From NCBI GenBank assembly GCA_964383705.1, contig CAYLHJ010000001.1, positions 37,659 through 101,658 of the forward strand: a DNA stretch of 64,000 nt. The letters are read 5' to 3'. Below are positions 1 through 64,000 of this stretch, in pieces. This DNA is from an uncultured Candidatus Saccharibacteria bacterium. GTDB lineage: Bacteria; Patescibacteriota; Minisyncoccia; Phycocordibacterales; Zambryskibacteraceae. Positions within the stretch are counted from its first letter, which is position 1. Each line of letters opens with the position of its first letter. The position numbers were made by a program, and so were the translations under genes. The notes below the pieces were generated by a model that was given only the letters and a program-made list of their open reading frames with translations, made no database searches and was not told the DNA's origin.

Positions 1-391
1 AGCCACTTCTTCCTAAGATTGTGCTGATTGCAATATACAGAAGGACGAAAAGGAAGCTCATATTGGCTAAATCACGAATGGTTGCCCACGCAATAGTAAT
101 ACCAGTTATGCCATCAATGTTAGATGACATATTTGTAACTGTATATTCCAAAACGGTATTTAACATGAGACCGGAAAACCACAGAATCCAAGAAGCAAGA
201 GCCATAGGTATTTTCAAAAGGGCCGCCGCTACAACGCCAATCGGGTCACAAAGAGCATCTGGTAGAATTGGACAGCCAACACTGTCTTCAGCGTTAGCGG
301 TTTGAAAATTAATTGGTATTACCACAAATACCAAAAGAATAAAAAGTAATCCAATTATTTTCTTATTTTTTTGTAAAAAATTTACAATCAT
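1..391 (-). CDS. Partial (C-terminus off window) small membrane protein: roughly 33 aa signal peptide, then two hydrophobic helices; resembles TrbC/VirB2-type pilin architecture
   Basis: Reverse-complement translation from ATG at 389-391 gives MIVNFLQKNKKIIGLLFILLVFVVIPINFQTANA|EDSVGCP...IGVVAAALLKIPMALASWILWFSGLML...MSFLFVLLYIAISTILG. It starts 1 nt after the stop of the upstream minus-strand gene. The provided plus-strand ORF 21..305 overlaps it and is judged spurious. Confidence 0.4.
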   Translation of the reverse strand, partial: MIVNFLQKNKKIIGLLFILLVFVVIPINFQTANAEDSVGCPILPDALCDPIGVVAAALLKIPMALASWILWFSGLMLNTVLEYTVTNMSSNIDGITGITIAWATIRDLANMSFLFVLLYIAISTILGRSG

Positions 392-392
392 T

Positions 393-1928
393 TTAGTAGA
401 CAATCACTGGATCACAATTTATTGTTCCTGGTTTTGTTGTTGTATCATTGTCAATTACTGTGACACTCAGTGACTGGCTTCCCAAGTGTGAGCCACCATA
501 GAGTCTCTTGAATGTCGGAATATTTGTTGTCTTTGGTAGCCAATCTGTGGTTGGGAAGAAATTACCAGTTGATGGATCAAAGAATCCTTGGGTTGTAGGA
601 CTACTTCCATCCCAGGTATAAGCTTTAAATGACCCAGAGCCTCCGGCAGGTATAACTGTCCAAGTAACATATTCATGGACTGCCACACTTGTTTTATCGG
701 GGAAACAGCTTCCGCCAATTGTTCCATAATTTGAAACATCAACAGCTTGATTGCATTGAATTCTAGAAGTTGTTTGTTGGGGAACTCCGTTTACGGTTTT
801 TGTGCTTGTTATATCAACAGCGGCCGTCTTTGCTCCTGGCGTCATGTAGGTAAAGATATTTGTCGCGGTAGTTCCAGATAAGCCATCCGTTCCACTCCAA
901 GAATAAGTAGGATTGTTTAGGTTCACAGTGGCTACTGTCCAAGTAACTGGAAATCCAACGATTGCTGTATCTGAATCAGGGTAACAGGCTGAAGTTGGAT
1001 TGCCTCCTCCCCCTCCATATCCACCTCCCGACCACGGAGGATTACTATTATTTATAATTCCAGTGGCATTAAATACTCTTCCAACAAGCTGGCCGACAAG
1101 TGCGCTTACAATTTCATCAAATTCATCGGCCAGCTCTAATTGGCTAATCTCTGATCCAAGTGTTTTTTGTAATTGACTTTCAATTACAACACCAGGCGTT
1201 TTTGTTGGTCCGCGCTCAACACATTTTCCATTTGCGTCTTTTCTTATGCAATCGGCGTACGAAAGAAATCCGCTACCCCAATCTAATCTGGCGATTTCAA
1301 TATTTTCCTGACCTTGGATACGAAGAACCAATTCATTTTGCGCAGCAGCTAATGCCCCGTAAGGATTATTTGTTGGTTCCTGGGTTAATGAATACCACCC
1401 AGACCATCCTCCCTGAGAAAAATCACCATCAAGAAATCCTTGAACATTTGAAACTATGTCAGTTAAAGTACATTGTGTGTTATATGGATCACGATCTCTT
1501 CTTAATTTTTGCAAATATAGACGCAAAGAGGCTTCAACATTTAGCTTGAATGGGCTACAGAGAGCGCTCCCCCCAATTGATTGTATGAAATCACCACCGA
1601 CATTGTTTGCGACATCAAGGAGGAAACTTTCTGGATCAGTTGCAAAAGCGGGGTTTCCTTCAAAGCCGTTGTTTATCCAGTCAACGACTTGGTCAGACAT
1701 ATTTTCTAATAGTTTTTTAACAATCATAATCATAACTGAGTCATAAGTAATCCCTTTCACGGTGTGTCCGAATACAGTTAACCCCACTTCTTTGTTTCTC
1801 ACTTCAGCATCAGAAACTGGTATTGGACCTAAGACAGCTTCTGTTTTTGTTGGTTGAAGCAAAAATGGGCCGAGAATTGTTACAACGAGGAACAGAGAGT
1901 ATAGTTTTTTGTTTTTGGCTAAAATCAT
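393..1928 (-). CDS. Secreted protein with signal peptide and a Gly-rich GGGYGGGGGNP segment; function unknown
   Basis: 511-515 aa ORF with N-terminal signal (LFLVVTILGPFLLQPTKTEA). The internal Met at 1926-1928 makes an ATGA overlap with the stop of the upstream gene, suggesting translational coupling. Confidence 0.6.
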   Translation of the reverse strand: MILAKNKKLYSLFLVVTILGPFLLQPTKTEAVLGPIPVSDAEVRNKEVGLTVFGHTVKGITYDSVMIMIVKKLLENMSDQVVDWINNGFEGNPAFATDPESFLLDVANNVGGDFIQSIGGSALCSPFKLNVEASLRLYLQKLRRDRDPYNTQCTLTDIVSNVQGFLDGDFSQGGWSGWYSLTQEPTNNPYGALAAAQNELVLRIQGQENIEIARLDWGSGFLSYADCIRKDANGKCVERGPTKTPGVVIESQLQKTLGSEISQLELADEFDEIVSALVGQLVGRVFNATGIINNSNPPWSGGGYGGGGGNPTSACYPDSDTAIVGFPVTWTVATVNLNNPTYSWSGTDGLSGTTATNIFTYMTPGAKTAAVDITSTKTVNGVPQQTTSRIQCNQAVDVSNYGTIGGSCFPDKTSVAVHEYVTWTVIPAGGSGSFKAYTWDGSSPTTQGFFDPSTGNFFPTTDWLPKTTNIPTFKRLYGGSHLGSQSLSVTVIDNDTTTKPGTINCDPVIVY

Positions 1929-2881
1929 ATTGAATTCCAAAATGCAAACCCGGCCTCGCCGTTTAGAAAAATTATACCATTTGTCGAAATGAAAATTTTT
2001 ATTTCTTGAAGTATTTCTGTTTCATTTACTGTTGCTGTTTCATGTTCTTTTATGCCTAGGGCAGAAATAAGGGGGTCTTCATTTATTAGCTCTATCTTTT
2101 TTAATCCTTGAGCACTTTGTCCGTAGTTATTTAGGAGTTTTAAATGAGTTTCTTTCAGGCCCTGCGGAGCGGGTATTTTTGATAGCTCATCTGCCATGTC
2201 GTGGTAAAGTTCTCCCGCTAAAATAAGATTTTCTATGAATGCAGGGTCATTAACGCCCAAAAAGCTAGAATCATTTATTTTTTGTCCATACATATCGTAG
2301 TATTTTTGGCGGATGAGGGCTATTGTATTTGCATATGATTTTATCCTTATTTTGTCCGAGTCTGGGAATGTTAGAATATCGTTGGCGAAATATAATGTCT
2401 CAGGACTCGATTCTGAAATTTCTATCGCAAGCCTTTCTGTCATTTGGTTTATTACATTTGCGTTTACTTTTCCAGACTGCTTTAAAGCAAGATACTCACT
2501 GAACAGCTGCTTTCCTAAGTTTCCTGTTTTATTGCCATCTTCAGCGAATGAGAAACCGGAGCCACTTTCCGTGTTGCCATTGTTATTTTTTATTGATTCT
2601 TCCTTCCTTTTTACAAAGTCGGCATCAGATTCGCCATCATTATCGCTGTCAGATTTTTGTGGATTTGTTTTCCATATAGTTTCTTCCCAATCTTTTAATC
2701 CGTCATTGTCAGTATCTTTTTCATTTATAATTTGATTTTCTACAGAAATCACCTGAGGTGACCCAGCCTTTAATTCAGAATTTTCTTCCTGCGCATTATT
2801 ATTTTTCAATAAAACAAAACCCCCCAATCCTATAATCACTGGAATAAAAAAGTAAAAGAGTTTTTTAGAAGGAAGGTTCAA
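1925..2881 (-). CDS. N-terminally anchored secreted protein with calcium-binding-type DxDxDG motifs (DTDNDGLKDWEE, DSDNDGESDAD)
   Basis: 318 aa ORF with an N-terminal TM/signal (LFYFFIPVIIGLGGFVLL). First gene of a three-gene minus-strand operon. Confidence 0.55.
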   Translation of the reverse strand: MNLPSKKLFYFFIPVIIGLGGFVLLKNNNAQEENSELKAGSPQVISVENQIINEKDTDNDGLKDWEETIWKTNPQKSDSDNDGESDADFVKRKEESIKNNNGNTESGSGFSFAEDGNKTGNLGKQLFSEYLALKQSGKVNANVINQMTERLAIEISESSPETLYFANDILTFPDSDKIRIKSYANTIALIRQKYYDMYGQKINDSSFLGVNDPAFIENLILAGELYHDMADELSKIPAPQGLKETHLKLLNNYGQSAQGLKKIELINEDPLISALGIKEHETATVNETEILQEIKIFISTNGIIFLNGEAGFAFWNSI

Positions 2882-2978
2882 GGTTGTTAGATGAATTATA
2901 TCAAAAAATATGCTTATTTTTCCTCTTAAAATAGAATATTAATGTGGATAAAAGTTTACCAAGGATTAAGGACTGACT

Positions 2979-4043
2979 TTGGTTGATTTCATATATAATG
3001 TCTTTATGAAAATACGATTTAGGAATTACGGATTCTTACTATTTTTTCTAACAAATATATTATTTTTTGCTCAATCTCCAATAATTAAGTCAGAAACGAT
3101 GCTTCTTAACAGGCATTTAGAATTAGGCGCAAAAGGCCCCGATGTTTTCATTTTGCAGACTATTTTGAATAAGAGTGAAGAAACAAAAATTGCAAATTCA
3201 GGCCCAGGATCTCCTGGGTTTGAGACAGATTATTTTGGTATTCTTACGAAAAAAGCTGTGGAACGATTCCAAAATATTTATAAATCAGAAATTCTTTTTC
3301 CATCGAACTTATTAAACCCAACTGGATATGTTGGAGAAGCGACATTAAGAAAATTAAATTCTGTATTTTTGTCAGACCCTACTAATGGGCATAATGAGGA
3401 TATTAAAATCATCAAGGAAGACAAAAATTTTGTTTCTAAAAATCCAGTACCTATAAATTTTGGGGAGAATAACTTTGTTCACGTTTTTTCAGTTTTTCCA
3501 TATAGGGCTACTCCAGGAGATTCAATTAAAATTACGGGTTCTGGTTTTGGTCTAGATGAAAATATTGTCACTTTTAATAACCTTTATCCTATTAGTAAGT
3601 TGAGAAGCGAAGATGGTTCTACCATCATTACCAAAATACCTGATAATATCCCTTTTGGGGCATATGATATTGCGGTTAGTAATAAATATAAAAAAAATGG
3701 AATAAGTTACGCTAAGGCCAAAGTTTTAGTTAGTGATAAATCATTGCCTCCGCCATCTATTAAGGAAGTTACTCCGAGTAGCAATTCTTTATCAGACACC
3801 ATTACTATTTATGGGAGCGGTTTTTTAAAGGAAGGGAATAATATCTTTTCAAGTCTTGGGGAGATCAAGAATCTTCCTTCCTCGGACGGTAAAACAATAA
3901 AGGTTTCAATTTCATCGTTTCCATTTGCTAACAAACTAAAAGGGCCAGTTGATGTTTCTGGTTTGGATGTGGCAGTGTATTTGTATGTTCAGAATGATAA
4001 CGGAGTCCAAAGTGAACCATCGGTATTTTATATTCGTCTATAA
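2979..4043 (+). CDS. Secreted protein with peptidoglycan-binding domain (PG_binding_1-like) followed by beta-sandwich (IPT/TIG-like) repeats
   Basis: Signal peptide, then RHLELGAKGPDVFILQTILNK...DYFGILTKKAVERFQ, which matches the PG-binding 3-helix motif. Repeated ITGSGFG / TIYGSGF segments follow. Confidence 0.55.
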   Translation: MVDFIYNVFMKIRFRNYGFLLFFLTNILFFAQSPIIKSETMLLNRHLELGAKGPDVFILQTILNKSEETKIANSGPGSPGFETDYFGILTKKAVERFQNIYKSEILFPSNLLNPTGYVGEATLRKLNSVFLSDPTNGHNEDIKIIKEDKNFVSKNPVPINFGENNFVHVFSVFPYRATPGDSIKITGSGFGLDENIVTFNNLYPISKLRSEDGSTIITKIPDNIPFGAYDIAVSNKYKKNGISYAKAKVLVSDKSLPPPSIKEVTPSSNSLSDTITIYGSGFLKEGNNIFSSLGEIKNLPSSDGKTIKVSISSFPFANKLKGPVDVSGLDVAVYLYVQNDNGVQSEPSVFYIRL

Positions 4044-4051
4044 TAAATTAT

Positions 4052-4432
4052 ATGACTTTTGATAAAAAAATTATACTCAGTTTTTGTTTGGTGTTTGTAT
4101 TTTTTTTCCTAATAATTTCTCCTGTCTACGCAATTCCATCAGGCTTGCCATTTGGTGGATTAGTTAACTTCACTCTTCCCTGCACTTGCACAGGTAGTCT
4201 CTATATTTGGTTTACTCCACTTTATTTTGGACCAACCCCAGTGACCGGTTCTCTTGTATTTACTCCTTTTGCTTCCGTCTTATACGAAAATTATCTTATA
4301 GGTGTTCCTAGTATGTGGCATTTGGGTGATTATAAACCAGGAATTCAAGCTTGTTTTATAATTACTCCAGTGGGGTGTATTCCCATACCGTCAGCAGGAG
4401 TTATTGGTCAGGTAGGGACAAGTGTCTACTAA
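4052..4432 (+). CDS. Small secreted Cys-containing hypothetical protein
   Basis: 126 aa ORF with signal peptide (LSFCLVFVFFFLIISPVYA) and no recognisable domain. Confidence 0.4.
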   Translation: MTFDKKIILSFCLVFVFFFLIISPVYAIPSGLPFGGLVNFTLPCTCTGSLYIWFTPLYFGPTPVTGSLVFTPFASVLYENYLIGVPSMWHLGDYKPGIQACFIITPVGCIPIPSAGVIGQVGTSVY

Positions 4433-5198
4433 GACACCACCACTCTTTTAGGGAGAGATTTTCTGGTCTTGATAATTTTGGAATCTTGCAGGTGGAAAGG
4501 ATACTTTCAATACTATCTGAATAGGAATTTAGTGTTTTTTTTAACATCTTTCTTTTTTGGCCAAACGCAGTTTTGACTACATTAAAGTATTTTTCTTCAG
4601 ATAAATTGGCAAAGAAATCTTTGGAAATGTTTTCGATAGACAAAATTGCAGAATCTACTTTTGGTTTTGGAGAGAATAATTCCTTTTTAACTGTTTGAAT
4701 ATATTTCGGGTTTCCATAGGATTTTACTGATATGGAAAGAATACTTTCTTTTCCATCATTCGCCACGATTCTTTTCGCTACCTCTTTTTGTAGTAAAAAA
4801 ACAATTTGTGTTGGTTGGCAATTGCCTCCGAGAAGTTTTTTAATTAGTGCGCCAGAAATATAATATGGGATATTTGCTATCGCTTTGTATGGTTGTTTTA
4901 AATTTGGAATGTTAGGAAAAATTTCTAGAATATCTCCATATATTAAAATTAATTTGCCTGATTGTATTTCTTTAGAAAAAATCTCCTTCAAATATTGAAT
5001 AAGACGGGCGTCTTTTTCTACAGCAATAACGGTGGCCCCCCTTATAAGAATTTGTTTAGTGAGAATCCCTTTTCCTGGTCCAATTTCAAGGATGAGATTG
5101 TCTTCTGCAATATTTCCAGCAGAAACGATGGTTTTTACTATTGCATTACTTTTTAAAAAATTTTGTCCGAGTGATTTTTTAGCGTACATAAATATCAA
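4401..5198 (-). CDS. rsmA: 16S rRNA (adenine1518/1519-N6) dimethyltransferase
   Basis: KsgA hallmark LGQNFL plus an SAM-binding EIGPGKGILT motif. Abuts the stop of the upstream helicase gene. Confidence 0.85.
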   Translation of the reverse strand: MIFMYAKKSLGQNFLKSNAIVKTIVSAGNIAEDNLILEIGPGKGILTKQILIRGATVIAVEKDARLIQYLKEIFSKEIQSGKLILIYGDILEIFPNIPNLKQPYKAIANIPYYISGALIKKLLGGNCQPTQIVFLLQKEVAKRIVANDGKESILSISVKSYGNPKYIQTVKKELFSPKPKVDSAILSIENISKDFFANLSEEKYFNVVKTAFGQKRKMLKKTLNSYSDSIESILSTCKIPKLSRPENLSLKEWWCLSRHLSLPDQ

Positions 5199-7168
5199 AA
5201 ATCAATACTAAAAATTGGTTTACGAAGCAAGCCAAAAGTCCCTTCCTCCCTGATTATTGAAGAGTCTGGTATATCAAAAACAAATTCCGAAGGTAGATTA
5301 ACTTGTTTTACGCCGAAGAGAGTTCTTGTTTGTGAGTGAGAAATAAATAGTTTTTTTCGTGCTCGAGTTATTGCAACATAAAACAATCTGCGTTCCTCCT
5401 CATCGTCTTCATTTTTAATAATTTTTTCATTGTCTCTTTTGTGTGGGAAAAGACCATCTTCGAGTCCCACAATGAATACGTAATCAAACTCAAGCCCTTT
5501 TGCGGCGTGGACGGTCATAAGCTTAACCCCCGCCTTATTGTTATCTAATTCATCCTGGTCACTCTGAAGACTTGCATTTGTTAAAAATTGCTCAATTCCC
5601 ACTGTGCCAATTGTCTGGTCATAGCGGGACGCTATCGTGGCAAGCTCCCTTATGTTTTCTAGGCGGTCTTCTTCACCACCCAACTTCCCTTCAAGCATTT
5701 CTCCAATCCCGCTTTTTTTTATAACAAATTTTACGGTCTCTGACGGTTTAGAAGTTTTTGCTATAGTCTGAATATCAATAAGTAGTTTCCTAAATTTTTC
5801 ATATTCAATACGGGCTTGTCGTGGTAGTTCTTCTATTTTTCCTTCTAATATTTTTAATAATGACACTTTGCCAATACCACGGGTTGGCACGTTTACGATT
5901 CTTTTTAAGTCAGAGATATTGTCTGGCTCCAATGCTAATCTAATGTAACAGAGGATGTCTTTCACCTCTTTTCTTTCAAAAAAGCGAGTGCCAATGAGCT
6001 GATACGATATTCCATAAGAAATAAATGCTTCTTCCAGCACTCTTGATTGGAAATTAGCTCTATAGAGGACTGCGATTTCTTCACTCGGTATTCCATTTGC
6101 GATTAATCCCCCCACTTTTGTTGCGACGAATTCTGATTCGCTGACCTCGTCAAAACCTTCAAAAATAGAAATCTGCTCTCCTGTTGGATTTTTCGTATAT
6201 AGATTTTTTTCTTTCCTAAATATGTTCTTTTTGATTATGGCATTGGCCGCTTCAAGGATTATTTTAGTTGATCTGTAATTCTCTTCGAGGATGACAACTT
6301 TTGTTCCTGGATAATCTTTTTCGAAATCTAGAATATTTTTTAATCTTGCCCCTCGCCAACTATAAATATTTTGATCAATATCGCCAACTGCGCATATGTT
6401 CGGATTTTCTCCGGCAATATGTTTGGCGATTTTATATTGAATAATGTTAGTGTCTTGATATTCGTCGATGTGAATATATTGCCATTTTGATTGATAGTAT
6501 TGTCTAATATCTTCTTTTTGGAGAAGTTTCTCGGTTTTGGTAAGTAGGTCATCAAAATCTAAAGCTTTTTCGGCTTTTAATTGAAGCTCGTATTCTTTCC
6601 AGATTTTTGCCACGATATTTCCCAAATAATCTTCTTCTGTCGCTTGTTCATAATCTTCTTGTGAAACTCCAGCGCATTTTTCTTTAGAAATTATTGAAAG
6701 CATTTTACCTGGCTCGAATTGTTTAGGATCAAGCCCGGCCTTTTTTAGGGCATTTTTTATTAGACTCTTGGAATCGTTTCGGTCAAATATAGTGAAATGT
6801 TTAGGTAAAGCCAAAATATTAGATTGTTCTCTTAATATGTGAACGCCAAGAGAGTGAAATGTGCTTACAAAAGGCGTTTCTTCTAAACTAATAGGCCTGT
6901 TAAGCTCAGGATCTTTGAGAGCAATGATTATGCGTTCTCGCATCTCACTTGCTGCTTTGTTGGTAAAAGTTATGGCTAATATTTTTGAAGGCGCCACCCC
7001 AGTTTTTATGAGATTTTTAACTCTCTCTACTATTGTTCTTGTCTTTCCTGCCCCAGCGCCAGCCAGTATAAGCACGGGCCCCGTCAAAGTACTCGAAGCT
7101 TCTTTTTGAGCAGCATTTAATCCTGACATTGTGACACTATAGCACAGTAAATAGCCGTTTTTTGACAA
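5195..7168 (-). CDS. pcrA: ATP-dependent DNA helicase, UvrD/PcrA family
   Basis: LNAAQKEA...LILAGAGAGKTRTIVERV Walker A and overall SF1 helicase motifs. True start may be the internal MSGLNAAQ (around 7129). Confidence 0.85.
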   Translation of the reverse strand: MSKNGYLLCYSVTMSGLNAAQKEASSTLTGPVLILAGAGAGKTRTIVERVKNLIKTGVAPSKILAITFTNKAASEMRERIIIALKDPELNRPISLEETPFVSTFHSLGVHILREQSNILALPKHFTIFDRNDSKSLIKNALKKAGLDPKQFEPGKMLSIISKEKCAGVSQEDYEQATEEDYLGNIVAKIWKEYELQLKAEKALDFDDLLTKTEKLLQKEDIRQYYQSKWQYIHIDEYQDTNIIQYKIAKHIAGENPNICAVGDIDQNIYSWRGARLKNILDFEKDYPGTKVVILEENYRSTKIILEAANAIIKKNIFRKEKNLYTKNPTGEQISIFEGFDEVSESEFVATKVGGLIANGIPSEEIAVLYRANFQSRVLEEAFISYGISYQLIGTRFFERKEVKDILCYIRLALEPDNISDLKRIVNVPTRGIGKVSLLKILEGKIEELPRQARIEYEKFRKLLIDIQTIAKTSKPSETVKFVIKKSGIGEMLEGKLGGEEDRLENIRELATIASRYDQTIGTVGIEQFLTNASLQSDQDELDNNKAGVKLMTVHAAKGLEFDYVFIVGLEDGLFPHKRDNEKIIKNEDDEEERRLFYVAITRARKKLFISHSQTRTLFGVKQVNLPSEFVFDIPDSSIIREEGTFGLLRKPIFSIDF

Positions 7169-7200
7169 AAAGTTATATCCACATGCTAGTGTTTTTTTGA

Positions 7201-7230
7201 TTGACTCGGTCTCTTATATGAAGATATAAT
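7201..7230 (+). promoter_or_regulatory. Sigma70-like promoter (TTGACT-18-TATAAT) upstream of the LysM/M23 gene
   Basis: TTGACT at 7201-7206 and TATAAT at 7225-7230, followed by a roughly 180 nt leader before the ATG at 7411. Confidence 0.35.
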
Positions 7231-7410
7231 GATTATGTTTTTAGATAAATACCAATTCACTTTTATGGCTCTGTTGAGCCATAAGTTGTTCAGGAAGACA
7301 GAATTATCATTATTTTTAGGCCTATATTACCTTTCCTTCGTTTCTTTAGATTTAGAAAAATTATATTTAAAGCTTCTCTTTGGGGGAAATTATCATTATT
7401 TTCCGGCATC

Positions 7411-8406
7411 TTGAGGCATAAATTAGTTGTAGCAATTCTTCTTTTTGCTATACCACTTGGTGTAAGTGCTGGACTACTTTCTTTATTCAATAGCTTATTT
7501 TCTCCTGCACCGAGAAGCAATACCTTCGCTCATAATTCACAGAATATTCCTCTTTTGCAGGCCGCACTAAATACTAATCCAAATCCTATCTCTGGTGGTG
7601 GTGATATTACGATAGTCGGTGGGACGGCTCTTTTCTCCGAAAGTGGCATGCTCGGTGGTTTGGCGGAAAACCAAAAAGATCAAGCAAGTTCTGATCAAAT
7701 AAGTATATATGTTGTTCGTGAAGGCGACACCTTAGGTGCTATAGCAAGAATGTTTGGTGTTTCAGTAAATACTATAAGGTGGAATAACGATATAAGTGGG
7801 TCGACAATCTCTCCCGGCCAAACTCTCACTATTCTTCCAGTTTCCGGTATTCGTCATACTGTAAAAAGCGGAGACACATTAAGCAGTATCGTCAAAAAGT
7901 ATAAGGGTGACATTGAGGATGTTAAAAAATATAACAACATAAATAGCTCAACTAAACTTGCTGTTGGCGATATTGTTATTATTCCTGACGGAGAAATAGG
8001 TTATGAAAATTCTGGCTCAGGAAGCCAATCAAGAATTAGATTTACTGAGGCAACAAAAGTCTATGAAGGTTACTATATGCGCCCAACTACTGGCCCAAAG
8101 ACACAAGGTGTTCATGGATATAACGGTGTAGATATCGCTCCTCAGCGAGGCACTCCAATTGTCGCATCAGCAAAAGGCAATGTCATCATTAGTAAGAATT
8201 CAGGATGGAATGGCGGTTATGGAAAATACGTGGTTATACAGCATTCAAACGGGACCCAAACTTTGTATGCACATATGGACGAAACATCTGTTACTCAGGG
8301 GGCAAGTGTTGCCCAAGGGGAGGTTATAGGTTATGTTGGCGCAACAGGCAAAGCAACAGGACCACATCTTCACTTTGAGATTCGTGGTGCAAAAAATCCG
8401 TTTTAA
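7411..8406 (+). CDS. Secreted cell-wall hydrolase: two LysM domains plus M23 (LytM) metallopeptidase domain
   Basis: Signal peptide. LysM repeats (YVVREGDTLGAIARMFGVSVNTIRWNN; HTVKSGDTLSSIVKKY). M23 motifs YAHMDE and GATGKATGPHLHFEIR. Confidence 0.85.
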   Translation: MRHKLVVAILLFAIPLGVSAGLLSLFNSLFSPAPRSNTFAHNSQNIPLLQAALNTNPNPISGGGDITIVGGTALFSESGMLGGLAENQKDQASSDQISIYVVREGDTLGAIARMFGVSVNTIRWNNDISGSTISPGQTLTILPVSGIRHTVKSGDTLSSIVKKYKGDIEDVKKYNNINSSTKLAVGDIVIIPDGEIGYENSGSGSQSRIRFTEATKVYEGYYMRPTTGPKTQGVHGYNGVDIAPQRGTPIVASAKGNVIISKNSGWNGGYGKYVVIQHSNGTQTLYAHMDETSVTQGASVAQGEVIGYVGATGKATGPHLHFEIRGAKNPF

Positions 8407-8469
8407 TCCGGATTTGCTTCTTCCCATTTATTGAAATGGGCGGAATCAAATCTAGATAATGTGCCAAGA

Positions 8470-8497
8470 AAAATCGAGAGCTTGCTCTCGATTTTTC
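8470..8497. terminator. Bidirectional intrinsic terminator hairpin
   Basis: aaaaatcgagagc ttgc tctcgattttt: GC stem flanked by A/T runs between convergent genes. Confidence 0.5.
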
Positions 8498-10023
8498 TAT
8501 TGTCTTTTTGGTCTATATTGTATAGCTTCCAATACATGTCTTGGTAAAACTTTCTCACTTTTTTCTAAATCAGCGATTGTTCTAGAGATTTTTATTATTT
8601 TATGATAGACGCGGGGAGAAAGTGATAACTGTAAAGCCGAAGAATTTAAGATTGCTCTAGTTTCTTCGTCCATTTCGACATGCGAAACAAGATCTCGCAC
8701 AGACATTTCTGCATTTGTTCTTAAATTAGCATTTTTGCCAAATCTTTTTTGTTGTAATTTGCGTGCAAGTATAATCCTTTCTCTAACTAATTCAGAGGAT
8801 TCTCCAATATTTTCTCCTGAAAGTTTTTCATGATCGATTCTTGGGACTTCAAGCCAAATATCAATACGTTCAATAATTGGCCCAGATATTTTTCTCTGGT
8901 ATCGCAATAATTGAATTGGTGAGCAAACACATTCTTTACCTCTAAATCCGTAATTACCACAAGGACAGGGATTCATGGCAGCCACCAATATAAAATTTGC
9001 TGGAAACTGGGCACTTCCTTTTGCCCGAGAAACCGAGACGACCCTGTCTTCCAATGGTTGTCTGAGGGCTTCTATTACTCTTCGTTCAAATTCTGCGAAT
9101 TCATCTAAAAAGAGAACGCCTTTGTGGGCGAGCGTTACTTCTCCTGGTTTTGGGGTCGCTCCTCCACCAACAATTGCGACGTAAGAGGCTGTATGATGAG
9201 GAGAACGAAAAGGAGACTCGGTTACAAGAGAATCATGTAGCGTCCCGGAGACGGAATGTATCCCAGTGACTTCCAAAATTTCTTCAAAAGAAAGTTCTGG
9301 TAATACTCCGGCAAAAGCTTTTGCAAGCATAGTCTTTCCTGTGCCTGGAGGCCCATATAAGGCCACGTTGTGGCCACCGGCAGCGGCTATTTCCAACCCT
9401 CGCTTTGCGGTTTCTTGTCCACGAATGTCTTTTAGGTCAACTGTTGGAGTATTTCTGCTTCTCATAATTTCAGTCTTTGGTTGGGGGTTTAATTTTTTTA
9501 CGTTATTATCGTTGAGATGGTCAATGATATCTGTAAGACTTTCTGCTCCATAAATTATTACCCCGTCAATAAGAGCCGCCTCAACTGCGTTTTCTTTTGG
9601 CACGAATATATGATCGAAACCTCTTTTTTGAGACTCTCGAACAAGAGGGAGAGTTCCGGTAATTGGTCGCAGTTTTCCATCTAGGGCTAATTCTCCAAGG
9701 AAAATCATTTTTTCTGGATGAAATTTAATTTCTTCTGTTGCAAGCAAATAGGCTATTGCCATAGCTAAATCAAATGCGGGGCCCTCTTTCTTGATATCTG
9801 CGGGAGCTAGCGATATAACAACTTTTTCGTTTTTGTTTTTTGGTGATTTGAATCCAGAATTTTTTATAGCAGCAGATATTCGATCACGGGATTCTTCCAC
9901 AGCTTTGTCTGGTAGTCCAACAATGGAAAAAGAGTGGAGACCTTTTGATAAATCAACTTCTACATCAATAATGTGCGCTTTGAGTAAGGATGTTTGTGCG
10001 CTATGAACTTTGGCGAAGCTCAT
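8497..10023 (-). CDS. comM: Mg-chelatase-like AAA+ ATPase YifB/ComM family
   Basis: N-terminal Lon-like domain, then VALYGPPGTGKTMLAKAFAGVLP Walker A, with a C-terminal ChlI-like region. Confidence 0.8.
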   Translation of the reverse strand: MSFAKVHSAQTSLLKAHIIDVEVDLSKGLHSFSIVGLPDKAVEESRDRISAAIKNSGFKSPKNKNEKVVISLAPADIKKEGPAFDLAMAIAYLLATEEIKFHPEKMIFLGELALDGKLRPITGTLPLVRESQKRGFDHIFVPKENAVEAALIDGVIIYGAESLTDIIDHLNDNNVKKLNPQPKTEIMRSRNTPTVDLKDIRGQETAKRGLEIAAAGGHNVALYGPPGTGKTMLAKAFAGVLPELSFEEILEVTGIHSVSGTLHDSLVTESPFRSPHHTASYVAIVGGGATPKPGEVTLAHKGVLFLDEFAEFERRVIEALRQPLEDRVVSVSRAKGSAQFPANFILVAAMNPCPCGNYGFRGKECVCSPIQLLRYQRKISGPIIERIDIWLEVPRIDHEKLSGENIGESSELVRERIILARKLQQKRFGKNANLRTNAEMSVRDLVSHVEMDEETRAILNSSALQLSLSPRVYHKIIKISRTIADLEKSEKVLPRHVLEAIQYRPKRQ

Positions 10024-10034
10024 AGATTTTTTTG

Positions 10035-10415
10035 TTACTGATTACCCCTGTTTTCGGCGGCATGTTTTTTGCTGGTTCGTGCGGCAGGATTTGCTTCTAA
10101 TCGGTCGATTTCAATTGGCTCGCCGGAGATTTCACATGTTCCGTATGTGCCATTATCTATTCTTTCAAGAGCATCTTTAACTTCATTAAAACGAATTTCA
10201 AGCTGCTTTAAGATTGCGGTGTTATTTTCAAATTCCTCAATGCTGTCAGCCACCTCATTTTCATCGGCATTCAAGATATCCATCTTGGCTGGCGTTGCTT
10301 GCCAGTCAGAAGCATTTTCTGGATTAATACGTCCGACAGATGAAAGCTCTTTCTCTAATAGAGACTTTTCTGCTTCAAGTTTTTCCTTAAAGTGTTGAAG
10401 TTGTCTTTCGTCCAT
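10035..10415 (-). CDS. DksA/TraR-family-like regulator (coiled coil plus C-terminal finger region lacking the canonical Cys4)
   Basis: 126 aa acidic coiled-coil protein ending ...DNGTYGTCEISGEPIEIDRLEANPAARTSKKH, which resembles the DksA C-terminus. Confidence 0.45.
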   Translation of the reverse strand: MDERQLQHFKEKLEAEKSLLEKELSSVGRINPENASDWQATPAKMDILNADENEVADSIEEFENNTAILKQLEIRFNEVKDALERIDNGTYGTCEISGEPIEIDRLEANPAARTSKKHAAENRGNQ

Positions 10416-10451
10416 ATAGTTAATGATAGCAGGAGGGATTTTTAAAGTAAA

Positions 10452-11624
10452 TTATCGGACCAATTTTTCTTCCGCCAGTCTATCTACCATTTCAAGCAAC
10501 ACAGTGCCGTTTGTGGTCAAGAGAAGCGTGTTTTTGTCTAGAAATGAATAAAGTAGCACCGTTTCTCCATTAATATTTTTTAATACTCGAGCATCTTTAT
10601 TTCGGTAGGTTTCATCTTCAAATTCTGAGTTTATATCTAAGTCGTAGTTCATTATTCTTGTTACATTTTCCGTGGTTGTTGCCGAGCTTGTTGCCATACC
10701 AGTGAAAGATGAATTTGTATCATCATTTTTTTCGGTTATGGCTATTGTTCTTTTTGAAAAAATTGACCCTACATCTTTGTTAATATTTTCTTCCCACTTA
10801 AACATTTCATTGTAAGCATTTTCAAATGATTCTATCTCTATGATTAAAAACGGCTCGTTACCTTCTAATTTATAAAATCCAAACATGAAATCTTTTCCAA
10901 AGGATCTTAAAAGAGCTGGTGGAGCTGAATGTTCAAGCAAAGCAAAAAATTCTTCAGTTGAGATAAATCGCGTTTGTCCCTCCATGAGATCTTCTATAAG
11001 TGCGGTATAAAGAATTTCATCTCGATTTATTGATTCATTACGACGCTCTTTATCAAAAAATTCAAGCAATTTTTCTTTCGAGAGTGAATTTATTGGTATA
11101 GCTATAATTTGATCGTAACCTATAATTGTCTGAACCTTATTTCTACGTTCTTCTTGGGAGGCGGGTGTTTTTTGGAAAAAATAGAACGCGAATATTGTAC
11201 CGAGGCCAAGTATAATAAATATTATACTTAAGACGATAGCCAGAGTATTATTTGTTTTAGATTTATTCTCTGTTGATTTTGGTTCTTTCTCCCTTTTTCT
11301 TTTTTGTTCAGCTACAGCAATTGTGATAACAGAAGTATTTTGTTTTTTTATTGCATCAGCCACATCACCTTGCAGGGTGCGCAGATTTTTAATTTGAATT
11401 TCTTTTTTTGCTGGTAGATTTTCTGGATTTATGACGACTTTTTCCGTTAGTTTTCTATCTGATTCGGCGTTATTAGGGGTATTTTTACTTGTCGAGTTGC
11501 CATTGATGCGGGCAAAAATCTCATCCTGCTTTTTTTGCTGGTTTGAGCTTTCGTCAGAGATTTTTTTTTGAATCTCTTCTATCTTATCGTCTGCTAATCC
11601 TCCGCTTAACGTTTCGTCAGGCAT
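10452..11624 (-). CDS. Hypothetical bitopic membrane protein
   Basis: 390 aa with a single TM (LAIVLSIIFIILGLGTIFAFYFF) after a charged N-terminal region. Confidence 0.5.
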   Translation of the reverse strand: MPDETLSGGLADDKIEEIQKKISDESSNQQKKQDEIFARINGNSTSKNTPNNAESDRKLTEKVVINPENLPAKKEIQIKNLRTLQGDVADAIKKQNTSVITIAVAEQKRKREKEPKSTENKSKTNNTLAIVLSIIFIILGLGTIFAFYFFQKTPASQEERRNKVQTIIGYDQIIAIPINSLSKEKLLEFFDKERRNESINRDEILYTALIEDLMEGQTRFISTEEFFALLEHSAPPALLRSFGKDFMFGFYKLEGNEPFLIIEIESFENAYNEMFKWEENINKDVGSIFSKRTIAITEKNDDTNSSFTGMATSSATTTENVTRIMNYDLDINSEFEDETYRNKDARVLKNINGETVLLYSFLDKNTLLLTTNGTVLLEMVDRLAEEKLVR

Positions 11625-11685
11625 TGATTTTGTGAATTATGCTTATTCTTTGGGTTATTGTACCACAATTGTTATTTTTGCTGAT

Positions 11686-11712
11686 TAAAAAACCCCAGAT
11701 CTGGGGTTTTTT
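11686..11712. terminator. Bidirectional intrinsic terminator
   Basis: aaaaaacccc agatct ggggtttttt. Confidence 0.55.
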
Positions 11713-12247
11713 AATCAGCTTGTTTGCCACGTTTTTGTCCTTTCATAATCAGATATTTTTTTGGATTCAAATCGAGATCTAAAAAATCGTCCACGCATTC
11801 AATAAGTCGACTAGATGCTGATTTCCCAAAGGCGGCAATCTCAACCTGACAGCCATAGGTATTTTTTAGGTATTCGACAAGCGGGACAAAGTCTCCGTCA
11901 CCAGAAAGTAGAATGACTGTATCTAATTTGTGGGCCATTTTTACTGCATCAATTGCAATACCAACGTCCCAGTCCCCCTTTTTTGCGCCACCAAAAAATA
12001 TTTGAAGATTTTTTGTTTTTGTTTCTATTCCTGCTTTTTCTAAAGCATCAAAAAAACTTTTTTCCTCTCCAGATTCAGTGGTTATAACATAAGCAATTGC
12101 TCGTATGAGAGATCTGCCTGCGAGCATGTCTTTAACAACCTGACCAAAGTTCACCTTTCCATGGTAGAGATTTTTTGCGCTGTGATAGAGATTTTGAGTA
12201 TCAATGAAAACTCCTACTCGCTGATCTTTTTGTTTAATTATTGCCAT
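11711..12247 (-). CDS. NYN/LabA-like (DUF88) domain protein
   Basis: VGVFIDTQNLYHSAKNLY...ILLSGDGDFVPLVEYLKNTYGCQVEIAAF, typical of NYN/LabA nuclease-fold proteins. Confidence 0.7.
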   Translation of the reverse strand: MAIIKQKDQRVGVFIDTQNLYHSAKNLYHGKVNFGQVVKDMLAGRSLIRAIAYVITTESGEEKSFFDALEKAGIETKTKNLQIFFGGAKKGDWDVGIAIDAVKMAHKLDTVILLSGDGDFVPLVEYLKNTYGCQVEIAAFGKSASSRLIECVDDFLDLDLNPKKYLIMKGQKRGKQAD

Positions 12248-12289
12248 AAATCAAGTCTTTTGAGGACTTAGTCAAGATAACGGTGCTTT

Positions 12290-12565
12290 CTATATAACTT
12301 TCTTTTTTAGATTAAGCTTTTTCATTAAAACCTCAAACCTTTTTGGGCTCTTTTTTTGAAGGTAATTCATGTGTGCCTGTCGATTTGAAACCATGCTCAA
12401 GAGCCCCTTGCGCGAATGGTTGTCTTTCTGATTCTTCTTTAAATGGTGGGCCAATTCCTCAATTTGTTTGCTCAATATTGAAATCTGGACCTCAGGTGAA
12501 CCAGTATCAGTATCGTGAATTTTAGCCTCCTTTATAATTTTTTGTTTTTTTGTCTTTGCTATCAT
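12290..12565 (-). CDS. rpsO: 30S ribosomal protein S15
   Basis: DTGSPEVQISILSKQIEELAHHLKKNQKDNHSRKGLLSMVSNRQAHMNYL matches S15. Internal start MIAKTKKQ is preferred over the longer provided ORF. Confidence 0.85.
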   Translation of the reverse strand: MIAKTKKQKIIKEAKIHDTDTGSPEVQISILSKQIEELAHHLKKNQKDNHSRKGLLSMVSNRQAHMNYLQKKSPKRFEVLMKKLNLKKKVI

Positions 12566-12664
12566 TAAGGCCAAGATTAACACAAAACCCTTATTTTTGC
12601 AAGTATTTCATCTCTTTGGAAAAAACACCCATAACTTGATATGATTATTGTGCGACATTAAATC

Positions 12665-13579
12665 ATGGACTTAAAAACCTTAAAACGCGAATTCTTTGAG
12701 CATCTTGAAATTGAGAAAGGCAGAAGTTTAAAGACTATTGAAAATTATGAGAGATATATTGATACCTTTCTTGCTTTTTCAAAGATAAATTTGCCAAAGC
12801 AGATAACAGATTCTCTTATTAGGGAGTATCGCTTGTGGCTTAATCGAAAAGATTTGGGGAATTTAAAGACAGGCAGTAAAGAAAATCTAAAAAAAAAGAC
12901 CCAAAATTATTATCTTATTGCCTTACGAGCTTTTCTTAAGTACTTGAGAAAAAGAGAGATTTCTTCCCTATCACCAGAGAGAATAGAGTTGGCAAAGATC
13001 CCCGAACGCTCTATTGATCTTATTACAACAGATGAATTATCTCGTCTTTTGATGGCAGCCAATGGCGATAATATTAAATCTTTGCGCGATAGAGCCATTT
13101 TAGAGCTATTTTTTTCTACTGGATTAAGAGTTTCTGAACTTTGTTCTCTTAATCGTGACATTGATTTAACTCGGAGTGAATTCTCAGTTCGAGGTAAGGG
13201 TGATAAGGTTCGAGTTGTATTCCTTTCTGATAAATCAAAAATATCACTTAGAAATTACTTAAATAAGCGCAAAGATATGGATGATGCTCTTTTTGTAAGC
13301 CTAAAAAAGGGGGGCGAAACCAAAAGGCTTACTTCGAGATCTATGGAGAGGATTGTAAAATATTATGCTATCAAGGCCGGTATATCTAAGAAAGTTACGC
13401 CACATGTTATTCGTCACAGTTTTGCAACTGATTTGTTGCAAAATGGGGCGGACGTTAGATCAGTCCAAATGTTATTGGGCCATGCAAATATAGGTACAAC
13501 TCAGATTTACACGCATTTAACTGATAAGCATTTACAGGATATTCACAAAAAGTTTCATAATCGCAGAAATTCAAATTAA
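12665..13579 (+). CDS. xerC: Tyrosine site-specific recombinase XerC/XerD family
   Basis: C-terminal catalytic motif HVIRHSFATDLLQNGADVRSVQMLLGHANIGTTQIYTH. Confidence 0.8.
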   Translation: MDLKTLKREFFEHLEIEKGRSLKTIENYERYIDTFLAFSKINLPKQITDSLIREYRLWLNRKDLGNLKTGSKENLKKKTQNYYLIALRAFLKYLRKREISSLSPERIELAKIPERSIDLITTDELSRLLMAANGDNIKSLRDRAILELFFSTGLRVSELCSLNRDIDLTRSEFSVRGKGDKVRVVFLSDKSKISLRNYLNKRKDMDDALFVSLKKGGETKRLTSRSMERIVKYYAIKAGISKKVTPHVIRHSFATDLLQNGADVRSVQMLLGHANIGTTQIYTHLTDKHLQDIHKKFHNRRNSN

Positions 13580-13581
13580 AA

Positions 13582-14346
13582 ATGAAAATTATTTCATGGA
13601 ACGTAAATGGGCTTCGTGCGGTTTATAAAAAGGGTAATTTTGAAGGCATTCTTTCTTCTGAAAATGACATAGTCTGTCTTCAGGAGACAAAATCATTACC
13701 AGATCAACTTCCTCAGGAGTTACAGAATCCAGTTGGCTTCTATGCTTATTTTAATTACCCTAAATTCAAGAAAGGATATAGTGGAGTTGCAATTTTTAGT
13801 AAATCGAAACCCATCGATGTGCTCTATGGAATGAAACGTGGAGAAAGAGATTTGGAAGGTAGGATTATTGGGGCTGAATTTCCAGATTTCTATCTTTTAA
13901 ACGTATACTTTCCCAATGGCGGTGGGGGCCCAGAACGCTTGGCTTATAAATTATCTTTTTATGATGAATTTATTTTTTTTATTGAAGATTTAAGAAAGAA
14001 AAAACCAGTGATATTTTGTGGAGATGTTAACACTGCTCATAAGGAGATTGACCTCGCTCGACCAAAAGAGAATGAAAAAAATACCGGTTTTTTACCTGAA
14101 GAGAGGGCTTGGATAGATAAACTGATAGGGCTTGGCTACGTAGATGTGTTCAGGTTTTTTAATCCAGACCTTATTGGGGCATATACTTATTGGGATATGA
14201 AAACATACGCCCGAGACAGAAATGTTGGTTGGAGAATTGACTATTTTTTTGCTTCAACTGAATTAATTTCACGCATCAATAACACCCTCATAAGAGATGA
14301 TATTTTTGGCTCTGATCACTGCCCAATTACGATGGATATCGTATAG
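13582..14346 (+). CDS. xth: Exodeoxyribonuclease III (AP endonuclease)
   Basis: MKIISWNVNGLRA...HCPITMDI, typical ExoIII/APE1. Confidence 0.85.
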   Translation: MKIISWNVNGLRAVYKKGNFEGILSSENDIVCLQETKSLPDQLPQELQNPVGFYAYFNYPKFKKGYSGVAIFSKSKPIDVLYGMKRGERDLEGRIIGAEFPDFYLLNVYFPNGGGGPERLAYKLSFYDEFIFFIEDLRKKKPVIFCGDVNTAHKEIDLARPKENEKNTGFLPEERAWIDKLIGLGYVDVFRFFNPDLIGAYTYWDMKTYARDRNVGWRIDYFFASTELISRINNTLIRDDIFGSDHCPITMDIV

Positions 14347-14599
14347 GTTAATGGCTTTTATATAATTTAATTATCCACAGATATTTTATTATGTCCTTTA
14401 TACATGCTATAATCTCTGAGGACGTAGTGGCAATTGTTCAAGGACAAGAACCATCACATTAGTTCTTTGTGAGAGCGCTCTCGAAAGGTTAGCTTGGTTT
14501 GGGTTCGTCTAGAGATACGATATATCACCAATCTTTTTTCTTCGGATATTCGTCTAGCGATGTCCTTTACTGAGTGACTCTTTCACCGTTTGTAGAAAC

Positions 14600-14636
14600 C
14601 ACGTAGTGACCGCAACCACTTCGTGGTTTTTTGTTT
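14600..14636 (+). terminator. Plus-strand intrinsic terminator closing an ORF-less transcribed unit
   Basis: accacgtagtgaccgcaaccacttcgtggttttttgttttt. Confidence 0.45.
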
Positions 14637-16109
14637 TTAATTAACTGAGTATTTTTTTCTTATTTGCTTTAAAGATCTTTCCTCCTCCTCCTCTTTTTTC
14701 CGCTTTCCTTTCTCCCCCATTTCTTTTAGTTTGTTTTCAGGGAGTATGGCAAGCTCGGCTGCTCTTTTTTTGAGAATATCTTTAGTGTTTAAAGCTGGAT
14801 TTTCGAGAGTTTCTTCAAGCAAAGCATGTAAGATATGGCCTATTTTTGGACTTGGGGGTAATTTCGTAGCTTCCATAATTCCTTTCCCATCAATCGCGAG
14901 CATTCCTACGGAAACAGGGTCACGTATAACTTCTTCTAGCATCGCTTTATACTTTCGAAGTCTGTAGGGGTTTTCTTTCGGTCTGCCTGTTCCTATTCGG
15001 TCACAGACTCTTATATTCATTAGATCCCAAACGAGCTCTTTTCCGACATTTCCCAATAGCCTTCTTACTGCAGAATGGCTAATTTGTTCGGTATCAGAGA
15101 AAAACATATGCCACCGTACTAATTTTTCCACATTTTCAGTTATTTCTTTAGGGAATCTTAATTCTTTCATTATTTTTTTTGTCATTTTCCCACCTATTAC
15201 TTCATGACCATAGAATGTCCACTCTTTTTTATCTTCTGACCAACGCCTTGTTGCCGGCTTAGCAATGTCGTGGAACAAGGCAGCTAGTCTTATATGCAAC
15301 GGCCAACTTTTATCACTTGCCGCTTGGAGAGATTTCAAAATATGCATCCAGACATCAAAAACGTGCGCTTTATTTTGTTTTACTCCAATGCCGTGTTCAA
15401 GTTCGGGTACAATAAATCTTAAAATGTTAAGCTTTTGAGCCATTATTAAACCATCCATAGGGTTTGGAGACATAATGATCTTTATAAATTCATCTCTTAT
15501 TCTTTCTTTAGCTATTTTGGTCAATAAGGTCGCAGAATCTTTAATGGCCTTCTCTGTATTCTTCTCTATAGAAAAGCCAAGTTCTGCTTGAAGCCGTACT
15601 GCTCGTATAATACGCAAAGCATCTTCCTTAAATCTTTCACTTGGCTCCCCTACCGCCCTAATAATTCCTTTCTGAATATCAGATCTTCCCTCAAATGGAT
15701 CAACAACATCATTTTCTTCAATATCAAGAGCAATTGCATTAATTGTGAAATCACGTCTTTTTAAATCTTCCTCAAGAGTGGCATTAAATGAGACAAAGTC
15801 TGGCCTTCTGTTGTCGGTGTACTTTCCTTCTGTTCTATATGGCGTAACCTCTATGATTTTTAAGGTATCATCATTAGTTTCTGGGCTCACAACCCCAACA
15901 GTTCCATAATCATTCTCATAAAAAGTTTTTTCAAACATGGATACTATCTCATCTGGCTTGGCATTGGTCGTTACGTCCCAATCTCTTGGTTTTTTGCCCA
16001 AAAACAAGTCTCTAACGCAACCACCGATAAGATAGGCCTGAAAACCTGACTTTTTTAGAGTTTTTGTTATTCGTGAAACATCATCTGGAATAGAAAAATG
16101 TTTATTCAT
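14637..16109 (-). CDS. cca: CCA-adding tRNA nucleotidyltransferase with HD domain
   Basis: GGCVRDLFLGKKPRDWDVTT polymerase-beta head; HD region LAALFHDIAKP. Confidence 0.85.
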   Translation of the reverse strand: MNKHFSIPDDVSRITKTLKKSGFQAYLIGGCVRDLFLGKKPRDWDVTTNAKPDEIVSMFEKTFYENDYGTVGVVSPETNDDTLKIIEVTPYRTEGKYTDNRRPDFVSFNATLEEDLKRRDFTINAIALDIEENDVVDPFEGRSDIQKGIIRAVGEPSERFKEDALRIIRAVRLQAELGFSIEKNTEKAIKDSATLLTKIAKERIRDEFIKIIMSPNPMDGLIMAQKLNILRFIVPELEHGIGVKQNKAHVFDVWMHILKSLQAASDKSWPLHIRLAALFHDIAKPATRRWSEDKKEWTFYGHEVIGGKMTKKIMKELRFPKEITENVEKLVRWHMFFSDTEQISHSAVRRLLGNVGKELVWDLMNIRVCDRIGTGRPKENPYRLRKYKAMLEEVIRDPVSVGMLAIDGKGIMEATKLPPSPKIGHILHALLEETLENPALNTKDILKKRAAELAILPENKLKEMGEKGKRKKEEEEERSLKQIRKKYSVN

Positions 16110-16200
16110 ATTTAACTATTCTATCATTCTTAACCATATCTCATAATTTATGGCTTATAATTTGAACAATTTTCATAACAGGGTATGATTGTGTATACTT

Positions 16201-16275
16201 GCACCCGTGGTGAAATGGATATCACAACGGTCTTCGGAACCGTTATTGTGGGTTCGAATCCTGCCGGGTGCACCA
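16201..16275 (+). tRNA. tRNA-Arg (anticodon TCG), CCA encoded
   Basis: Folded by hand. Acceptor gcacccg/cgggtgc, anticodon stem acggt/accgt with loop cTTCGga, T-loop ttcgaat. Confidence 0.7.
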
Positions 16276-16276
16276 T

Positions 16277-16347
16277 GCGGGTATGGTTTAGTGGTAGAAT
16301 GACTGCCTTCCAAGCAGTAGACGGGAGTTCGATTCTCCCTACCCGCA
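16277..16347 (+). tRNA. tRNA-Gly (anticodon TCC)
   Basis: gcgggta...actgc CTTCCAA gcagt...tacccgc a; classic Gly-tRNA sequence. Confidence 0.75.
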
Positions 16348-16585
16348 CAATAATAATAAATCTTCATTCTTATGACCTATGAAGGTCCTTTAAGAGTAAA
16401 AAACACGCTAACAGTATTTTGTAAAAAACGTTGTTAATAAAGGGGAATTTGACCATAAAAATACAAAAAGTTAAGAAAATGGGGATAATCCTGTGGAATA
16501 TGTGTATTAAAGACAGTCTTTTAGCCTATTTTATAGGACTAAAGCATCTTATTTTGGCTTAAAATAAGGATTCATTACATAGTGA

Positions 16586-16603
16586 ATGTTTCACGTGAAA
16601 CAT
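16586..16603. promoter_or_regulatory. Perfect 18-bp palindrome atgtttcacgtgaaacat upstream of yraN (possible operator)
   Basis: Seen directly in the sequence; self-complementary with a cacgtg core, 35 nt upstream of the yraN ATG. Confidence 0.3.
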
Positions 16604-16638
16604 AAACAAATTTGTTATTTATGAAACAATGAATATTA

Positions 16639-17031
16639 ATGAAAACTCTAAAAAGAGCTATTGGCGACTTGGGAGAGGAGATTTCCTGTAAGTTTCTCAT
16701 GAAACATGGTTTTACGATCCGTGAGAGGAATTATCTAAAACCGTGGGGTGAGATAGATATCATTTGCTCAAAAGATAATGTAATTCATTTTGTTGAGGTT
16801 AAATCTGTAGTTTGTGATGTAAATCAATTTGTTACTCATGAAACTAAAAAAGGATACAGGCCAGAGGAAAACATCCATCAGGCCAAATTAAAAAGACTCT
16901 CAAGAGTAATTCAGACTTATTTGATGGAAAAAAATGAGGAGAGTGATTGGCGATTTGATGTTTTAGCTGTATTTATTGAAAAAGACTTAAAAAGGGCAAA
17001 AGTCAGATTTATAAGTGATGTTGTCCTTTAG
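16639..17031 (+). CDS. yraN: YraN/UPF0102 family endonuclease
   Basis: LGEEISCKFLMKHGFTIRERNY...GEIDIICSKDNVIHFVEVK. Confidence 0.75.
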   Translation: MKTLKRAIGDLGEEISCKFLMKHGFTIRERNYLKPWGEIDIICSKDNVIHFVEVKSVVCDVNQFVTHETKKGYRPEENIHQAKLKRLSRVIQTYLMEKNEESDWRFDVLAVFIEKDLKRAKVRFISDVVL

Positions 17032-17083
17032 CCTCAGTATTCGCTGTTTTTTTTCACGCATGATAGTATGGGAAAGTTATATT

Positions 17084-17156
17084 CGGGGCGTGGTGTAACG
17101 GCTAACATGTCTGTTTTGGGAACAGATGACTCCGGGTTCGAATCCCGGCGCCCCGA
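17084..17156 (+). tRNA. tRNA-Pro (anticodon TGG)
   Basis: cggggcg...tctgt TTTGGGA acaga...cgccccg a. Confidence 0.75.
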
Positions 17157-17204
17157 CAATCATTACCTGATAGATTGCATTCAGGGCTATTTTAGAAGAT
17201 ATAT

Positions 17205-17528
17205 TTGATAACAGTAAATATGTTCAAAAAGAAGATTGAAGATTTTATCTGTGAATACTGTGGTAAAAAAAACACCGGATCAGGTTTTACTAACCATTGC
17301 TCACAGTGTTTGTGGAGTAAACACGTTGATATTGATCCTGGAGACAGGGAAGGGAATTGCGGTGGCTTGATGGAACCAATTGATGTGGAAAAACATGGAA
17401 ATGACTACAGAATAGTGCATAAATGTCTAAAATGTGGTTTTTTGAGACCAAATCCTGTTACAAAGCAAGATGATTTTAATGCCGTTCTTGCTGTATCTCA
17501 AAAGGCGGCTGAAAAAAAGGATGTTTAA
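17205..17528 (+). CDS. RNHCP-domain zinc-ribbon protein
   Basis: FICEYCGKKNTGSGFTNHCSQCLWSKHVDIDPGD...HKCLKCGF matches the RNHCP (PF12647) pattern. Confidence 0.6.
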   Translation: MITVNMFKKKIEDFICEYCGKKNTGSGFTNHCSQCLWSKHVDIDPGDREGNCGGLMEPIDVEKHGNDYRIVHKCLKCGFLRPNPVTKQDDFNAVLAVSQKAAEKKDV

Positions 17529-17580
17529 TTGCGATAGGGAGGTCAATTTGTTAGTATAATTTTCACTGCTTCATCGAATT

Positions 17581-17651
17581 GCGGCTATGGTTTAGTGGTA
17601 GAATGCGTCCTTGCCAAGGACGAGACGGGAGTTCGATTCTCCCTAGCCGCA
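17581..17651 (+). tRNA. tRNA-Gly (anticodon GCC)
   Basis: gcggcta...cgtcc TTGCCAA ggacg...tagccgc a. Confidence 0.75.
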
Positions 17652-17795
17652 CCGTTTAAATATATATAGTTGTATTGTTTTCGTGATTCCAGGCATTTGT
17701 AATAGAATAGGCGGATCCAGAAGATTATCTTCCTGATTGGACTGATGATCGCCCCCACGGCCGTGTGCCTGTCCGTTGGGTCTTTAAAACTAAAA

Positions 17796-17822
17796 CAAAA
17801 AACCGCATAAAGCGGTTTTTTG
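17796..17822. terminator. Bidirectional terminator
   Basis: aaaaaaccgc ataa agcggtttttt between the tRNA-Gly trailer and convergent hup. Confidence 0.55.
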
Positions 17823-17843
17823 TTAAGAAAAACAGAATTTCTC

Positions 17844-18116
17844 TTATTTTACAGCATCTTTTAATGCTTTTGCTGCTCGAAACTTCGGAACTCTCATTGA
17901 GCTAACCTGGATAGTTTCACCTGTTCTTGGATTTCGTGCTTGTCGTGCAGCACGGACCTTTGTTGAAAAGATGCCAAGGCCGGCAATTGAAACTTCTCCA
18001 CCTTTTTTTAGTGTAGAAACTAGGGTTTCAATCATGGTTTCAACTGCTTGCTCGGCCTGAACTTTTGTTCCGCCGATCTTTGCATGAACCGCTTCCACAA
18101 TTCCTTGTTTGTTCAT
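17844..18116 (-). CDS. hup: DNA-binding protein HU
   Basis: MNKQGIVEAV...GLGIFSTKVRAARQARNPRTGETIQV. Confidence 0.9.
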   Translation of the reverse strand: MNKQGIVEAVHAKIGGTKVQAEQAVETMIETLVSTLKKGGEVSIAGLGIFSTKVRAARQARNPRTGETIQVSSMRVPKFRAAKALKDAVK

Positions 18117-18282
18117 AATGTATGAATAAAATAATATGCGATGAATAATATCGACGCCTTTCGTTATTCCTTATCTAGCGAAACTACAGCTTCAGCTAGC
18201 TCAAAGGTATAGAAACATTATATAGTAAGCCATCTTTTCCGCAAGAAACATTTTTTTCTAAAAAATAGTAACACAAATCATT

Positions 18283-19812
18283 CTATCTGGCAAATTCGAT
18301 AATCCTAGATTCTCTTATTATGGTTACCTTTATTTCTCCAGGGTATTTTAATTCATTTTCTATCTTGGTTGCTATGTCTCGGGCTAGTTTTTTGGCTTCT
18401 AAATCAGAGACTTCATTTGGTGTAACGAACACTCTGACCTCTCTGCCGGCTTGCAAAGCATATGATTTTTCAACTCCAGGGAAGTCTGTGGCGATAGCTT
18501 CAAGTTCCTTGAGGCGTTTTAAGTAGTTTTCAACGGTATCTCTTCGCGCCCCCGGTCTGCCACCAGAGATTGCGTCGGCAGTTTGGACGATAATTGATTC
18601 AATCGTCTCATACGGATATTCTCCGTGGTGAGCCTGCATGCCCTTTATAATTTCTTCGCTTGCTCCAAATTTCTGAAGTATCCTTCTGCCAATTTCAACA
18701 TGAGTACCAACAACTTCGTGGTCCACAGCTTTACCAATGTCATGAAGCAGGGCGGCCGCTTTGGCAACAGATACATTGGCGCCAAGTTCCTCTGCGAGCA
18801 TTCTGGCAATATGTGCCATCTCAATTGAGTGTTGAAGTACATTTTGTCCATAACTTGTTCTGAAATGTAGCCTCCCCAGGATTGCAATAATTCTCGGGTC
18901 AAGATTATAGACTCCACACTCATAAACTGCTTGGTCACCCTTTTCTTTTATAATTTTGTTTATTTCAAGTTTTGCTTTTTCGACACTTTCTTCAATTTTG
19001 GCAGGTTGAATTCTGCCGTCGGCTATGAGGTTTTCAAGGGCAACCCTGGCAACTTGTCTTCTAACCGGGTCAAAAGACGATAGGGTGATAGATCCCGGGG
19101 TGTCATCGACAATTACTTCAACACCAGTGGTTCGTTCAAAAGCCTTGATATTTCTACCTTCTTTTCCTATGATCTTTCCTTTGACCTCGTCTGATGGAAT
19201 ATTGACTGTTGTTGTCATAATTTCAGAAGGAACGGCGCTAGCAAGGCGTTGAATTGTTAAAGCTAAAATATTTTTTGCTTTTTCTTCAATTTTTTCATTT
19301 CCCATCATTTCAAGCTTTTGTACACGCGCAATCAAATCTTCTTCCGATTGTTTCTCGACAATTTTCAAAAGTTCTTCACGGGCTTCTTCTTTGCCCATGT
19401 GAGATATCTTTTCGAGAGAGTTTTCTTTCTCAATTGCCAGAGCATCAACTTTTTCCTTAATTGTTTTTACTTCGGCGATGCGAGTCTTTAGTTCTTCGGC
19501 CTCTTTATCAATATCAAGTTGTCTAGTATCAAGAAAATCCTCCTTTTTTATCAGGCGCTCTTCTGTTTTTTTAATTTTTTCTTCCCTCTCTTTTATTTCT
19601 GCCCGTGCGGATTTTATTGTTTCCTCGGCTTTTTTCTCTGCTTCAGTTGTGACTCTTTTTGCTTCTTCTCTGGCCTCGAGCATCATCTGCTTGATATCAA
19701 GTTCCATAGAACCCTTTTTCCCAAGTGAAATAATCCAACGAAGGAAATAACCAAATGCAATGCCTGAAGACGCCGCAAGCGTTACTAAGAGTAGGACAAT
19801 CTTTAATGACAT
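18283..19812 (-). CDS. rny: Ribonuclease Y
   Basis: N-terminal TM, coiled coil, KH domain (KGKIIGKEGRNIKAFERTTG), HD domain (LLHDIGKA). Confidence 0.9.
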   Translation of the reverse strand: MSLKIVLLLVTLAASSGIAFGYFLRWIISLGKKGSMELDIKQMMLEAREEAKRVTTEAEKKAEETIKSARAEIKEREEKIKKTEERLIKKEDFLDTRQLDIDKEAEELKTRIAEVKTIKEKVDALAIEKENSLEKISHMGKEEAREELLKIVEKQSEEDLIARVQKLEMMGNEKIEEKAKNILALTIQRLASAVPSEIMTTTVNIPSDEVKGKIIGKEGRNIKAFERTTGVEVIVDDTPGSITLSSFDPVRRQVARVALENLIADGRIQPAKIEESVEKAKLEINKIIKEKGDQAVYECGVYNLDPRIIAILGRLHFRTSYGQNVLQHSIEMAHIARMLAEELGANVSVAKAAALLHDIGKAVDHEVVGTHVEIGRRILQKFGASEEIIKGMQAHHGEYPYETIESIIVQTADAISGGRPGARRDTVENYLKRLKELEAIATDFPGVEKSYALQAGREVRVFVTPNEVSDLEAKKLARDIATKIENELKYPGEIKVTIIRESRIIEFAR

Positions 19813-20029
19813 GTGGTGTGCGAAAAACTTCGCTTACCGATTTTTACTATAATTCTACGAAATATCTATTTTCCCAAAGAGTCATATAGTGATAGTGGTA
19901 GGAAATGAACTGAAGACGGGCGGTATTATCGTAAGCGGCAGGCGAAATTTTTAATTTAATTTTTAAAAAGTAACACTATGACTATATAAGATTTTTTCTT
20001 TGTTGTAAAGCTGTAGTTTAAATTCGGTT

Positions 20030-20614
20030 CTATGAGTTTTTTGGCTTTAGGATTTTATCTACAATACCGTATTTAACGCCTTCTTCTGCAGTCATAAAGT
20101 AATCTCTATCCACGTCTTTTTCTATTTGTTTTTCGGTCTTTCCTGTATTTTCAGCCATTATTTTATTTAATCGGGCGCGAAGTCGAAGAATGTTTTTCGC
20201 TCTAATTTCAATATCAGTTGCTTGCCCCTGAGCTCCTCCAAGTGGCTGGTGGATCATAATTTCAGAATTCGGAAGTGCAAAACGCTTACCCTTCTTTCCA
20301 GCTGACAAAAGCCATGCTCCTCCAGAAGCAGCCATACCAACACAAATCGTTGAGACATCTGGTTTGATGTGGTTTATTGTGTCTATCATTGCCAAAGTCG
20401 CACTTGCGGAGCCACCTGGAGAGTTTATATATAAATAGATATCTTTTTTTTGATCCTCTGATTCAAGAAATAAAAGTTGCGCAATTATTAGGTTGGCAGT
20501 GTAATCATCAATTTCTCCTCCCATAAAAACTATCCTATCTCGCAGAAGTCGAGAGTATATATCATAAGCTCTTTCACCAAATTGGGATTTCTCTATAACT
20601 GTTGGTATTAACAT
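20030..20614 (-). CDS. clpP: ATP-dependent Clp protease proteolytic subunit
   Basis: [18 protein letters not shown]...[11 protein letters not shown]...MIHQPLGG catalytic triad context. Confidence 0.9.
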
Positions 20615-20698
20615 AAATTATGGTTATTCAATGGTATGTGCGTATACTACTAGAACTATTTTTTTTTGCAAAATTAAATAAACTTTGCACATTTTTTT

Positions 20699-21415
20699 GT
20701 GGCGTATATAGTGAATTCCATGCGGTTACATCGTTTTTTCGTTAATCAAAAAATAGGTAACAATAAAACCATCTCTGTTGTGGACCCTTCTTTGTATAAT
20801 CAATTGAAAAACGTTTTCCGTTTCACTGTTGGTGGCCAAGTTATCCTTTTAGATAACAGCGGATTTGAGTTTCATGCAATGATATCGGATTTTTCTCATG
20901 GTGAGATCAGCTTTGCTGTTGTTTCAAAAAAAGAGAGCAAGAATGTCCCAAGTCGAGAGATGCATCTTTTTTTCTCCCTTCTCAAAAAGGATAATTTCGA
21001 ATGGGTGCTTGAAAAAGGGACAGAGCTTGGAGTAGCGATTTTTACTCCGATTCTTTCAGATAGAAGCGAGAAGAAAGCAATAAATATTGAACGTGCTCAA
21101 AAAATACTTAAGGAATCAAGCGAGCAATCTGAAAGATCTTCCATGCCGATACTAAAACCCCTAATTGATTTGGAAGATGTTTTAAACCAAGATTTTCCCT
21201 GTTTTGCTTTTCATCCAAAAGGGGATACGTTTACTATCGAGCACACTCAAAATTTTTCTCCGCTAGGAGTATTTATTGGGCCAGAAGGAGGTTGGACTGA
21301 TCGAGAAATATTTTTAATGAAAAAAAATAATATCAAGATTTATTCACTAGGGGATAAGGTCTTGAGGGCCGAAACAGCTTCTATCGCGGTCGCTTCTCTC
21401 ATACTTTTGCAATAA
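20699..21415 (+). CDS. rsmE: 16S rRNA (uracil1498-N3)-methyltransferase RsmE
   Basis: MRLHRFFV start motif (probable true start near 20720) plus a C-terminal SPOUT fold. Confidence 0.7.
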   Translation: MAYIVNSMRLHRFFVNQKIGNNKTISVVDPSLYNQLKNVFRFTVGGQVILLDNSGFEFHAMISDFSHGEISFAVVSKKESKNVPSREMHLFFSLLKKDNFEWVLEKGTELGVAIFTPILSDRSEKKAINIERAQKILKESSEQSERSSMPILKPLIDLEDVLNQDFPCFAFHPKGDTFTIEHTQNFSPLGVFIGPEGGWTDREIFLMKKNNIKIYSLGDKVLRAETASIAVASLILLQ

Positions 21416-21416
21416 A

Positions 21417-22478
21417 TTAACTTTGATTTTCTAGAAACTCAAAAACCTTTTCGTTTGTAAGTGCTGTTGCAACATATATCCGCACCTTAAGGGGGTCGGC
21501 GTCCCTATGAATCATGAGGATTTTTTCTGTTTGTCTCTTTATTTCATCACTATCTGGGGTGATTTTTTCTTTCTCAGATATTTTTGAGAGAATTAATTGT
21601 ATTTTAACTTTTTTGTCTGCGGTATTTTTCCATTCATTTCTTAAATCCTCAACTTTTTTATTTATTTTTTTTAAGTATTCATCTAGAGATAATCCAGATC
21701 TTGAAATATCTCCTTCAAATTCTGCTAGCATTTTGTCTAATTCGTTTTCAATAAGAATAGAAGGTATATCAATAGATACGTTTTTAATAATGTTTTCCAT
21801 TATTTCAAGCCGAACCTTTTCTTTCTCTTGGCGATTTTTTTCTTGTGTAAGATTTTCTTTTATCTTGTTTTTTAAATCAGTTATATCTTTAAAGTCACCA
21901 AATTCTTTTATCAATTCGTCCGTAAGGGGGGAGAGGTCTTTTTCTTCGATGGGTTTGTGGTCGTGATTGGTTATATTTTCTTTTTTGTGCAATTCCATGT
22001 GAGCATGGTGTTTCCTGATTTCTAACAAAACATCGTCAATTTCTTTTTCAGAAACCGAAACACTTTCTTTTTTTGGCAAGATTTCTTTGGCTGTTTTTTT
22101 ATAATCTGGAAGTGAAAACGTTGGCAATATTGCAATTACAATACGAAAACCAAGCGGGTTATTTCTTGCAATTTTTGTCAGAGTTATGCTCGGTGAGCCG
22201 ATGACTGCTAATTTATACTCTTCAATAATTTTTATATATTCTTCTTCAAGGGCAGATTTTGCGGCGCTTTCTAATATATGCATTTCTCCGACTTTCTGGA
22301 GAACAATATTTTCTGGTACATGCCCTTTTCTAAATCCCGGCATTTCGATCTCTGTTGCCGCTTTTTTAAGTGTTTCCTCGAATTTTTTATCAAAAAAAGA
22401 TGTTTCAATTTCTCCGATAATTTCTATCTCTGACTGGGGCAGATTGTTAATCTTTATATTACTGTAATTTTTCTTCAT
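21417..22478 (-). CDS. tig: Trigger factor (short form lacking the FKBP PPIase domain)
   Basis: N-terminal ribosome-binding motif MPGFRKGHVP. Only 353 aa, and no FKBP segment is recognisable. Confidence 0.75.
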   Translation of the reverse strand: MKKNYSNIKINNLPQSEIEIIGEIETSFFDKKFEETLKKAATEIEMPGFRKGHVPENIVLQKVGEMHILESAAKSALEEEYIKIIEEYKLAVIGSPSITLTKIARNNPLGFRIVIAILPTFSLPDYKKTAKEILPKKESVSVSEKEIDDVLLEIRKHHAHMELHKKENITNHDHKPIEEKDLSPLTDELIKEFGDFKDITDLKNKIKENLTQEKNRQEKEKVRLEIMENIIKNVSIDIPSILIENELDKMLAEFEGDISRSGLSLDEYLKKINKKVEDLRNEWKNTADKKVKIQLILSKISEKEKITPDSDEIKRQTEKILMIHRDADPLKVRIYVATALTNEKVFEFLENQS

Positions 22479-22569
22479 ATGGCTTTAGAGTCTATAGAAG
22501 ATGAAGTTTTAAATCAAGAATCCCGCAATAGCGGGATTCTTGATTTTCTTAGCTTTTTTATATGGTTCG

Positions 22570-22758
22570 CTAATTTAAAATCAACTCATCAGGATTTTTT
22601 GTTTCTCTGTCTACTCGTTGCCCCAAAAAATATAGTCCTCCTAGAATAATAATTAGGATTATTATAATTATTCCTATAGTAGAACCAATTGACTTCTCTT
22701 CTTCGGGTTTTGGATTGAAACTGTTTTGAGTCGTTGGAGTCTCTTTTTGTGGTTCCAT
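22570..22758 (-). CDS. Small single-TM protein
   Basis: 62 aa ORF with hydrophobic core GIIIIILIIILGGLYFLG. Confidence 0.35.
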   Translation of the reverse strand: MEPQKETPTTQNSFNPKPEEEKSIGSTIGIIIIILIIILGGLYFLGQRVDRETKNPDELILN

Positions 22759-22844
22759 ATGTTTTTATCAATAAATATTGCCACTCTCACTAATTATAGA
22801 TTAAGTCGGAGTATTTTCCATGACTTAATCCATAATTTCAATGT

Positions 22845-23375
22845 TTATTTATTCGTAAACTTTTCTTGATATAACTTCTGACTCTCTTTGAAAGCGTCTA
22901 ATGCTTCTTTTTTGCCGTGGAAACCAGTTATGAGAACTTCTTTGTGTTGGAGTTTCTTATATGTGCTGTAAAAGTGTTCAATCTCTTTTATGGTGTGTTT
23001 ATTGATATCTTTCAAATCTTCAACATGTTCCCATCTTGGGTCATCTATTGGTACGGCAATGATTTTGTCATCTTGAGAGCCAGAATCAATCATGTTCATA
23101 AGGGCGACTGGCCTAACTCGTACCAAAATGCCAGGAGCGAATGGATATGTTGAAAGAATTACGACATCAAGTGGATCGCTGTCATGCCAAAGTGTTTGAG
23201 GTACGAATCCATAATCAAAAGGGAAGTCTTGTGCGCTGTGCATCGCTCTATCAAGGGCGATCAGGCCGGTTTTCTTATCTATTTCGTATTTATTTTTTGA
23301 ACCTTTGCCAATTTCGACAATAACATTAATTTTCTCCTCTATTCCAGAGGAAATATCGTGCCACAAATTCGTCAT
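22845..23375 (-). CDS. ppa: Inorganic pyrophosphatase (family I)
   Basis: VIVEIGKGSKNKYEID...DPLDVVIL. Confidence 0.9.
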   Translation of the reverse strand: MTNLWHDISSGIEEKINVIVEIGKGSKNKYEIDKKTGLIALDRAMHSAQDFPFDYGFVPQTLWHDSDPLDVVILSTYPFAPGILVRVRPVALMNMIDSGSQDDKIIAVPIDDPRWEHVEDLKDINKHTIKEIEHFYSTYKKLQHKEVLITGFHGKKEALDAFKESQKLYQEKFTNK

Positions 23376-23400
23376 AGAAACTCAATATTAATTAAAACTT

Positions 23401-24573
23401 TTAATTCTTTTCACTCAAATTATTTTCGGATGAGGCAACTTCTGATTGAGCGTCGGCTTGTGCCAAGTTCTCTCCTTTTGTTGATTGAATATCAATTTTC
23501 CAACCAGTTAATTTTGCCGCGAGACGAACATTTTGCCCACCACGACCAATAGCTAGAGATTGCTGGTCTTCTGACACTTCAACTTTCGCTTCACTTGATT
23601 CTTCGTTTATTGTCACAGAAAGAATCTTTGCTGGAGAGAGCGCGTCTTCAATAAATTTCTTTGGATCAGCGGACCACTCAATGATATCAATCTTTTCTCC
23701 ACCCAATTCGCTCATAACTGTTGAGACTCTGACTCCACGTTGTCCAACCATTGATCCGACTGGATCAACATGATCATCTTTAGAGAATGCGGCTATTTTA
23801 GAACGATACCCCGCTTCTCTGGCAATTGCTTTAATTTCTACAACACCATTTGCAATTTCTGGTGTTTCTTGTTCAAAAAGTTTTTCTAATAGTTTTGGGT
23901 GTGAACGTGAAAGGCGAAGAAAGATACCTTTTGGACTTTCTTCTACCCTATAAAGATAAGCTCTAATTCGCTCACCTTGGCTATATCGCTCTCCCGGAAT
24001 CTGTTCTTCGTAAGGAAGAAGTCCTGTTGCTCTGCCCATATCCACGAAGATATTTCCTCTCTCAATTCTTTGGACGGTGCCAGAAACAATTTCTCCCTCA
24101 CGTTCTCCAAATTCTCCAAGCACTGAGACTTTTTCTGCTTCCCTTATTTTCTGCATAATGACCTGCTTTGCGGTTTGTGAAGCAATTCTTCCGAAATCAC
24201 TCTTATGTTCAAGGGGGAATATTATTTCTTCATCGAGCTCAACCCCTTTCTTAATTTTTTTTGCGTCTTCTATCCACATATGATGCTCAGGGTTGAAGAA
24301 TACTCTCAAATCATCCGCAGCCCTTTCTGATTCTTGGCCTTCAGGTACATCAATAACACGTGTGTCATCCACAACAATCTTTACTTGAAAGAAATCTGTC
24401 TTTCCAGAATTTATATCAAATTTTGCTCTTACAATTTGCCCGCGTTTCCCATATTCTTTTTTATACGCAGTTGCAAGGGCCATTTCTATAGCTTCAATGA
24501 TTTTTTCTTTTGGTATACCGCGCTCTTGCTCAAGCTGGTCGAGTACGGAATTAATAACTTTTAAATCAAACAT
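23401..24573 (-). CDS. nusA: Transcription termination/antitermination factor NusA
   Basis: N-terminal RNAP-binding domain followed by S1 and KH domains (GQRGVRVSTVMSELGGEKIDII). Confidence 0.9.
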   Translation of the reverse strand: MFDLKVINSVLDQLEQERGIPKEKIIEAIEMALATAYKKEYGKRGQIVRAKFDINSGKTDFFQVKIVVDDTRVIDVPEGQESERAADDLRVFFNPEHHMWIEDAKKIKKGVELDEEIIFPLEHKSDFGRIASQTAKQVIMQKIREAEKVSVLGEFGEREGEIVSGTVQRIERGNIFVDMGRATGLLPYEEQIPGERYSQGERIRAYLYRVEESPKGIFLRLSRSHPKLLEKLFEQETPEIANGVVEIKAIAREAGYRSKIAAFSKDDHVDPVGSMVGQRGVRVSTVMSELGGEKIDIIEWSADPKKFIEDALSPAKILSVTINEESSEAKVEVSEDQQSLAIGRGGQNVRLAAKLTGWKIDIQSTKGENLAQADAQSEVASSENNLSEKN

Positions 24574-24681
24574 AATTTTTATTTTTTAAAAAAATGAGCC
24601 CGCCTTTTGGGCGAACTTCTAAGCAATAAATAATAACAGGGTAAAGTATACACCTATTTTTACTTTTGTCAATTGTTTAAC

Positions 24682-24718
24682 AAAAACCCCGCAACAAGTT
24701 CTCACTCATTGCGGGGCT
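24682..24718 (-). terminator. Intrinsic terminator for the metalloprotease gene (minus strand)
   Basis: ccccgcaa ... ttgcgggg hairpin; on the minus strand it is followed by a T-run. Confidence 0.5.
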
Positions 24719-24779
24719 CGTAATACATATATTCCCAAGTCACAATCTGAAGCTCCGTCATCACCCGAGTTCATTCGGT

Positions 24780-26081
24780 TTATCTGAAGACGGTTGGGGT
24801 GCTATTGTTTTGCTCACCGAGTAGCGCATTGACGAAGCCAAATGTCGCACCATTTTCCATCTGGATTCGTCTTACTTGCTGGAAGAGTTGGATGTAAGCG
24901 ACGTCCTTCTTGGTGGTTGTTTGCGAGATATTGTAGTTGTACGGACTCCCCGCAGGACAACCAAACATCACAGTAAGCCATCCGCAGCTGTGACCAAAGC
25001 CCAGACCATGAATGAGCTCGTGCTGGATGATCGTGGAGTTGCGAAGGGCGAGAGTTCCTATGAGAGAGATCCCCCCAAAGTCGAAATAAAGATCGCCGTC
25101 GACGAGTTGAGCCGCGCCAAAGCCGGTCTTTGATTGACTTGGGTTGATTGTTGCAAGGAATCCTCTATCGGGGGCTAATTCCGTGATCATTGCTGGCCTA
25201 AAGAGATCAATCCCGAAACTTGCCTCCAGATCAGCAACCCCACCATTCCAAAAAGCAGAGGAGTCAGAGGCCGAGATCGAGTCTGGCCAGCTTCTTCGGT
25301 CAAAGGCAAGCGGTATTGGGAAGTCTTTCCAAATTCCACCACTCTGAAGATTGGGGATGAAGAGGAAACTATCCCAAGCCACTTGCGTTTCAGCTATCTG
25401 AATATCAACCTCTATGCCCGAGAACAGTCCAGCTTGGATTACCCATTTCTTGGGTATAGAGACGAAGGTTATCTTGGTAGTCAGGGCTGTTAGCCGAGGA
25501 ATGCTCGCCTCAGATCGATAGTACGAGTTGTTTGGGCTGATGACTACCACATCAAGGAAATTCCCCATCTTGTTTCTTACAGAGATTGGGGCGGAGATGT
25601 GTCCTAGGCCTGAATTGTCAAGCAGAAGGGAATCTCCCCATGAACCAGAGGACATGATTACCTTGAAGCCTGACACATTGTCATAGCCCTGGGGGCTGGC
25701 CCCGTAGACCTGAACCACCAAATTCGGCGGTGGAACAGCCCTCATTGTGGCTGTTGCGGACTTAACTCCTCCGTCACCGGTGCAGGTTACAGAGAAAGTT
25801 GAATCTTTGTTCAAGCTCGAGGTGAAATTGTAACTGCCAGACAGCGATATACTGTCTTTCCAAGAGCTTGTGCAAGACGAGGCGTTTTCAGAAGACCAAG
25901 ACACGGTCTTCAGAGCGGTGTCACCAATTTCAACTGAAGTAGGTGAGATGGAGACACTTACAGATGGCGCTACTGGCGGTGGTGGAGGGGGAGGAGGCGG
26001 GGGCGGTGATGGTCCGGTTCCGTCTTTGCCTGAACATGCAACAATACCAATCGCCAGGATAAGCATTCTGTGATAACGCAT
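24780..26081 (-). CDS. Lipoprotein zinc metalloprotease, metzincin-type (HExxHxxGxxH), with poly-proline linker
   Basis: Lipobox LILAIGIVAC|SG, then a PPPPPPPPPPPPV linker. C-terminal motif QHELIHGLGFGHS. The gene is visibly much GC-richer (about 50-55%) than its flanks. Confidence 0.65.
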   Translation of the reverse strand: MRYHRMLILAIGIVACSGKDGTGPSPPPPPPPPPPPVAPSVSVSISPTSVEIGDTALKTVSWSSENASSCTSSWKDSISLSGSYNFTSSLNKDSTFSVTCTGDGGVKSATATMRAVPPPNLVVQVYGASPQGYDNVSGFKVIMSSGSWGDSLLLDNSGLGHISAPISVRNKMGNFLDVVVISPNNSYYRSEASIPRLTALTTKITFVSIPKKWVIQAGLFSGIEVDIQIAETQVAWDSFLFIPNLQSGGIWKDFPIPLAFDRRSWPDSISASDSSAFWNGGVADLEASFGIDLFRPAMITELAPDRGFLATINPSQSKTGFGAAQLVDGDLYFDFGGISLIGTLALRNSTIIQHELIHGLGFGHSCGWLTVMFGCPAGSPYNYNISQTTTKKDVAYIQLFQQVRRIQMENGATFGFVNALLGEQNNSTPTVFR

Positions 26082-26252
26082 GGGAAACCTCTTTGGTTAA
26101 TATATGTATGTGTTAAAGAGCGGAGTAAGTTTGTCTAAAAAAATTATAAAATTTAAAACGGATGTATGTCAATGTTATCCACAACTTGTTTGGAATATTT
26201 TCATGAATTTGAGGATTATTTTATGTTATTATTAGGAGTCTAAAGGGGTTTA

Positions 26253-26792
26253 TTGTTCTTTTATCTTTATTTTATTTTTAATATGGAGCCACAAAATCAA
26301 ATTAAGTCAACACCTAAGGGCGTTTCTCTTATCATCATCGCCTTCATCGGTCTTTTGGTCATTGCCTATTTAATGAGCGTTTCTTTCAAGAATGATGAAG
26401 TTCGAGATGAGAAACAATATACGAAAGAAAATGTTGAGGTCAGCAAGGTAGATCTTGCTACAGCCCAAGGTGATGGAAAAATTCCAAGCGGTTTTCCTAA
26501 GGATATTCCTGTTGAAGTAAATGGTATTTTTGAGAGCCTTTCGAGTAATTATAAAGATAGAGGAGTAATTTTATATAAGCTCAGTTATTCCAGCGGACTT
26601 TCATTGGACGAAGCTTACGATTTATATGCTCAATATCTTTCTAAGGCCAAATACACTCTAGATGGTGGGACAAAGACAGAAAATACCAGATCTCTTTTTG
26701 GTAGAAGAGGAGATGATAGTTTTTCGGTAGTTATTGCAAAAGCTGTGGATGGATTAACAACGGTTCAAATTTCTTATACAGATAGACAATAA
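26253..26792 (+). CDS. Hypothetical N-terminally anchored protein
   Basis: TM segment VSLIIIAFIGLLVIAYLM; likely true start MEPQNQ at 26283. Confidence 0.45.
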   Translation: MFFYLYFIFNMEPQNQIKSTPKGVSLIIIAFIGLLVIAYLMSVSFKNDEVRDEKQYTKENVEVSKVDLATAQGDGKIPSGFPKDIPVEVNGIFESLSSNYKDRGVILYKLSYSSGLSLDEAYDLYAQYLSKAKYTLDGGTKTENTRSLFGRRGDDSFSVVIAKAVDGLTTVQISYTDRQ

Positions 26793-26805
26793 TTAAATAA
26801 ATTAC

Positions 26806-28602
26806 ATGTCAACCAATTTTAATTTCATGAGTATTAAAAAATTATTATTTTTTTCGGCCTTTTCTCTCTTTATCTTTTTTGTTGGAACTAATGGTTCTTT
26901 CGCAGCACAAAGCGGTGGTGGTACTCCTGGTGGTTGCGCCATTAACTTCTTTAATCAAGTTTCTGGTGTAACCCCGGGTGGGCAACAATTTGAAGGCAGA
27001 TATCTTCGATGGGATATGACTACTGGTTGCACCTATGCAACTATCACTGTTCCTGGTTCGAATGCTCCAATAAATAATGTAAGCAATATTGGCCAAGCGG
27101 TAATAGGTCTCCCAGGTAATATTTATAATGGGAACTATGTTTTGACGGCTCAAGACAGTTCGGGTAATCAAGTAACAGCAAGCGTATACTATGGAGCCAA
27201 ATCAATCGCAGCTTGTGATATTAGCTCTTGGAATGTTTTCACTGGCCAACCAAACCCTTCAGTTTCCGTTGTTCAGTGGACAGTTTCAGGTTGTGCTGGG
27301 GGATATGATATGTATTTGAATGGTGCCCCCGTATCTGGAGGTTCGGCCAACATGTCTTCTGGGGTTAATACTTTAACTCTTTATCAGAGGTCGGTTGGAC
27401 CATCATTTCTCACTGACACAGTAAGTTTTAATTTTAATCCAACATCTGGTGGTGGCGGTGCTGGTTATGGGAGTATAACAGTTGTACTTTCGGGAATTGC
27501 TGATCCTAGCGGTGTTGATTGGATTGTTGGGCCTGGTGGTTATACAGGAAATGGTAGCGCAAGTACTGTAATTAATATCCCAAATGCGGATATTTCTCCG
27601 ACTACTGGTACAACTTTTGATATATCTGGCCTAACCTATCCGGGTTGTTCTTACGTTGTTACTAATAGTGATGGTGGAGGTTCTTCACTTCTTATGTATC
27701 AATCAAACGATAAAGCTTTTTATGTTGATTATAGTAATTGTGGCGGGTCTTCTCTTACTGTAGATATAAAAGCGGACGGTCTAGACGGTCCAATGTCTAT
27801 TTCCTCAGGGCAATCAGTTAATTTAACTTGGGCTTCAACTGGCGCCACGTCGTGCTCTGGAAGCAATTTTTCAACTGGTGGTGCAACAAACAATATTACA
27901 GGAGTTTCATCTGGCGCACTGACGTCAACGAAAATTTTTCAGGTTGATTGTACAGACGGTGTTTCAACTGTCTCAGATAATGTAAAAGTTCTGGTTGCCT
28001 TCGGTTCATCTTTTGACTATTCATTATCAAATTCAGGTGATGTCTATGTAACCCAAGGTTCAAGTAATGTTCAAGTCCAATCAATTATTGATAAAAATCT
28101 CGTCACTGGTACTTCTCAACCAGTTACTTTATCTGCCTCTGGATTGCCGGCCGGTGTAACTTTGACTTATGCAAATCAAAATTGCTCTCCTACCTGTGCT
28201 TCGACTTTGACTTTTACAATTAGCCCAACCGCCCCAACAGGAACTCATAGCGTAACGATACAAGGTGATGGTGGTGGGGTTGTTAGAACTACATCTTTTG
28301 ATTTGATTATTAGCCCTGCTCCAACAATATCTGTTACCTGTACTCCATCTCCTTCTCCAGCTTCTGTTGGTCAATTGGTTACATGGGATGTAACAGTTTC
28401 TGGTGGAACTGCTCCGTATTCATATGCCTGGTCTGGAACTGATTTTGCTGGAACTCCAGCAACAGATCCGTATACCTTCACTTATCAAACTACGGGAGCA
28501 AAAGTCGCCACAGTTACTGTGACAGACAGTGTCGGAGTACAGGGATCTTGTGCGGCGACAGTTCTTCAGGTTAAGGTAAAACCAACATACGAAGAATTTT
28601 AA
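26806..28602 (+). CDS. Large secreted Gly/Thr/Ser-rich protein with multiple Cys pairs (adhesin-like beta-repeat protein)
   Basis: Sec signal (LFFSAFSLFIFFVGTNGSFA). Low-complexity G/T/S-rich sequence with a recurring Cys-containing repeat pattern. Immediately upstream of pilB. Confidence 0.55.
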   Translation: MSTNFNFMSIKKLLFFSAFSLFIFFVGTNGSFAAQSGGGTPGGCAINFFNQVSGVTPGGQQFEGRYLRWDMTTGCTYATITVPGSNAPINNVSNIGQAVIGLPGNIYNGNYVLTAQDSSGNQVTASVYYGAKSIAACDISSWNVFTGQPNPSVSVVQWTVSGCAGGYDMYLNGAPVSGGSANMSSGVNTLTLYQRSVGPSFLTDTVSFNFNPTSGGGGAGYGSITVVLSGIADPSGVDWIVGPGGYTGNGSASTVINIPNADISPTTGTTFDISGLTYPGCSYVVTNSDGGGSSLLMYQSNDKAFYVDYSNCGGSSLTVDIKADGLDGPMSISSGQSVNLTWASTGATSCSGSNFSTGGATNNITGVSSGALTSTKIFQVDCTDGVSTVSDNVKVLVAFGSSFDYSLSNSGDVYVTQGSSNVQVQSIIDKNLVTGTSQPVTLSASGLPAGVTLTYANQNCSPTCASTLTFTISPTAPTGTHSVTIQGDGGGVVRTTSFDLIISPAPTISVTCTPSPSPASVGQLVTWDVTVSGGTAPYSYAWSGTDFAGTPATDPYTFTYQTTGAKVATVTVTDSVGVQGSCAATVLQVKVKPTYEEF

Positions 28603-28627
28603 GAATATAGAAAATAATTACTAAAAT

Positions 28628-28658
28628 AAAAAATCCTCAATGCTGAGGATTTTTTATT
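28628..28658 (+). terminator. Intrinsic terminator
   Basis: aaaaaatcctca atgc tgaggatttttt. Confidence 0.55.
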
Positions 28659-28692
28659 TTGTCTTTGTTACAATAAAAGTAATAGAATTCTC

Positions 28693-30453
28693 ATGCACAT
28701 TGAAGAAAAACAACTTAAAGAATTCATTCTTGATTCGGGTTTAGTCTCTCGCGCAGATTTAACTAAGGCAGAAAAAGAATCAGCTGAAAGTGGGATTAGT
28801 GTTGGTAAAATTTTAGTTAATAAAGGATCTCTCACGGAAGATGACCTTCGTCGCATGCAAGCCTATATTCTGGGTATCCCATTTGTGGATTTGAAAGGTC
28901 TTAGAATTGATTTTGAAGTACTCTCTCTTATTCCAGAGCCGATTGCAAGAAATAATAATATTATTGCGTTTAGAAAAGTTGGTGACACATTGGAAGTTGC
29001 AATGCTTGATACCGAGGACCTTGCGGCAATTGATTTTATTCGTAAGAAAACCGGATTAAAAATACTCCCGCGCCTTACTGACACAGAATCGGTTAAAAGC
29101 GCTCTTTTGAATTATCAGAAAAGTCTTAAAGCAGAGTTCGGAGACATAATTCAAAAAGAAGCAAATACCCTTAAGTCAATATCTGACAAAGTAGGAGAGG
29201 ATATGGTGTCGGAAAGCGAACTTAAAAAACTCGCAGAAGATGTTCCAGTAGTAAGAATAGTCGACACTTTGTTGAAGCATGCAATTATTCAAAATGCCTC
29301 TGATATTCATATTGAACCAATGGAAAACCAGGTGCTCGTTAGATATCGTATCGACGGGCTTCTTCATGATGCCATGGTTTTACCAAAAAATGTTGCTAAT
29401 GGTATAACTGCTCGAATCAAGGTTCTGTCAAATCTTAAACTAGATGAAAAGAGAATTCCTCAAGATGGTCGCTTTAAGATAGATATGAATGAAGAGAAAG
29501 TTTCATTTCGTATCTCAACTCTTCCTGTCTATTACGGAGAAAAGATTGTGATGAGGCTTCTAAGAGAGGGGGCATCAGGATTTACTCTTGAAGGCCTGGG
29601 TTTCCATGGCGATGGATTAGAAAAACTTCATAAAGCGACACGTCTTACAACTGGAATGATTCTTACTACTGGCCCCACTGGTTCAGGTAAGACTACCACT
29701 CTTTATACAATGCTAGATATTGTAAACCAACCCGATGTTAATATTTCTACGATTGAAGACCCAATTGAGTATCAAATGAAGAGGGTCAATCAAACACAAG
29801 TAAAACCAGAAATTGGTTTTACTTTCGCTACGGGGCTTCGCACTTTAGTTCGACAAGATCCAGATATTATTATGGTTGGAGAAATCCGCGATACCGAGAC
29901 CGCCGCCCTTGCCGTGAATGCTGCATTGACTGGTCATCTTGTCTTATCAACCTTGCATACTAATTCTGCTGCTGGGACAATTGCTCGTCTTATCGATATG
30001 AAGATAGAGCCGTTTCTTCTCACCTCAACCCTTTCTGTGATTGTTGCTCAACGTCTCATTCGACGATTGGCCGATTCAAAGGAAAAATATTTTTTAACTA
30101 AGGAAGAGCTTGGTCAGTTGGAAAAGATTGTTGATCTTGACCTAATCTTAAGAACCCTAAAGGAGGAAAAAATTGTCGATAAAGGAGCGTCGTGGGAGAA
30201 AATGCCAATGTATAAACCAAAGCCCGGAGGAGATACAGAGGATGGATATAGAAGTCGTATTGGTATCCATGAAGTTTTACGTGTTACGCCAGCAATCAAA
30301 GATTTAATTATGAAAAACGCAACAACTCAAGAAGTAGAAGATTGTGCTAAAAAAGAAGGTATGCTCACAATGCTTGAAGACGGCGTCTTTAAGGCTGTAC
30401 AAGGTATTACTACGATTGAAGAGGTGTTGCGTGTGGTCTCATCCGACGAATAA
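28693..30453 (+). CDS. pilB: Type IV pilus assembly ATPase PilB (GspE family)
   Basis: N-terminal GSPII domain; Walker A LTTGPTGSGKTTTLYTML; Asp and His boxes. Confidence 0.9.
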   Translation: MHIEEKQLKEFILDSGLVSRADLTKAEKESAESGISVGKILVNKGSLTEDDLRRMQAYILGIPFVDLKGLRIDFEVLSLIPEPIARNNNIIAFRKVGDTLEVAMLDTEDLAAIDFIRKKTGLKILPRLTDTESVKSALLNYQKSLKAEFGDIIQKEANTLKSISDKVGEDMVSESELKKLAEDVPVVRIVDTLLKHAIIQNASDIHIEPMENQVLVRYRIDGLLHDAMVLPKNVANGITARIKVLSNLKLDEKRIPQDGRFKIDMNEEKVSFRISTLPVYYGEKIVMRLLREGASGFTLEGLGFHGDGLEKLHKATRLTTGMILTTGPTGSGKTTTLYTMLDIVNQPDVNISTIEDPIEYQMKRVNQTQVKPEIGFTFATGLRTLVRQDPDIIMVGEIRDTETAALAVNAALTGHLVLSTLHTNSAAGTIARLIDMKIEPFLLTSTLSVIVAQRLIRRLADSKEKYFLTKEELGQLEKIVDLDLILRTLKEEKIVDKGASWEKMPMYKPKPGGDTEDGYRSRIGIHEVLRVTPAIKDLIMKNATTQEVEDCAKKEGMLTMLEDGVFKAVQGITTIEEVLRVVSSDE

Positions 30454-30454
30454 C

Positions 30455-31672
30455 ATGACAATTTTCAGATATAAAACTTTAAATAAAGAAGGGGTGGTGA
30501 ACGAGGATACAATAGAAGCCCCAGATAGGTTTGCGGTATATCGAAAAATAAAAGAAACTGGGGACAGTGTTATTTATGTAAATGAAGTCCGGAAGCATTC
30601 TTTTTTTTCTTTTGAAAAATTTTCTAATTTTTTCTCTAGAGTAAAGATTCAAGAAAAAATTATATTTGCTAGAAACTTGGCTTCAATGATAGAGGCAGGT
30701 CTCTCTGTTACTCGAGCACTTGCTGTAATGGAAAAGCAGACAAAAAATAAGAAACTCAAAGTAGTTTTGGAGGAATTGAATGACGATATAAGCCGGGGCA
30801 AGAGTCTTTCAGAATCAATGAGAACTAAGAGTGATGTTTTTTCACCACTCTTTATTTCCATGGTTAAGGCGGGAGAAGAGAGTGGAAATCTGGCCGGATC
30901 TTTAAAAGTGGTTTCTATCCAAATGGAGAAAGCTTACACTTTAACAAAGAAGGTCCGTGGGGCGCTCATGTACCCAGCAGTTATCGTAAGCATAATGATT
31001 ATTATCGGGATTCTCATGCTTGTCTTTATGGTTCCAACACTTACAGCAACATTTGAAGGTTTAGGGGTAAAATTACCAGCAAGTACTCGCCTCGTTATCT
31101 CTGTTTCTGATTTTTTGAGGAATAATTATCTTTTGACGATTGTCGGCATAGTTATTTTGGTAATTTCTTTTATTTTTATCTATAGAAGCGCTCCAGGGAA
31201 AAAGTTTTTTAATTTTATTGCAATTCATTTTCCTATATTCGGAAGTATTGTCAGAGAGATTAATGCGGCTCGTACCGCGAGGACCCTTTCTTCTTTATTA
31301 TCTTCTGGTGTGGATATTATATATGCGATAGGAGTCACTCAAGAGGTTCTTCAAAATTTCTATTACAAAGAGGTTTTAGCAAAAGCTCAGAAGAATATTG
31401 AAAAAGGTGAAACAATGTCTCTTGCATTCATAGAGAATGAAAAATTATATCCAATTTTTGTTGGTGAGATGATGAGTGTTGGAGAGGAGACTGGTAAGAT
31501 GGCGGATATGTTGATGGGGGTGGCGACTTTTTATGAAGATGAAGTAGATCAAAAGACGAAAGATATGTCTACATTAATCGAACCTTTTCTTATGGTGATG
31601 ATGGGTCTTGCTGTTGGGTTTTTTGCAATTTCAATGTTGGCTCCTACGTATTCTTTGGTTGATGCGATATAA
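30455..31672 (+). CDS. pilC: Type IV pilus platform protein PilC (GspF family)
   Basis: Two GspF repeats with polytopic TM segments. Start ATG at 30455 directly after the pilB stop (the provided ORF 30344.. is an upstream in-frame extension). Confidence 0.85.
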   Translation: MTIFRYKTLNKEGVVNEDTIEAPDRFAVYRKIKETGDSVIYVNEVRKHSFFSFEKFSNFFSRVKIQEKIIFARNLASMIEAGLSVTRALAVMEKQTKNKKLKVVLEELNDDISRGKSLSESMRTKSDVFSPLFISMVKAGEESGNLAGSLKVVSIQMEKAYTLTKKVRGALMYPAVIVSIMIIIGILMLVFMVPTLTATFEGLGVKLPASTRLVISVSDFLRNNYLLTIVGIVILVISFIFIYRSAPGKKFFNFIAIHFPIFGSIVREINAARTARTLSSLLSSGVDIIYAIGVTQEVLQNFYYKEVLAKAQKNIEKGETMSLAFIENEKLYPIFVGEMMSVGEETGKMADMLMGVATFYEDEVDQKTKDMSTLIEPFLMVMMGLAVGFFAISMLAPTYSLVDAI

Positions 31673-31679
31673 TTCCTGC

Positions 31680-33518
31680 ATGAGGAGAATTTTTGTTTCT
31701 CTTTTTTCACTTTCACGTTCTATAAAAAAACAGGACGGTTTTAGTTTAATAGAAATTATAGTTGGAGCAGCAATTTTTGCTATTATCGCGGTATCTGTCT
31801 ACCAGAGTTACGCTAGTCTCATTGCTCTAGTTTCTGCTTCTCGAGTAAAAATCACAGCAACAGATCTAATTAATGAGCAATTTGAACTTATACGAAACTT
31901 ACCTTATGACAAGGTTGGCATTGCGGGGGGAATTCCTGATGGGGTTTTGGAGAATAGTGAGATTTTTGTTCGCGATAATGGCACTTTTACTATCGTAAGG
32001 ACTGTGCGAAATATCGATGACCCGTTTGACGGCGTTATAGGGGGTTCTCCAAATGATTTATCTCCAGCTGATTACAAATTAGTGGAGATTGAGGTTAATT
32101 GTGATGTATGTAAAAACTTTGTTGAAATGTCGGTGACGAGTCGTGTTTCCCCAAAAAATTTAGAAACTGCATCAACAAATGGTGCGCTTTTTATTCGTGT
32201 TTTTGATGCAAATGGTAATCCAGTCCCGAATGCGAATGTTCACGTCGAAAATAATCTTGCAACTACATCAATCGTTATAGATGACGTCACCGATAACCAA
32301 GGAATGCTTCAGATTGTTGACGCTCCGCCAGGAATAAATGCATATGAAATCACAGTCTCAAAATCAGGGTATACAACTGATGAGACATACACCGCTTCTG
32401 TGGGTAATCCAAATCCAACAAAACCGCATGCGACGGTATTACTTCAGCAAGTAACACAAGTCTCTTTTGTCATAGATAAGGTAAGTACGGTAAATGTTTC
32501 AACTCTTACTGACGATTGTACTGCGGTAGGGAGTATCCCTTTTTCGATGACTGGTGCAAAACTTATTGGTGCTAATCCTGATGTCTATAAATACAGTGCA
32601 AATCATTTGACTAATTCAGGCGGATTAAAAACACTTTCTCAAGTTGAATGGGACACATATAATCTTACGGTAAGTGATCCAACATACCATTTGGCTGGTG
32701 TGAATCCACTTTTACCAGTTTCTATTCTTCCCGATGCTGTACAAGACATACAACTAATTCTTACTACCAAAAACCCATCCCACTTATTAGTAACGGTTAA
32801 AGACAATAGCAACGGCCTCCCACTTTCTGGTGCAGATGTCACTCTTACCAAGACGGGCTATACAGATGTGCTTATAACTGGGCGGGGGTTTTTAAAACAA
32901 AGTGATTGGTCTGGTGGACCGGGTCAAGATGACTTTGTTGATAAAACTCGATATAACAGCTCTGATGGGAATATAGATATAAATAATCCTGTTGGTGAAA
33001 TAAAACTGACAAATATTTTCGGTGACTATGCTCCAAGTGGAGTCCTATCCTCTTCTATATTTGATACTGGGACAACTACGAATTTCAACCAAATTATTTG
33101 GAATCCGGCAAGCCAGCCTCAGGCGACTGGCCCAGACTCGGTCCTTTTCCAATTCGCAAGTGATCCGCTAAATAATGCAAGCACTACATGGGAGTTTCTT
33201 GGTCCAGATGGAACGGGTTTAACTTTTTATACTATTGCTGATACGAACATTAATAGTATTCACAATGGAGACAGATATTTCCGCTACAAGTCTTATCTTG
33301 CGACGGCGAGTTCGACTTTGACGCCAAATATCGCTGAAGTTGCTTTCACCTTTACTTCAGAATGTACTCCGCCAGGTCAGGTCTTATTTTCTGGTCTTTC
33401 TGGCGGGACATATACACTTTCTGTCGATAAGTCGGGGTATGGTAGTTATCAAAATCAAATTATCATCCCTAATGATGTTTCTTTTCTTCAGCATGAGGTG
33501 GATTTAGTTACCCAATAA
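31680..33518 (+). CDS. Giant prepilin-like protein (class III signal, N-terminal methylation motif) of about 612 aa
   Basis: RSIKKQDG|FSLIEIIVGAAIFAIIAVSV matches the prepilin cleavage/methylation consensus (G|FxxxE). A long beta-rich C-terminal domain follows. Confidence 0.7.
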   Translation: MRRIFVSLFSLSRSIKKQDGFSLIEIIVGAAIFAIIAVSVYQSYASLIALVSASRVKITATDLINEQFELIRNLPYDKVGIAGGIPDGVLENSEIFVRDNGTFTIVRTVRNIDDPFDGVIGGSPNDLSPADYKLVEIEVNCDVCKNFVEMSVTSRVSPKNLETASTNGALFIRVFDANGNPVPNANVHVENNLATTSIVIDDVTDNQGMLQIVDAPPGINAYEITVSKSGYTTDETYTASVGNPNPTKPHATVLLQQVTQVSFVIDKVSTVNVSTLTDDCTAVGSIPFSMTGAKLIGANPDVYKYSANHLTNSGGLKTLSQVEWDTYNLTVSDPTYHLAGVNPLLPVSILPDAVQDIQLILTTKNPSHLLVTVKDNSNGLPLSGADVTLTKTGYTDVLITGRGFLKQSDWSGGPGQDDFVDKTRYNSSDGNIDINNPVGEIKLTNIFGDYAPSGVLSSSIFDTGTTTNFNQIIWNPASQPQATGPDSVLFQFASDPLNNASTTWEFLGPDGTGLTFYTIADTNINSIHNGDRYFRYKSYLATASSTLTPNIAEVAFTFTSECTPPGQVLFSGLSGGTYTLSVDKSGYGSYQNQIIIPNDVSFLQHEVDLVTQ

Positions 33519-33519
33519 G

Positions 33520-34155
33520 ATGAATCTAGAAAAAAATAAATTTGAAAAGGAATCAGCTAATTACGGTTTTAGCATTCTGGAAATGCTTGTTAGCGTCGCT
33601 ATTATTAGTCTAATTGGTTTGGCAGTTGCCAACTTTCAGAAAGATATTTTTTCTTTAAATACTCATTTACAAGATAGTCTAAGCGCTCAGCTAGATGCCA
33701 GAAAAGTTCTTCGAAGTTTTATTGCTGAAGTTCGAAGTGCTTCGCCGTCAAGTCTGGGTGGATATGCGATTGAGTCTGCGGGGACATCATCAATTACTTT
33801 CTACAGTAATATAGATAATGATTTATACAAAGAGCGTTTAAGATATTTTTTGCAGGGGAGCGATCTTAAACGTGGAGTGATAAAGCCTGGTGGAAATCCA
33901 CTGGTATACAATCCATCAGATGAGGAATTTGATATTATTGCTCGTGATGTAGTAAACGGTACAAATACTCCGATATTTGATTATTTTGATAAAAATTTTT
34001 ATGGAACGACTACACCACTTACAAGTCCTGTTGATCCGATTCTTGTTAGATTAATTCGCATGACTCTCGTAATTGATCGTGACCCAAATAAAAGTCCGGA
34101 GCCAATCAACGTCTCTTCGCAAGGGACACTTCGTAATTTGAAAGATAATTTATGA
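33520..34155 (+). CDS. Prepilin-type pseudopilin
   Basis: ANYG|FSILEMLVSVAIISLIGLAV. Confidence 0.7.
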   Translation: MNLEKNKFEKESANYGFSILEMLVSVAIISLIGLAVANFQKDIFSLNTHLQDSLSAQLDARKVLRSFIAEVRSASPSSLGGYAIESAGTSSITFYSNIDNDLYKERLRYFLQGSDLKRGVIKPGGNPLVYNPSDEEFDIIARDVVNGTNTPIFDYFDKNFYGTTTPLTSPVDPILVRLIRMTLVIDRDPNKSPEPINVSSQGTLRNLKDNL

Positions 34156-35624
34156 GAATAAAATCTGGTCAAAGTGGGCAAATACTTCTTCAAGTAATTG
34201 TCTTCTCAACAATCGCAGCTCTTCTCATCGGCGGTCTTATTGGTTGGTCTGGTGTAAATATAAAAGCATCCAGACAGTCAGCTGATAGGGAGAGAGCGAT
34301 TCAGCTGGCGGAAGCAGGAATCGATTACTACCGGTGGCATTTGGCACATGCTCCGACTGATTATCAGGATGGAACTGGTGGCCCAGGGCCATACATTCAC
34401 TCTGTTCCTGATAAAAATGGAGACATAATTGGGGAATTTAGTTTAAGTATCACCCCCCCAATTGTTGGTTCAACGAAAGTTCAGGTTGAATCAACGGGTA
34501 TTCCAATAAGTAACCCCGCAATAAGTAGGACGATTAGAGTTGAAATGGCCATTCCTTCTCTGGCCAAATATGCTGTAGTAGCAAATGATAATATGCGTTT
34601 TGGTGCTGGGACAGAAGTTTTTGGTCCAATTCATTCAAATGGGGGGATACGTTTTGATGGTTTAGCACATAATGTTATCACTAGCGCACTTTCTTCATAT
34701 GATGATCCTGATCATACGGGAAATGTTGAATTTGCCGTTCATACTCACGTTAACCCCCCACCAGGTTCAGGTGTTAATGACACTTTTCGCCCGCTCGAAG
34801 CGCCGCCAAGTGCGGTCTCATCTCGTCCGGATATTTTTTTGGTTGGCAGACAATTCCCAGTCCCAGCCGCTGATTTTACAGGATTAACAAATGATCTTTC
34901 GCAAATCAAAGCGAACGCTCAATCGGATGGAAGATATTTTGCATCTTCAGGTGCTCAAGGATATCAAATTCTTCTAAAGACGGATGACACTTTTGATATT
35001 TATAGAGTTGATTCCCAAATTTCAGCTCCATCAAATTGTACAAACGTAGCAAACCAGACTGGATGGGGCACATGGAGCGTAAATGGAAGAACGCTTATTG
35101 GTAATTATCAAATACCGAGCAATGGTTTAATTTTTATTGAAGATAATGTTTGGGTAGAAGGCCAAATAGATGGAGCGCGTGTGACTATTGCGGCAGGGAG
35201 GTTTCCTGACAATCCATCTACAAGGCCAAACATCATAGTAAACAACGATCTTCTTTATACGAACTTTGATGGGAGTGATGTAATAGCTTTAATATCTCAA
35301 GGTCACATACATGTGGGTATGGTTTCGCTCACTAATTTACGTATTGATGCCGCATTGGTTGCTCAAAATGGCAGAGTTGGCAGATTCTACTATCGCCCAC
35401 CGGGAAGTGGTCAAAATAGGTGTTCTCCATACCACACAAGAACAAGCCTTACTTTATATGGAATGATTGCAACCAATGTTCGTTATGGTTTTGCTTATAC
35501 TGATGGCAATGGTTATGGTATAAGGAATATTAACTACGATGCTAACCTTCTTTATGGCCCACCGCCAAGCTTTCCCCTAACATCAGACCAGTACGAAGTC
35601 TTATCTTGGGAAGAGGTTCATTAG
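34152..35624 (+). CDS. PilX/GspK-like minor pilin-associated protein (N-terminal pilin-like helix lacking Glu5)
   Basis: SGQSGQILLQVIVFSTIAALLIGGL hydrophobic N-terminus. Overlaps the upstream gene by 4 nt. Confidence 0.5.
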   Translation: MRIKSGQSGQILLQVIVFSTIAALLIGGLIGWSGVNIKASRQSADRERAIQLAEAGIDYYRWHLAHAPTDYQDGTGGPGPYIHSVPDKNGDIIGEFSLSITPPIVGSTKVQVESTGIPISNPAISRTIRVEMAIPSLAKYAVVANDNMRFGAGTEVFGPIHSNGGIRFDGLAHNVITSALSSYDDPDHTGNVEFAVHTHVNPPPGSGVNDTFRPLEAPPSAVSSRPDIFLVGRQFPVPAADFTGLTNDLSQIKANAQSDGRYFASSGAQGYQILLKTDDTFDIYRVDSQISAPSNCTNVANQTGWGTWSVNGRTLIGNYQIPSNGLIFIEDNVWVEGQIDGARVTIAAGRFPDNPSTRPNIIVNNDLLYTNFDGSDVIALISQGHIHVGMVSLTNLRIDAALVAQNGRVGRFYYRPPGSGQNRCSPYHTRTSLTLYGMIATNVRYGFAYTDGNGYGIRNINYDANLLYGPPPSFPLTSDQYEVLSWEEVH

Positions 35625-35643
35625 TTCGTGATATAATTTTTGG

Positions 35644-36408
35644 ATGGTGAAAAAGTTTGTTATTGCGAATTGGAAGATGAATCCAGAGACTACTGCCGAA
35701 TCAAGGAAATTATTTCAGGATGTGGCAAAGGTTGCGTCAACTCTTAAAAAGATAAATGTCATTATCTCGCCTCCCGCAATATTTCTTTCTGATTTATTAA
35801 GAAAACAGAAAAAAAATGTTTTCCTCTGTTCGCAAGATTTATTTTGGGGTAGAACAGGGCCATTCACTGGACAATTTAGTGCTTCAATGCTTCGAGCATT
35901 AGGTGTTAAATCAAGTATTATTGGCCACTCGGAGAAAAGAGTATTAGGTGAAACTGATGCGATTGTTTCAAAGAAAGTTATTGCCGCTCTCAAAGAATCT
36001 TTAACCCCAATTATTTGTATTGGTGAACGTGAACGAGACCGTGGGGGAGAATATCTAAAATTTCTTGCAGATCAGTTAAAAACATCAATTTCCGGAGTTT
36101 CAAGGAAAGATGTTTCTAAAATTATTATTGCTTACGAACCGATTTGGGCTATTGGCAAGACTGCATCTGATGCGATGAATGCGCACAAACTCCATGAGGT
36201 GGTAATTTTTATTCGCAAGGTCCTAACAACAGTTTTCGGTAGAGAGTTTGCTCAAAAAGTAACTATTATTTATGGTGGATCAGTAGAGCCAAAAAATGCT
36301 TCAGATTTAATAAAAAATGGAAATGTCTCAGGTTTTCTAGTTGGTCATGCAAGCCTCGATTCAAAGAAATTTAAGGAAATATTACTTGCTGTTGAAGCTT
36401 CAAAATGA
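35644..36408 (+). CDS. tpiA: Triosephosphate isomerase
   Basis: FVIANWKMN...IGHSEKR...ICIGE...AYEPIWAIG. Confidence 0.9.
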   Translation: MVKKFVIANWKMNPETTAESRKLFQDVAKVASTLKKINVIISPPAIFLSDLLRKQKKNVFLCSQDLFWGRTGPFTGQFSASMLRALGVKSSIIGHSEKRVLGETDAIVSKKVIAALKESLTPIICIGERERDRGGEYLKFLADQLKTSISGVSRKDVSKIIIAYEPIWAIGKTASDAMNAHKLHEVVIFIRKVLTTVFGREFAQKVTIIYGGSVEPKNASDLIKNGNVSGFLVGHASLDSKKFKEILLAVEASK

Positions 36409-37523
36409 AAAGTGTAAGAGATATAGGGAATATAGAAGGCAAAACCATCTTTCTTCGGGCTGATTTCAATGTACCAGTAAAAGACTCTGTTATTACGGAT
36501 GATTTTCGTATTAAAAAAACACTGCCTCTTATAGATTTTATTCAAAAAAATGGCGGTAGATTGGTTATTGGTAGTCATTTTGAAGGTGAGGGTGGCAGTT
36601 TAAAGCCGGTTTTTGAATATTTAAAGAAAGATTATCAAATTGTTTTTTTAGAGGATTTTTATCCTGAGGGGCTCTCTGTTATAAAAGAGGCTCTTGATAG
36701 TGGAAATATTGTATTACTTGATAATTTAAGAAAGTATAAAGAAGAAAAAGAAAATAGTGATGAGTATGCAAAACATCTTTCAAGTTTTGCCGATTTTTTT
36801 GTAAACGAAGCTTTTTCTTCCGCCCACCGAAGACATGCCTCTGTTATTGGAATACCAAAATATATTCCAGGTTTTTCAGGTTTTGTTTTTGAAGAAGAAA
36901 TTAAGGAACTTTCTCGCGTTTTAAAACCAACTCACCCTTTTTTATTTATTCTTGGTGGCGCAAAGTTTGAAACGAAACTCCCACTTGTAAGAAAAATATT
37001 TAATATTGCCGATTACGTGTTTATTGGAGGCGCTCTCGCAAATGATTTTATAAAAGCTCAAGGCTTAAGTGTTGGTTCATCACTTTTATCATCTGATGGT
37101 GCTGATGTTAGAGATTTTTTAACCCCTAAACTTATTCTACCGTCAGATGTTTTAGTAAGAGACGAATCAGGGGCGATAACAAAAAAGAAAATTACGGATA
37201 TTAACATTACTGATTATATTGTCGATGTTGGTCCAGAAACCATGGAGCGTGTTGATTCGTGTATCCAATCAGTAAAGAGTATTCTTTGGAACGGTCCACT
37301 AGGGAATTATGAACTTGGTTTCAAGGAAGCGACTCTATCTTTGGCAAAGAGTATTGCGGGAAGTGATACTGTGTCTGTTGTTGGAGGGGGAGATACTATT
37401 GCATCAATAGCCGAACTTAATCTTTCAGATAAATTTACTTTTATTTCTACAGGAGGCGGGGCAATGCTAGATTTTCTCGCAAATGAAACTCTGCCTGGTA
37501 TAGAGGCATTAAATCAACATTAA
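36405..37523 (+). CDS. pgk: Phosphoglycerate kinase
   Basis: IFLRADFNVPVKD...VIGSHFEGE...GGGA C-terminal motif. Confidence 0.85.
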   Translation: MKSVRDIGNIEGKTIFLRADFNVPVKDSVITDDFRIKKTLPLIDFIQKNGGRLVIGSHFEGEGGSLKPVFEYLKKDYQIVFLEDFYPEGLSVIKEALDSGNIVLLDNLRKYKEEKENSDEYAKHLSSFADFFVNEAFSSAHRRHASVIGIPKYIPGFSGFVFEEEIKELSRVLKPTHPFLFILGGAKFETKLPLVRKIFNIADYVFIGGALANDFIKAQGLSVGSSLLSSDGADVRDFLTPKLILPSDVLVRDESGAITKKKITDINITDYIVDVGPETMERVDSCIQSVKSILWNGPLGNYELGFKEATLSLAKSIAGSDTVSVVGGGDTIASIAELNLSDKFTFISTGGGAMLDFLANETLPGIEALNQH

Positions 37524-37530
37524 TACAGCT

Positions 37531-37941
37531 CTAATTAATCTCTTTTCTTATTTTATTTCCCGTTGAAGTCATTTCTTCAGGATTTCGTTTCTTGCCAAGC
37601 CAATGCTCGTAGCCGTCTCCTTTATATCTAGGAATAATGTGTGTATGCGTATGAAAAACTATTTGTCCTGCTGCTGGTTCATTATTACTTATGATATTGA
37701 TTCCCTCTGCTTGAACTGCCTTTTTTACTGCAATAGATATTTTTTTTGTTATGACTGCTAGGTTTGAAATAACCTCATCTGGGGTCTCATAAATATTTTC
37801 AAAATGATCTTTGGGTATTACCAGAGTATGACCCAAACTATTTGGTAGAATATTTAAAAAAGCCAAGGTTTTTTCATCCTCATAGACTTTTTCGGTTGGC
37901 ACCTCTCCACGAATAATCTTACAAAATACGCAATCGTCCAT
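37531..37941 (-). CDS. HIT-family nucleotide hydrolase
   Basis: CVFCKII...HTHTHIIPR histidine triad. Confidence 0.85.
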   Translation of the reverse strand: MDDCVFCKIIRGEVPTEKVYEDEKTLAFLNILPNSLGHTLVIPKDHFENIYETPDEVISNLAVITKKISIAVKKAVQAEGINIISNNEPAAGQIVFHTHTHIIPRYKGDGYEHWLGKKRNPEEMTSTGNKIRKEIN

Positions 37942-37961
37942 ACTCTAAGTATAATGGTAGA

Positions 37962-39677
37962 ATGTCCGCTATGAAAGCCTATACGGTACGAGAGTTTAAT
38001 TCCAAAGAATGTAATGACCTTGCTTCATACCCAGAATTGATTCAAATACTTCTTACTTCGCGAGGAATAAAGAATGAAGCTGAGGCGGAGAGATTTTTTG
38101 CTCCCAATTACGAATTAGATCTTCATGACCCATATCTTTTAAAAGATATGGAAAAAGCTGTCGCTCGGATTCTCGAGGCCATTAAAGAAAATCAAAAAAT
38201 CCTTATTTATAGTGATTATGATGCCGATGGTATACCTGGCGGGGTAATGCTCAAAACATTTTTTGATAAGATTGGATATCAAAATGTAGAAAACTACATA
38301 CCGCACCGTCATGATGAAGGGTATGGTCTTCATTTAGATGCTGTAGAAACATTTTTACCGCTTGATGTGAAGCTCATTGTCACTGTTGATTGTGGGATAG
38401 TAGATGTTGATCAAGTTAAGCGCGCCCAAGAGCTTGGTATGGATGTCATCATTACAGATCATCATGAACCAAATGGCGTTTTGCCAAATGCATATGCCGT
38501 TATTAATCCAAAACAATCTGATTGTATTTATCCCGAGAAAGGTCTCTGTGGTTCGGGTGTCGCCTTTAAATTAATTCAAGCTTTGCTTTTAAAAAACCGT
38601 TTTGGTTTGAAAGAGGGTCAAGAGAAATGGTTTCTTGATCTTGTTGGCATAGCCACTCTTTCTGATATGGTGCCGTTGGTTGGGGAAAATCGCGCACTTG
38701 CTCATTATGGACTGAAGGTTATTCGTAGATCGCCTCGTCCGGGATTGGTAAAATTTTGGAAAAAACTTCGAGTTGATCAGAGAAATATTACCGAAGACGA
38801 TATCGGCTTTTCTCTTGCTCCACGCATCAATGCCGCCTCTCGAATGGGTGAACCAATGGATGCCTTTAAGCTTCTTAAGACAGAAGATCATATAGAAGCA
38901 GATCTTTTAAGTGATCACTTAAACAAAATTAATGATGAGAGAAAAGGGGTTGTCGCTTCTTTGGTTAAAGGGATTAAAAAACATCTTCATGAAAAAATTG
39001 TAGACAATTCACTCGGCAAAGTCATAGTTATGGGGAGCCCTGAGTGGAAGCCAGCACTTCTGGGTTTAGTGGCGAATAGCATAATTGATGACTTTAAACG
39101 CCCTGTATTTCTTTGGGGGCGAAATGGTGACTCAATTATAAAGGGCTCATGTCGTTCGGACGGGAGTGTAAACTTGGTCGCTCTTATGGAGGAAGCTAGG
39201 GGTAATTTTTTACAATTTGGTGGACATAAACTTGCTGGAGGATTTGCTGTATCAAATGAAACCATCCACACTCTTGAAGATGAGCTTAATAGGGCATATG
39301 AAAAAGTAAAAGATAATAATGAGAAAGAGGCAATTTGGATAGATAAAAAGATTTCTATTGATGATATTAACTCTAGTCTTTATGAAAAGATAGAAAAGTT
39401 CTCTCCTTTTGGTATTGGTAATCCAAAGCCACTATTTCTTTTTGAGGGAGTTGAAATTTCTGGATCAAAACAATTTGGTAAAGAAAAAAATCACTTAGAG
39501 CTCTCTTTTCTAAAAAATAATGGTGAGAAACTTAAGGCAATTTCTTTTTTCTCAAAACCAGATTCATTCTCAAATATTCCTGAATCAGGTAAAAAAATTA
39601 ACCTTATCGCAACACTTGAAAAATCTACTTTTGGTAAGTATCCAGAACTTCGTCTACGAATTGTTGACATCATTTGA
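37962..39677 (+). CDS. recJ: Single-stranded-DNA-specific exonuclease RecJ
   Basis: DHH motifs (DYDADGI, DHHEP), DHHA1 domain and OB-fold C-terminus. Confidence 0.85.
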   Translation: MSAMKAYTVREFNSKECNDLASYPELIQILLTSRGIKNEAEAERFFAPNYELDLHDPYLLKDMEKAVARILEAIKENQKILIYSDYDADGIPGGVMLKTFFDKIGYQNVENYIPHRHDEGYGLHLDAVETFLPLDVKLIVTVDCGIVDVDQVKRAQELGMDVIITDHHEPNGVLPNAYAVINPKQSDCIYPEKGLCGSGVAFKLIQALLLKNRFGLKEGQEKWFLDLVGIATLSDMVPLVGENRALAHYGLKVIRRSPRPGLVKFWKKLRVDQRNITEDDIGFSLAPRINAASRMGEPMDAFKLLKTEDHIEADLLSDHLNKINDERKGVVASLVKGIKKHLHEKIVDNSLGKVIVMGSPEWKPALLGLVANSIIDDFKRPVFLWGRNGDSIIKGSCRSDGSVNLVALMEEARGNFLQFGGHKLAGGFAVSNETIHTLEDELNRAYEKVKDNNEKEAIWIDKKISIDDINSSLYEKIEKFSPFGIGNPKPLFLFEGVEISGSKQFGKEKNHLELSFLKNNGEKLKAISFFSKPDSFSNIPESGKKINLIATLEKSTFGKYPELRLRIVDII

Positions 39678-39720
39678 TATTCGGAGTATTTTTTGATCAG
39701 ACCACTTCAAGGAGAATAAG

Positions 39721-39954
39721 GTGAATATCTGGATATTGAATTATCGAAAGATCCCACCAGAAACAAGGGTTGGGAAGTTCATCGTTTTTCTAATTCTTTT
39801 TCTCTATCTTCTCTCAGCGCTCTTCATTGCCATTTCGTACTTGAGTGAAGAGTGGTTGTTCGTTCTTTTGTCGATTCTCTTCTTTGCGCTCGGGTATTTT
39901 ACTGATTTGATTGTTTACCCAATCGCATATCTCTGTGAATATAAAGACCCGTGA
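39721..39954 (+). CDS. Small two-TM membrane protein (GTG start)
   Basis: RBS AAGGAG 8 nt upstream of GTG; hydrophobic FIVFLILFLYLLSALFIAISYL. Confidence 0.45.
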   Translation: MNIWILNYRKIPPETRVGKFIVFLILFLYLLSALFIAISYLSEEWLFVLLSILFFALGYFTDLIVYPIAYLCEYKDP

Positions 39955-39984
39955 ACCGAAAGGTTCGCGGGTTTTGTTTTTTGC
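39947..39984 (+). terminator. Intrinsic terminator
   Basis: cccgtgaacc gaaa ggttcgcggg ttttgtttttt. Confidence 0.6.
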
Positions 39985-39996
39985 TATACTTCTAAA

Positions 39997-40716
39997 GTGA
40001 AATCAATTTCTATATTTACTGATGGCGCTTCAAGAGGAAACCCAGGTCCTGGCGGGTGGGGGGCAATCATTGTTCTTACAGAAACTGTAAAAGAGTTGGG
40101 AGGAGGAGAAAAAAGAACAACAAATAACCGAATGGAACTTACGGCGGTTATTGAAGCGCTAGCATTTTTGTCCAAATTAAAAATTAAAGAAAAAGAATTG
40201 GTCGTTAATGTTTTTACTGATTCAAGTTATGTCTTAAAAGGGGCAATGTCCTGGGTATATGGGTGGGAGAGAAATGGGTGGAAGACAAAACAAAAAGACG
40301 AAGTTTTAAATAAAGATCTTTGGGTGAAATTATTGAAACTGATTTCTATTTCTAAAATTAACTGGCAACTTCTTCCAGGGCATTCTGGGATACCAGGAAA
40401 TGAGCGTTGCGACATTATTGCTACCACTTTTGCTGATGGTTTAAAAATACAACTTTATTCTGGAAACAAGAGTGGTTATAAAATTGATGTTTCTTCGGTT
40501 ATTCAAACAAAGGCAAAAAAAAGAAAATCTTCTAAATCAAAAGTAAAACCATATTCATATGTGAGTAGTGTAAATGGGGCGGTAAAAACACATAGAACTT
40601 GGGCAGAATGTGAATCAAGAACAAAAGGGAAAAGTGGTGCGCTCTTTAAAAAATCCTTCTCTAAGGAAGATGAAAAAGCAATAATAGCTTTATGGAAAAG
40701 AGCATCTCATTTTTAA
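39997..40716 (+). CDS. rnhA: Ribonuclease HI with C-terminal hybrid-binding (Cauli_VI-like) domain
   Basis: RNase H fold ISIFTDGASRGNPGPGGWGAII...MELTAVIEAL...VFTDSSYV. C-terminal PYSYVSSVNGAVKTHRTWAECESRTKGKSGALFKKSFSKEDEKA resembles the HBD consensus. Confidence 0.8.
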   Translation: MKSISIFTDGASRGNPGPGGWGAIIVLTETVKELGGGEKRTTNNRMELTAVIEALAFLSKLKIKEKELVVNVFTDSSYVLKGAMSWVYGWERNGWKTKQKDEVLNKDLWVKLLKLISISKINWQLLPGHSGIPGNERCDIIATTFADGLKIQLYSGNKSGYKIDVSSVIQTKAKKRKSSKSKVKPYSYVSSVNGAVKTHRTWAECESRTKGKSGALFKKSFSKEDEKAIIALWKRASHF

Positions 40717-42194
40717 ATCGTAATCGTATCCCTTTTTTAATTTCAGGTTTTATTTTTGGTGTTTTAATCTCTTCATTTATTAGTATTGGGCAGAGGGTTG
40801 GCTACGGGTTATTTTTTGTCCATCTTTTTATCTTAGTTTTCTTGTTTTTTGCAAGAAATGTTTCTGTTAATCAACCGATTGCTGTTGTTTTATTGTTTCT
40901 CATGACCTTTTCTATGGGGATTATTCGTTTTGCAAAATATAATGAGGTGAATCTCGATCCAATTTTCGAATCTGCTGTTGGTAAAGAAATCACCCTTCAG
41001 TCTATTGTCTTAAAAGAACCAGAAGAAAAAGTTTCTTACAGACAATACATTGTTAAGGCACCAAAAGGCGATGCCAAGGTTCTTGTTAGGGGGGAAATTT
41101 ATCCAGTATTTAATTACGGAGATGAAGTTAAATTTACAGGAAGATTAGAAAAACCAAAAAACTTCGAAACTGATCAAGGAAAAGATTTTGATTACACTTC
41201 TTATTTAAAGAAAGACAAAGTTTATTACATTATTTCCTTTGCTAAAGGGGAGCTTGTTTCAGAAGGTAGTGGTAATTGGTTTAGAGAAAAACTTTTTACT
41301 CTAAAAAATAATTTTGTTAAGAATATAAATAATTTAATACCAGACCCTGAATCTTCTTTACTTGCGGGTATTTTACTTGGGTTAGAAGACTCTCTTGGGA
41401 ATGATTTAGAGGATGCTTTTATAAAAACTGGTGTAGTGCATATTGTTGTTTTGTCTGGTTACAACATTACTATCGTTGCTGAATCGCTTATAAAGTTTTT
41501 TTCTTTTGTTCCTAAGAATTTTGCTTTGGCAGGTGGTGCTTTTGGTATTATTTTATTTTCCCTAATGGTTGGCGGGTCTCCATCTGTAGTGCGCGCATCA
41601 CTTATGGCGATTCTTGTTCTTTTGGCGCGTGGTACAGGGCGAAAATATGATATTGGTCGAGCTTTGCTTATTGTTGGATTTGTAATGATTTTTTTGAATC
41701 CAAATATTCTTATCTTTGATATATCATTTCAACTCTCGTTTCTTTCTACCATCGCGCTTATTTGGATTTCTCCCATTATTAAAAATAAATTTAAAATAAT
41801 TCCAGAGCGTTTTGCTATTAGAGAAATTTTTTCTGCTACACTTGCCACTCAGTTTTTCGTCTTGCCACTACTTCTTTATAAGATGGGAGAATTTTCTTTA
41901 GTCGGACTTCCGGTAAATTTACTCATTCTTGGTTTTATCCCCGCGATTATGTTTTTTGGTTTTGTCGCGGGGTCAATAGGATTTGTTTCTTTATTAATCG
42001 CTACACCTTTTGCATTTCTCTCATACTTACTACTTGCTTATATATTAAAAATCGTTGATATTTTTTCAGCATTTTCTTTTGCTTCATTTCATATACCACA
42101 TTTTTCTCTTTCACTTATGATTGTATTTTATCTTTCTTATGGGTATTTATTTTTTAGATATTTTAAAAATAGAAAAGGCGCGTTACAAGAGTAA
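40692..42194 (+). CDS. comEC: ComEC/Rec2 competence channel, N-terminal (DUF4131 plus competence domain) part
   Basis: Polytopic membrane protein with GGSPSVVRASLMAILVLLARGTGRKYD competence-domain signature. Confidence 0.8.
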   Translation: MEKSISFLNRNRIPFLISGFIFGVLISSFISIGQRVGYGLFFVHLFILVFLFFARNVSVNQPIAVVLLFLMTFSMGIIRFAKYNEVNLDPIFESAVGKEITLQSIVLKEPEEKVSYRQYIVKAPKGDAKVLVRGEIYPVFNYGDEVKFTGRLEKPKNFETDQGKDFDYTSYLKKDKVYYIISFAKGELVSEGSGNWFREKLFTLKNNFVKNINNLIPDPESSLLAGILLGLEDSLGNDLEDAFIKTGVVHIVVLSGYNITIVAESLIKFFSFVPKNFALAGGAFGIILFSLMVGGSPSVVRASLMAILVLLARGTGRKYDIGRALLIVGFVMIFLNPNILIFDISFQLSFLSTIALIWISPIIKNKFKIIPERFAIREIFSATLATQFFVLPLLLYKMGEFSLVGLPVNLLILGFIPAIMFFGFVAGSIGFVSLLIATPFAFLSYLLLAYILKIVDIFSAFSFASFHIPHFSLSLMIVFYLSYGYLFFRYFKNRKGALQE

Positions 42195-42207
42195 CGCGCC
42201 TTGTCAT
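42177..42207. terminator. Hairpin at the comEC 3' end / junction with the higher-GC block
   Basis: aggcgcgttac aagag taacgcgcct inverted repeat. Confidence 0.4.
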
Positions 42208-42211
42208 GATT

Positions 42212-42499
42212 CTACGAGCTGCCAGATGGGCCGTAGGGGAATCCGTCTTCGTGACGGAGCCTTTGCCTCCCTGTGACATGGCCACAGTCCAAACAACACT
42301 CTTGAAAACTGGCGGCCCCCTCCTCCGCCAGAATGTTTCTCTTATGGTCGGGGTAGCGACGCTTCTTTCCTCTGCTCCCGCACTGGGGGCACTGAGGGAA
42401 AAAGTACTCAATGATCAGGATAAAGGCCGTCACATTGATCATAATCGCCACCATAAGTAGGGACAATTCCCATTCCTCAAGACTGGCTAGCCAATTCAT
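42212..42499 (-). CDS. Small TM plus zinc-ribbon protein (higher GC)
   Basis: N-terminal TM (LLMVAIMINVTAFILII), then CPQC...CLDC. The overlapping plus-strand ORF 42206..42460 is judged less likely. Confidence 0.4.
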   Translation of the reverse strand: MNWLASLEEWELSLLMVAIMINVTAFILIIEYFFPQCPQCGSRGKKRRYPDHKRNILAEEGAASFQECCLDCGHVTGRQRLRHEDGFPYGPSGSS

Positions 42500-42542
42500 A
42501 AATCCCTCCGTTCAAGGTTTTGTTTGGTTGGGTGGCGATAAC

Positions 42543-43226
42543 CTAGATGAGCCCCTTGTATAAGAAGAACAGTCGAGTCAGAAATTCATATGGATATGCG
42601 GTGATTGCCCATCGCCAACGCTTCTGACTGAACTTGTGTTCGAATTTCATCTTCGGGAGATCTGGTGGAATGATAACCTCGAGGCCAAGGCGCTCATAAA
42701 TCCACCGAGCTCGCCATGCGTGTGGGTAAGTGGCAATTAGAATTACTCTTGACCAACCCATCTCATCGCACAACTCCTTTTGAAGTCTGGCCACGCCATC
42801 ACTGCCACTATATTTACTAGAGAAGATACTTGTGTTGCTATCGAACGGGGTATTTCCCAGAATGTGGATGCCTCGTTGCTTGATGATTCTTCCAACCTCG
42901 GCTTGAGGAAAGATGGGGATACCAAGCATTTTGTGATAATGCTGGGCGCAATCAGCAAGCCCCATGTTTGATTTACTGGGCAACCCACCTTCCAAATCAG
43001 ACGCGGCTTGAGTAACAATTAGCTGGGCGTCTTGTAGACGTCCTTCTCCGGGCGGTTTTCTCCAATTGAAGATACATTGGAATAGGCGGAAAAGAGTTGA
43101 ACTGGGCTCCTTGCGGAGTCTAGCCAAGAAACCGAACATCGATCTCTCCTCGATAGGAATTCTGCGTACCTTACAACGGGCAATATTTCCAGAAGTTATA
43201 TAATCATAACTACAGCCACATGTCAA
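42543..43226 (-). CDS. DUF218 (YdcF/ElyC-like) domain protein, higher GC
   Basis: GWSRVILIATYPHAWRARWIYERLGLEVI resembles the DUF218 core. GC about 50%. Confidence 0.5.
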   Translation of the reverse strand: MTCGCSYDYITSGNIARCKVRRIPIEERSMFGFLARLRKEPSSTLFRLFQCIFNWRKPPGEGRLQDAQLIVTQAASDLEGGLPSKSNMGLADCAQHYHKMLGIPIFPQAEVGRIIKQRGIHILGNTPFDSNTSIFSSKYSGSDGVARLQKELCDEMGWSRVILIATYPHAWRARWIYERLGLEVIIPPDLPKMKFEHKFSQKRWRWAITAYPYEFLTRLFFLYKGLI

Positions 43227-43250
43227 ATGTAGATTAGAAGAAGTTTTTGT

Positions 43251-43844
43251 TTATAGTGCTTTTTTAAAATTTTCTTCAATTACATTCCAATTAAGGTTTG
43301 CAAAAAAATCTTCAATGTAATTTTTCTTTCCGCTTGGTTGGTAATCTGCTACGAATGCATGCTCCCACATATCAATACCTAATACCCATGGAAGGCCGGT
43401 TAAATGTCCTAAGTGCTGTTCGTCTACCCATTGAGTGAGTAATCTTTTTGTAAGAGGGTCATAGTAAAGGACTGCCCATCCTACTCCGCGAGTAAGGGCG
43501 ATGGCCTTAAAAATGTTTAAAAATCCATCAAAGGAACTCCATTCTTCCTCAATCGCCTTTTTTAGAAGTGAATCACTACTTATTAAAGATGCGCCACCTT
43601 CTAAACTTTTGAAATAGTATTCGTGGTTTCGCATACCATCAAATTCGAATGCAAATCTTCTTTGAAGTTCTCCTAAAGCATAGGCATTTTTCTCACTATC
43701 TTTTCTGTATTCTTCAATTGTTTCAAGAATAGTATTCGCGTTCTTTACATAGCCCGAATAAAGCTTTAAATGTTCCTCAATATTCTTTGTCGTTATTCCC
43801 TTAAGTTCTGGGATAGTAAATTTTTGTTCTTCAAATTTTTTCAT
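43251..43844 (-). CDS. sodA: Fe/Mn superoxide dismutase
   Basis: HHxKHH-type N-terminus, DMWEHAF and QWVDEQH motifs. Host-like low GC. Confidence 0.85.
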   Translation of the reverse strand: MKKFEEQKFTIPELKGITTKNIEEHLKLYSGYVKNANTILETIEEYRKDSEKNAYALGELQRRFAFEFDGMRNHEYYFKSLEGGASLISSDSLLKKAIEEEWSSFDGFLNIFKAIALTRGVGWAVLYYDPLTKRLLTQWVDEQHLGHLTGLPWVLGIDMWEHAFVADYQPSGKKNYIEDFFANLNWNVIEENFKKAL

Positions 43845-43933
43845 ACTTATTATTGTATCATTTTACCCTTTTTCATTTCCGTGCTAGAAATTAGTATAGT
43901 CACTGCTCATTCTTACTATCTTCTGGAGGCAAT

Positions 43934-44389
43934 ATGCCTGGCGTAATGAATTCCAAGCCACATATTCAAGATCTTATTGGCCAAGATCTCTCTGGCTTCA
44001 AGCTTGCAATTGGGTTCACCGCTCGTCTCAAACGAGGCCATGTGGGGTACTTCCCGCTAGTTTACAATAGGTTAAGAAGAACTGTGCGACAGGACATTTC
44101 CTCTTACCAGGACATCGTAGTCACCTTAGAGAAATCAACAATAGCCAAAGTGGCTAATCTTCTTGAATATCGACCCCATGAGATCGAGAGGGTGGTTGTC
44201 TTGGTCAACGAATCTCAAGAACTTGGGTTCTTTATTGAGGGTGTAAACATTTCAACCGTCATTCGATACTCAGACGCCTTACCTGCTTGTATTTCCGGAC
44301 AGCTCTTTCATCTTCTTACTGAAGATCGGTTAACTGTCCTGGCCCGACAAAGTGAAGAACCTTTCAAGTGGGCATACGGTCTTCTGTAA
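43934..44389 (+). CDS. Hypothetical protein, higher GC
   Basis: GGAGG RBS 5 nt upstream of the ATG. About 50% GC, no recognisable domain. Confidence 0.45.
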   Translation: MPGVMNSKPHIQDLIGQDLSGFKLAIGFTARLKRGHVGYFPLVYNRLRRTVRQDISSYQDIVVTLEKSTIAKVANLLEYRPHEIERVVVLVNESQELGFFIEGVNISTVIRYSDALPACISGQLFHLLTEDRLTVLARQSEEPFKWAYGLL

Positions 44390-44396
44390 AAGATGC

Positions 44397-44430
44397 TCTG
44401 CCGCGCGCCACATGGCGCGCGGCTTCTTTT
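44397..44430 (+). terminator. Intrinsic terminator (near-perfect GC palindrome)
   Basis: ctgccgcgcgcca catg gcgcgcggcttctttt. Confidence 0.55.
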
Positions 44431-44443
44431 ATATAATAAATAT

Positions 44444-45301
44444 ATGGATTATTTGCGGAAAAACCGGAAAGAGTTTATTGTCGGCACGCTTTTTATTTTT
44501 AATCTTTTAATCTGGCTTCGAGTCTATTCTATTCAACCTAGGGATTATGTTTCCGTATCTTTTTTTGATGTCGGTCAGGGTGATGGGGCCCTTATAGAGT
44601 CTACAAATCGCAATCGGATTTTAATTGACGGAGGTAAAGACAAATTTGTTTTGCGAGAAATTTCAAAAGCTCTGCCATTTTTTGATAGACACATTGATGT
44701 GGTCATAGAATCTCATCCCGATAAAGATCATATTGGTGGCTTGCCAGAAGTTGTGAGCCGTTTGAGTGTCGGAGCATTTATGGAACCGGGGGTGGAATCA
44801 GAGAATAGTGTGGATGATGAACTGAGGAAAAGAGTTTTAGGAAAAAATATTCCAATTTTTCTTGCTCGCGCGGGGCAGATTATAGATATGGGAGATGGTT
44901 CGTATTTTAAGATACTTTTTCCTGATAGAGATGTCTCTGGTGTAGATACCAACGATGCTTCAATAGTCCTTCAATACATTTATGGTGACACCTGTTTTCT
45001 TTTTACTGGAGACTCTCCGGTAAAAATTGAAGAATATCTAATTGGTGTTTATAAAGAGGAATTAAATTGCGAAGTTTTAAAGGTGGGGCATCATGGCTCA
45101 CGCACTTCAACAAGCGAAGAATATTTATATTTTGTAAAACCAAAGTTTGCTGTCATTTCAGCCGGCAAAGAAAATTCATACGGACATCCGCATCAAGAGG
45201 TCTTGGATAACTTAAATAAGTTTAAAGTAAAAATTTTAAGCACGATTGAGGATGGGACTATTAAATTTATTTCAAACGGTTTAGAGATAAGAAAAAAGTA
45301 A
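44444..45301 (+). CDS. ComEC C-terminal-type metallo-beta-lactamase domain protein with N-terminal TM
   Basis: DVGQGDGALIE...HPDKDHIGG...LKVGHHGSRTS MBL motifs. Start at 44444 preferred; the upstream ATG at 44393 lies inside the terminator hairpin. Own TATAAT element upstream. Confidence 0.75.
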   Translation: MDYLRKNRKEFIVGTLFIFNLLIWLRVYSIQPRDYVSVSFFDVGQGDGALIESTNRNRILIDGGKDKFVLREISKALPFFDRHIDVVIESHPDKDHIGGLPEVVSRLSVGAFMEPGVESENSVDDELRKRVLGKNIPIFLARAGQIIDMGDGSYFKILFPDRDVSGVDTNDASIVLQYIYGDTCFLFTGDSPVKIEEYLIGVYKEELNCEVLKVGHHGSRTSTSEEYLYFVKPKFAVISAGKENSYGHPHQEVLDNLNKFKVKILSTIEDGTIKFISNGLEIRKK

Positions 45302-45302
45302 A

Positions 45303-45345
45303 ACCGCTACCTATATGCTAGCAGGGTAGCGGTCTACCGCCTCAA
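45303..45345. terminator. Bidirectional terminator hairpin
   Basis: ccgctacc tatatgctagca gggtagcgg. Confidence 0.4.
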
Positions 45346-45631
45346 CCACCTTTTCCTTGATTTGGTTGAGATCGAAGTTGGGTAGAGCTCTGACGTGGAT
45401 GAATCCGTACTTGAATGTGACGAACTCAATGCCCTCTATCCTCAAGATGTCGGAGAGAAGCGCGCGCGCTTCGCACCAAGATCTCATGGATGAAAGAACC
45501 CCATTTACATATTCTGGGCTGTTTACGATAGGAGAGATCGTAAGGCGACAGCACATGTAAAAGTGGGGCTTGAACACCATCTCTCTCGGATGTATTTCCG
45601 AGGCCGGTTCGGGACAAACCCCGATAGTCAT
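45311..45631 (-). CDS. Hypothetical protein, higher GC
   Basis: AAGGAG RBS upstream of the ATG; 106 aa; about 50% GC. Confidence 0.45.
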   Translation of the reverse strand: MTIGVCPEPASEIHPREMVFKPHFYMCCRLTISPIVNSPEYVNGVLSSMRSWCEARALLSDILRIEGIEFVTFKYGFIHVRALPNFDLNQIKEKVVEAVDRYPASI

Positions 45632-45692
45632 GACTTCTCCTTGAAAGAGCGACTTTGACTATTCTATCAAAGAAGAATATAAAGACCTGTGA

Positions 45693-46121
45693 TTAGCTTT
45701 TCTCCTCAATACTTTTATAACCAAGTAAAGCAAGCACTAATATATATACGATGTGGTCATCAAGAAGGGGGTTATTTTCAGGTGGGAAAACCGCCAAATA
45801 CATGAGCAAAAGCATTAATGAGCCAGCTATAGCGCCCCACTTAACATATCTATTAAATACGAGTGTAACGCCGACAAATAGAAGACCTAACATAAATATC
45901 CAGTCTACAGCCTCAATTCCTGCAAGGCTTTTAAAAAATGGAGCAAAGGGTCCCTTTGTAGCAAATGATAGAAAGCCATATGTTGGCGATCCGCCGTTAA
46001 TCCAAGCTTTTTCAGCTGTTGTTGCAAAACCTAAACCAATTAATTTATCAAAAAAAGCCCAAAGGAAAATCAAACCCATTACTATACGCAATTTTATGTA
46101 TAACAATTTTTGTATTTTCAT
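45693..46121 (-). CDS. DoxX-family membrane protein
   Basis: Four hydrophobic helices; VMGLIFLWAFFDKL...GSLMLLLMYLAVFP. Confidence 0.65.
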   Translation of the reverse strand: MKIQKLLYIKLRIVMGLIFLWAFFDKLIGLGFATTAEKAWINGGSPTYGFLSFATKGPFAPFFKSLAGIEAVDWIFMLGLLFVGVTLVFNRYVKWGAIAGSLMLLLMYLAVFPPENNPLLDDHIVYILVLALLGYKSIEEKS

Positions 46122-46186
46122 ATAAATGAAATTATAGCACTTTCATTTTTGTGGATATTTTGCACATGTTATTAACTTTCAGACAA

Positions 46187-46225
46187 ACAAAACGGCCGAC
46201 AATTTATGTCGGCCGTTTTGTTTAT
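46187..46225. terminator. Bidirectional terminator
   Basis: aaacggccgaca atttat gtcggccgtttt. Confidence 0.55.
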
Positions 46226-46235
46226 TAATAAAAAT

Positions 46236-46346
46236 TTATCTCTTCCTTTTCAAAGCGAGTTTAGCTCTTTTTGCTGCCAAACGCTTCTTTGTTTTTCTTG
46301 AACGCGATGTTTTATTTTTTGTATTTACACTTGCTCTTTTTGCCAT
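46236..46346 (-). CDS. Tiny (36 aa) extremely basic protein, possibly a small ribosomal-type protein
   Basis: MAKRASVNTKNKTSRSRKTKKRLAAKRAKLALKRKR, read by hand. It is not in the supplied ORF list (below the length cutoff). Confidence 0.35.
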   Translation of the reverse strand: MAKRASVNTKNKTSRSRKTKKRLAAKRAKLALKRKR

Positions 46347-46409
46347 GCGTTAATTATATATTAGAAAGTTGATATTTCTCAAAATAAAAACACACCGAAG
46401 AGGATGTTT

Positions 46410-46652
46410 TTATATAACTCCAGCTTTTTTGAGAGTTCGATAAGCTCCGTTTTTCTGTATTGTTTTGATTGCTTTGGTGGAGAGGGTGATGACGACAGTC
46501 TTTTTAAGCTCAGGAACATAAATCCTCTTTTTTTGGAGATTTATATATTTTCGGACCATTCCTGTAGGGTTAAATTGGGTAGCACGAGTCCGGTTGCTGT
46601 ATCCGCCACCCATTCGAGAGCCCTTTTTTGTAACTGCGCAAACTTTAGCCAT
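46410..46652 (-). CDS. rpmB: 50S ribosomal protein L28
   Basis: MAKVCAVTKKGSRMGGGYSNRTRATQFNPTG...VPELKKTVVITLSTKAIKTIQKNG. Confidence 0.8.
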   Translation of the reverse strand: MAKVCAVTKKGSRMGGGYSNRTRATQFNPTGMVRKYINLQKKRIYVPELKKTVVITLSTKAIKTIQKNGAYRTLKKAGVI

Positions 46653-46663
46653 ATATTTTAGAA

Positions 46664-47317
46664 GTGGCATTATGCTATCATAAAAATCTTAAGACGCAAG
46701 GATTTATGGAATCTTTAGATTTTATCTTCAGCATCATCATACTTATCATGTCCGTGGTTATCCATGAAGTTTCTCATGGATACGCAGCGTATTTTCAGGG
46801 AGACAAGACTGCCGAATATCAAGGTCGTCTGACTTTAAATCCCATAAAGCACCTTGATCCCGTCGGCTCTCTCCTTGTGCCTCTCATTTCATACAATATA
46901 GGTGGATTTATAATTGGCTGGGCAAAACCGGTTCCGTATAATCCTTATAATTTGGTTAATAAAAAGTGGGGAGAGGCGCTTGTTGCAGTAGCAGGTCCAG
47001 TTTCTAACTTAGTAATAGCTCTATTTTTCGGTCTTATTTTGAGATTTTTTGCTTTTCTTTTTCCTGCGTCTTTCATCAGTATTTGTGTTTTAGTAGTCTA
47101 TATAAACATATTATTAGCCATTTTTAACCTTATGCCTGTTCCGCCTCTCGATGGCTCAAAGATTCTATTTGCTTTTTTGCCAGTTTATTCAAAAGCTAGA
47201 GCTTTTCTAGAGCAAAATGGCCTTATTCTCACCCTTCTTGTAATTTTCTTCTTTTGGCAATATGTGAGCCCTCTTATTGGTATTATATTTAGCTTAATTA
47301 CAGGCATCTCTCTTTAA
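46664..47317 (+). CDS. M50-family (site-2-protease-like) membrane zinc metalloprotease
   Basis: VIHEVSHG HExxH in a TM helix, then [16 protein letters not shown]. True start may be MESLDF at 46706. Confidence 0.7.
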
Positions 47318-47388
47318 GTCTCTCTTGCAAAATATCAAGGCCTGTATTAAAGTATCTCCTACTTGCTTGGTTCAAGCATTTTTTAATT

Positions 47389-47802
47389 ATGGCGACCATA
47401 AATCAGCTAGTAAAAAGAAAAAGGAAGGTCCTTCACCGAAAGTCAAAATCGGTGGCTCTTACTCGTGGATTTAACACTATTAAAAATCGTCCAGTTCCAT
47501 TTTTCTCTCCTTTTAAGCGCGGCGTTTGCACTAAAGTTACTACTAAAACCCCAAAGAAACCAAACTCGGCTATTAGAAAGATTGCTCGTGTTCGTCTTAC
47601 TAATGGCATGGAGGTAACGGCATATATTCCAGGTATGGGCCACAACCTACAGGAGCACTCAGTTGTCGTGCTTAAGGGTGGCCGTGTAAAGGATGTTGGA
47701 CTTCGATATTCAATAGTGCGTGGCGTGCTTGATGCTGGAGGGGTTGAGAGCCGAAGAAAAGGACGAAGCCAATACGGAACAAAGTTACCAAAGAAACAGT
47801 AA
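47389..47802 (+). CDS. rpsL: 30S ribosomal protein S12
   Basis: [48 protein letters not shown]. Confidence 0.95.
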
Positions 47803-47806
47803 TCCT

Positions 47807-48274
47807 ATGCGAAGAAAAGTCAGCAATAGAAATATAGTTACTCCTGATTCTACTTACGAATCTATAAAAGTTGGAAAACTCATTAATTATGTGATGGATC
47901 ACGGCAAGAAAAATACTGCTCGCTCTATTGTCTATGATGCATTTGAGATTATAAAAGAGAAAACAAAAACCGACCCTATCGAAGTATTTGATACAGCTCT
48001 TAAAAACACTGGCCCGACTATGGAAGTTCGTTCTCGCCGAGTGGGAGGTGCAAACTATCAGATTCCTCGCGAGGTTCGACCAGAGCGTCGCCTTTATCTT
48101 TCTTTAAAATGGCTTATTGATTCTGCTCGAGCAAAAAAGGGTATGCCAATGCATATGAAACTTGCCGATGAAATTATCTTAGCTTCAAAAAATGAAGGTG
48201 AAGCGGTAAAGAAGCGAGAAAATACTCACAAAATGGCAGAAGCAAACAAAGCATTCGCGCATTTCGCTTGGTAA
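47807..48274 (+). CDS. rpsG: 30S ribosomal protein S7
   Basis: Start at MRRKVSNRN; KKNTARSIVYDAFEII...VRSRRVGGANYQIP. Confidence 0.9.
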   Translation: MRRKVSNRNIVTPDSTYESIKVGKLINYVMDHGKKNTARSIVYDAFEIIKEKTKTDPIEVFDTALKNTGPTMEVRSRRVGGANYQIPREVRPERRLYLSLKWLIDSARAKKGMPMHMKLADEIILASKNEGEAVKKRENTHKMAEANKAFAHFAW

Positions 48275-48312
48275 TTCATTACATCAATACAAAGTTCAAT
48301 TACATATAATTT

Positions 48313-50466
48313 ATGGAAAGAGATTATCCGCTAGAGAGAGTTAGAAATTTTGGAATTATTGCTCACATTGATGCTGGGAAAACTACTACTTCTGAGCGAG
48401 TACTTTATTACACTGGTTCTCAGCATAAAATTGGAGAAGTTCATGAGGGAGAAACCACCACTGACTGGATGGAGCAAGAGCGCGAGCGCGGCATTACTAT
48501 CACAGCAGCAGCTGTTACTTGTTTTTGGAGTCAGACATATCTACCAGTAGAAGAAAGAAAGAAAAAAGAGAATAAATATCGTTTTAATATTATTGACACT
48601 CCGGGTCATATTGATTTTACTGTTGAAGTAAAGCGCTCTCTTCGTGTTCTTGACGGTGCTGTTGTCGTTTTTGATGGTGTTGCCGGTGTTGAACCACAAT
48701 CTGAGACGAACTGGCGTTATGCAGAAGATGCTAATGTGCCAAGAATCTGTTTTATAAACAAACTTGATAGAACAGGAGCCTCTTTTGAACGGTCTTATAA
48801 ATCTATTCTTGATCGACTTTCAAAAAAAGCAGTCCGTATGCAAATTCCTGTCGGCGAAGAGGGAAATCACGAGGGAGTGGTTGATCTTTTGAAGATGAAA
48901 ATGTATGCCTTTGAAGGAGAAATGGGTAATCAGGTTGTTGAAAAGGAAATTCCAGAAAATTTAAAAGCAGATGCAGAAAAATATCGCCATGATTTGATTG
49001 AGCGCATTGTTGAAAACGATGAGTCTCTTATGAACGACTATCTTGAAGGGAAAGAAATCCCACTTGAAACTTTAAAGAAGGTTCTTCGCAAAGCAGTTAT
49101 CGAAAATAAAGTATTTCCAGTTTTCACTGGTTCGGCTTTGAAAAATAAGGGGGTTCAGCTTGTTCTTGATTCTGTTGTCGATTATCTCCCATCACCGCTC
49201 GATATTCCTCCAGTAAAAGGTATTGATCCTCGCAATGGTGAAGAGGTTACTCGTCACGCATCAGACACAGAACCTTTTTCTGCTTTGGCATTTAAACTTC
49301 AAGCCGATCCGTTTGTAGGCCAACTTACATTCTTCCGCGTATACTCTGGAACGGTTGAATCGGGAACATATCTATACAACTCAACGACAGGGGAGAAAGA
49401 AAGACTCGGACGAATAGTGCGCTTGCAAGCAAATCAAAGAGAAGAAGTAAAAAAAGTTTTTGCTGGAGAAATTGCCGCTGCGGTAGGTCTTAAAAATGCA
49501 AAAACTTCTCATACATTTTCTGATGAGAATAGCCCAATCATTCTAGACCAGATTAAATTCCCAGAGCCGGTTATCTCACTTCGTATTGAACCCAAAACAA
49601 AAGCTGACCAAGAAAAAATGGGTATTGCGCTCAAGCGTCTTTCAGATGAAGACCCAACATTTAGAATTAAAAGTGATGCTGATACGGGAGAAACTGTCAT
49701 TATGGGTATGGGCGAACTTCACTTGGAAATCATTGTTGATAGGATGAAACGCGAATTTAGCGTGGAAGCAAATGTCGGCAAACCTCAGGTTGCATACAAA
49801 GAAACTATTACAGGAACTGCAGAAGTGGAAAATAAATATATCAAGCAATCAGGAGGAAAAGGCCAGTATGGTCATGTGAAAATAAATATCAAACCACTTC
49901 CTCAGTATGATCCAGAAGAAAAAGTTCCAAAGAATGCTACTCGAGAGCCAGGATTTGAATTCATTGATTCAATTAAGGGTGGAGTTATTCCTCAAGAGTT
50001 TATTCCTGCGGTTGAAAAAGGAATTCGTGAGGGAATGGAGCGTGGTGTCGTAGCCGGATTTAAGATGACGGATATTTCAGTCGAATTAACTTATGGTTCT
50101 TATCACGATGTGGACTCATCTGAAATTGCATACAAAATTGCGGCATCGCAAGCATTTCAAGAAGCTGCTCGTAAAGCAAAGCCGGTTATTCTAGAGCCGA
50201 TTATGAAAGTGGAAGTTGTTGTCCCAGAGAAATTTATGGGCGATATTACTGGAAACCTCTCTTCAAAGCGTGGCCAAGTGGAAGGTATGGAAGATAGAGG
50301 AGAGCTTAAGGTTATCAAAGCCAAAGTTCCTCTTTCAGAAATGTTTGGTTATGTTACGAACCTACGGTCTATGACAGAGGGAAGAGGAAGCTCAACGATG
50401 GAGTTTGACCACTATGCTATAGTGCCTCAAAATGTCGCTACTTCTATCATCGAAGCAAGACAGTAA
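48313..50466 (+). CDS. fusA: Elongation factor G
   Basis: RNFGIIAHIDAGKTTTSERVLYYTG G-domain and the full five-domain length. Confidence 0.95.
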   Translation: MERDYPLERVRNFGIIAHIDAGKTTTSERVLYYTGSQHKIGEVHEGETTTDWMEQERERGITITAAAVTCFWSQTYLPVEERKKKENKYRFNIIDTPGHIDFTVEVKRSLRVLDGAVVVFDGVAGVEPQSETNWRYAEDANVPRICFINKLDRTGASFERSYKSILDRLSKKAVRMQIPVGEEGNHEGVVDLLKMKMYAFEGEMGNQVVEKEIPENLKADAEKYRHDLIERIVENDESLMNDYLEGKEIPLETLKKVLRKAVIENKVFPVFTGSALKNKGVQLVLDSVVDYLPSPLDIPPVKGIDPRNGEEVTRHASDTEPFSALAFKLQADPFVGQLTFFRVYSGTVESGTYLYNSTTGEKERLGRIVRLQANQREEVKKVFAGEIAAAVGLKNAKTSHTFSDENSPIILDQIKFPEPVISLRIEPKTKADQEKMGIALKRLSDEDPTFRIKSDADTGETVIMGMGELHLEIIVDRMKREFSVEANVGKPQVAYKETITGTAEVENKYIKQSGGKGQYGHVKINIKPLPQYDPEEKVPKNATREPGFEFIDSIKGGVIPQEFIPAVEKGIREGMERGVVAGFKMTDISVELTYGSYHDVDSSEIAYKIAASQAFQEAARKAKPVILEPIMKVEVVVPEKFMGDITGNLSSKRGQVEGMEDRGELKVIKAKVPLSEMFGYVTNLRSMTEGRGSSTMEFDHYAIVPQNVATSIIEARQ

Positions 50467-50493
50467 TTTTCTCTAAGGTTTGTTAAATAATAT

Positions 50494-50520
50494 CAAAAAC
50501 CCCTCAGTCGAGGGGTTTTT
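50494..50520 (+). terminator. fusA intrinsic terminator
   Basis: aaaaacccctc agtc gaggggtttttg. Confidence 0.6.
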
Positions 50521-50526
50521 GATATA

Positions 50527-50556
50527 TTGACTATTTGGTTATATTTGTGTTATGAT
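50527..50556 (+). promoter_or_regulatory. Cassette A promoter TTGACT-18-TATGAT
   Basis: Begins immediately at the terminator tail. Confidence 0.35.
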
Positions 50557-50601
50557 TAAGTTAGATTCGGTTAAGTCCACAGGCCTTTTCAGGAGAGAAA
50601 A

Positions 50602-50985
50602 ATGAATCGTCAATGGATTCGTGCATTATCCGTACTTTTTGTGCTTCTCCTATGCTACTTGTTTCTTAACTGGGCAGTCGGAGGAAAGTGTTCGGAGTTT
50701 CAGAGAGGGCCATCATCCCAAATTGAAGCCGATTCTTTCGGAACTTGGGGTGAGGACCTCGGGGTGATGAGGGGGCAATTCTTTTTGTTGAATGACAGCA
50801 CCCTTGCCATGGTGCTGGAAGAAGTGGTGGCAAAGGGGCAACCATATAAGATCGAAGGTATCCTTTGCGTTGAGTGTCCGCGTCAGGACCTAGGGTTAAT
50901 CCTTATGGGTGATATCGCCAAGTTCATTTACCCAGGGGACAGTGACTACAATCATTACGCCGCTAAGTTTCTCCTGCAGAAATAG
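50602..50985 (+). CDS. Cassette paralog A: small signal-anchored protein with CxxC and conserved C-terminal tail DSDYNHYAAKFLLQK (higher GC)
   Basis: N-terminal RALSVLFVLLLCYLFLNWAVG TM, 127 aa, GGAG RBS. C-terminal tail shared with the two downstream ORFs. Confidence 0.6.
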   Translation: MNRQWIRALSVLFVLLLCYLFLNWAVGGKCSEFQRGPSSQIEADSFGTWGEDLGVMRGQFFLLNDSTLAMVLEEVVAKGQPYKIEGILCVECPRQDLGLILMGDIAKFIYPGDSDYNHYAAKFLLQK

Positions 50986-50988
50986 CTT

Positions 50989-51026
50989 CCCCACGAAAAC
51001 CTCACGGTGTTTCGTGGGGTTTTTGT
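50989..51026 (+). terminator. Cassette terminator copy 1
   Basis: ccccacgaaaac ctcacggt gtttcgtgggg ttttt; near-identical to copy 2. Confidence 0.6.
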
Positions 51027-51080
51027 TTGATGTATTTTAATTTATGGCGAGTTCCAAAGGTCAGGATACTTTACGATTAT

Positions 51081-51109
51081 TTGACAAAGCTATAGTTAAT
51101 TGTCATAAT
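51081..51109 (+). promoter_or_regulatory. Cassette B promoter TTGACA-17-CATAAT
   Basis: Consensus -35 with 17-nt spacing. Confidence 0.4.
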
Positions 51110-51157
51110 GCTGATCAGAGTGGCAAAACCACACACAGACCTTTTCAGGGGAGAATA

Positions 51158-51508
51158 ATGCCCAGTCCTTCTCGCAGGTTTCCCAGACTCCTGGATTATT
51201 TTGTCATGGGGGCTCTTTTGATTGCGCTGCTGGCTGCGGTAATTTTCGGACGGGGCCCCGAAAAGAGACATATTCCGGTGAAGACGGTGGTGGATAAGCT
51301 TCAGCTTCTCGGGGGTGGAGAGATCATCAATACCGGTGAACGGCTCTATTTCACCACGCAGGATGGCCAGAGCATGGTTGCCTGCATCAAATGTGAGGAG
51401 ATCTCAGTCTACTGGCTTAAGTCTCCACGCTTCGAGACGATCGAAGTTGTTAACCCCTTCGACTCAAGCTACGAGCACTACGCAGCCAAGTTTCTCCTGC
51501 AGAGATAA
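51158..51508 (+). CDS. Cassette paralog B: small signal-anchored protein with CxxC and C-terminal tail DSSYEHYAAKFLLQR (higher GC)
   Basis: Start MPSPSRRFPRLLDYFVMGALLIALLAAVIF after GGGGAG RBS (the provided ORF 51044.. is a 5' in-frame extension). 116 aa. Confidence 0.6.
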   Translation: MPSPSRRFPRLLDYFVMGALLIALLAAVIFGRGPEKRHIPVKTVVDKLQLLGGGEIINTGERLYFTTQDGQSMVACIKCEEISVYWLKSPRFETIEVVNPFDSSYEHYAAKFLLQR

Positions 51509-51511
51509 CTT

Positions 51512-51548
51512 CCCCACGAAAACCCCACAGTGTTTCGTGGGGTTTTTG
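51512..51548 (+). terminator. Cassette terminator copy 2
   Basis: ccccacgaaaac cccacagt gtttcgtgggg ttttt. Confidence 0.6.
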
Positions 51549-51549
51549 T

Positions 51550-51577
51550 TTGACATTTTTATTTTTGATGATATAGT
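51550..51577 (+). promoter_or_regulatory. Cassette C promoter TTGACA-16-TATAGT
   Basis: The -35 overlaps the terminator tail exactly as in cassette B. Confidence 0.35.
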
Positions 51578-51617
51578 TTATTTGGATTCGGAACAATCAC
51601 ATTCTCGGAGAATAACA

Positions 51618-52007
51618 ATGTTTGAATACATTCGGCGTCATCGGATAGGATTCTGGGCCACAATGTACGTGATCATGTTTTACTCGGTCTTTTATGGCTG
51701 GTTCTACCTGGATGACAAGAAGTTCCAGGAGAGTCTAACCTCTGCCGACCGTGAACACATCGTCTCTATCCGTGAGAGAGCCCAAACTCTTGAAGGAGGA
51801 GAGTTTCTTCTCATGCGCGATGGTTCGGTGAAGCAGGTTGTTCCTCCAGGACACTCCTCTGGCGACATACCTACCAGATCTTCACAGGGGACTGATCGCT
51901 GGTTACTTAACAACGACAGGTTTATCTGGAGTATTGTAAAGATCGTCACCCCCGATGATTCTGTCGAATACAGTGACCTGGGCCGGAAGTTCGTTCTCCA
52001 GAAGTGA
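51618..52007 (+). CDS. Cassette paralog C: small signal-anchored protein with C-terminal tail DDSVEYSDLGRKFVLQK (higher GC)
   Basis: Start MFEYIRRHRIGFWATMYVIMFYSVFYGWF. 129 aa. The provided ORF 51315..52007 is an out-of-context extension overlapping paralog B. Confidence 0.55.
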   Translation: MFEYIRRHRIGFWATMYVIMFYSVFYGWFYLDDKKFQESLTSADREHIVSIRERAQTLEGGEFLLMRDGSVKQVVPPGHSSGDIPTRSSQGTDRWLLNNDRFIWSIVKIVTPDDSVEYSDLGRKFVLQK

Positions 52008-52025
52008 TTGGATTGATGAATGATA

Positions 52026-52067
52026 GCCCCCATTTCTTGCAAGACTCAAGAAACGGGGGCTTTTTTC
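52026..52067 (+). terminator. Terminator of cassette C
   Basis: gcccccatttcttg caagact caagaaacgggggc tttttt. Confidence 0.6.
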
Positions 52068-52098
52068 TTGACTATTCAAACTCTTTTGTTATTATAAT
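52068..52098 (+). promoter_or_regulatory. tuf promoter TTGACT-(17-19)-TATAAT, same terminator-abutting layout as the cassettes
   Basis: ttttttcTTGACTattcaaactcttttgttatTATAATgc. Confidence 0.4.
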
Positions 52099-52224
52099 GC
52101 TCACGCTTTTTGCGCCTTTTTCTTTTGGTTCGCAAAAAAGTTAAGCATTATTAATCATTTTAGTTGTGTGAGTTTGCCAAACTCTCGCGCGGCGGCCCCA
52201 CACAAGTAAACAATTTATAAAATT

Positions 52225-53415
52225 ATGGCAAATTTTGACCGTTCAAAGCCTCACGTCAACGTTGGAACCATTGGTCACGTTGACCACGGCAAAACAACTC
52301 TTACGGCTGCTATCCTAAACGTGCTAAATCGCGCGGGAAAGACAGCAACAATTAAGGGGGTTGATCAGATTGACAAAGCTCCTGAGGAAAAAGCTCGTGG
52401 TATTACGATTTCTCTATCACACAATGAGTATGAGACAGATGCGCGACACTATGCGCACATTGATGCTCCTGGTCACGCTGACTACATCAAGAACATGATT
52501 ACGGGTGCCGCTCAAATGGACGGCGCCATCTTGGTTGTTGCTGCAACAGACGGTGTGATGCCTCAAACAAGAGAGCACGTATTGCTTGCAAAGCAGGTTG
52601 GTGTTCCAAAAATTATTGTTTTCCTAAACAAGGTAGATATGGTTCCAGATAAGGAGCTTATTGATCTTGTTGAAGAAGAGGTTCGTGAGCTTTTGACAAA
52701 ACAAGGTTTTGACGGGGCTGGCGCACCAGTTATTCGTGGTTCAGGTCTTAAGGCCTTGGAAGCATCAGGAATTGATGATGAATGGTCAAAGGCAGTTCTT
52801 GCTTTGGCTGATGCCTTAGATACATACATTCCTGTTCCAGTTCGAGAAATTGATAAGCCATTTCTCATGCCAGTTGAAGACATCTTCTCAATTGAAGGCC
52901 GAGGAACTGTTGTTACTGGAAGAATAGAGAGAGGACAAATAAAAGTTGGTGAAGAAGTTGAAGTTGTTGGTCTTAAACCAACAGCAAAGACTGTTGTCAC
53001 TGGAATTGAAATGTTTAACAAGTCTCTTGACTCAGGTATGGCTGGAGACAATGCCGGAATTCTTGTTCGAGGATTAAAGAAGGAAGATATCACTCGTGGA
53101 CAAGTTCTTGCAAAGCCAGGATCAGTTAACCCTCATACAGATTTTGAAGCGGAAGTTTATATCCTTAAAAAGGAAGAAGGAGGACGACACACCCCATTTT
53201 TCACAGGGTACAAGCCACAATTCTATATCCGAACGACTGATGTTACGGGGGAAGTTACTCTTGCAGAGAAAGTAGAAATGGTTATGCCTGGAGACACTGT
53301 TACATTTAAAGTAAAACTCGTTGCTCCGGTAGCCCTTGAAGATCAGATGCGCTTCGCTATTCGAGAAGGAGGAAAGACTGTTGGAGCTGGTGTTGTAACT
53401 AAGATTAACGCCTAA
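52225..53415 (+). CDS. tuf: Elongation factor Tu
   Basis: [21 protein letters not shown]; full length 396 aa. Confidence 0.95.
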
Positions 53416-53448
53416 CAAAAAAGTTTTTACTTTTTAGCAAAAATTAGA

Positions 53449-53832
53449 ATGGCAACGAAAGCGACAACTAAAAAAACTCCAAAGACGGCAAAAGCTCCTT
53501 CAAAAGTTAGTCAGAAAGAGGGTGGAATATCTAAGCTTCGAATCAGAGTGCGAGCCTATGAGTATAAGATACTTGATGTATCAGTAAAACAAATTATAGA
53601 CACGGCGCTTAGATACGATGCGGAAGTCTTAGGTCCAATACCGCTTCCTACAGAGATAAAAAAATATACAGTTAATCGTGCTTCCTTTGTTTTCAAAAAT
53701 GCGCGAGAACAATTTGAAATGAGGATTCACAAGAGGTTAATTGATATTATAAATCCAACTCCGAAGCTTATTGAGTCGCTTACCAATCTCTCACTTCCAT
53801 CTGGAGTCAATATAGACGTAAAGATAATGTAG
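53449..53832 (+). CDS. rpsJ: 30S ribosomal protein S10 with roughly 25 aa Lys/Thr/Ala-rich N-terminal extension
   Basis: [13 protein letters not shown]...GPIPLPT...[17 protein letters not shown]. Confidence 0.9.
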
Positions 53833-53860
53833 TGTTGGCTATCGGTGTTTAGGTAATACA

Positions 53861-53892
53861 GATAAAGTTGCCCGGAGACGGGCAACTTTATC
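53861..53892 (+). promoter_or_regulatory. Perfect 14-bp stem with GAGA tetraloop between rpsJ and rplC
   Basis: gataaagttgcccg gaga cgggcaactttatc. Confidence 0.4.
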
Positions 53893-53971
53893 TCAAAGAA
53901 AGTGGTTCGATTGTTTCTAGACAATGAGCAAAAAATCAGTAGTATTGGTTTCCGATCGGAACCTGGCTTCA

Positions 53972-54583
53972 ATGAAATTCATTCTCGGCAAAAAAGAAAA
54001 TATGACTCAGGTCTTCACAGAAGAAGGCAAGCTTATTCCTGTTACGAAACTTTCCGTTGGCCCCGTTGTTGTTACCCAGGTGAAAGACTTACAAAGAGAT
54101 GGATATAAGTCTGTCCAGATTGGATATGGTGCTAAAAAAGAAAAAAGAGTAAATAAGGCACTAAAGGGTCATTTTAAAAACCTCGGCCTTTTTTCTTATC
54201 TCAAAGAATTTCCAGTTGATGATAAAGACTCTTTTTCGGTGGGCGACACCATTAATGTTTCATCTTTTGCTCCAGGAGACTCCATTGTTATTTCTGGTAT
54301 ATCAAAAGGAAAAGGATTTCAAAGTGTCATCAAGCGACACGGATTTAAAGGTGGACCTAGAAGCCATGGACAGAAACATTCAGAGCGAGAACCGGGTTCT
54401 ATTGGAGGAGGTCTTCGTAACAAAGTCCCAAAGGGCATGAGAATGGCAGGCCGAACAGGTAATGACAGAGTCACTTTGAAAAGTTCGAAAGTCATTGCGG
54501 TTAATCCAGAAACAAATGAAATTCTGGTTTCAGGGCCAATTCCTGGACGACGGGGCACGATAATTGAAATTAGCGCTAAGTAA
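53972..54583 (+). CDS. rplC: 50S ribosomal protein L3
   Basis: MKFILGKKENMTQVFTEEGKLIPVT...; an alternative upstream start at 53924 would add 16 aa. Confidence 0.85.
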   Translation: MKFILGKKENMTQVFTEEGKLIPVTKLSVGPVVVTQVKDLQRDGYKSVQIGYGAKKEKRVNKALKGHFKNLGLFSYLKEFPVDDKDSFSVGDTINVSSFAPGDSIVISGISKGKGFQSVIKRHGFKGGPRSHGQKHSEREPGSIGGGLRNKVPKGMRMAGRTGNDRVTLKSSKVIAVNPETNEILVSGPIPGRRGTIIEISAK

Positions 54584-54584
54584 T

Positions 54585-55346
54585 ATGGATACTAATCTTT
54601 ACAGCCAAGATGGAAAATCATTAGGGAAGTTAACGCTACCTTCTAGGATTTTTTCTTTGCCATGGAATGCTGATTTGGTTCACCAGGTGGTTGTTTCAAT
54701 GCAATCAAGCGCTCGCAATTCTATTGCTCATACAAAAACTCGCGGAGAAGTTCGTGGTGGAGGTAAAAAGCCATGGAAACAGAAAGGAACTGGTCGTGCT
54801 CGACATGGTTCTACTCGTTCTCCAATTTGGGTTGGTGGAGGTGTAACTCACGGACCTCGTAGTGATAAGAATTATGATAAAAAAGTGAATCGAAAGATGA
54901 AAACAAAAGCGCTTTTCACCATTCTTTCTAAGAAATATAAAGATGGGGAAATAACCTTCATTGATGATTTAACTCTTAAAGAGCCTAAGACCAAGGAAGC
55001 GCTAGCTTCTTTGAAGGGTTTTTCTAATATTCCAGCACTTAAGACTGCGATTGCAAAAAAATCGAATGCTCTTTTTATCGCAGTTCCAGAAAAAAAAGAT
55101 TTTGTATCGAGAGGATTCAATAATATTGGAAATGTGTCTCTTGAAGAGACCAGAAATATAAATCCTGTTTCAATTCTTTCCTATAAGCATTTAGTCTTTA
55201 TTTATCCAGAAGAGACTTTTAGGATTTTAGAATCAAAATTAGGTGGCGATAGTGAAGTAAAAGATAAACCAACAAAACCCGCTAGAGAAAAGAAAGTGAA
55301 AAAAGAAATGGTTAAGGTTAAGAAAATCGCAAAGGCAAAGAAATAA
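54585..55346 (+). CDS. rplD: 50S ribosomal protein L4 with Lys-rich C-terminal extension
   Basis: GGGKKPWKQKGTGRARHGSTRSPIWVGGGVTHGP. Confidence 0.9.
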   Translation: MDTNLYSQDGKSLGKLTLPSRIFSLPWNADLVHQVVVSMQSSARNSIAHTKTRGEVRGGGKKPWKQKGTGRARHGSTRSPIWVGGGVTHGPRSDKNYDKKVNRKMKTKALFTILSKKYKDGEITFIDDLTLKEPKTKEALASLKGFSNIPALKTAIAKKSNALFIAVPEKKDFVSRGFNNIGNVSLEETRNINPVSILSYKHLVFIYPEETFRILESKLGGDSEVKDKPTKPAREKKVKKEMVKVKKIAKAKK

Positions 55347-55352
55347 AATTTT

Positions 55353-55712
55353 ATGGCTCTTCTTTCACGAAAAAAGAAAACAGAAGAAAAAAATGATGGA
55401 GCATCAAAAGCTTTGTCATTAAGCGTAGCCAAATCAAGCAATGCGCATGTGCTTTTGCGCCCGAGAATAACGGAAAAAGCTAGTATGCAAGCAAGCGAGG
55501 GGAATGTTTATGTCTTTGAGGTTGATATGATGGCGACCAAAAAAGATGTAAAAAACGAGGTTGTGCGATTATACAAAGTTACTCCGTTAAAAGTGGCAGT
55601 GGTTCCTATAAAGAGGAAACAGGTTATTGTGCGAGGTAAGTATGGCCAAACTTCTGGTGGCAAAAAAGCTTATGTCTATTTGAAAAAGGGAGATAAGATT
55701 GAATTTATATAA
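55353..55712 (+). CDS. rplW: 50S ribosomal protein L23
   Basis: LLRPRITEKASMQASEGNVYVFEVDMMATKKDVKNEV. Confidence 0.9.
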   Translation: MALLSRKKKTEEKNDGASKALSLSVAKSSNAHVLLRPRITEKASMQASEGNVYVFEVDMMATKKDVKNEVVRLYKVTPLKVAVVPIKRKQVIVRGKYGQTSGGKKAYVYLKKGDKIEFI

Positions 55713-55714
55713 TT

Positions 55715-56557
55715 ATGAAAAAGTATAGACCAACAACTCCGTCTCGACGAGAGACCTCATCAATCCATTTTGCAAAGATCTTAACTGCAAAAAGTCCGGT
55801 AAAGTCTTTGACCTATGGTTTTCGTAGAGCTGTCGGAAGGAATCATCACGGCAGGGTTACTACGCGCCATAAAGGGGGAGGACATAAGAGACTTTATCGT
55901 CTCGTTGATTTTTCTTATAACAAACCAAATATTCCTTTTACTGTAAAAACCATTGAATACGACCCAAATCGATCAGGTTTTATCGGTCTTGCGCATTATG
56001 GAGATGGTGAGCGTCGATATGTTCTTCTTCCTAAAGGTGCAAAGGTGGGCGATTCATATATTGTTTCAGAAAATGCACCAGAAACTCCTGGGAATAGACT
56101 TCCACTTAAGAAAATTACTGTCGGGACATTTATTTATAATGTTGAAGTAAAACCAAAAGGTGGGGCAAAGCTTGGCCGTTCGGCTGGTAACTATATTGAG
56201 GTTGTCGCCAAAGACGGTGGATATGTTGATATCAAAATGCCTTCTACTGAGGTCAGGAAAGTTTCCGAGAATTGCTGGGCTACGATAGGCGAGGTTTCAA
56301 ATGACGAGAATAGGCTTGTTAATCTTGGAAAAGCGGGCAGAAGTCGTTGGCTAGGAATTAGACCAACGGTCCGTGGATCTGCTATGAACCCGGTTGATCA
56401 TCCATATGGAGGTGGAGAAGGTCGTGCTGGTCGGGGTACTAGAAGGGCAAAAAGCTTTACCGGTAAGCCTACTGGTAAGGGTCAAAAGTCTCGTCGAGCA
56501 AAGAAATACTCAAATAAGTTCATAGTCAGGAGAAGAAAGGTTGGAAAAGCCAAGTAA
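55715..56557 (+). CDS. rplB: 50S ribosomal protein L2
   Basis: GRNHHGRVTTRHKGGGHKRLYRLVDF...MNPVDHPYGGGEGR. Confidence 0.95.
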   Translation: MKKYRPTTPSRRETSSIHFAKILTAKSPVKSLTYGFRRAVGRNHHGRVTTRHKGGGHKRLYRLVDFSYNKPNIPFTVKTIEYDPNRSGFIGLAHYGDGERRYVLLPKGAKVGDSYIVSENAPETPGNRLPLKKITVGTFIYNVEVKPKGGAKLGRSAGNYIEVVAKDGGYVDIKMPSTEVRKVSENCWATIGEVSNDENRLVNLGKAGRSRWLGIRPTVRGSAMNPVDHPYGGGEGRAGRGTRRAKSFTGKPTGKGQKSRRAKKYSNKFIVRRRKVGKAK

Positions 56558-56658
56558 TTTCCTTTTTCACCATATTCTTCAAGGTAATATTTGACAGTGG
56601 TGAGCTCTTTCTATAGTATACTTTGCAAGCTCTTCTCAGAGCTTCTTTCATTTAAGTT

Positions 56659-57006
56659 ATGACACGGTCATCAAAAAAAGGTCCATACGTATACGAAAAA
56701 CTTCTCAAGAAAATTGAGGGGAAGAAACCGGGAGAAACTGGCTCTATTAAGACTTGGGCACGAGATAGCCAAATTGCTCCAGAAATGGTTGGATTCTCCT
56801 TCGCAGTTCATAATGGCAAAGATCATATTGATGTCTTTGTTACTGAGGACATGGTCGGGCATCGATTGGGTGAGTTCTCTCCGACACGAAAGTTCGTCAA
56901 ACATGGAGGAAAGATGCAGAAGGAACTTGAACAGAAAAAGAAAGAAGCAGAAATCTCAGCAGCTCAAGCTGCAAAACCGGCTGCGACAACGGCTCCGGCT
57001 AAATAA
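56659..57006 (+). CDS. rpsS: 30S ribosomal protein S19 with Ala/Lys-rich C-terminal extension
   Basis: SSKKGPYV...[30 protein letters not shown]. Confidence 0.9.
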
Positions 57007-57011
57007 TTTTT

Positions 57012-57389
57012 ATGGCAATTGTATCGGCACAACTTTCAGATTATCGTCAGTCACCTCGCAAAGTGAGAGTGGTAGCAACTCTTGTCCGTGGGAAAAGTGT
57101 TCCAGATGCTCTTTCAGGATTGCAATTTTTAGGGAAGAAGGCATCACTTCCTATTGCAAAGCTTATTAAATCAGCAGTTGCAAATGCTGAATTTCAGAAA
57201 TTAGATAAAGAAAATCTTTTTGTAAAAGAACTTCGAGTTGATGCTGGTAGCATTCTTTACCGCAGACAGCCAGCTTCACGTGGCAGATCCTCGACCATTC
57301 GCAAACGCAGTAGTCATGTAAAAGTTGTGCTTGAAGAACGAGCTCCGAAAATGAAGAAAACTAAAATAAATAAAGAAAGTAAATCTTAA
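57012..57389 (+). CDS. rplV: 50S ribosomal protein L22
   Basis: SPRKVRVVATLVRGKSVPDALSGLQF. Confidence 0.9.
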   Translation: MAIVSAQLSDYRQSPRKVRVVATLVRGKSVPDALSGLQFLGKKASLPIAKLIKSAVANAEFQKLDKENLFVKELRVDAGSILYRRQPASRGRSSTIRKRSSHVKVVLEERAPKMKKTKINKESKS

Positions 57390-57393
57390 TTTT

Positions 57394-58062
57394 ATGTCTC
57401 ATACAGTCCACCCATATTCTCATAGATTAGGAATTATACGCGATTGGAAATCGAGATGGTTTGGGCCTAAGACAAAATATAAAGATTTTTTGCGTGGAGA
57501 TTTGGTGATTCGTGCATTTTTAGAAAAAAAATTAAAAGGGTTATTTGTTAGTTTGATAGAAATAGAGAGGAATGAAAAGGTTCTTCGCATTATTGTTGAA
57601 ACCTCTCGTCCAGGAATGATTCTTGGTAGGGGTGGGGACGGAGCCGTTAAACTTCGAGATGAAATAATTAGCACCCTAAAGAAGCGAGGTCTTTTGAATC
57701 AAAAAGAAGAAGTTCGCCTCGACATTAAAGAAATAAAATCTCCAGAATCAAATGCTTCTATTGTTGCTCAAATGATTGCGGAAGGTCTTGAAAAAAGAAT
57801 GCCATATCGTCGTGTTGTAAAGCAGATTGTAGAAAAGGTTATGGCTAACCGAGATGTTCTCGGTGTTAAAGTTACTGTTGCAGGCCGATTGGGCGGGGCT
57901 TCTATCGCTCGCTCAGAAACAAAAAAGTTAGGAAGAATTCCACTACAAACATTTAGAGCTGATGTTGATTTCGCTCGTCATGAAGCTAAATTGCCTTATG
58001 GTAATCTTGGAATTAAAGTTTGGATTTACCGAGGCGAGATTTTTGCAAAAAAACCTGAATAA
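57394..58062 (+). CDS. rpsC: 30S ribosomal protein S3
   Basis: HPYSHRLGIIRDWKSRWF; KH and S3-C domains. Confidence 0.95.
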   Translation: MSHTVHPYSHRLGIIRDWKSRWFGPKTKYKDFLRGDLVIRAFLEKKLKGLFVSLIEIERNEKVLRIIVETSRPGMILGRGGDGAVKLRDEIISTLKKRGLLNQKEEVRLDIKEIKSPESNASIVAQMIAEGLEKRMPYRRVVKQIVEKVMANRDVLGVKVTVAGRLGGASIARSETKKLGRIPLQTFRADVDFARHEAKLPYGNLGIKVWIYRGEIFAKKPE

Positions 58063-58073
58063 TAAAAAATACT

Positions 58074-58490
58074 ATGTTGCTTCCTAAGAAAGTAAAATTT
58101 AGAAAATGGCACACGATGCGAAAAAACCCATCAAAGATTGGTGTGGCAACTCGTGGTGTAACGGTTGCTTTCGGGTCTTATGGCTTGAAAGCAGTTAGTG
58201 CCGCACGAATCAAATCTAATCAAATTGAGGCGGCAAGAAAGGTGCTTTCTCGCTCAATAGGTAAAACGGGAAAGCTCTGGATTCGTATTTTTCCTGATAT
58301 GCCGTATACTGCAAAGCCGGCTGAAGTTAAGCTTGGAAAAGGAAAGGGAGACCTACAAGGTTATGTCGCTCCAGTTAAGCCAGGGAGAATCCTTTTTGAA
58401 GTCGACGGTATTTTAGATGTGGAAGCTAAGGAAGCCCTTCGTAAGGCTGGCACTAAGCTTCCATTAAAAACAAAAATTGTTTCCCGATAA
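58074..58490 (+). CDS. rplP: 50S ribosomal protein L16
   Basis: MLLPKKVKFRKWH...GKLWIRIFPDMPYTAKPAEVKLGKGKG. Confidence 0.95.
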   Translation: MLLPKKVKFRKWHTMRKNPSKIGVATRGVTVAFGSYGLKAVSAARIKSNQIEAARKVLSRSIGKTGKLWIRIFPDMPYTAKPAEVKLGKGKGDLQGYVAPVKPGRILFEVDGILDVEAKEALRKAGTKLPLKTKIVSR

Positions 58491-58495
58491 ATTTT

Positions 58496-58681
58496 ATGAA
58501 AGATATTGTTCAAAAAGATGATGCGGATTTAAATAAAATGATTCTTGAAAAAGGAGATGAGCTCCGCAATTTTCGTTTTGCTATTTCTGGCAGTAAAACT
58601 AGAAATGTTCGTGAAGGACGTGCTCTCCGAAAAGTTATCGCACAAGTTAAGACGGAATTGTCTCGCAGAGCCAAATCATAA
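58496..58681 (+). CDS. rpmC: 50S ribosomal protein L29
   Basis: 61 aa, position between L16 and S17; LRNFRFAISGSKTRNVREGRALRK. Confidence 0.85.
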   Translation: MKDIVQKDDADLNKMILEKGDELRNFRFAISGSKTRNVREGRALRKVIAQVKTELSRRAKS

Positions 58682-58686
58682 ATAGT

Positions 58687-58944
58687 ATGGATAACAAACT
58701 AACCGAAAACAAAATATCTCAAGGTAAGACTTTTAAGGGTCGAGTTGTTTCGAACAAAATGAAAGACACCGTAGTGGTCGCCGTTGAAAAGATTACAAAA
58801 CACCCACAGTATGGAAAGTTTGTAAAACACAAGATTCGAATGAAGGCGCATGACGCTGGAAATACATTAAACGTTGGCGATGTTGTCACAATTCAAGAAA
58901 CAAAACCGATTTCACGAGATAAGAATTTTATAGTTGTAAAATAA
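58687..58944 (+). CDS. rpsQ: 30S ribosomal protein S17
   Basis: FKGRVVSNKMKDTVVVAVEKITKHPQYGKF. Confidence 0.9.
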   Translation: MDNKLTENKISQGKTFKGRVVSNKMKDTVVVAVEKITKHPQYGKFVKHKIRMKAHDAGNTLNVGDVVTIQETKPISRDKNFIVVK

Positions 58945-58945
58945 T

Positions 58946-59317
58946 ATGATACAACCTCGCTCTATTGTAAAAATTGCAGATAACTCCGGTGCTAAAATCG
59001 GACGCATATTTAAAGTGCTCGGAGGGTCAAAGAAGCGTTACGCTCAGTTGGGGGATATGGTCGTACTCTCGGTCCAAACCGCTCAACCAAGAAAATCTAT
59101 AAAGAAAAAAGATGTTTTGTATGCGGTAGTCGCTCGTCAAAAGTTTCCATTTCGCCGAACCGACGGTTCTTATATCCGATTCGATGAAAATGCCGTAGTT
59201 ATTGTTGATAAAGCAAAACACGAACCGCTTGCTGGTCGTGTATTCGGTCCGATACCTCGTGAGTTGGGAGAAAAAGGGTTTCAGAAAATTATTTCTCTTG
59301 CTCCAGAAGTTGTATAA
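58946..59317 (+). CDS. rplN: 50S ribosomal protein L14
   Basis: MIQPRSIVKIADNSGAK. Confidence 0.95.
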   Translation: MIQPRSIVKIADNSGAKIGRIFKVLGGSKKRYAQLGDMVVLSVQTAQPRKSIKKKDVLYAVVARQKFPFRRTDGSYIRFDENAVVIVDKAKHEPLAGRVFGPIPRELGEKGFQKIISLAPEVV

Positions 59318-59322
59318 AAATC

Positions 59323-59634
59323 ATGAAAATCAAGAAAGAAGATAATGTCATAGTTATTGCCGGCAAGGATAAAGGGAAAACAGGGAAAGTTGTCCGCGCT
59401 TTTCCTCGCAAAAATCTCATTGTTATTTCTGGAATAAATTTGCGCAAAGTCCATAAACGACCGACCAAGAGTGGTCAGAAAGGCCAGATTATTGATCAGG
59501 CAGTACCAATGCATGTTTCAAATGTTCTTTTAGTTGACCCAAAAAATAATAAAGGAACTCGAGTCGGTTACAAAAACGTTGATGGAAATAAAGTAAGAAT
59601 TGCAAAGAAAAGCGGATCTACGATTGGTAAATAA
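59323..59634 (+). CDS. rplX: 50S ribosomal protein L24
   Basis: MKIKKEDNVIVIAGKDKGKTGKV KOW motif. Confidence 0.9.
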   Translation: MKIKKEDNVIVIAGKDKGKTGKVVRAFPRKNLIVISGINLRKVHKRPTKSGQKGQIIDQAVPMHVSNVLLVDPKNNKGTRVGYKNVDGNKVRIAKKSGSTIGK

Positions 59635-59640
59635 TATTTT

Positions 59641-60186
59641 ATGAAGTCAATTCAGGAAAAAACAAAACATAGTTACGAAAGCCTCAAGGGAGATTTGGGT
59701 TATAAAAATCGTATGCAAGCGCCAAAGTTTTTAAAGGTGGTTATTAATGTGGGGACTGGTTCTTTTAAGGATAAGAAAAAAATTGAACTCGCCATTGATA
59801 GACTTTCAAAGATAACGGGCCAAAAACCATCTACAAGGGGAGCAAAACAATCAATTGCAGCTTTCAAGGTGAGACAGGGGGATCCGGTCGGTCTACAAGT
59901 TACTCTTCGTGGTAAGAGGATGTATGATTTTCTGGATAAACTCATAAATGTAGCCTTGCCTAGAACCAAGGATTTCCGTGGTATAGCAACTTCGGGTATT
60001 GATGAAATGGGTAATTATAGCCTTGGAATCAAAGAGCATTCCATCTTTCCAGAGACGACAGATGAAGAATTAAAGGATATTTTTGGCCTTTCTGTCACTA
60101 TGGTTACAACAGCAAAGAATAAAAAGGAGTTAGATTCGTTCTTGAAATCGTTAGATTTTCCCTTTAAAAAGGAAAAGGCTAAATAA
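59641..60186 (+). CDS. rplE: 50S ribosomal protein L5
   Basis: YKNRMQAPKFLKVVINVG...DFRGIATSGIDEMGNYSLGIKEHSIFPE. Confidence 0.95.
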   Translation: MKSIQEKTKHSYESLKGDLGYKNRMQAPKFLKVVINVGTGSFKDKKKIELAIDRLSKITGQKPSTRGAKQSIAAFKVRQGDPVGLQVTLRGKRMYDFLDKLINVALPRTKDFRGIATSGIDEMGNYSLGIKEHSIFPETTDEELKDIFGLSVTMVTTAKNKKELDSFLKSLDFPFKKEKAK

Positions 60187-60254
60187 TCCTTTGATTTTCC
60201 AATAAAGCCTTTGTTTTATTGACAATAGGGTACTCGCTTGATAGGATGGAACCC

Positions 60255-60285
60255 AAGCTTTTTATCAAAAGCTTTTCATTTTTTT
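60255..60285 (+). promoter_or_regulatory. Hairpin plus T-run (terminator/attenuator-like) just upstream of rpsZ inside the spc cluster
   Basis: aagctttt tatc aaaagctt ttcatttttttt. Confidence 0.35.
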
Positions 60286-60291
60286 TATAAA

Positions 60292-60477
60292 ATGGCCAAA
60301 AAATCGGTTATTGCAAGATCACTTAAGACTCCGAAATTCTCATCGAGGATAGTTCGTCGTTGTTTTCGATGTGGTAGAAAGAGGGCTTATATGAGAGATT
60401 TTGATCTTTGCAGAATCTGCTTCCGTGAATTAGCTAATGAGGGTAAGGTTCCTGGTGTAAAGAAATCTTCTTGGTAA
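60292..60477 (+). CDS. rpsZ: 30S ribosomal protein S14 type Z (zinc-binding, 61 aa)
   Basis: [12 protein letters not shown]...[38 protein letters not shown] with CxxC...CxxC. Internal start preferred over the provided 79 aa ORF. Confidence 0.85.
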
Positions 60478-60481
60478 TTTT

Positions 60482-60871
60482 ATGACAGACCCAATTTCAG
60501 ACATGATAATTCGAATAAAAAATGCTGGCATCTCTCATAAGGAGACTGTCACTTTTCCATATTCAAATCTTAAATTTGAGATCTGCTCTATCCTTGAAAA
60601 ACAGGGATTTATTAAGTCTCACGCAAAGAAAGGTAAAAAAGTGGCTAAGTCTATAGAAGTCGGTTTGCTTTATGATGGTCCACATTCTCACATTCAGGGC
60701 GTGAAGAGAGTTTCTAAGCCATCCCGTCGTATTTATAAAAAAGTTTCAGATATTCGTCCTATAAGGAACGGTTATGGCAATATCATAATCTCAACCCCAA
60801 AGGGGCTTAAGACAGATGTAGAAGCTCGAAAGGAAAAACTTGGTGGTGAGGTTTTGTTTCAGATTTGGTAA
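60482..60871 (+). CDS. rpsH: 30S ribosomal protein S8
   Basis: MTDPISDMIIRIKNAG. Confidence 0.95.
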   Translation: MTDPISDMIIRIKNAGISHKETVTFPYSNLKFEICSILEKQGFIKSHAKKGKKVAKSIEVGLLYDGPHSHIQGVKRVSKPSRRIYKKVSDIRPIRNGYGNIIISTPKGLKTDVEARKEKLGGEVLFQIW

Positions 60872-60881
60872 TTTTAAATTT

Positions 60882-61415
60882 ATGTCTCGTATAGGAAAAA
60901 AAATAATTGAATTACCTGAGAAGACCGAAGTCTCTATTGCAGATGGTGTAATTAGTGTTAAAGGCCCCCTTGGAGAATTATCTCGAACAATTGGAAATAA
61001 TTTCCAAGTATCTTTAACTCCAAAAGATGTTACTATCGTGCCAAGTATTTCAGGGACGGAAGAAAAAGCTTTATGGGGGACTTACGCTTCCCATATAACA
61101 AATATGATTCTGGGGGTTAATAAAGCATTTGAGAAGAAACTAGTCTTAGAAGGTATAGGTTTTCGAGTTGAGGTAAAGGGTCAAGATCTTGTCCTCGCTC
61201 TAGGTTTTTCTCACCCAGTAACTGTTAGAATTCCGGAGGGGCTTAAGGTTTCAGTCGAAAAAAATGTTATTACAATTTCAGGTATAAATAAGGAAGAAGT
61301 CGGCAGTTTCACAGCCCTTCTCCGTGACCTTAAAAAACCAGAGCCTTACAAGGGTAAGGGTTTGAGATATGAAGGAGAAGTTGTGAAGATAAAGCAAGGA
61401 AAGAAATCTGCATAA
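60882..61415 (+). CDS. rplF: 50S ribosomal protein L6
   Basis: MSRIGKKIIELPEKTEV...; start trimmed from the provided ORF. Confidence 0.9.
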   Translation: MSRIGKKIIELPEKTEVSIADGVISVKGPLGELSRTIGNNFQVSLTPKDVTIVPSISGTEEKALWGTYASHITNMILGVNKAFEKKLVLEGIGFRVEVKGQDLVLALGFSHPVTVRIPEGLKVSVEKNVITISGINKEEVGSFTALLRDLKKPEPYKGKGLRYEGEVVKIKQGKKSA

Positions 61416-61420
61416 AGTTT

Positions 61421-61774
61421 ATGAGAAATATTAATCAAACAAGTCGAACAAAAAGAATACGCAGAAAAGCTCGTATTCGTTCAAAAGTGAAGGGGACAGA
61501 AATTCGCCCGCGACTTTCTATTTTCAAGTCTAACAAGTATATGAGTGCTCAAATTATAAATGATGATTTGGGAGCAACTCTTGTATCTGGAACCACAAAA
61601 ACTATCTCTGGTAAAAGCGAGCTTGAGAAGGCTCGGGCTTTGGGCAAAGTGATAGCAGAAAAGGCTTTAAAACAAAATATTTCTAAAGTTGTTTTTGATC
61701 GTGGTGGTTATATATATACAGGCAAAGTGAGTGCAATTGCTGAGGGTGCACGCGATGGCGGTCTAGAATTTTAA
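61421..61774 (+). CDS. rplR: 50S ribosomal protein L18
   Basis: RPRLSIFKSNKYMSAQIIND...VVFDRGGYIYTGKVSAIAEGARDGGLEF. Confidence 0.9.
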   Translation: MRNINQTSRTKRIRRKARIRSKVKGTEIRPRLSIFKSNKYMSAQIINDDLGATLVSGTTKTISGKSELEKARALGKVIAEKALKQNISKVVFDRGGYIYTGKVSAIAEGARDGGLEF

Positions 61775-61779
61775 ATATT

Positions 61780-62445
61780 ATGAATACTGATGAAAAAAAT
61801 AACGATGTAATAGATGAAGCAGCACCTCTTGAGAATAAAGAGGGGTCTATTGAGGGGAATGTTGATATTCAACATGAAGAATTGGTTCCGTCTCAAGAAA
61901 ATCTTTCTGTTGAAGTAAAGAAAGCTGATTTTCGGGCAAAAAATCCGCGAGACCATAAAAAAAATACTCGTCGTTCGACTAAAAAAGAAACACGAGCTAG
62001 ACCAGAATTTGATCACAAAACCGTGAGTATTCGCAGGGTAACTAGAGTTGTCGCTGGAGGCCGCAGGTTTAGTTTCTCCGTGACTCTTGTCGCTGGCAAT
62101 CACAAAGGTCAGGTTGGTGTTGGTCAAGGCAAAGCCGGTGACACCCCTCTTGCTATAGATAAGGCTCTACGTGATGCTAAGAAAAATATGATTAAAGTGA
62201 ATGCTACAAAAGAAATGTCTATACCTCATGAGGTTTATGCGAAGTATGGAAGTTCCAAGGTTGTTATTATGCCGGCGCCTGGGAAAGGTGTTCTTGCAGG
62301 AAGTTCGGTAAGGACGGTTTTAGAATTAGCGGGGTTGTCTTCTGTTAATGCTAAAATACTTTCTGGTTCAAAAAATCGCGCTAATATTGCCAAAGTGGCT
62401 GTTAAGGCTTTAGAGTCTCTTTCCCGAACAATTCATAAAGAATAA
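61780..62445 (+). CDS. rpsE: 30S ribosomal protein S5 with roughly 60 aa acidic/basic N-terminal extension
   Basis: VSIRRVTRVVAGGRRFSFSVTLVAGNHKGQVGVGQGKA. Confidence 0.9.
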   Translation: MNTDEKNNDVIDEAAPLENKEGSIEGNVDIQHEELVPSQENLSVEVKKADFRAKNPRDHKKNTRRSTKKETRARPEFDHKTVSIRRVTRVVAGGRRFSFSVTLVAGNHKGQVGVGQGKAGDTPLAIDKALRDAKKNMIKVNATKEMSIPHEVYAKYGSSKVVIMPAPGKGVLAGSSVRTVLELAGLSSVNAKILSGSKNRANIAKVAVKALESLSRTIHKE

Positions 62446-62449
62446 AAGC

Positions 62450-62890
62450 ATGCAGATACACAATTTAAAAAGAAAAAATAAAAATAAAACTTCCTCCCAA
62501 GTAGGAAGAGGAGGAAAGCGTGGTAAAACATCTGGCAAAGGTACGAAGGGTCAAAATGCAAGAGCCGGTCGCAAGAAGCGCCCTGAAATCAGAGACGTAA
62601 TCAAGAGACTTCCGAAATTAAGGGGACGCGGGGTTTCTTCTTTGAAGAGCATTGTCCCAGCATTTTTTGCAGTAAATCTTCAAACTCTAAATAACGTTTT
62701 TTCTTCTGGTGATATTGTTTCACCTGCATCGTTGGTCTCAAAAGGGTTAGTCTCAAAATCATTAGGAAAGAATGTTAAAATTAAAATTCTAGGGAAGGAT
62801 GGTCTTGATAAGAAAGTTATTATTCGAGGGTGTGCGGTTTCTTCTACTGCAAAAGAAAAAATAATCTCACTTGGTGGCAGTGTATCATAG
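62450..62890 (+). CDS. rplO: 50S ribosomal protein L15
   Basis: NLKRKNKNKTSSQVGRGGKRGKTSGKGTKGQNARAG. Directly follows rpsE, with no L30 gene between them. Confidence 0.9.
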   Translation: MQIHNLKRKNKNKTSSQVGRGGKRGKTSGKGTKGQNARAGRKKRPEIRDVIKRLPKLRGRGVSSLKSIVPAFFAVNLQTLNNVFSSGDIVSPASLVSKGLVSKSLGKNVKIKILGKDGLDKKVIIRGCAVSSTAKEKIISLGGSVS

Positions 62891-62894
62891 CCAT

Positions 62895-64000
62895 ATGAAA
62901 ATCATTTTTGAAAAGATAAGAACAGTGTGGACTGATAGAATGCTTCGCCGACGTGTTTTGTTTGTTCTGGGCGCGCTTGCTCTTACTCGAATACTTTCAA
63001 TTATCCCAATTCCTGGGATTGATGTCTCTAGGCTTCAAAGTTTTTTTTCTGGAAGTGAATTTCTCGGTCTTTTAAACCTTTTTTCTGGTGGTGGTTTATC
63101 TAATCTATCGATAATTATGCTTGGTGTTGGTCCATATATTACCGCCTCAATAGTCATGCAACTTATGACTATCATTTTTCCTAAATTGAAAGAGCTTTAT
63201 CAAGAGGAGGGTGATGCTGGGCGAAAGCGATTTTCTCAATACAGTAGAATGCTCACGGTTCCACTAGCCGTTGTTCAAGGTTTTAGTTTCTTGACTCTTC
63301 TTATTCGTCAAAACGTGATTTCACCATTATCTCCATTTGAGATGGCGACGAATCTTTTAATTATTACTGCAGGCTCTCTTCTTTTGATGTGGATTGGTGA
63401 GCTTATTACTGAATATGGTATTGGAAATGGCGTTTCTATTATTATTTTTGCTGGAATAGTCGCTAGCCTTCCTCAAGCATTAAGCCAACTTCTTTTCACC
63501 TTTGAACCTTCTCAAATTCCACTATATATTGCTTTTATCGTAGCGGCCATAGCAATTATTTTTGGGGTAGTTGTTATTACTGAAGCGGAGAGACCAATAC
63601 CGGTAACATATGCTAAAAGGGTAAGGGGGTCAAAAACCTATGGCGGGGTTTCGACTTATTTACCACTTAGAGTTAATCAAGCCGGTGTAATCCCCATTAT
63701 TTTTGCTCTTTCTATCTTACTTTTTCCTCAACTTTTATTTAATTTTCTTTCAAATGTAGATAATGCTCTTTTGAAAACTATTTCGACATTTATACTCGGT
63801 ATTATTGCTAATCAGTGGTTTTATGCAGTTGCATATTTTTTCCTTGTGTTTGTGTTTACATATTTTTATACCGCAGTGACTTTTGATCCAAATCAAATTG
63901 CAACCAATCTTCAAAAAAATGGTGCTTTTATACCTGGGGTTCGTCCCGGCCAATCAACATCTGATTATATTGCGAAGATTTTAACCAGACTTACTTTGGT
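62895..64000 (+). CDS. secY: Protein translocase subunit SecY (partial, continues past window end)
   Basis: Translated by hand: MKIIFEKIRTVWTDRMLRRRVLFVLGALALTRILSIIPIPGID...GVGPYITASIVMQLM. Confidence 0.85.
   Translation, partial: MKIIFEKIRTVWTDRMLRRRVLFVLGALALTRILSIIPIPGIDVSRLQSFFSGSEFLGLLNLFSGGGLSNLSIIMLGVGPYITASIVMQLMTIIFPKLKELYQEEGDAGRKRFSQYSRMLTVPLAVVQGFSFLTLLIRQNVISPLSPFEMATNLLIITAGSLLLMWIGELITEYGIGNGVSIIIFAGIVASLPQALSQLLFTFEPSQIPLYIAFIVAAIAIIFGVVVITEAERPIPVTYAKRVRGSKTYGGVSTYLPLRVNQAGVIPIIFALSILLFPQLLFNFLSNVDNALLKTISTFILGIIANQWFYAVAYFFLVFVFTYFYTAVTFDPNQIATNLQKNGAFIPGVRPGQSTSDYIAKILTRLTL

Follow-up and report, generated by a model that had tools for sequence, protein, structure and literature searches.

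On comparative sequence evidence, positions 14371 to 14638 on the forward strand of the window, as we call the whole 64,000-nucleotide stretch of DNA analyzed here, correspond with a probability of about 0.8 to an autonomous gene for a structured noncoding RNA (ncRNA) of ~215 nt, which would represent a family conserved in Paceibacterota (Parcubacteria, CPR) and absent from Rfam 15. The family is new, while its general kind, the independent small RNA (sRNA) gene, is known. The RNA is most likely stable, regulated and specific to the lineage, with a structural or regulatory role; in any specific mechanism for it, our confidence is low. CPR/Patescibacteria account for a substantial part of bacterial diversity and have genomes of 0.5 to 1 Mb with very few known regulators or ncRNAs. 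The gene is kept beside cca in most of the sampled Paceibacterota and has an elaborate, conserved promoter, which makes it likely to be biologically important. Because no Rfam family exists for it, current annotation is blind to this gene.

Locus, conservation and covariation

The xth and cca genes are separated by 290 nt (Table 1), and the initial annotation had proposed that this gap holds a small ncRNA gene with its own promoter and terminator, a proposal now backed by conservation, covariation and independence from the neighboring genes. In agreement with that annotation, the gap contains no credible ORF, the longest on either strand being no more than 27 aa. The TATAAT element that had been pointed out is present at corrected coordinates (14408 to 14413) and, together with an upstream TG at positions 14405 and 14406, forms an extended −10 element. 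The plus-strand hairpin with a U-run was likewise found (stem at 14599 to 14626, T6 at 14627 to 14632, then G, then T5 up to 14638), and the short complementary segments described earlier are "cgtctag" segments that pair within the long irregular hairpin H4. The region had also been described as more GC-balanced than spacer; its G+C content is only slightly elevated (0.41 vs 0.33 to 0.37 in the flanks). Folding returned hairpins, while the minimum free energy (MFE) did not differ significantly from that of shuffled sequences (z = −1.46 on the plus strand and −1.20 on the minus strand). Because the folding z-score is nonsignificant and G+C is barely raised, the sequence of the window alone proves nothing, and it is the comparison of sequences across genomes that raises the candidate RNA gene above chance.

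For this comparison, we used 80 species-level relatives collected by the Cca protein (57 to 70% identity), all of which are Paceibacterota/Parcubacteria-type CPR metagenome-assembled genomes. In addition, two Logan contigs have a sequence identical to that of the window. xth is convergent to cca in 68 of the 80 relatives, usually with xerC ahead of xth, and the gap between the stop codons of xth and cca is never shorter than 260 nt and typically 270 to 600 nt. We note that this gap is large for such compact genomes. A covariance model (CM) built from the single sequence at 14418 to 14632 with a curated MFE structure identified full-length homologues in 10 relatives (E = 1e-18 to 1e-3), including one on the opposite strand. 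For the wide search, we used a core CM of 136 positions, referred to as R2, which matched exactly once in the window and exactly once in each of 47 of the 80 relatives, in every case just past the cca stop codon. Eight of these matches are inverted relative to cca (L029, L035, L040, L052, L055, L070, L075, and L079), and the unit is also present at loci without a nearby xth (L021, L081, and others). A search for a conserved ORF across the homologues found none, the longest ORFs varying in strand, frame and sequence. Judged by its promoter, its Rho-independent terminator and the absence of an ORF, all of which are conserved, the predicted unit is an independent bacterial sRNA gene present in one copy per locus.

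The same observations bear on whether there is a separate gene at all. In the window, the unit follows xth immediately and in the same orientation and supplies the first terminator past that gene, as would be expected if the unit were merely the 3′ untranslated region and terminator of xth and/or a terminator shared by the convergent xth and cca genes. Against this, a conserved, near-consensus extended −10 element precedes the RNA body downstream of xth, 8 genomes have the unit in the opposite orientation to xth and others have it without xth, and a covarying structure of 200 to 300 nt far exceeds what a terminator needs. Because of its own promoter, the inversions and its presence without xth, we do not regard the unit as an xth 3′ untranslated region, a reading that we find scarcely credible; the inversions and the loci without a nearby xth also exclude the scenario, raised in the initial annotation, of a terminator that simply serves read-through from xth.

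Base pairing is maintained across the homologues. In an alignment of 11 sequences made with the CM (A6), 90% of the cells at paired positions were paired, compared to 66% after shuffling and 44 to 46% when the pairing partners were slid by 1 to 3 columns, and 52 of the 59 pairs had changes on both sides. In the alignment of 48 sequences made with R2 (A8), the corresponding values were 72% paired, 60% after shuffling and 43 to 50% after sliding, and the covariation score was 0.399 compared to at most 0.133 in the controls. In A8, the two basal pairs of the long hairpin alternate between GC (18 sequences) and AU (16 sequences) and between AU (22 sequences) and GC (19 sequences), respectively. 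Because CM alignments are fitted to the structure and therefore inflate pair counts, the window structure was additionally mapped onto an ordinary MAFFT alignment of 14 core sequences that uses sequence only (A7); here, 69% of the cells were paired compared to 37 to 54% after sliding, with a score of 0.297 compared to at most 0.147. RNAalifold on plain MAFFT alignments recovered the base helix alone. Slightly more cells were paired on the plus strand than on the opposite strand (72.4 vs 67.3% and 90 vs 84%), and this excess agrees with the orientation of the promoter and the U-run in support of the plus strand as the transcribed strand.

A scan of metagenomes by the promoter pattern alone, in which cca was not used for selection, returned at least 120 loci. 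Among the matches listed, 69 loci are followed by 1.5 kb of sequence or more, and 56 of these have cca within 1.1 kb. The 13 listed loci without cca comprise 8 chance matches in coding DNA and 5 loci with an RNA-like body (GTTCTTT and a terminator) but no cca within 1.1 kb, so that linkage to cca holds for ~90% of the genuine promoter-selected loci among the matches listed. R2 recognized the core in 10 of the 80 promoter-selected metagenome loci searched among the matches listed. Because of this low fraction, the RNA body appears to diverge fast, and the term "family" is firm for part of the phylum only. Seen across these sequences, the wider phylum keeps the promoter and a terminated, apparently noncoding body, as well as GUUCUUU in roughly half of the listed loci selected by promoter, while the predicted fold diverges quickly. 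Such a pattern is more in keeping with a regulatory or scaffold RNA specific to the lineage than with a universal RNP of the ribozyme type.

Predicted anatomy of the RNA

The modeled fold of the RNA consists of four consecutive hairpin domains, of which the 3′ domain is an autonomous terminator (Table 1). The 5′ end was placed at a conserved (C/G)AGRAC motif 5 to 9 nt past the −10 element and the 3′ end in the U-run, and both are predictions.

Table 1. Features of the predicted RNA gene and its surroundings (window coordinates)
Feature	Position	Strand	Remarks
xth	13582-14346	+	ORF; Pfam Exo_endo_phos
Complete predicted transcription unit, DnaA box to terminator	14371-14638	+	From comparison of genomes
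DnaA-box 9-mer TTATCCACA	14371-14379	+	Perfect; −10 hexamer lies 28 nt downstream
TGTCCTTTA element in the promoter spacer	14392-14400	+	Putative operator; starts 16 nt before the −10 element
Extended −10 element, TGcTATAAT	14405-14413	+	Conserved at the same distance in relatives
Predicted primary transcript, ~215 nt	14419-14632	+	Both ends predicted
5′ domain	14424-14457	+	Stem of GUAGUGG (14424-14430) with CCAUCAC (14451-14457)
GUUCUUU, single-stranded linker between 5′ domain and H3	14462-14468	+	Nearly invariant in the 48-sequence alignment
Hairpin H3, GAGAGCGCUCUC	14471-14482	+	12-nt perfect palindrome; 4/4 pairs covary
Hairpin H4, long and irregular	14483-14584	+	MFE fold
Intrinsic terminator, stem-loop CCACGUAGUGACCGCAACCACUUCGUGG then U6-G-U5	14599-14638	+	Overlaps the cca stop codon (14637-14639, minus strand)
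cca	14637-16109	−	Pfam PolyA_pol, HD, tRNA_NucTran2_2
parS, TGTTTCACGTGAAACA	16587-16602		Perfect; beside the second DnaA-box cluster

The stem of the 5′ domain encloses a small hairpin bearing a conserved AAGGACA(A), and 6 of its 7 pairs show compensatory changes among the 11 full-length homologues, with which an alignment made by eye concurs. The GUUCUUU linker that follows lies within 140 nt of the −10 element in 63 of 113 promoter-selected metagenome loci among the matches listed. Some MFE folds instead pair the 5′ AGRAC with GUUCUUU; by eye, the changes from GUUC to GUAC in L007, L008 and L012 are uncompensated, and we therefore dropped this helix. H4 has a base helix formed by GAAAGGUUA.GCUUGG and CUGAGUGAC.CUUUC, in which 10 to 11 of the 15 pairs show compensatory changes; on the sequence-only MAFFT alignment, the projected structure likewise beats the controls. 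Across the homologues, it is the pattern of GAAAG.../...CUGAG...CUUUC that is conserved. Further up, H4 contains a conserved stem, AUAUC/GAUAU (14522 to 14526 with 14545 to 14549), that closes an 18-nt, pyrimidine-rich apical loop (14527 to 14544) starting with NCCAAYCU, and a variable middle part that is 40 to 66% paired in the 48-sequence alignment. We considered this loop as a mimic of the 3′ end of 16S rRNA (anti-Shine-Dalgarno) and rejected the idea, as CCUCC occurs in few members and the consensus is merely YNCAMYYU.

In the terminator stem, 13 of the 14 pairs covary among the 11 full-length homologues, and of the 48 homologues, 39 have a GC-rich hairpin followed by a T-run within 75 nt past the core, a number that rises to 47 for a distance of 150 nt. 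The position of the terminator, which abuts the cca stop codon in the window, is compatible with a cis-acting leader or attenuator, in which regulated read-through of the terminator would yield antisense transcripts of the convergent cca (or of xth) as a means of control. Such an arrangement would also account for the convergence of 40 of the 48 copies on cca and for the ~90% linkage to cca among the listed metagenome loci, and antisense RNAs under riboswitch control have been described in Listeria and Clostridium. Nevertheless, the terminators are long and GC-rich and are followed by U6 to U8, as is typical of efficient constitutive termination; the unit faces away from cca in 8 genomes; and no conserved antiterminator was found. 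The one candidate for an antiterminator or a P1-like closing helix, in which the 5′ strand would pair with the terminator, is the repeat ACGTAGTG (14423 to 14430 and 14602 to 14609), which by eye is absent in relatives, and the occurrence of such an 8-mer repeat within 220 nt is at about chance level. A T-box or other riboswitch leader was also rejected: no CM matched, the gene that follows is convergent, 8 genomes have the unit in the flipped orientation, and none of the Rfam cis-regulatory families scored above noise in the window. Because no same-strand gene follows, we do not consider the unit to be a leader, and control of cca or xth by attenuation is highly improbable.

H3 is conserved in symmetry rather than in sequence. 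In the window, it is a spacer-less perfect palindrome, GAGAGCGCTCTC, with a self-complementary loop. Spacer-less palindromes of 10 to 18 nt are present at H3 in 22 of 47 homologues compared to 1.1 expected from shuffled sequences, and most of the remaining homologues have a self-complementary GGCC, CUGCAG, CGGCCG or UGGCCA in the loop. The center of H3 drifts among GCGC, TGCA, GTAC, AGCT, TCGA, CTAG, ATAT, ACGT and CATG while the symmetry is kept. Because a DNA-binding protein would fix the sequence and an ordinary hairpin needs no self-complementary loop, a loop-loop contact between RNA molecules would be the simplest explanation. These patterns suggest that H3 is a candidate contact for a homodimer, formed either as kissing loops or as an extended duplex.

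Promoter, DnaA boxes and chromosomal context

The promoter is conserved in 47 of the 48 homologues, and in relatives the −10 element reads TGnTA(T/C)A(C/A)T with the same spacing as in the window. It lacks a good −35 element, which is why a simple promoter scan missed it. The common layout of the gap often includes an inverted TAAAGGACA ahead of GTTATCCACA(G) and of 1 to 3 copies of TGTCYTTTA(Y), and continues with the extended −10 element, (T)CAGRAC at 5 to 9 nt from it, a body of 200 to 300 nt and a terminator consisting of a long GC-rich hairpin, (A)ACCGCYC...GRGCGG, and U5 to U8. Where there are several copies of TGTCYTTTA, they are arranged in an 11-bp phase; the last one begins 16 to 17 nt before the −10 element and the preceding one 27 to 28 nt before it, inverted copies occur ahead of the DnaA box and near position +25, and about half of the promoters have a single clear repeat. 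Tandem copies in the 11-bp phase were found as exact matches in 28 loci and are almost exclusive to the RNA gene. Activator sites of the OmpR/PhoB type at Pho-box promoters have this geometry and take the place of the −35 element. By analogy, we infer that the phased repeats have the geometry of such sites and could stand in for the −35 element. TGTCYTTTA is neither enriched in the window nor present upstream of tRNA genes, and it was rejected as a general promoter element. We also rejected pairing of the AAGGACA in the RNA with TGTCCTT in the promoter DNA, as the C/T variants do not covary between genomes.

In 47 of the 48 homologues, the sequence upstream of the RNA core has a DnaA box with at most 1 mismatch at the corresponding position. 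The exact 9-mer TTATCCACA is overrepresented in the relatives, with 127 occurrences in 652 kb, of which 36 are at the RNA promoter. A rough, noncomputed estimate of the number expected by chance in 652 kb is fewer than ~10. The composite TTATCCACA-N(5-30)-TGTCYTTT is present as an exact match in 45 of 82 loci and is almost absent elsewhere in those loci. DnaA boxes recur at two sites in the relatives, i.e., at the RNA promoter and in a cluster of 3 to 5 boxes located 350 to 600 nt upstream of cca; in the window, this second cluster is degenerate (approximately 16470 to 16525).

These motifs raise the question of whether the conserved element acts as DNA, the RNA being incidental: a DnaA box with an iteron-like array could form part of oriC, a site for titration or reactivation of DnaA, or a recombination site. 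The perfect DnaA box, the 11-bp phasing of the TGTCYTTTA motifs in both orientations, the spacer-less palindrome at H3, the larger DnaA-box cluster with a perfect parS 2 kb away beyond cca, and xerC at a distance of 1 kb are all as such an element would have them. What decides against it is that the helices are kept by compensatory changes despite differing sequences, unlike protein-binding sites in DNA, that H3 is free to vary in sequence with its symmetry alone kept, and that the −10 element and the hairpin with its U-run are conserved in a fixed orientation. Moreover, the plus strand has G3 > C3 and T3 > A3 across 64 kb and in genes of both orientations, and because the sign of the GC3 and AT3 skews is constant, the window contains neither an origin nor a terminus, and we rejected an oriC or one half of a bipartite oriC here. 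A few genes, e.g., cca, are weak exceptions to the sign of the skew. dnaA and dnaN were not found among the ORFs scanned between 393 and 26792. We consider a purely DNA-level element very unlikely; alongside an RNA gene, the recurrence of the DnaA box, of perfect palindromes and of TGTCYTTTA in either orientation could also stem from functions at the level of DNA. The DnaA box at the RNA gene is more likely a DnaA-dependent promoter element, to which we refer as putative, and the module around the RNA gene is probably origin proximal.

Possible function and comparison with known RNAs and regulatory systems

The initial annotation had suggested 6S RNA, a short SRP RNA or another housekeeping sRNA as candidates. 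Scans of the window and of 13 relatives argue against all of them. Rfam 15 over the whole window returned four tRNAs only, in agreement with the earlier remark that no such sRNA is otherwise annotated there, and ARAGORN found the same number of tRNAs and no tmRNA. A permissive Rfam scan of the gap region (14250 to 14750) gave nothing for 6S RNA, SRP RNA, tmRNA, RNase P RNA or other families, the best match being noise (E = 1.7, a eukaryotic snoRNA). With permissive filters on slices of 350 to 500 nt from the window, L016 and L009, there was no match to RF00013, RF00169, RF01854, RF00010/11 or tmRNA at E ≤ 10. Rfam found no family match, whether by gathering score or at E ≤ 10, in 11 further whole loci of relatives, and T-box, raiA, ROOL and other Rfam models had no match in the members scanned. 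A search of the literature on ncRNAs of this kind in CPR, Parcubacteria or Patescibacteria found nothing relevant.

Structural considerations lead to the same rejections. For 6S RNA, the lack of a CM match is accompanied by four hairpins in place of a single rod with a central bubble and a stem closing the 5′ and 3′ ends. SRP RNA has no CM match, and the alignment contains no domain IV motif (symmetric and asymmetric loops and a GNAR tetraloop). RNase P RNA has no match at E ≤ 10 and no P4 of the GAGGAAAGUCC type, the pairing of GAAAG with CUUUC being local; a minimal RNase P reading (P3-GAAAG...ACUGAG-CUUUC) fails by its wrong size, its local pairing and the absence of an RF00010 signal. tmRNA was rejected based on ARAGORN and Rfam.

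It may still be asked whether this is a housekeeping RNA of a known type that has diverged so far that Rfam misses it, the most plausible candidate being a 6S-like binder of RNA polymerase and the others SRP or RNase P RNA. 6S RNAs are notorious for poor sequence conservation, and this RNA gene is single copy and phylum wide, has a strong promoter and is surrounded by tRNA and RNA-metabolism genes. Also, CPR RNase P RNAs fall below the standard Rfam thresholds (Lui et al. 2021, PMC8172020). However, in the same study, RNase P RNA was recovered in all of the CPR genomes analyzed by using RF00010 at lowered thresholds, so that this model does find CPR RNase P RNA (PMC8172020). The lack of any family match at E ≤ 10 in three divergent members and in the 11 further loci, and four hairpins with no closing stem, central bubble, SRP domain IV motif or GAGGAAAGUCC-type P4, make a diverged form of a known RNA improbable compared to a new family.

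A mechanism for this new RNA can be sketched from its sequence and from analogies. A discrete, stable transcript would be made from a strong promoter in a regulator-dependent or regulator-modulated manner, with the 11-bp repeats, by analogy, occupying the position of a response regulator of the OmpR/PhoB type and replacing the −35 element. Because the repeats are at this position and a DnaA box is located upstream, the RNA level would probably be tied to a signal and/or to the status of DnaA. At the apex of H3, two RNA molecules could pair loop to loop, as at the HIV-1 dimerization site; because this apex is self-complementary, the working form may be a homodimer. Acting in trans, the RNA would make its contacts through the GUUCUUU linker and through the internal and apical loops conserved in H4, and it could either bind proteins as a scaffold or regulate by base pairing. 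In its most far-reaching form, which is speculative and which we hold to be unlikely, this would amount to a new Paceibacterota-specific class of self-dimerizing housekeeping RNA, with its synthesis coupled to DnaA and to a regulator dedicated to the repeats. Within a conserved origin-proximal module of xerC, xth, the RNA gene, cca, tRNAs, the DnaA-box cluster and parS, such an RNA would link RNA/tRNA metabolism or the growth state to the replication cycle in bacteria whose regulatory repertoires are minimal. If dimerization or the coupling to DnaA is true, the themes of RNA-only assemblies and of replication-linked regulation by RNA would extend to CPR. The coordinates, the structure model, the candidate dimerization hairpin, GUUCUUU and the candidate operators are usable for metatranscriptomics, for structural work and for an Rfam entry.

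Several known systems resemble this RNA gene in part. As in Pho-box/OmpR-family and DnaA-regulated promoters, there are direct repeats of ~7 conserved bp in an 11-bp phase and no good −35 element, and a consensus DnaA box just upstream of the promoter repeats is shared with DnaA-regulated promoters. In contrast to the Escherichia coli Pho box, the repeat is TGTCYTTTA, often only one copy is clear, and extra inverted copies flank the promoter. Similar to 6S RNA (RF00013) and Ms1, the RNA is predicted to be ~200 nt long, looks abundant and would come from a stand-alone gene that has a strong promoter, is conserved in a large clade and is kept in small genomes; unlike 6S RNA, it ends in a conserved 3′ domain that is an intrinsic terminator of its own and has no rod, bubble or closing stem. 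With diverged CPR RNase P RNA, it shares being a structural RNA of CPR bacteria that is missed at standard thresholds and, superficially, a GAAAG that follows a hairpin and is paired with a CUUUC on the 3′ side, after ACUGAG, an arrangement that resembles P3/P4/J2-4. It is too short for RNase P RNA, has no S-domain or P15, and its GAAAG/CUUUC pairing is the base of a single hairpin.

The likeness to the HIV-1 dimerization initiation site is an analogy limited to one motif, H3. In both, the apex of a hairpin is self-complementary, at H3 as a 4- to 6-mer (GCGC, GGCC, UGCA, UCGA, and others); the viral site has a 9-nt loop with a 6-nt palindrome, whereas H3 is often a wholly spacer-less palindrome. 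Finally, raiA, ROOL, GOLLD and OLE differ from the window RNA in phylum and genomic context, and no Rfam family matches the latter, which is also much smaller than ROOL, GOLLD and OLE. Like these four, it would be a multidomain structured RNA that is found throughout a clade, has conserved loops and lacks an assigned function. In cryo-EM work from 2024 to 2025, ROOL, GOLLD and OLE reportedly form RNA-only multimers, and the window RNA may similarly self-associate.

Gene neighbourhood and replication context

The surroundings of the RNA gene (window positions 11711-19812) are rich in genes for RNA metabolism and nucleoid proteins, comprising an NYN-domain RNase, S15, xerC, xth, cca, tRNA-Arg/Gly/Pro/Gly and genes for an HU-like protein and RNase Y (see table). 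The cca product ends in a Lys/Glu-rich C-terminal tail (KEMGEKGKRKKEEEEERSLKQIRKK). The gene itself has a third-position GC skew of +0.15 on its own coding strand, opposite in sign to that of its neighbours, as in few genes.

In the window, the interval from tRNA-Gly to a yraN-like ORF holds a perfect parS site of 16 bp, and parS-like sites adjoin the RNA/cca module in several relatives (loci L023, L032, L045, L047, L076 and L082). Because parS is found beside the module in both the window and these relatives, the sequences suggest that the module is origin-proximal. Across the whole window, gene orientation flips at about 26.1 kb, from mainly the - strand to the + strand, and the raw cumulative GC skew also turns there. 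The third-position GC and AT skews have a single sign on the + strand over the entire window; therefore, the raw skew is an effect of gene orientation, and a replication origin at this turn was rejected.

Features in the vicinity of the RNA gene and elsewhere in the window
Feature	Position	Strand	Remarks
Perfect DnaA box	2943-2951	-	TTATCCACA; intergenic, oriented towards downstream gene
cca	14637-16109		
Second DnaA-box-like cluster	about 16470-16525	-	AAAGACTGTCTTTAATACACATATTCCACAGGATTATCCCCA; degenerate
parS	16587-16602		TGTTTCACGTGAAACA
yraN-like ORF	16639-17031		
HU-like protein	17844-18116		
RNase Y	18283-19812		
Perfect DnaA box	26175-26183	+	TTATCCACA; intergenic, oriented towards downstream gene

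A repeat within the RNA gene

The 8-mer ACGTAGTG is present in both the 5' stem (14423-14430) and the 5' arm of the terminator (14602-14609), an arrangement that would permit alternative pairing. The repeat is not conserved in relatives and, for this reason, is probably due to chance.

Relatives with doubtful taxon labels

Two contigs, JBEBJM010000054 (L021; labelled Nitrospira sp.) and DATGWK010000109 (L022; labelled Nanoarchaeia archaeon), carry a Paceibacterota-type cca (61-63% identity) together with an RNA gene matching R2, the 136-position core covariance model. They are probably CPR contigs mis-binned into MAGs of other taxa.

DnaA boxes outside the RNA gene

Besides the copy in the RNA gene, the window contains only the two tabulated perfect DnaA boxes. 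In this organism, DnaA boxes may have a wider role as promoter elements. In relatives, the region upstream of cca carries, at a distance of ~350-600 nt, a second, very conserved DnaA-box-like cluster of three to five 9-mers, preceded by TGTCYTT and including the series GACC-TGTCCTTAATACACA-TGTCCCCAGAC-TTATCCACAG-TTTTCCACA; in L027, for example, it is found at 3532-3600. This cluster could be a promoter-regulatory site or a site resembling datA/DARS.

Follow-up and report, generated by a model that had tools for sequence, protein, structure and literature searches.

The window, by which we mean the whole stretch of 64,000 nucleotides that was analysed, contains on its minus strand a complete ORF of 433 amino acids (24780..26081) whose protein occurs in identical form in public assemblies. 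This ORF appears to be an independent transcription unit, with its own predicted promoter and terminator. The promoter is of the sigma-70 type (TTGACA-18-TATAAT; 26143..26172, minus strand, read 26172-26143) and was recognized purely as a consensus match, at 12 of 12 positions; a Shine-Dalgarno sequence, AAAGAGG (26088..26094, minus strand), is followed by the ATG 6 nt downstream. The preliminary description had credited the ORF with a strong terminator of its own, and we found a 16-bp stem with a 4-nt loop, GAGA, and a U-tract (24679..24719, minus strand; dG −25.3 kcal/mol) located 61 nt past the stop codon. No mobile genes adjoin the ORF in the window. The gene recurs between the same flanks in independent assemblies (L001, and L002 with 98% amino acid identity), which rules out an assembly chimera or artefact.

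The encoded protein begins with a predicted signal peptide (26034..26081, minus strand), MRYHRMLILAIGIVAC followed by SG, in which a charged n-region (MRYHR) and a hydrophobic h-region precede the lipobox IVAC, in agreement with the bacterial lipoprotein signature [LVI][ASTVI][GAS]C; the predicted lipidation site, Cys16, is aligned with a lipobox Cys in most full-length homologues. Next comes a proline run specified by mixed CCN codons (25974..26006, minus strand), a putative rigid stalk or linker; it had been reported as 12 residues long but actually contains 11 (residues 26–36), and Pro-rich linkers are found also in orthologues L115, L117, L121, and L124. Residues 39–116 (25734..25967, minus strand) form an Ig-like beta-sandwich module, modelled with pLDDT above 90 and containing Cys70 and Cys100, and the same module is found in repeated copies in over 2000 large surface proteins. 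Its derivation from the neighbouring surface protein p598 was considered and rejected (E = 0.06). A second beta-sandwich, transthyretin-like or carboxypeptidase-regulatory-like, occupies residues 120–226 (25404..25724, minus strand) and leads to the metzincin catalytic domain at residues 250–425 (24807..25334, minus strand).

Within the catalytic domain lies the zinc-binding motif HELIHGLGFGH (residues 354–364; 24990..25022, minus strand), so that the lipobox, the Pro linker, and the HExxHxxGxxH motif of the preliminary description were all confirmed in the ORF sequence. Among 50 family members, H354 and H364 are invariant, and H358, E355, and G361 are conserved in 49, 48, and 47, respectively. 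Inspection for a Met-turn downstream of the third His revealed M372, 8 residues past it and aligned to the Met-turn of MMP-12; this position is Met in 39 of the 50 sequences and Leu in 9. M372 lies between C366 and C375 (24957..24986, minus strand), each conserved in 36 of 50 members and presumably joined by a disulfide; together with C16, C70, and C100 they are the only cysteines of the protein, whose C-terminus lies ~60 residues past the Met-turn. The structure was modelled by AF2 with pLDDT 90.5 when 38 sequences were supplied, whereas with 5 sequences only the Ig domain was modelled well. The predicted catalytic-domain fold consists of a mixed beta-sheet, an active-site helix, and a C-terminal helix, as is characteristic of the metzincin clan.

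The ORF differs sharply in composition from its surroundings, as had been claimed. Its GC content is 0.505 and its GC3 0.523, whereas GC is 0.385 in the window as a whole and the median GC3 of the remaining 62 ORFs is 0.296; the robust z for GC3 is 6.3, and the codon likelihood is third-lowest among the 63 ORFs. A GC-rich island (24701..26100, mean GC 0.50) coincides with the ORF, the flanking intergenic DNA has GC values of 0.28 and 0.37, and the elevation ends at the ORF boundaries. Synonymous codons are shifted for nearly all amino acids, for example ATC (53% vs 16%), TTC (65% vs 22%), and CTG (25% vs 3%), and GC1 and GC2 are raised too. Comparison with the ribosomal-protein genes, which prefer A/T-ending codons, showed the gene to be clearly different from these core genes. 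Ordinary translational selection was rejected on this ground and because conserved residues show no concentration of the excess, which is even along the gene and over conservation classes. We also rejected the idea that high GC1 and GC2 pulled GC3 up, since p598, which lies in a high-dS block, has a GC2 of 0.54 but a GC3 of 0.245, and we rejected diversification driven by a DGR or by repeats, as the window contains no repeats of the gene elsewhere and no ORF for a YxDD reverse transcriptase.

Comparison with sister genomes showed that six Paceibacteria lineages (window/L002, L005, L115, L117, L121/122, and L124), whose NusA proteins are only 81–87% identical, have the gene in the same slot, between a type-IV-pilus-like operon and nusA. 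In the outgroups L007, L012, L016, L023, and L025 the site is empty, the gene for the pilus ATPase (T2SSE) abutting nusA at a distance of 168–765 bp; among 80 GTDB nusA loci only one, that of L005, has a family member. The metzincin and NusA trees have in common the splits {L005,L117,L124} and {L005,L117}, and the metzincin nearest to the window copy is that of L121, which is also the window's sister for NusA and Tig. Evolutionary rates were in similar agreement, the long-term ratio for metzincin : Tig : NusA being 6.2 : 3.6 : 1 and the short-term dN/dS ratio 4.7 : 3 : 1. Between strains, the metzincin gene has a dN/dS of 0.14 and a dS of 0.06, not unlike the 0.08–0.11 of its flanks, where a recent transfer had been expected to diverge from them. 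As the gene occupies one slot in six lineages, with a tree congruent with NusA and Tig and a flank-like dS, we concluded that it is not a recent import; it looks like an old clade-specific gain followed by vertical inheritance.

The unusual composition is equally widespread. In all six lineages the GC3 of the gene (0.45–0.54) exceeds that of its host, by +0.10 to +0.22, and its fourfold sites are close to 25% per base in every lineage, whereas those of host genes are 65–73% A+T. The window lineage has the lowest host GC3, yet its metzincin GC3 is nearly the highest. Synonymous sites are essentially saturated between lineages, with pairwise dS ~6 by extrapolation from dN/dS. The GC-rich codons are, then, a long-standing trait of the gene in this clade and not a mark of recent transfer. 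Note that a single old gain predicts amelioration, and that GC3 nevertheless stands at 0.45–0.54.

Compared over its middle and catalytic domains, the window protein is 34–38% identical to its best homologues, and the hosts that could be checked are related Paceibacteria with 42–44% GC, except for P0019 (35% identity), which is on a 62% GC contig. Homologues mostly from related low-GC lineages are the outcome that speaks against acquisition from a high-GC neighbour, and it is largely what we observed. At the same time, the family reaches its greatest abundance and diversity in soil bacteria of high GC (57–78% GC contigs), where gene GC matches contig GC; copies L085–L087, L092, and L099, on 70–78% GC contigs and related to labelled Gemmatimonadota copies, have GC3 values of 0.93–0.97. 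Relatives on 56–67% GC contigs are GC-poorer than their own flanks. Every labelled high-GC relative belongs to Gemmatimonadota (a Gemmatirosa plasmid, a Gemmatimonadaceae MAG, and a Longimicrobiaceae MAG) and none to Actinobacteria, contrary to the actinobacterial origin first suggested. The abundance of the family in high-GC soil bacteria and the outgroups without the gene make an old foreign origin plausible. Thus, of the original proposal of a foreign gene, the atypical codons stand, and the recent and actinobacterial elements do not. In the family tree the subclade with the window gene has a weak bootstrap, 62%, and the CPR group is sister to the Gemmatimonadota-type clade rather than nested within it, which makes any assignment of the donor, or even of the direction of transfer, tentative.

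Our preferred reading, to which we assign a probability of about 0.7, is that the ORF encodes a surface zinc endopeptidase of the metzincin clan, gained once near the base of a Paceibacteria subclade and inherited vertically thereafter. The protein would be exported by Sec, lipidated at Cys16, and thereby probably attached to the outer leaflet of the cytoplasmic membrane, with the 11-proline stalk and the Ig-like and transthyretin-like domains holding the catalytic domain off the membrane. H354, H358, and H364 would bind zinc, E355 would act as the general base, M372 would form the Met-turn below the metal, and C366 and C375 are probably disulfide-bonded; the protein has neither an MMP-type pro-domain nor a cysteine switch. 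Lipidation, surface display, and proteolytic activity are predictions. The single gain would date to the root of a small subclade of Paceibacteria (Patescibacteria/CPR), or close to it, and would have placed the gene between the pilus-like operon and nusA, its likely source being the pool of homologues in high-GC soil bacteria whose labelled members are Gemmatimonadota, if we infer the direction of transfer correctly. Since then, the gene would have descended vertically as an independent transcription unit, its product being a surface protein that evolves fast and is subject to purifying selection.

How a gene of this age could keep its GC excess may be viewed in two ways, each of which we entertain only tentatively. 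The excess may be a fading relic of a single root gain from a donor with GC3 ~0.95, amelioration being incomplete. The GC3 of 0.93–0.97 in the copies from 70–78% GC contigs fits this proposal, as do the raised GC1 and GC2 and the uniformity of the excess along the gene and over conservation classes, which is what a passive relic would give; moreover, fourfold sites keep a pairwise signal that is low yet above zero and corresponds to a per-lineage memory of ~0.15–0.25, or at most ~0.3 within 2 standard errors. Of all pairs, L005-L124 retains the strongest fourfold-site signal, in the host genes (0.165) as in the metzincin (0.156). However, the pooled host signal for the window lineage is 0.00–0.04, which even with a root donor of 0.95 would permit a GC3 of no more than ~0.40–0.43, compared to the 0.52 observed; the extrapolated pairwise dS of ~6 would imply more than 99% amelioration; and the window lineage combines the lowest host GC3 with nearly the highest metzincin GC3. 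The compositional memory of a single lineage declines only with the square root of the signal between pairs; saturation therefore does not by itself prove maintenance, and the relic model, though strained, can still be accommodated.

Alternatively, the excess may be actively maintained by a gene-specific force, either GC-biased gene conversion or selection favouring genome-rare codons, a possibility that we hold with the same reserve. It would account for a GC3 excess in six of six lineages despite saturated synonymous sites, for the near-unbiased fourfold sites of each lineage as against A+T-rich host genes, and for an elevation that stops at the ORF boundaries. Also consistent with it are the mosaic of dS blocks, which indicates that the population recombines, and the opposite displacement, towards ~50–65% GC3, of relatives in high-GC hosts. 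Against it, elevated recombination was not seen directly, the dS of the metzincin gene being among the lowest locally; p598 lies in a high-dS block and has a GC3 of only 0.245; and neither the A/T-ending codons of the ribosomal-protein genes nor the even distribution of the excess over conserved residues favours it. The conversion might be driven by repeated recombination at what would be a locus for a surface antigen, the homologous DNA possibly entering through the pilus/competence machinery encoded next to it; the codon selection would act along the whole of an exported multidomain protein. The more specific proposal, that the gene is held near 50% GC in six AT-rich CPR lineages by GC-biased conversion through recurrent recombination, possibly with DNA from GC-rich, Gemmatimonadota-like partners, or by rare-codon selection, we consider doubtful. 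Exchange in both directions would fit the relatives on 56–67% GC contigs that are GC-poorer than their flanks, two of which lie beside mobile-element genes.

It is unlikely that the slot is a hotspot into which xenologous alleles were swapped repeatedly, so that each lineage's copy is a separate and fairly recent import. Variable cargo is indeed found between the metzincin gene and nusA (M16 peptidase, DsbA, Y1 transposase, and acetyltransferase), and P0019 and P0032 adjoin IS3, R-M, RadC, and DUF2958 genes. In addition, the L005 copy groups in the 50-sequence tree with P0072, whose host has 67% GC, and P0091, apart from the window copy and the other CPR copies. This grouping and the weak bootstrap leave room for replacement at the slot, but the conflicting node is poorly supported, the six-taxon metzincin tree and distances follow NusA and Tig, the long-term and short-term rates agree, and the fourfold-site signals of host genes and metzincin for the L005-L124 pair are concordant.

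We think it very unlikely that the protein has lost catalysis and serves as an adhesin or scaffold of merely metzincin-like fold. Such a role would be in keeping with two adhesin-like beta-sandwich domains ahead of the catalytic domain, with the lack in the protein of a pro-domain or known latency mechanism, and with the public annotation of its relatives as 'Ig-like domain-containing protein' or 'hypothetical protein'; on the other hand, the zinc ligands, Glu, Gly, Met-turn, and helix-C Asp are intact and conserved in 78–100% of 50 members, and the gene is under purifying selection. Most improbable of all is that the gene came in recently by horizontal transfer from a high-GC actinobacterium, host or neighbour, and has not yet ameliorated, for despite the atypical codons and the abundance of the family on high-GC soil contigs, this is contradicted by the syntenic orthologues, the congruent gene tree, the flank-like dS, the lack of adjoining mobile genes in the window, the identities of only 34–38% to nearest homologues mostly from related low-GC Paceibacteria, and the labelling of the high-GC relatives as Gemmatimonadota.

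These results define, by a motif signature and a confident model, an unannotated metzincin family with members in Gemmatimonadota and in one small clade of Paceibacteria. In CPR biology, a conserved predicted surface protease beside a pilus operon would be a concrete candidate to act in contacts with partner cells or in the scavenging of proteins. For genome evolution, the locus is a warning that odd GC content and codons are here no sign of recent transfer, and if the GC excess is actively maintained, it would offer a tractable case of gene-specific composition forces in tiny genomes.

The ORF represents a branch of the metzincin superfamily that had not been described before. Its apparent orphan status in a word-indexed search, which gave 6 weak matches, was overturned by an exhaustive homology search; a word-index profile search started from the family alignment found no more than 3 proteins. 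The metagenome scan for family members used a 6-sequence alignment, a 22-sequence alignment having yielded no usable conserved stretch. Pfam and NCBIfam contain no model for the family, and a literature search found nothing on it or on CPR metzincins. Against the Pfam peptidase models the window protein scored below every threshold, including that of PF00413; this model matched 12 of 38 relatives, all below threshold (best E 5.6e-5), and gave 20.3 bits with the Gemmatirosa copy against a cut-off of 24. Nevertheless, the family profile matches MMP catalytic domains over the zinc motif, Met-turn, and C-terminal helix, and its best PDB sequence-profile matches are MMP-12 (E = 6e-4) and matrilysin (3e-3).

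Among known metzincins, astacins (M12A) carry the extended motif HExxHxxGFxHExxRxDRD, with Glu past the third His and RxDRD, and an SxMHY Met-turn with a Tyr zinc ligand; that Glu, RxDRD, and MHY are all absent from the window protein, and the Astacin model gave a weak match in only 1 of 38 relatives; serralysins (M10B) have Pro past the third His and an RTX beta-roll, and the window protein has neither. The matrixins (M10A, PF00413; human MMP-12 and MMP-7) resemble the family in having HExxHxxGxxH followed by Ser or Thr (Thr in 34 and Ser in 6 of 50 members; Ser365 in the window protein), a Met-turn Met 8 residues past the third His (HSCGWLTVM in the window protein), and an Asp in the C-terminal helix, the family DVAY aligning with MMP DDIRGIQ. 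MMP-like enzymes do occur in bacteria, for example karilysin of Tannerella forsythia. Unlike matrixins, which have the cysteine-switch pro-peptide PRCGxPD, the window protein has no PRCG motif and its model no pro-domain; the family also differs from them in the conserved Cys pair bracketing the Met-turn and in its N-terminal motifs, FPxxxAFDR, DSxxFW, and DLFRP, and the window protein in starting with Ig-like and transthyretin-like domains and a predicted lipid anchor. Uncharacterised lipoproteins of Gemmatimonadota (Gemmatirosa kalamazoonensis plasmid 2, MEJ7810425.1, and HET6230775.1) are true homologues, 27–32% identical to the window protein, with which they have in common the core of CarboxypepD_reg-like and catalytic domains, the motifs, and a lipobox. 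In the tree they make up a clade of their own; they reside in 62–78% GC genomes where gene GC matches flank GC, and have Big_2 modules or none at the N-terminus, where the window protein has its SWxSxNAxSC Ig-like module.

The open reading frame at 24780-26081 (minus strand) is real and codes for 433 amino acids. Its GC content is 0.505, with 0.385 for the whole window and 0.28 and 0.37 for the intergenic DNA on either side, confirming the preliminary description of a GC-rich lipoprotein metzincin gene in low-GC surroundings; a GC island at 24701-26100 coincides with its boundaries. Third-position GC (GC3) was 0.523, compared to a median of 0.296 in the other 62 window ORFs (robust z = 6.3), and nearly all amino acids showed enrichment of codons ending in G or C (ATC 53% vs 16% in the comparison genes, TTC 65% vs 22%, CTG 25% vs 3%, and TTA 3% vs 25%). 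Assembly artefact was ruled out, because independent assemblies carry the gene with the same flanks. As codon usage was unlike that of the ribosomal-protein genes of the window, there was no evidence that ordinary translational selection caused the high GC3; nor do high GC1 and GC2 drag GC3 upward in this genome, since the neighboring gene for a 598-aa surface protein (p598) has a GC2 of 0.54 and a GC3 of 0.245.

The gene has a candidate sigma-70-type promoter (26172-26143, minus strand) matching the consensus at 12 of 12 positions, a Shine-Dalgarno sequence (AAAGAGG), and, as originally described, its own strong terminator, a hairpin at 24719-24679 (minus strand) with a dG of -25 kcal/mol. 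The adjacent nusA gene has its own near-consensus promoter (TTGACA-16-TATACT, within 24597-24672, minus strand); downstream of this promoter and ahead of the start codon of nusA is a hairpin that, with its T-run, resembles a terminator (24617-24597) and may be a leader attenuator.

NusA placed the host in the Paceibacteria/Parcubacteria group of the Patescibacteria, with a best match of 81% among GTDB species representatives. Many TPA MAGs titled 'uncultured Candidatus Saccharibacteria' (L005, L006, L010, and others) have NusA and gene order resembling Parcubacteria, Paceibacteria, Taylorbacteria or Zambryskibacteria records, and these titles look like generic mislabels. The metzincin gene has a type-IV-pilus-like operon (p179, p598, T2SSE, T2SSF and others) on one side and nusA-ppa-tig-clpP on the other. 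The same slot holds a family member in L002 (a strain 98% identical), L005, L115 (protein P0018), L117 (P0017), L121/L122 (P0014), and L124 (P0045), and is empty in five outgroups (L007, L012, L016, L023, L025), where T2SSE abuts nusA directly, 168-765 bp apart. Only one of 80 GTDB nusA loci, that of L005, has a family member. The metzincin-nusA stretch is itself a variable cargo zone, containing an M16 peptidase (L005:4146-5402), DsbA (L117:9498-10286 and L124:6882-8313, the latter also with a Y1, IS200/IS605-type, transposase), or an acetyltransferase and a 214-aa ORF (L115:7704-9166).

Between the two strains, the metzincin gene gave a dN/dS of 0.14 and a dS of 0.06, similar to the dS of adjacent genes (nusA 0.078, ppa 0.091, p179 0.106). 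Across 18283-33518 the strain dS values formed a mosaic (clpP 0.02, rsmE 0.47, tig 0.26, ppa-nusA-metzincin-p179 0.06-0.11, p598 and T2SSE 0.39-0.41), a pattern indicating recombination blocks in the population. Between species, identities were 81-87% for NusA, 64-77% for Ppa, 46-60% for Tig, 32-46% for p17x, and 28-38% for the metzincin. NusA and Tig both gave the tree ((window, L121), L115, (L124, (L117, L005))); the metzincin tree recovered the splits {L005, L117, L124} and {L005, L117}, and L121 carried the copy nearest to ours. Metzincin : Tig : NusA ratios were 6.2 : 3.6 : 1 for long-term distance and 4.7 : 3 : 1 for short-term dN/dS, and the pair L005-L124 ranked highest in residual fourfold-site identity for both host genes (0.165) and metzincin (0.156). 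We concluded that the gene was an old clade-specific gain, inherited vertically thereafter; given the shared slot, the NusA/Tig-like tree and the flank-like dS, the recent import proposed earlier is largely wrong.

The compositional anomaly has nevertheless persisted. Metzincin GC3 was 0.45-0.54 in all six CPR lineages, with neighbor-gene means of 0.30-0.39, and the excess was even over the length of the gene and in every conservation class; fourfold sites were nearly unbiased in the metzincin, with 65-73% A+T in host genes. Interspecies fourfold-site identity was near chance expectation, and in the window lineage the fourfold-site signal of pooled host genes (0.00-0.04) puts the compositional memory of a single lineage at about 0.15-0.2. 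Incomplete amelioration of a foreign gene is therefore strained: a donor gene of GC3 0.95 gained exactly at the root would now stand at about 0.40-0.43 rather than the observed 0.52, although two standard errors of sampling allow values up to about 0.5, and the pairwise dS, extrapolated from dN/dS, would be about 6. Equally viable is active maintenance of the excess, which either biased gene conversion or selection favoring genome-rare codons could bring about. No repeats of the gene turned up elsewhere in the window, nor did a DGR signature or a reverse transcriptase. The anomaly is a genuine puzzle, if one of modest interest.

The metzincin gene is not the sole compositional outlier in this genome, as GC-rich islets with atypical codon usage also occur at 42101-43200, flanked by genes for a ComEC-like membrane protein and a superoxide dismutase, and at 45311-45631. 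The former contains ORFs for a 95-aa Zn-ribbon-like protein (42212-42499) and a 227-aa protein (42543-43226), both on the minus strand, and the latter a 106-aa ORF with GC3 0.62 and a weak Nfu_N match. Another islet (50601-52100, GC about 0.47-0.51) separates fusA from tuf, two genes that usually sit side by side; its three small paralogous plus-strand ORFs (50602-50985, 51044-51508, and about 51615-52007) each have an N-terminal hydrophobic segment, share a C-terminus (...HYAAKFLLQK, ...HYAAKFLLQR, ...RKFVLQK), and had no Pfam matches.

In JGI metagenomes the family occurred almost entirely on soil contigs of 57-78% GC, where gene and flank GC were equal. The labelled members were Gemmatimonadota (plasmid 2 of Gemmatirosa kalamazoonensis and one MAG each from the Gemmatimonadaceae and the Longimicrobiaceae), so the suggested actinobacterial donor also largely fails. 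In an NJ tree these formed one clade, and all CPR copies grouped with a few from high-GC contigs (P0019/L118, P0072/L116, P0032/L123); support values were low and leave the direction of the ancient transfer unsettled. The CPR-type copies on 56-67% GC contigs (L118-L120, with the gene at L118:3137-4480; L123:692-2308; L116:8001-9311) had GC3 below that of their flanks (P0019 0.66 vs 0.75, P0072 0.65 vs 0.83, P0032 0.52 vs 0.72), and two lie beside mobile-element genes (P0019: IS3 transposase, BsuBI/Eco57I R-M system, Fic; P0032: RadC, DUF2958), a hint that these copies were transferred from a lineage of lower GC.

The protein begins with a signal peptide and lipobox (MRYHRMLILAIGIVAC), and the proline run, present as described, has 11 rather than 12 residues. 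The zinc motif HELIHGLGFGH spans residues 354-364, the expected Met-turn follows at M372, and cysteines occur at 16, 70, 100, 366 and 375; lipidation, surface function and substrates are predicted properties. Pfam and NCBIfam models gave no match, and in a word-indexed search the protein appeared to be an orphan, a status overturned by an exhaustive search yielding 2481 matches. The majority cover only the Ig-like module (residues 34-125), but about 35 of the best 150 were homologues with 28-38% identity across the middle and C-terminal regions, many full-length. That module (25734-25967, minus strand; signature SWxSxNAxSC...TxxLxCxGxGG), which has no Pfam model, is repeated up to 18 times within a single protein and is found in over 2000 large proteins, P0012 and P0013 among them.

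Alignment of the homologues gave a common layout: a lipobox, in many cases a linker rich in Pro, N-terminal modules of varying type (Ig, FN3 or Big_2), a beta-sandwich in the middle, and a C-terminal domain with the motifs FPxxxAFDR, DSxxFW, DLFRP and HExxHxLGFGH[TS]CxWxxxM...C...DVAY. Among 50 members, H354 and H364 were invariant, and H358 (49), E355 (48), G361 (47) and D393 (49) nearly so; position 372 was Met in 39 and Leu in 9, and C366 and C375 were each kept in 36. In the PDB, the family profile matched the catalytic domains of MMPs (MMP-12, E = 6e-4; matrilysin, 3e-3) over the zinc motif, Met-turn and C-terminal helix; sub-threshold Pfam matches in 38 members included Peptidase_M10 (12), Reprolysin_5 (8) and CarboxypepD_reg (8). 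AlphaFold2, given a 38-sequence family alignment, returned a pLDDT of 90.5 and a pTM of 0.84. Because motif, Met-turn and modelled fold all fit, the protein is classed as a metzincin, which upholds the original assignment and narrows it to a new family inside the clan; relatives are publicly annotated as "hypothetical protein" or "Ig-like domain-containing protein". It falls below the Pfam threshold for matrixins and lacks their cysteine switch, and it failed the tests specific for astacins and for serralysins; it represents a separate, unannotated metzincin family.

Follow-up and report, generated by a model that had tools for sequence, protein, structure and literature searches.

GspI, GspJ and GspK form a tip trimer that is capped by the K subunit, which lacks Glu5. 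In S. sanguinis, the three pilins PilA, PilB and PilC, two of them modular, make up a tip complex that has been proposed to prime pilus assembly and to cap the pilus (PMC9934059; PMC8179133). In Thermus thermophilus, the tip pilin ComZ (PDB 6qvi; partner PilA2) binds DNA and is required for competence, but not for piliation (PMC6561018). Cyanobacterial PilX minor pilins, whose genes accompany those of the other core minor pilins, have been proposed to act as tip plugs where PilY1 is absent (Schuergers et al. 2026 preprint), and solenoid-bearing cyanobacterial PilX and Thermus ComZ have both been put forward as tip plugs or receptors. The architectures of modular pilins have been catalogued in a survey (Raynaud et al. 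2021), which does not include the three-gene cassette described below, its class-wide conservation, or at least three further β-sandwich regions of its 612 aa protein that Pfam misses.

The locus described here is a type IV pilus operon of an uncultured, ultra-small CPR (Paceibacteria) bacterium, located in a 64 kb stretch of DNA (the window). As the best overall explanation, to which a probability of roughly 65% is assigned, pilB, pilC and three pilin-like genes would constitute a single operon for a type IV filament machine, the bacterium being a monoderm-like CPR member of the class Paceibacteria/Parcubacteria, and the three pilin-like proteins, by analogy with GspI/J/K or S. sanguinis PilABC, would make up a complex of minor pilins that both primes the pilus and caps it. 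An earlier note, made from the sequence of the window, had proposed that a CPR bacterium carries a type IV pilus locus here. This proposal is supported; the named homologues are assigned to Zambryskibacteria, Parcubacteria or Paceibacterota, and all of the open reading frames that the note discussed lie where it placed them.

Table 1. Features of the pilus operon and of its upstream neighbour (positions in the 64 kb window).
Feature	Coordinates	Strand	Description
598 aa secreted protein	26806..28602	+	Neighbour of the pilus cassette, outside it
Terminator-like hairpin	28622..28661	both	Between the 598 aa gene and pilB; 18-pair stem, T run on either strand
pilB	28693..30453	+	PilB/GspE-type assembly ATPase with N-terminal MshEN domain; Pfam T2SSE, MshEN
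pilC	30455..31672	+	PilC/GspF-type platform protein; Pfam T2SSF
612 aa modular prepilin	31680..33518	+	Leader residues 1-20; predicted cleavage G20/F21; Glu5 present
211 aa prepilin	33520..34155	+	Predicted cleavage G16/F17; Glu5 present; conserved C-terminus RNLKDNL
490 aa GspK/PilX/ComZ-type minor pilin	34152..35624	+	Lacks Glu5; predicted helix 8-66 and pilin sheet 81-133

The five genes are tightly packed, with intergenic distances of 1 nt (pilB/pilC), 7 nt (pilC/612) and 1 nt (612/211) and a 4 nt overlap (ATGA) between the 211 and 490 aa genes. The open reading frame of pilC was originally listed from position 30344; because the NCBIfam GspF/PilC alignments start at residue 38 of this listed frame, the true start is the ATG one base past the pilB stop codon. 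The hairpin upstream of pilB marks the upstream limit of the pilus transcription unit, and a promoter-like site (28659-28688) lies immediately 5' of pilB. Within the operon, no terminator-like site with a stem of at least 8 pairs was found on the + strand; the only candidates on that strand are two weak ones with stems of 5 and 7 pairs, both in the 612 aa gene. PilB matches T2SSE (E 1.5e-121) and MshEN (E 3.9e-14). Its score of 538 bits against the PilB model TIGR02538 is below the 676-bit equivalog cut-off, and its GspE score, which is nearly equal, is likewise high yet under the cut-off. PilC matches T2SSF in two stretches (E 2.1e-53) and scores best with the GspF model. Taken together, the PilB and PilC scores leave a T4P, a T2SS-like and a Com-like machine undistinguished.

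The first of the three pilin-like genes encodes a prepilin of unusual size with the leader ...KKQDG/FSLIEIIVGAAIF, which passes both Pfam N_methyl (PF07963; 27.8 bits, cut-off 21.2) and TIGR02532 (23.5, cut-off 16.3). In the AF2 prediction, an α1 helix (residues 23-73) is followed by strands forming a small β head (about 93-156), consistent with the pilin fold of a long α helix on an antiparallel β sheet, and by β-sandwich domains over residues of about 166-612. The first of these domains is CarboxypepD_reg/transthyretin-like, while the others match CnaB/transthyretin folds. The protein is a modular type IV pilin, in which a pilin module is followed by domains that are not specific to pilus biology, and the model depicts a small pilin module bearing a stalk of transthyretin/CnaB-like β-sandwiches. 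Its Pfam architecture of N_methyl plus CarboxypepD_reg (E 1.9e-15) is exactly the N_methyl plus PF13620 combination reported for modular pilins by Raynaud et al. 2021. This reading frame is not a frameshift fusion of two genes: there are more than 1,900 homologues, and the 120 that are listed are of about the same length (574-651 aa). It was suggested previously that the protein is a tip adhesin or a pilus-presented enzyme. Fold comparison found no enzyme fold, only transthyretin/CnaB-type β-sandwiches, and it is display at the tip by a genuine large modular prepilin that appears plausible.

The 211 aa protein has the leader ...ANYG/FSILEMLV and also passes N_methyl (22.0, cut-off 21.2) and TIGR02532 (20.6, cut-off 16.3), so that the prepilin N-termini proposed earlier for both proteins are confirmed by the models. 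N_methyl matches are present in all 21 aligned orthologues of the 211 aa protein, and in a six-frame regular-expression scan of the 64 kb window only these two reading frames start with the canonical GFxxxE motif. No fold could be assigned to the globular domain of the 211 aa protein from sequence. Sequence comparison likewise did not assign I- or J-like identity to the 612 and 211 aa pilins; the 211 aa prepilin is probably a J- or I-like partner in the tip complex.

The third protein had been described as lacking Glu5 (PilX/GspK-like), and the lack of Glu5 holds for all aligned members of the family. In an alignment of 48 members, Gly9, the glycine at position -1 of the cleavage site, is invariant, and the fifth position beyond it is occupied by Q, P, H or N but never by E. 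The predicted pilin module is structurally similar to GspK/PilX. No family model matched the protein of the window, including Pfam PilX_N (PF14341) and NCBIfam T2SS_GspK; one distant member of the family exceeds the PilX_N cut-off (28.3 against 25.5), and weak T2SS_GspK matches occur in five of the 48 members (best E 0.0016). Residues 137-241 form a highly conserved, His/Asp-rich segment with a pLDDT below 50 over all 105 residues. In the model, a β-solenoid resembling ice-binding proteins spans residues of about 245-445 and is joined to the pilin fold. Beyond the solenoid, the C-terminal segment (446-490) is very strongly conserved and contains strands 454-461 and 482-489, where the pLDDT is about 48-70.

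The 490 aa protein is best described, on the basis of predicted structure, as a GspK-like pilin with a β-solenoid, as in the Thermus tip pilin ComZ. Both combine a GspK-like pilin N-terminal module with a large triangular β-solenoid resembling ice-binding proteins, both lack the canonical prepilin signature, and both are encoded among minor-pilin genes. The likeness lies in fold, as a PDB profile search detected no sequence similarity between the 490 aa protein and ComZ. In contrast to ComZ, the solenoid is shorter (about 200 versus about 380 residues), the 105-residue His/Asp-rich segment is additional, the protein is acidic overall, and the host is a monoderm-like CPR bacterium without a secretin. 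The PilX-type pilin fold of the cyanobacterial proteins is also interrupted by an ice-binding-like β-solenoid (Schuergers et al. 2026 preprint), but those proteins are from a different phylum and belong to a four-member core set; the resemblance noted is in fold.

The three pilin-like genes are strongly conserved as a unit. Among 82 related loci, the 612, 211 and 490 aa genes are present in 82, 82 and 80, respectively, which is everywhere that the contig allows, and the 211 aa gene directly follows the 612 aa gene in all 82. The trio usually stands directly after pilB-pilC (63-69 of 82 loci); pilB adjoins it in 63 (median identity 71%) and pilC was found in 69. Relatives of the 612 aa pilin are encoded in the genomes of at least 476 species representatives, so that the large pilin, rather than being specific to one lineage as was considered possible, belongs to a class-wide family. 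Compared with the window, the 490 and 612 aa proteins show median identities of 63% and 55%, respectively, whereas TpiA and Pgk from these loci reach 43% and 46%; both pilins are thus more conserved than the neighbouring glycolytic enzymes. Conservation is even over all domains; those of the 612 aa protein each share 44-71% identity across many Paceibacteria candidate phyla, and there is no hypervariable segment. Judged from these comparisons, the trio is a cassette that hundreds of related species have retained with almost no change. Downstream, within 2-9 kb, lie recJ, rnhA and a split comEC, in an order that is kept in relatives (comEC_N in 35 loci, recJ in 45), and the syntenic block also holds tig, ppa, nusA, tpiA, pgk and a gene for a HIT protein.

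Three consecutive pilin-like genes are also found for the GspI-GspJ-GspK tip complex (PDB 3ci0) and for PilV-PilW-PilX. Gene order with the K-like gene last corresponds to that of the I-J-K and V-W-X operons. The canonical four-subunit H-I-J-K core set is not present, as the cassette holds three pilin-like genes only, both in the window and in the 82 loci, and has no H-type (GspH/FimU) gene; this three-member form instead resembles GspIJK or S. sanguinis PilABC. Compared with GspIJK, the first subunit has 612 rather than about 120 residues and carries a β-sandwich stalk, and the K-like subunit has a β-solenoid in place of the α domain of GspK. The S. sanguinis system shares with this locus a monoderm T4P and exactly three minor pilins, two of them bulky and modular and one without Glu5. 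However, its modules are vWA and lectin domains rather than a transthyretin/CnaB stalk and a β-solenoid, its Glu5-less subunit is small whereas the one here is large, and the pilins of the present locus are far more conserved and are encoded without a major pilin gene in the locus.

From the strict co-occurrence and tight packing of the three genes, we infer that their products form one complex and that this complex is located at the tip. In the proposed model, the complex would start filament assembly on the PilC platform and finally form the tip of the pilus. The GspK/PilX-like capping subunit would be the 490 aa protein, with its ComZ-like β-solenoid, and its lack of Glu5 would follow from there being no subunit above it. 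The 211 and 612 aa prepilins, which both have Glu5, would dock under it through their N-terminal helices, the long transthyretin/CnaB-like stalk of the 612 aa subunit projecting from the tip, and PilB would drive extension.

Other parts of the machinery are not visible at the locus. In agreement with the earlier note, reading of the translated frames by eye and a motif scan found no pilD, pilT, pilM/N/O or short pilin in the 64 kb window, and the full type IVa set, in which these accompany PilB and PilC, is not encoded within it. No small major pilin is encoded within 10 kb in 79 of the 82 related loci or anywhere in the window. In one relative, three small pilins are encoded between pilC and the trio. 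Another carries, 7 kb from the trio, a separate pilM-N-O-pilB cluster with pilM, a faint PilO-family match and a second pilB, indicating that genomes of its kind contain additional T4P loci. Elsewhere in the genome there are probably genes for the prepilin peptidase, any retraction ATPase, PilM/N/O and the bulk (major) pilin, and a separate filament body is assumed.

It is possible, albeit doubtful, that the cassette mediates host attachment as proposed initially, with the C-terminal domains of the 612 aa protein binding the host surface and setting host range. Modular pilins with grafted modules are adhesins in S. sanguinis (PMC8179133), candidate adhesins of Saccharibacteria include the large minor pilins PilX1 and PilX2 (PMC11623550), the PF13620 domain of modular pilins has been likened to carbohydrate-binding folds, and the fold relatives of the 612 aa protein are Gram-positive pilus adhesins and stalks. 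However, the domains that were matched typically serve as spacers or stalks and are not known lectins, and the even identity of the domains is unlike that of receptor-binding proteins; the Saccharibacteria pilins, for their part, are barely conserved across Patescibacteria (PMC11623550). The strong conservation of the 612 aa family argues against a host-specific adhesin, and its extension to every domain would point to a class-wide ligand or a mechanical role rather than a host-specific receptor. An adhesin for a conserved host-envelope ligand, such as peptidoglycan, overlaps with the tip-complex reading. A class-wide ligand could also be DNA, which would account for pilins that are more conserved than glycolytic enzymes. 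Here the trio would be the tip DNA receptor of a competence pilus, like Thermus ComZ/PilA2, capturing environmental DNA for import through ComEC and nucleotide scavenging. Such a role is suggested by the ComZ architecture of the 490 aa protein and the conserved recJ, rnhA and comEC genes nearby, and T4P and competence families are reported to be enriched in CPR (PMC6744442). It is nonetheless considered rather unlikely, since all three mature proteins are acidic or neutral (the 612 aa protein has a median pI of 4.5 and a net charge of about -21, the 490 aa protein a median pI of 5.4 and its solenoid one of 6.7), the comEC linkage may only mirror a frozen gene order that includes tig, ppa, nusA, tpiA, pgk and the HIT gene, and likeness to the ComZ fold carries no ligand specificity, cyanobacterial PilX solenoids occurring in motility pili too.

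The trio could instead be the sole subunits of a self-sufficient short filament, with the 211 aa protein as the repeating unit of a pseudopilus-like piston or envelope-spanning device. The window contains no further prepilin-like frame and 79 of the 82 loci have none within 10 kb, the PilB and PilC scores are as close to GspE and GspF as described above, and in one genome the cassette stays together although it is split from pilBC. This arrangement is improbable, as genes for major pilins are often unlinked from minor-pilin operons, relatives carry the three small pilins and the separate pilM-N-O-pilB cluster noted above, and, of the three genes, that for the 211 aa protein shows the lowest conservation and is not preceded by any promoter-like site scoring above 9 of 12. 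With a minor-pilin tip complex retained as the preferred reading, there is also the question of its upstream neighbour, previously regarded as a Cys/Gly/Thr-rich secreted repeat protein that might act with the pilus or in a surface layer as an adhesin. The 598 aa protein does look secreted, with a signal-like hydrophobic N-terminal segment, an S+G+T content of 38.6% and 12 Cys that may be read as six pairs. It is not Cys-rich (2% of residues), and neither self-BLAST nor a search for tandem DNA repeats revealed any repeats. Its position directly upstream on the same strand would favour a link with the pilus, and its predicted Ig-like modules and paired Cys superficially recall the Pam pilins, which are Sec-dependent, Ig-like proteins of other CPR classes (10.64898/2026.03.03.709456). 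A role as an adhesin working with the locus is, however, highly improbable: the hairpin and promoter-like site separate its gene from pilB, and the flanking frames, read by eye, are unlike a chaperone-like partner. Only one full-length homologue (92% identity) exists among 5.8 billion proteins, all other matches covering at most 48%, and matches in 11 of the 82 syntenic loci are confined to the C-terminal third (residues about 390-598). The gene could not fit into the nusA-pilB interval of 15 out of 28 loci, where this interval, which ranges overall from 171 nt to 6.4 kb, is shorter than 700 nt. Given the hairpin, the single full-length homologue and the absence of synteny, the 598 aa protein is an unrelated, strain-specific surface protein and not part of the pilus system. 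It would consist of a string of Ig-like modules; it has weak PKD and BiPBP_C matches, and its C-terminal module resembles phage decoration protein 5lxk (E 3.7e-4).

The pilB and pilC genes are followed by three pilin-like genes, encoding proteins of 612, 211 and 490 amino acids, whose best-supported reading is that of a minor-pilin priming and tip complex (probability about 0.65). The trio is most likely the business end of a type IV pilus found throughout the class Paceibacteria (Parcubacteria). This class is the largest known among the CPR bacteria and has no known cultured, genetically tractable member. In CPR bacteria, both host attachment and DNA uptake are believed to depend centrally on type IV pili.

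Features of the pilus region and of neighboring loci (window positions)
Feature	Position	Strand	Remarks
Cluster of secreted/membrane-anchored proteins	393-1940; 1925-2881; 2979-4043; 4052-4432	-; -; +; +	Includes the 515 aa protein
433 aa putative lipoprotein	24780-26081	-	Lipobox-like Cys followed by 13 prolines; metzincin-like HELIHGLGFGH
598 aa ORF	26806-28602	+	ORF listing
Terminator-like hairpin	28622-28661		18-bp stem; between the 598 aa gene and pilB
pilB (586 aa)	28693-30453	+	PilB/GspE-type ATPase; Pfam T2SSE E = 1.5e-121, MshEN E = 3.9e-14
pilC	ORF listed as 30344-31672; start at ATG 30455	+	PilC/GspF platform protein; T2SSF in two stretches, E = 2.1e-53
Large pilin (612 aa)	ORF listed as 31608-33518; start at ATG 31680	+	Start from family alignments
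211 aa ORF	33520-34155	+	
490 aa ORF	34152-35624	+	
tpiA	35644-36408	+	
pgk	36405-37523	+	
comEC, membrane/competence part	40692-42194	+	
Gene between comEC parts	42543-43226	-	
sodA, between comEC parts	43251-43844	-	
Gene between comEC parts	43934-44389	+	
comEC, metallo-beta-lactamase part	44393-45301	+	Own N-terminal hydrophobic segment

All open reading frames from the 598 aa gene to pgk share the same strand (26.8-37.5 kb), and within the run of pilus genes the spacing is limited to gaps of 1-7 nt and one ATGA overlap. PilB and PilC score high, yet both fall under all of the equivalog cut-offs (PilB, GspE and ComGA for the former; GspF, PilC and ComGB for the latter), so the flavor of type IV filament is not readable from sequence alone. 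The stretch from the last pilin gene to tpiA-pgk yielded no terminator-like site, and consequently the glycolytic genes may share a transcript with the pilus genes.

The earlier note described all three proteins as having prepilin-type N-termini, with Glu5 missing from the third, and this account is correct. The 612 aa and 211 aa proteins each pass Pfam N_methyl and TIGR02532, and a six-frame motif scan of the 64 kb revealed no other canonical G-F-x-x-x-E start. In the 211 aa orthologues, G-x-[ST]-x-x-E is present in every printed N-terminus that starts upstream of the motif. The weak NCBIfam hits of the two proteins are limited to the N-terminal helix; as such, neither could be assigned as GspI or GspJ. 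The predicted mature proteins begin at F21 (612 aa), F17 (211 aa) and Q10 (490 aa). The 490 aa protein matched no family model. An alignment of 48 homologues shows that Gly9 is invariant in this family and is followed by a hydrophobic helix, with Q, P, H or N at position +5 and never Glu, and five of the 48 weakly match T2SS_GspK.

Homologues of the 490 aa protein number at least 4,174; among the 120 listed, none has a Pfam domain and all names given are "hypothetical protein". A search with the family profile against 1.84 billion cluster representatives (clusters at 50% identity) returned 1,348 clusters at E <= 0.001 and 355 at E <= 1e-30. The few named clusters are Patescibacteria, and one cluster, annotated as a PilX N-terminal domain protein, passes Pfam PilX_N. 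Sequence and profile searches of the PDB with the 490, 612 and 211 aa families gave either matches to pilins over the N-terminal helix only or no matches. For the 612 aa protein, at least 1,930 homologues were found, and the top 120 are 574-651 aa long and 56-96% identical to it. With these homologues and with conservation that is even over the full length, the fusion or frameshift artefact that had been considered for this large ORF is rejected.

The structures of the two large pilins have been predicted. The AlphaFold2 model of the 612 aa protein (pLDDT 79, pTM 0.60) contains a helix (residues 23-73), a small sheet (93-156) and, from there to the C-terminus, beta structure only. Foldseek comparison of this model with the PDB identifies stalks of Gram-positive sortase pili and adhesins (TIE protein, PitA, SpaA, BcpA) with E-values down to 6e-11, and the low TM-scores of these matches reflect the multi-domain geometry. 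As modelled, the protein is a pilin module bearing a beta-sandwich stalk. No catalytic fold is present among the Foldseek PDB matches, and the suggestion that this protein is a pilus-presented enzyme is not borne out by the model. The model of the 490 aa protein (pLDDT 68) has a helix (8-66), a four-strand sheet (81-133), an unmodelled region (137-241) and a confident beta-solenoid (~245-440) followed by a C-terminal segment. The structural matches of this model follow exactly the pattern that the authors of the structure of ComZ, a beta-solenoid pilin of Thermus thermophilus (PDB 6qvi), reported for ComZ itself. The PilX_N and T2SS_GspK matches within the family lend this weak support from sequence. 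In both large pilins, the segments modelled with the least confidence (pLDDT < 50) rank among the most conserved. These are the Asp-rich residues 114-130 of the 612 aa protein (RNIDDPFDG..PNDLSPADY; top-residue frequency 0.91) and residues 137-241 of the 490 aa protein, which are rich in Asp and His and contain GPIHSNxGIRFDG, DDPDH and VHTH (frequency 0.80). Such segments may need a complex or a metal ion in order to fold, or may form an interface between subunits.

The earlier note raised the possibility that the giant pilin is lineage-specific; when each GTDB species was scanned through a single genome, at least 476 genomes instead proved to encode a relative of this pilin. The record names include Zambryski-, Kaiser-, Taylor-, Giovannoni-, Sungi-, Portnoy- and Campbellbacteria and Paceibacterota. 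The synteny of the region was probed by tblastn, with the window proteins as queries and 82 related loci as targets. All 82 carry both the 612 and the 211 aa gene, although only the 211 aa count is independent because the loci were chosen by the 612 aa gene, and 80 carry the 490 aa gene, the two exceptions being cut by contig ends. The neighboring genes are found less often (pilC in 69, pilB in 63, tpiA in 56, pgk in 50 and nusA in 28), with many of the absences at contig ends. The block kept across the loci (L003-L082; window 21417-45301) runs tig, ppa, nusA, a variable slot, pilB, pilC, the three pilin genes, tpiA and pgk, and continues with HIT, recJ, rnhA, the membrane part of comEC, sodA on the opposite strand and the metallo-beta-lactamase part of comEC. 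Dozens of contigs with this typical Paceibacteria block are titled "uncultured Candidatus Saccharibacteria bacterium" and one "uncultured Gammaproteobacteria"; based on the synteny and on 50-87% identity to named Zambryskibacteria and Parcubacteria loci, these titles are probably generic or wrong.

Over these loci, the median identity to the window is 71% for PilB, 63% for the 490 aa protein, 55% for the 612 aa protein, 54% for PilC, 48% for the 211 aa protein, 46% for Pgk and 43% for TpiA. It is unusual for surface pilins to be conserved above adjacent glycolytic enzymes, as they are here, and the trio is under unusually strong purifying selection. For the pilins of Saccharibacteria, coverage of only 10-25% has been reported in comparisons with other Patescibacteria (PMC11623550). 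Long contigs with the cassette include JAXLZT010000001.1 (562 kb), JAZKDJ010000001.1 (566 kb), CAWBPO010000001.1 (539 kb) and the JGI contig Ga0484953_000040 (406 kb). In one 406 kb contig the trio stands alone, apart from pilBC, and a cluster 7 kb away comprises a homologue of pilM, two unassigned genes, of which one faintly matches the PilO family, a gene for 103 aa and another pilB. The trio thus behaves as a unit, and these genomes contain further type IV pilus loci.

The tip-complex reading has precedents. GspI, GspJ and GspK form a tip trimer with GspK as the cap, and GspK lacks Glu5 because there is no subunit above it. In the monoderm Streptococcus sanguinis, the tip complex, which is required for assembly, consists of three minor pilins, and two of these are bulky and modular (PMC9934059). 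ComZ (PMC6561018) and cyanobacterial PilX (Schuergers et al. 2026 preprint) carry beta-solenoids and have been proposed to act at the tip, as receptors or plugs, in systems that lack PilY1. The cassette shares the logic of these systems, with two Glu5 pilins and one capping pilin without Glu5. The K-like gene is the last of a tightly packed, strictly co-inherited set behind pilB-pilC.

What such a tip would bind has several possible answers. The ComZ fold of the 490 aa protein and the conserved recJ-rnhA-comEC neighborhood suggest a DNA receptor. However, the same synteny block contains many housekeeping genes, and the trio offers no electrostatic support for DNA binding, as the computed pI values are acidic or neutral (4.5, 6.8 and 5.4 for the 612, 211 and 490 aa proteins, respectively). 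A host-specific adhesin is disfavored by the uniform conservation of every domain, and a conserved envelope ligand is possible.

A further reading takes the trio to be the entire filament, and it is kept alive by a strict-motif scan that found no other prepilin gene within 10 kb in 79 of the 82 loci. Extra prepilins of realistic size are rare near the trio, occurring in at least three of the 82, a lower bound as the strict position-5 class of the scan misses A/T/S/G/I variants, and the relative with three small pilins inserted ahead of the trio argues against this reading. In that relative (L039, Parcubacteria GW2011_GWA2_47_26), the small prepilins (131-173 aa mature) lie at 7292-9000, with the trio on one side and, on the other, pilB and pilC genes that are divergent (44% and 39% identity). 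They may illustrate the form that the missing major and H-type pilins take in the class Paceibacteria. It is improbable that the trio is the whole extracellular part of a Paceibacteria-wide housekeeping nanomachine. This would be a short filament with a ComZ-like cap and Ig-like stalk that captures DNA from outside the cell, or some other universal substrate, to be imported via the nearby split ComEC, with residues 114-130 of the 612 aa protein and 137-241 of the 490 aa protein forming a shared metal-dependent site at the subunit interface. If true, such a machine would furnish nucleotides that these organisms cannot synthesize, and would account for both the pilins outranking glycolytic enzymes in conservation and a cassette without a linked major pilin.

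The cassette does not reveal a new kind of machine. CPR type IV pili (PMC11623550, PMC6744442), modular pilins (PMC8179133), three-pilin tip complexes of monoderms (PMC9934059) and solenoid pilins of the ComZ/PilX type (PMC6561018; Schuergers et al. 2026 preprint) have all been described, and PF13620 is among the modules of the commonest modular-pilin architectures, the representatives of which include CPR proteins (Raynaud et al. 2021). In the literature searched, neither this cassette nor its conservation across the class Paceibacteria was found described, nor was any assignment of the 490 aa family. The analysis provides predicted structural assignments (a modular pilin with an Ig-like stalk, a small partner and a ComZ/GspK-like solenoid cap), and it gives the 490 aa family, whose listed members have no Pfam domain, a proposed structural and functional assignment. 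The class-wide, strongly conserved trio is well suited to heterologous expression, to binding assays and, in enrichment cultures, to labelling by antibody or cryo-ET.

The secreted 598 aa protein encoded upstream of pilB had been proposed to be a repeat protein that may be associated with the pilus, and neither part of this proposal is supported. The protein has a signal-peptide-like N-terminus, an S+G+T content of 38.6% and 12 Cys that are read as six pairs. It weakly matches PKD, BiPBP_C and a phage decoration protein with an Ig-like fold, and neither self-BLAST nor Tandem Repeats Finder detected sequence repeats in it. A promoter-like site as well as the hairpin separates its gene from pilB, and the slot is variable, as the nusA-pilB interval among relatives ranges from 171 nt to 6.4 kb (<700 nt in 15 of 28 loci). 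Matches to the protein are confined to its last ~200 residues and occur in 11 of the 82 loci. A search of 5.8 billion proteins returned one full-length homologue (92% identity), on a contig of a near-identical strain, and the other matches span at most 48% of the protein, many of them from non-CPR bacteria. The 598 aa protein is a fast-evolving mosaic surface protein that occupies the variable slot by chance. Its features superficially resemble those of the Pam pilins of other CPR classes, which are Sec-dependent and Ig-like (10.64898/2026.03.03.709456). The 515 aa protein has C-terminal PKD-like modules and a YSWSGTDG motif akin to YAWSGTDF in the 598 aa protein, suggesting that Ig-like modules are shuffled among the surface proteins of this organism.

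ComEC appears to be split in two, with a superoxide dismutase gene on the opposite strand in between. At least 12 related loci repeat the order comEC_N, sodA(-), comEC_MBL, and thus the split looks ancestral in the clade rather than an assembly error. The 433 aa putative lipoprotein is located in a 2 kb region of 46% GC, compared to ~36-41% across most of the window, and may be a horizontally acquired secreted metalloprotease. Its relatives among the 82 loci are weak (26-28% identity) and limited to four of them.
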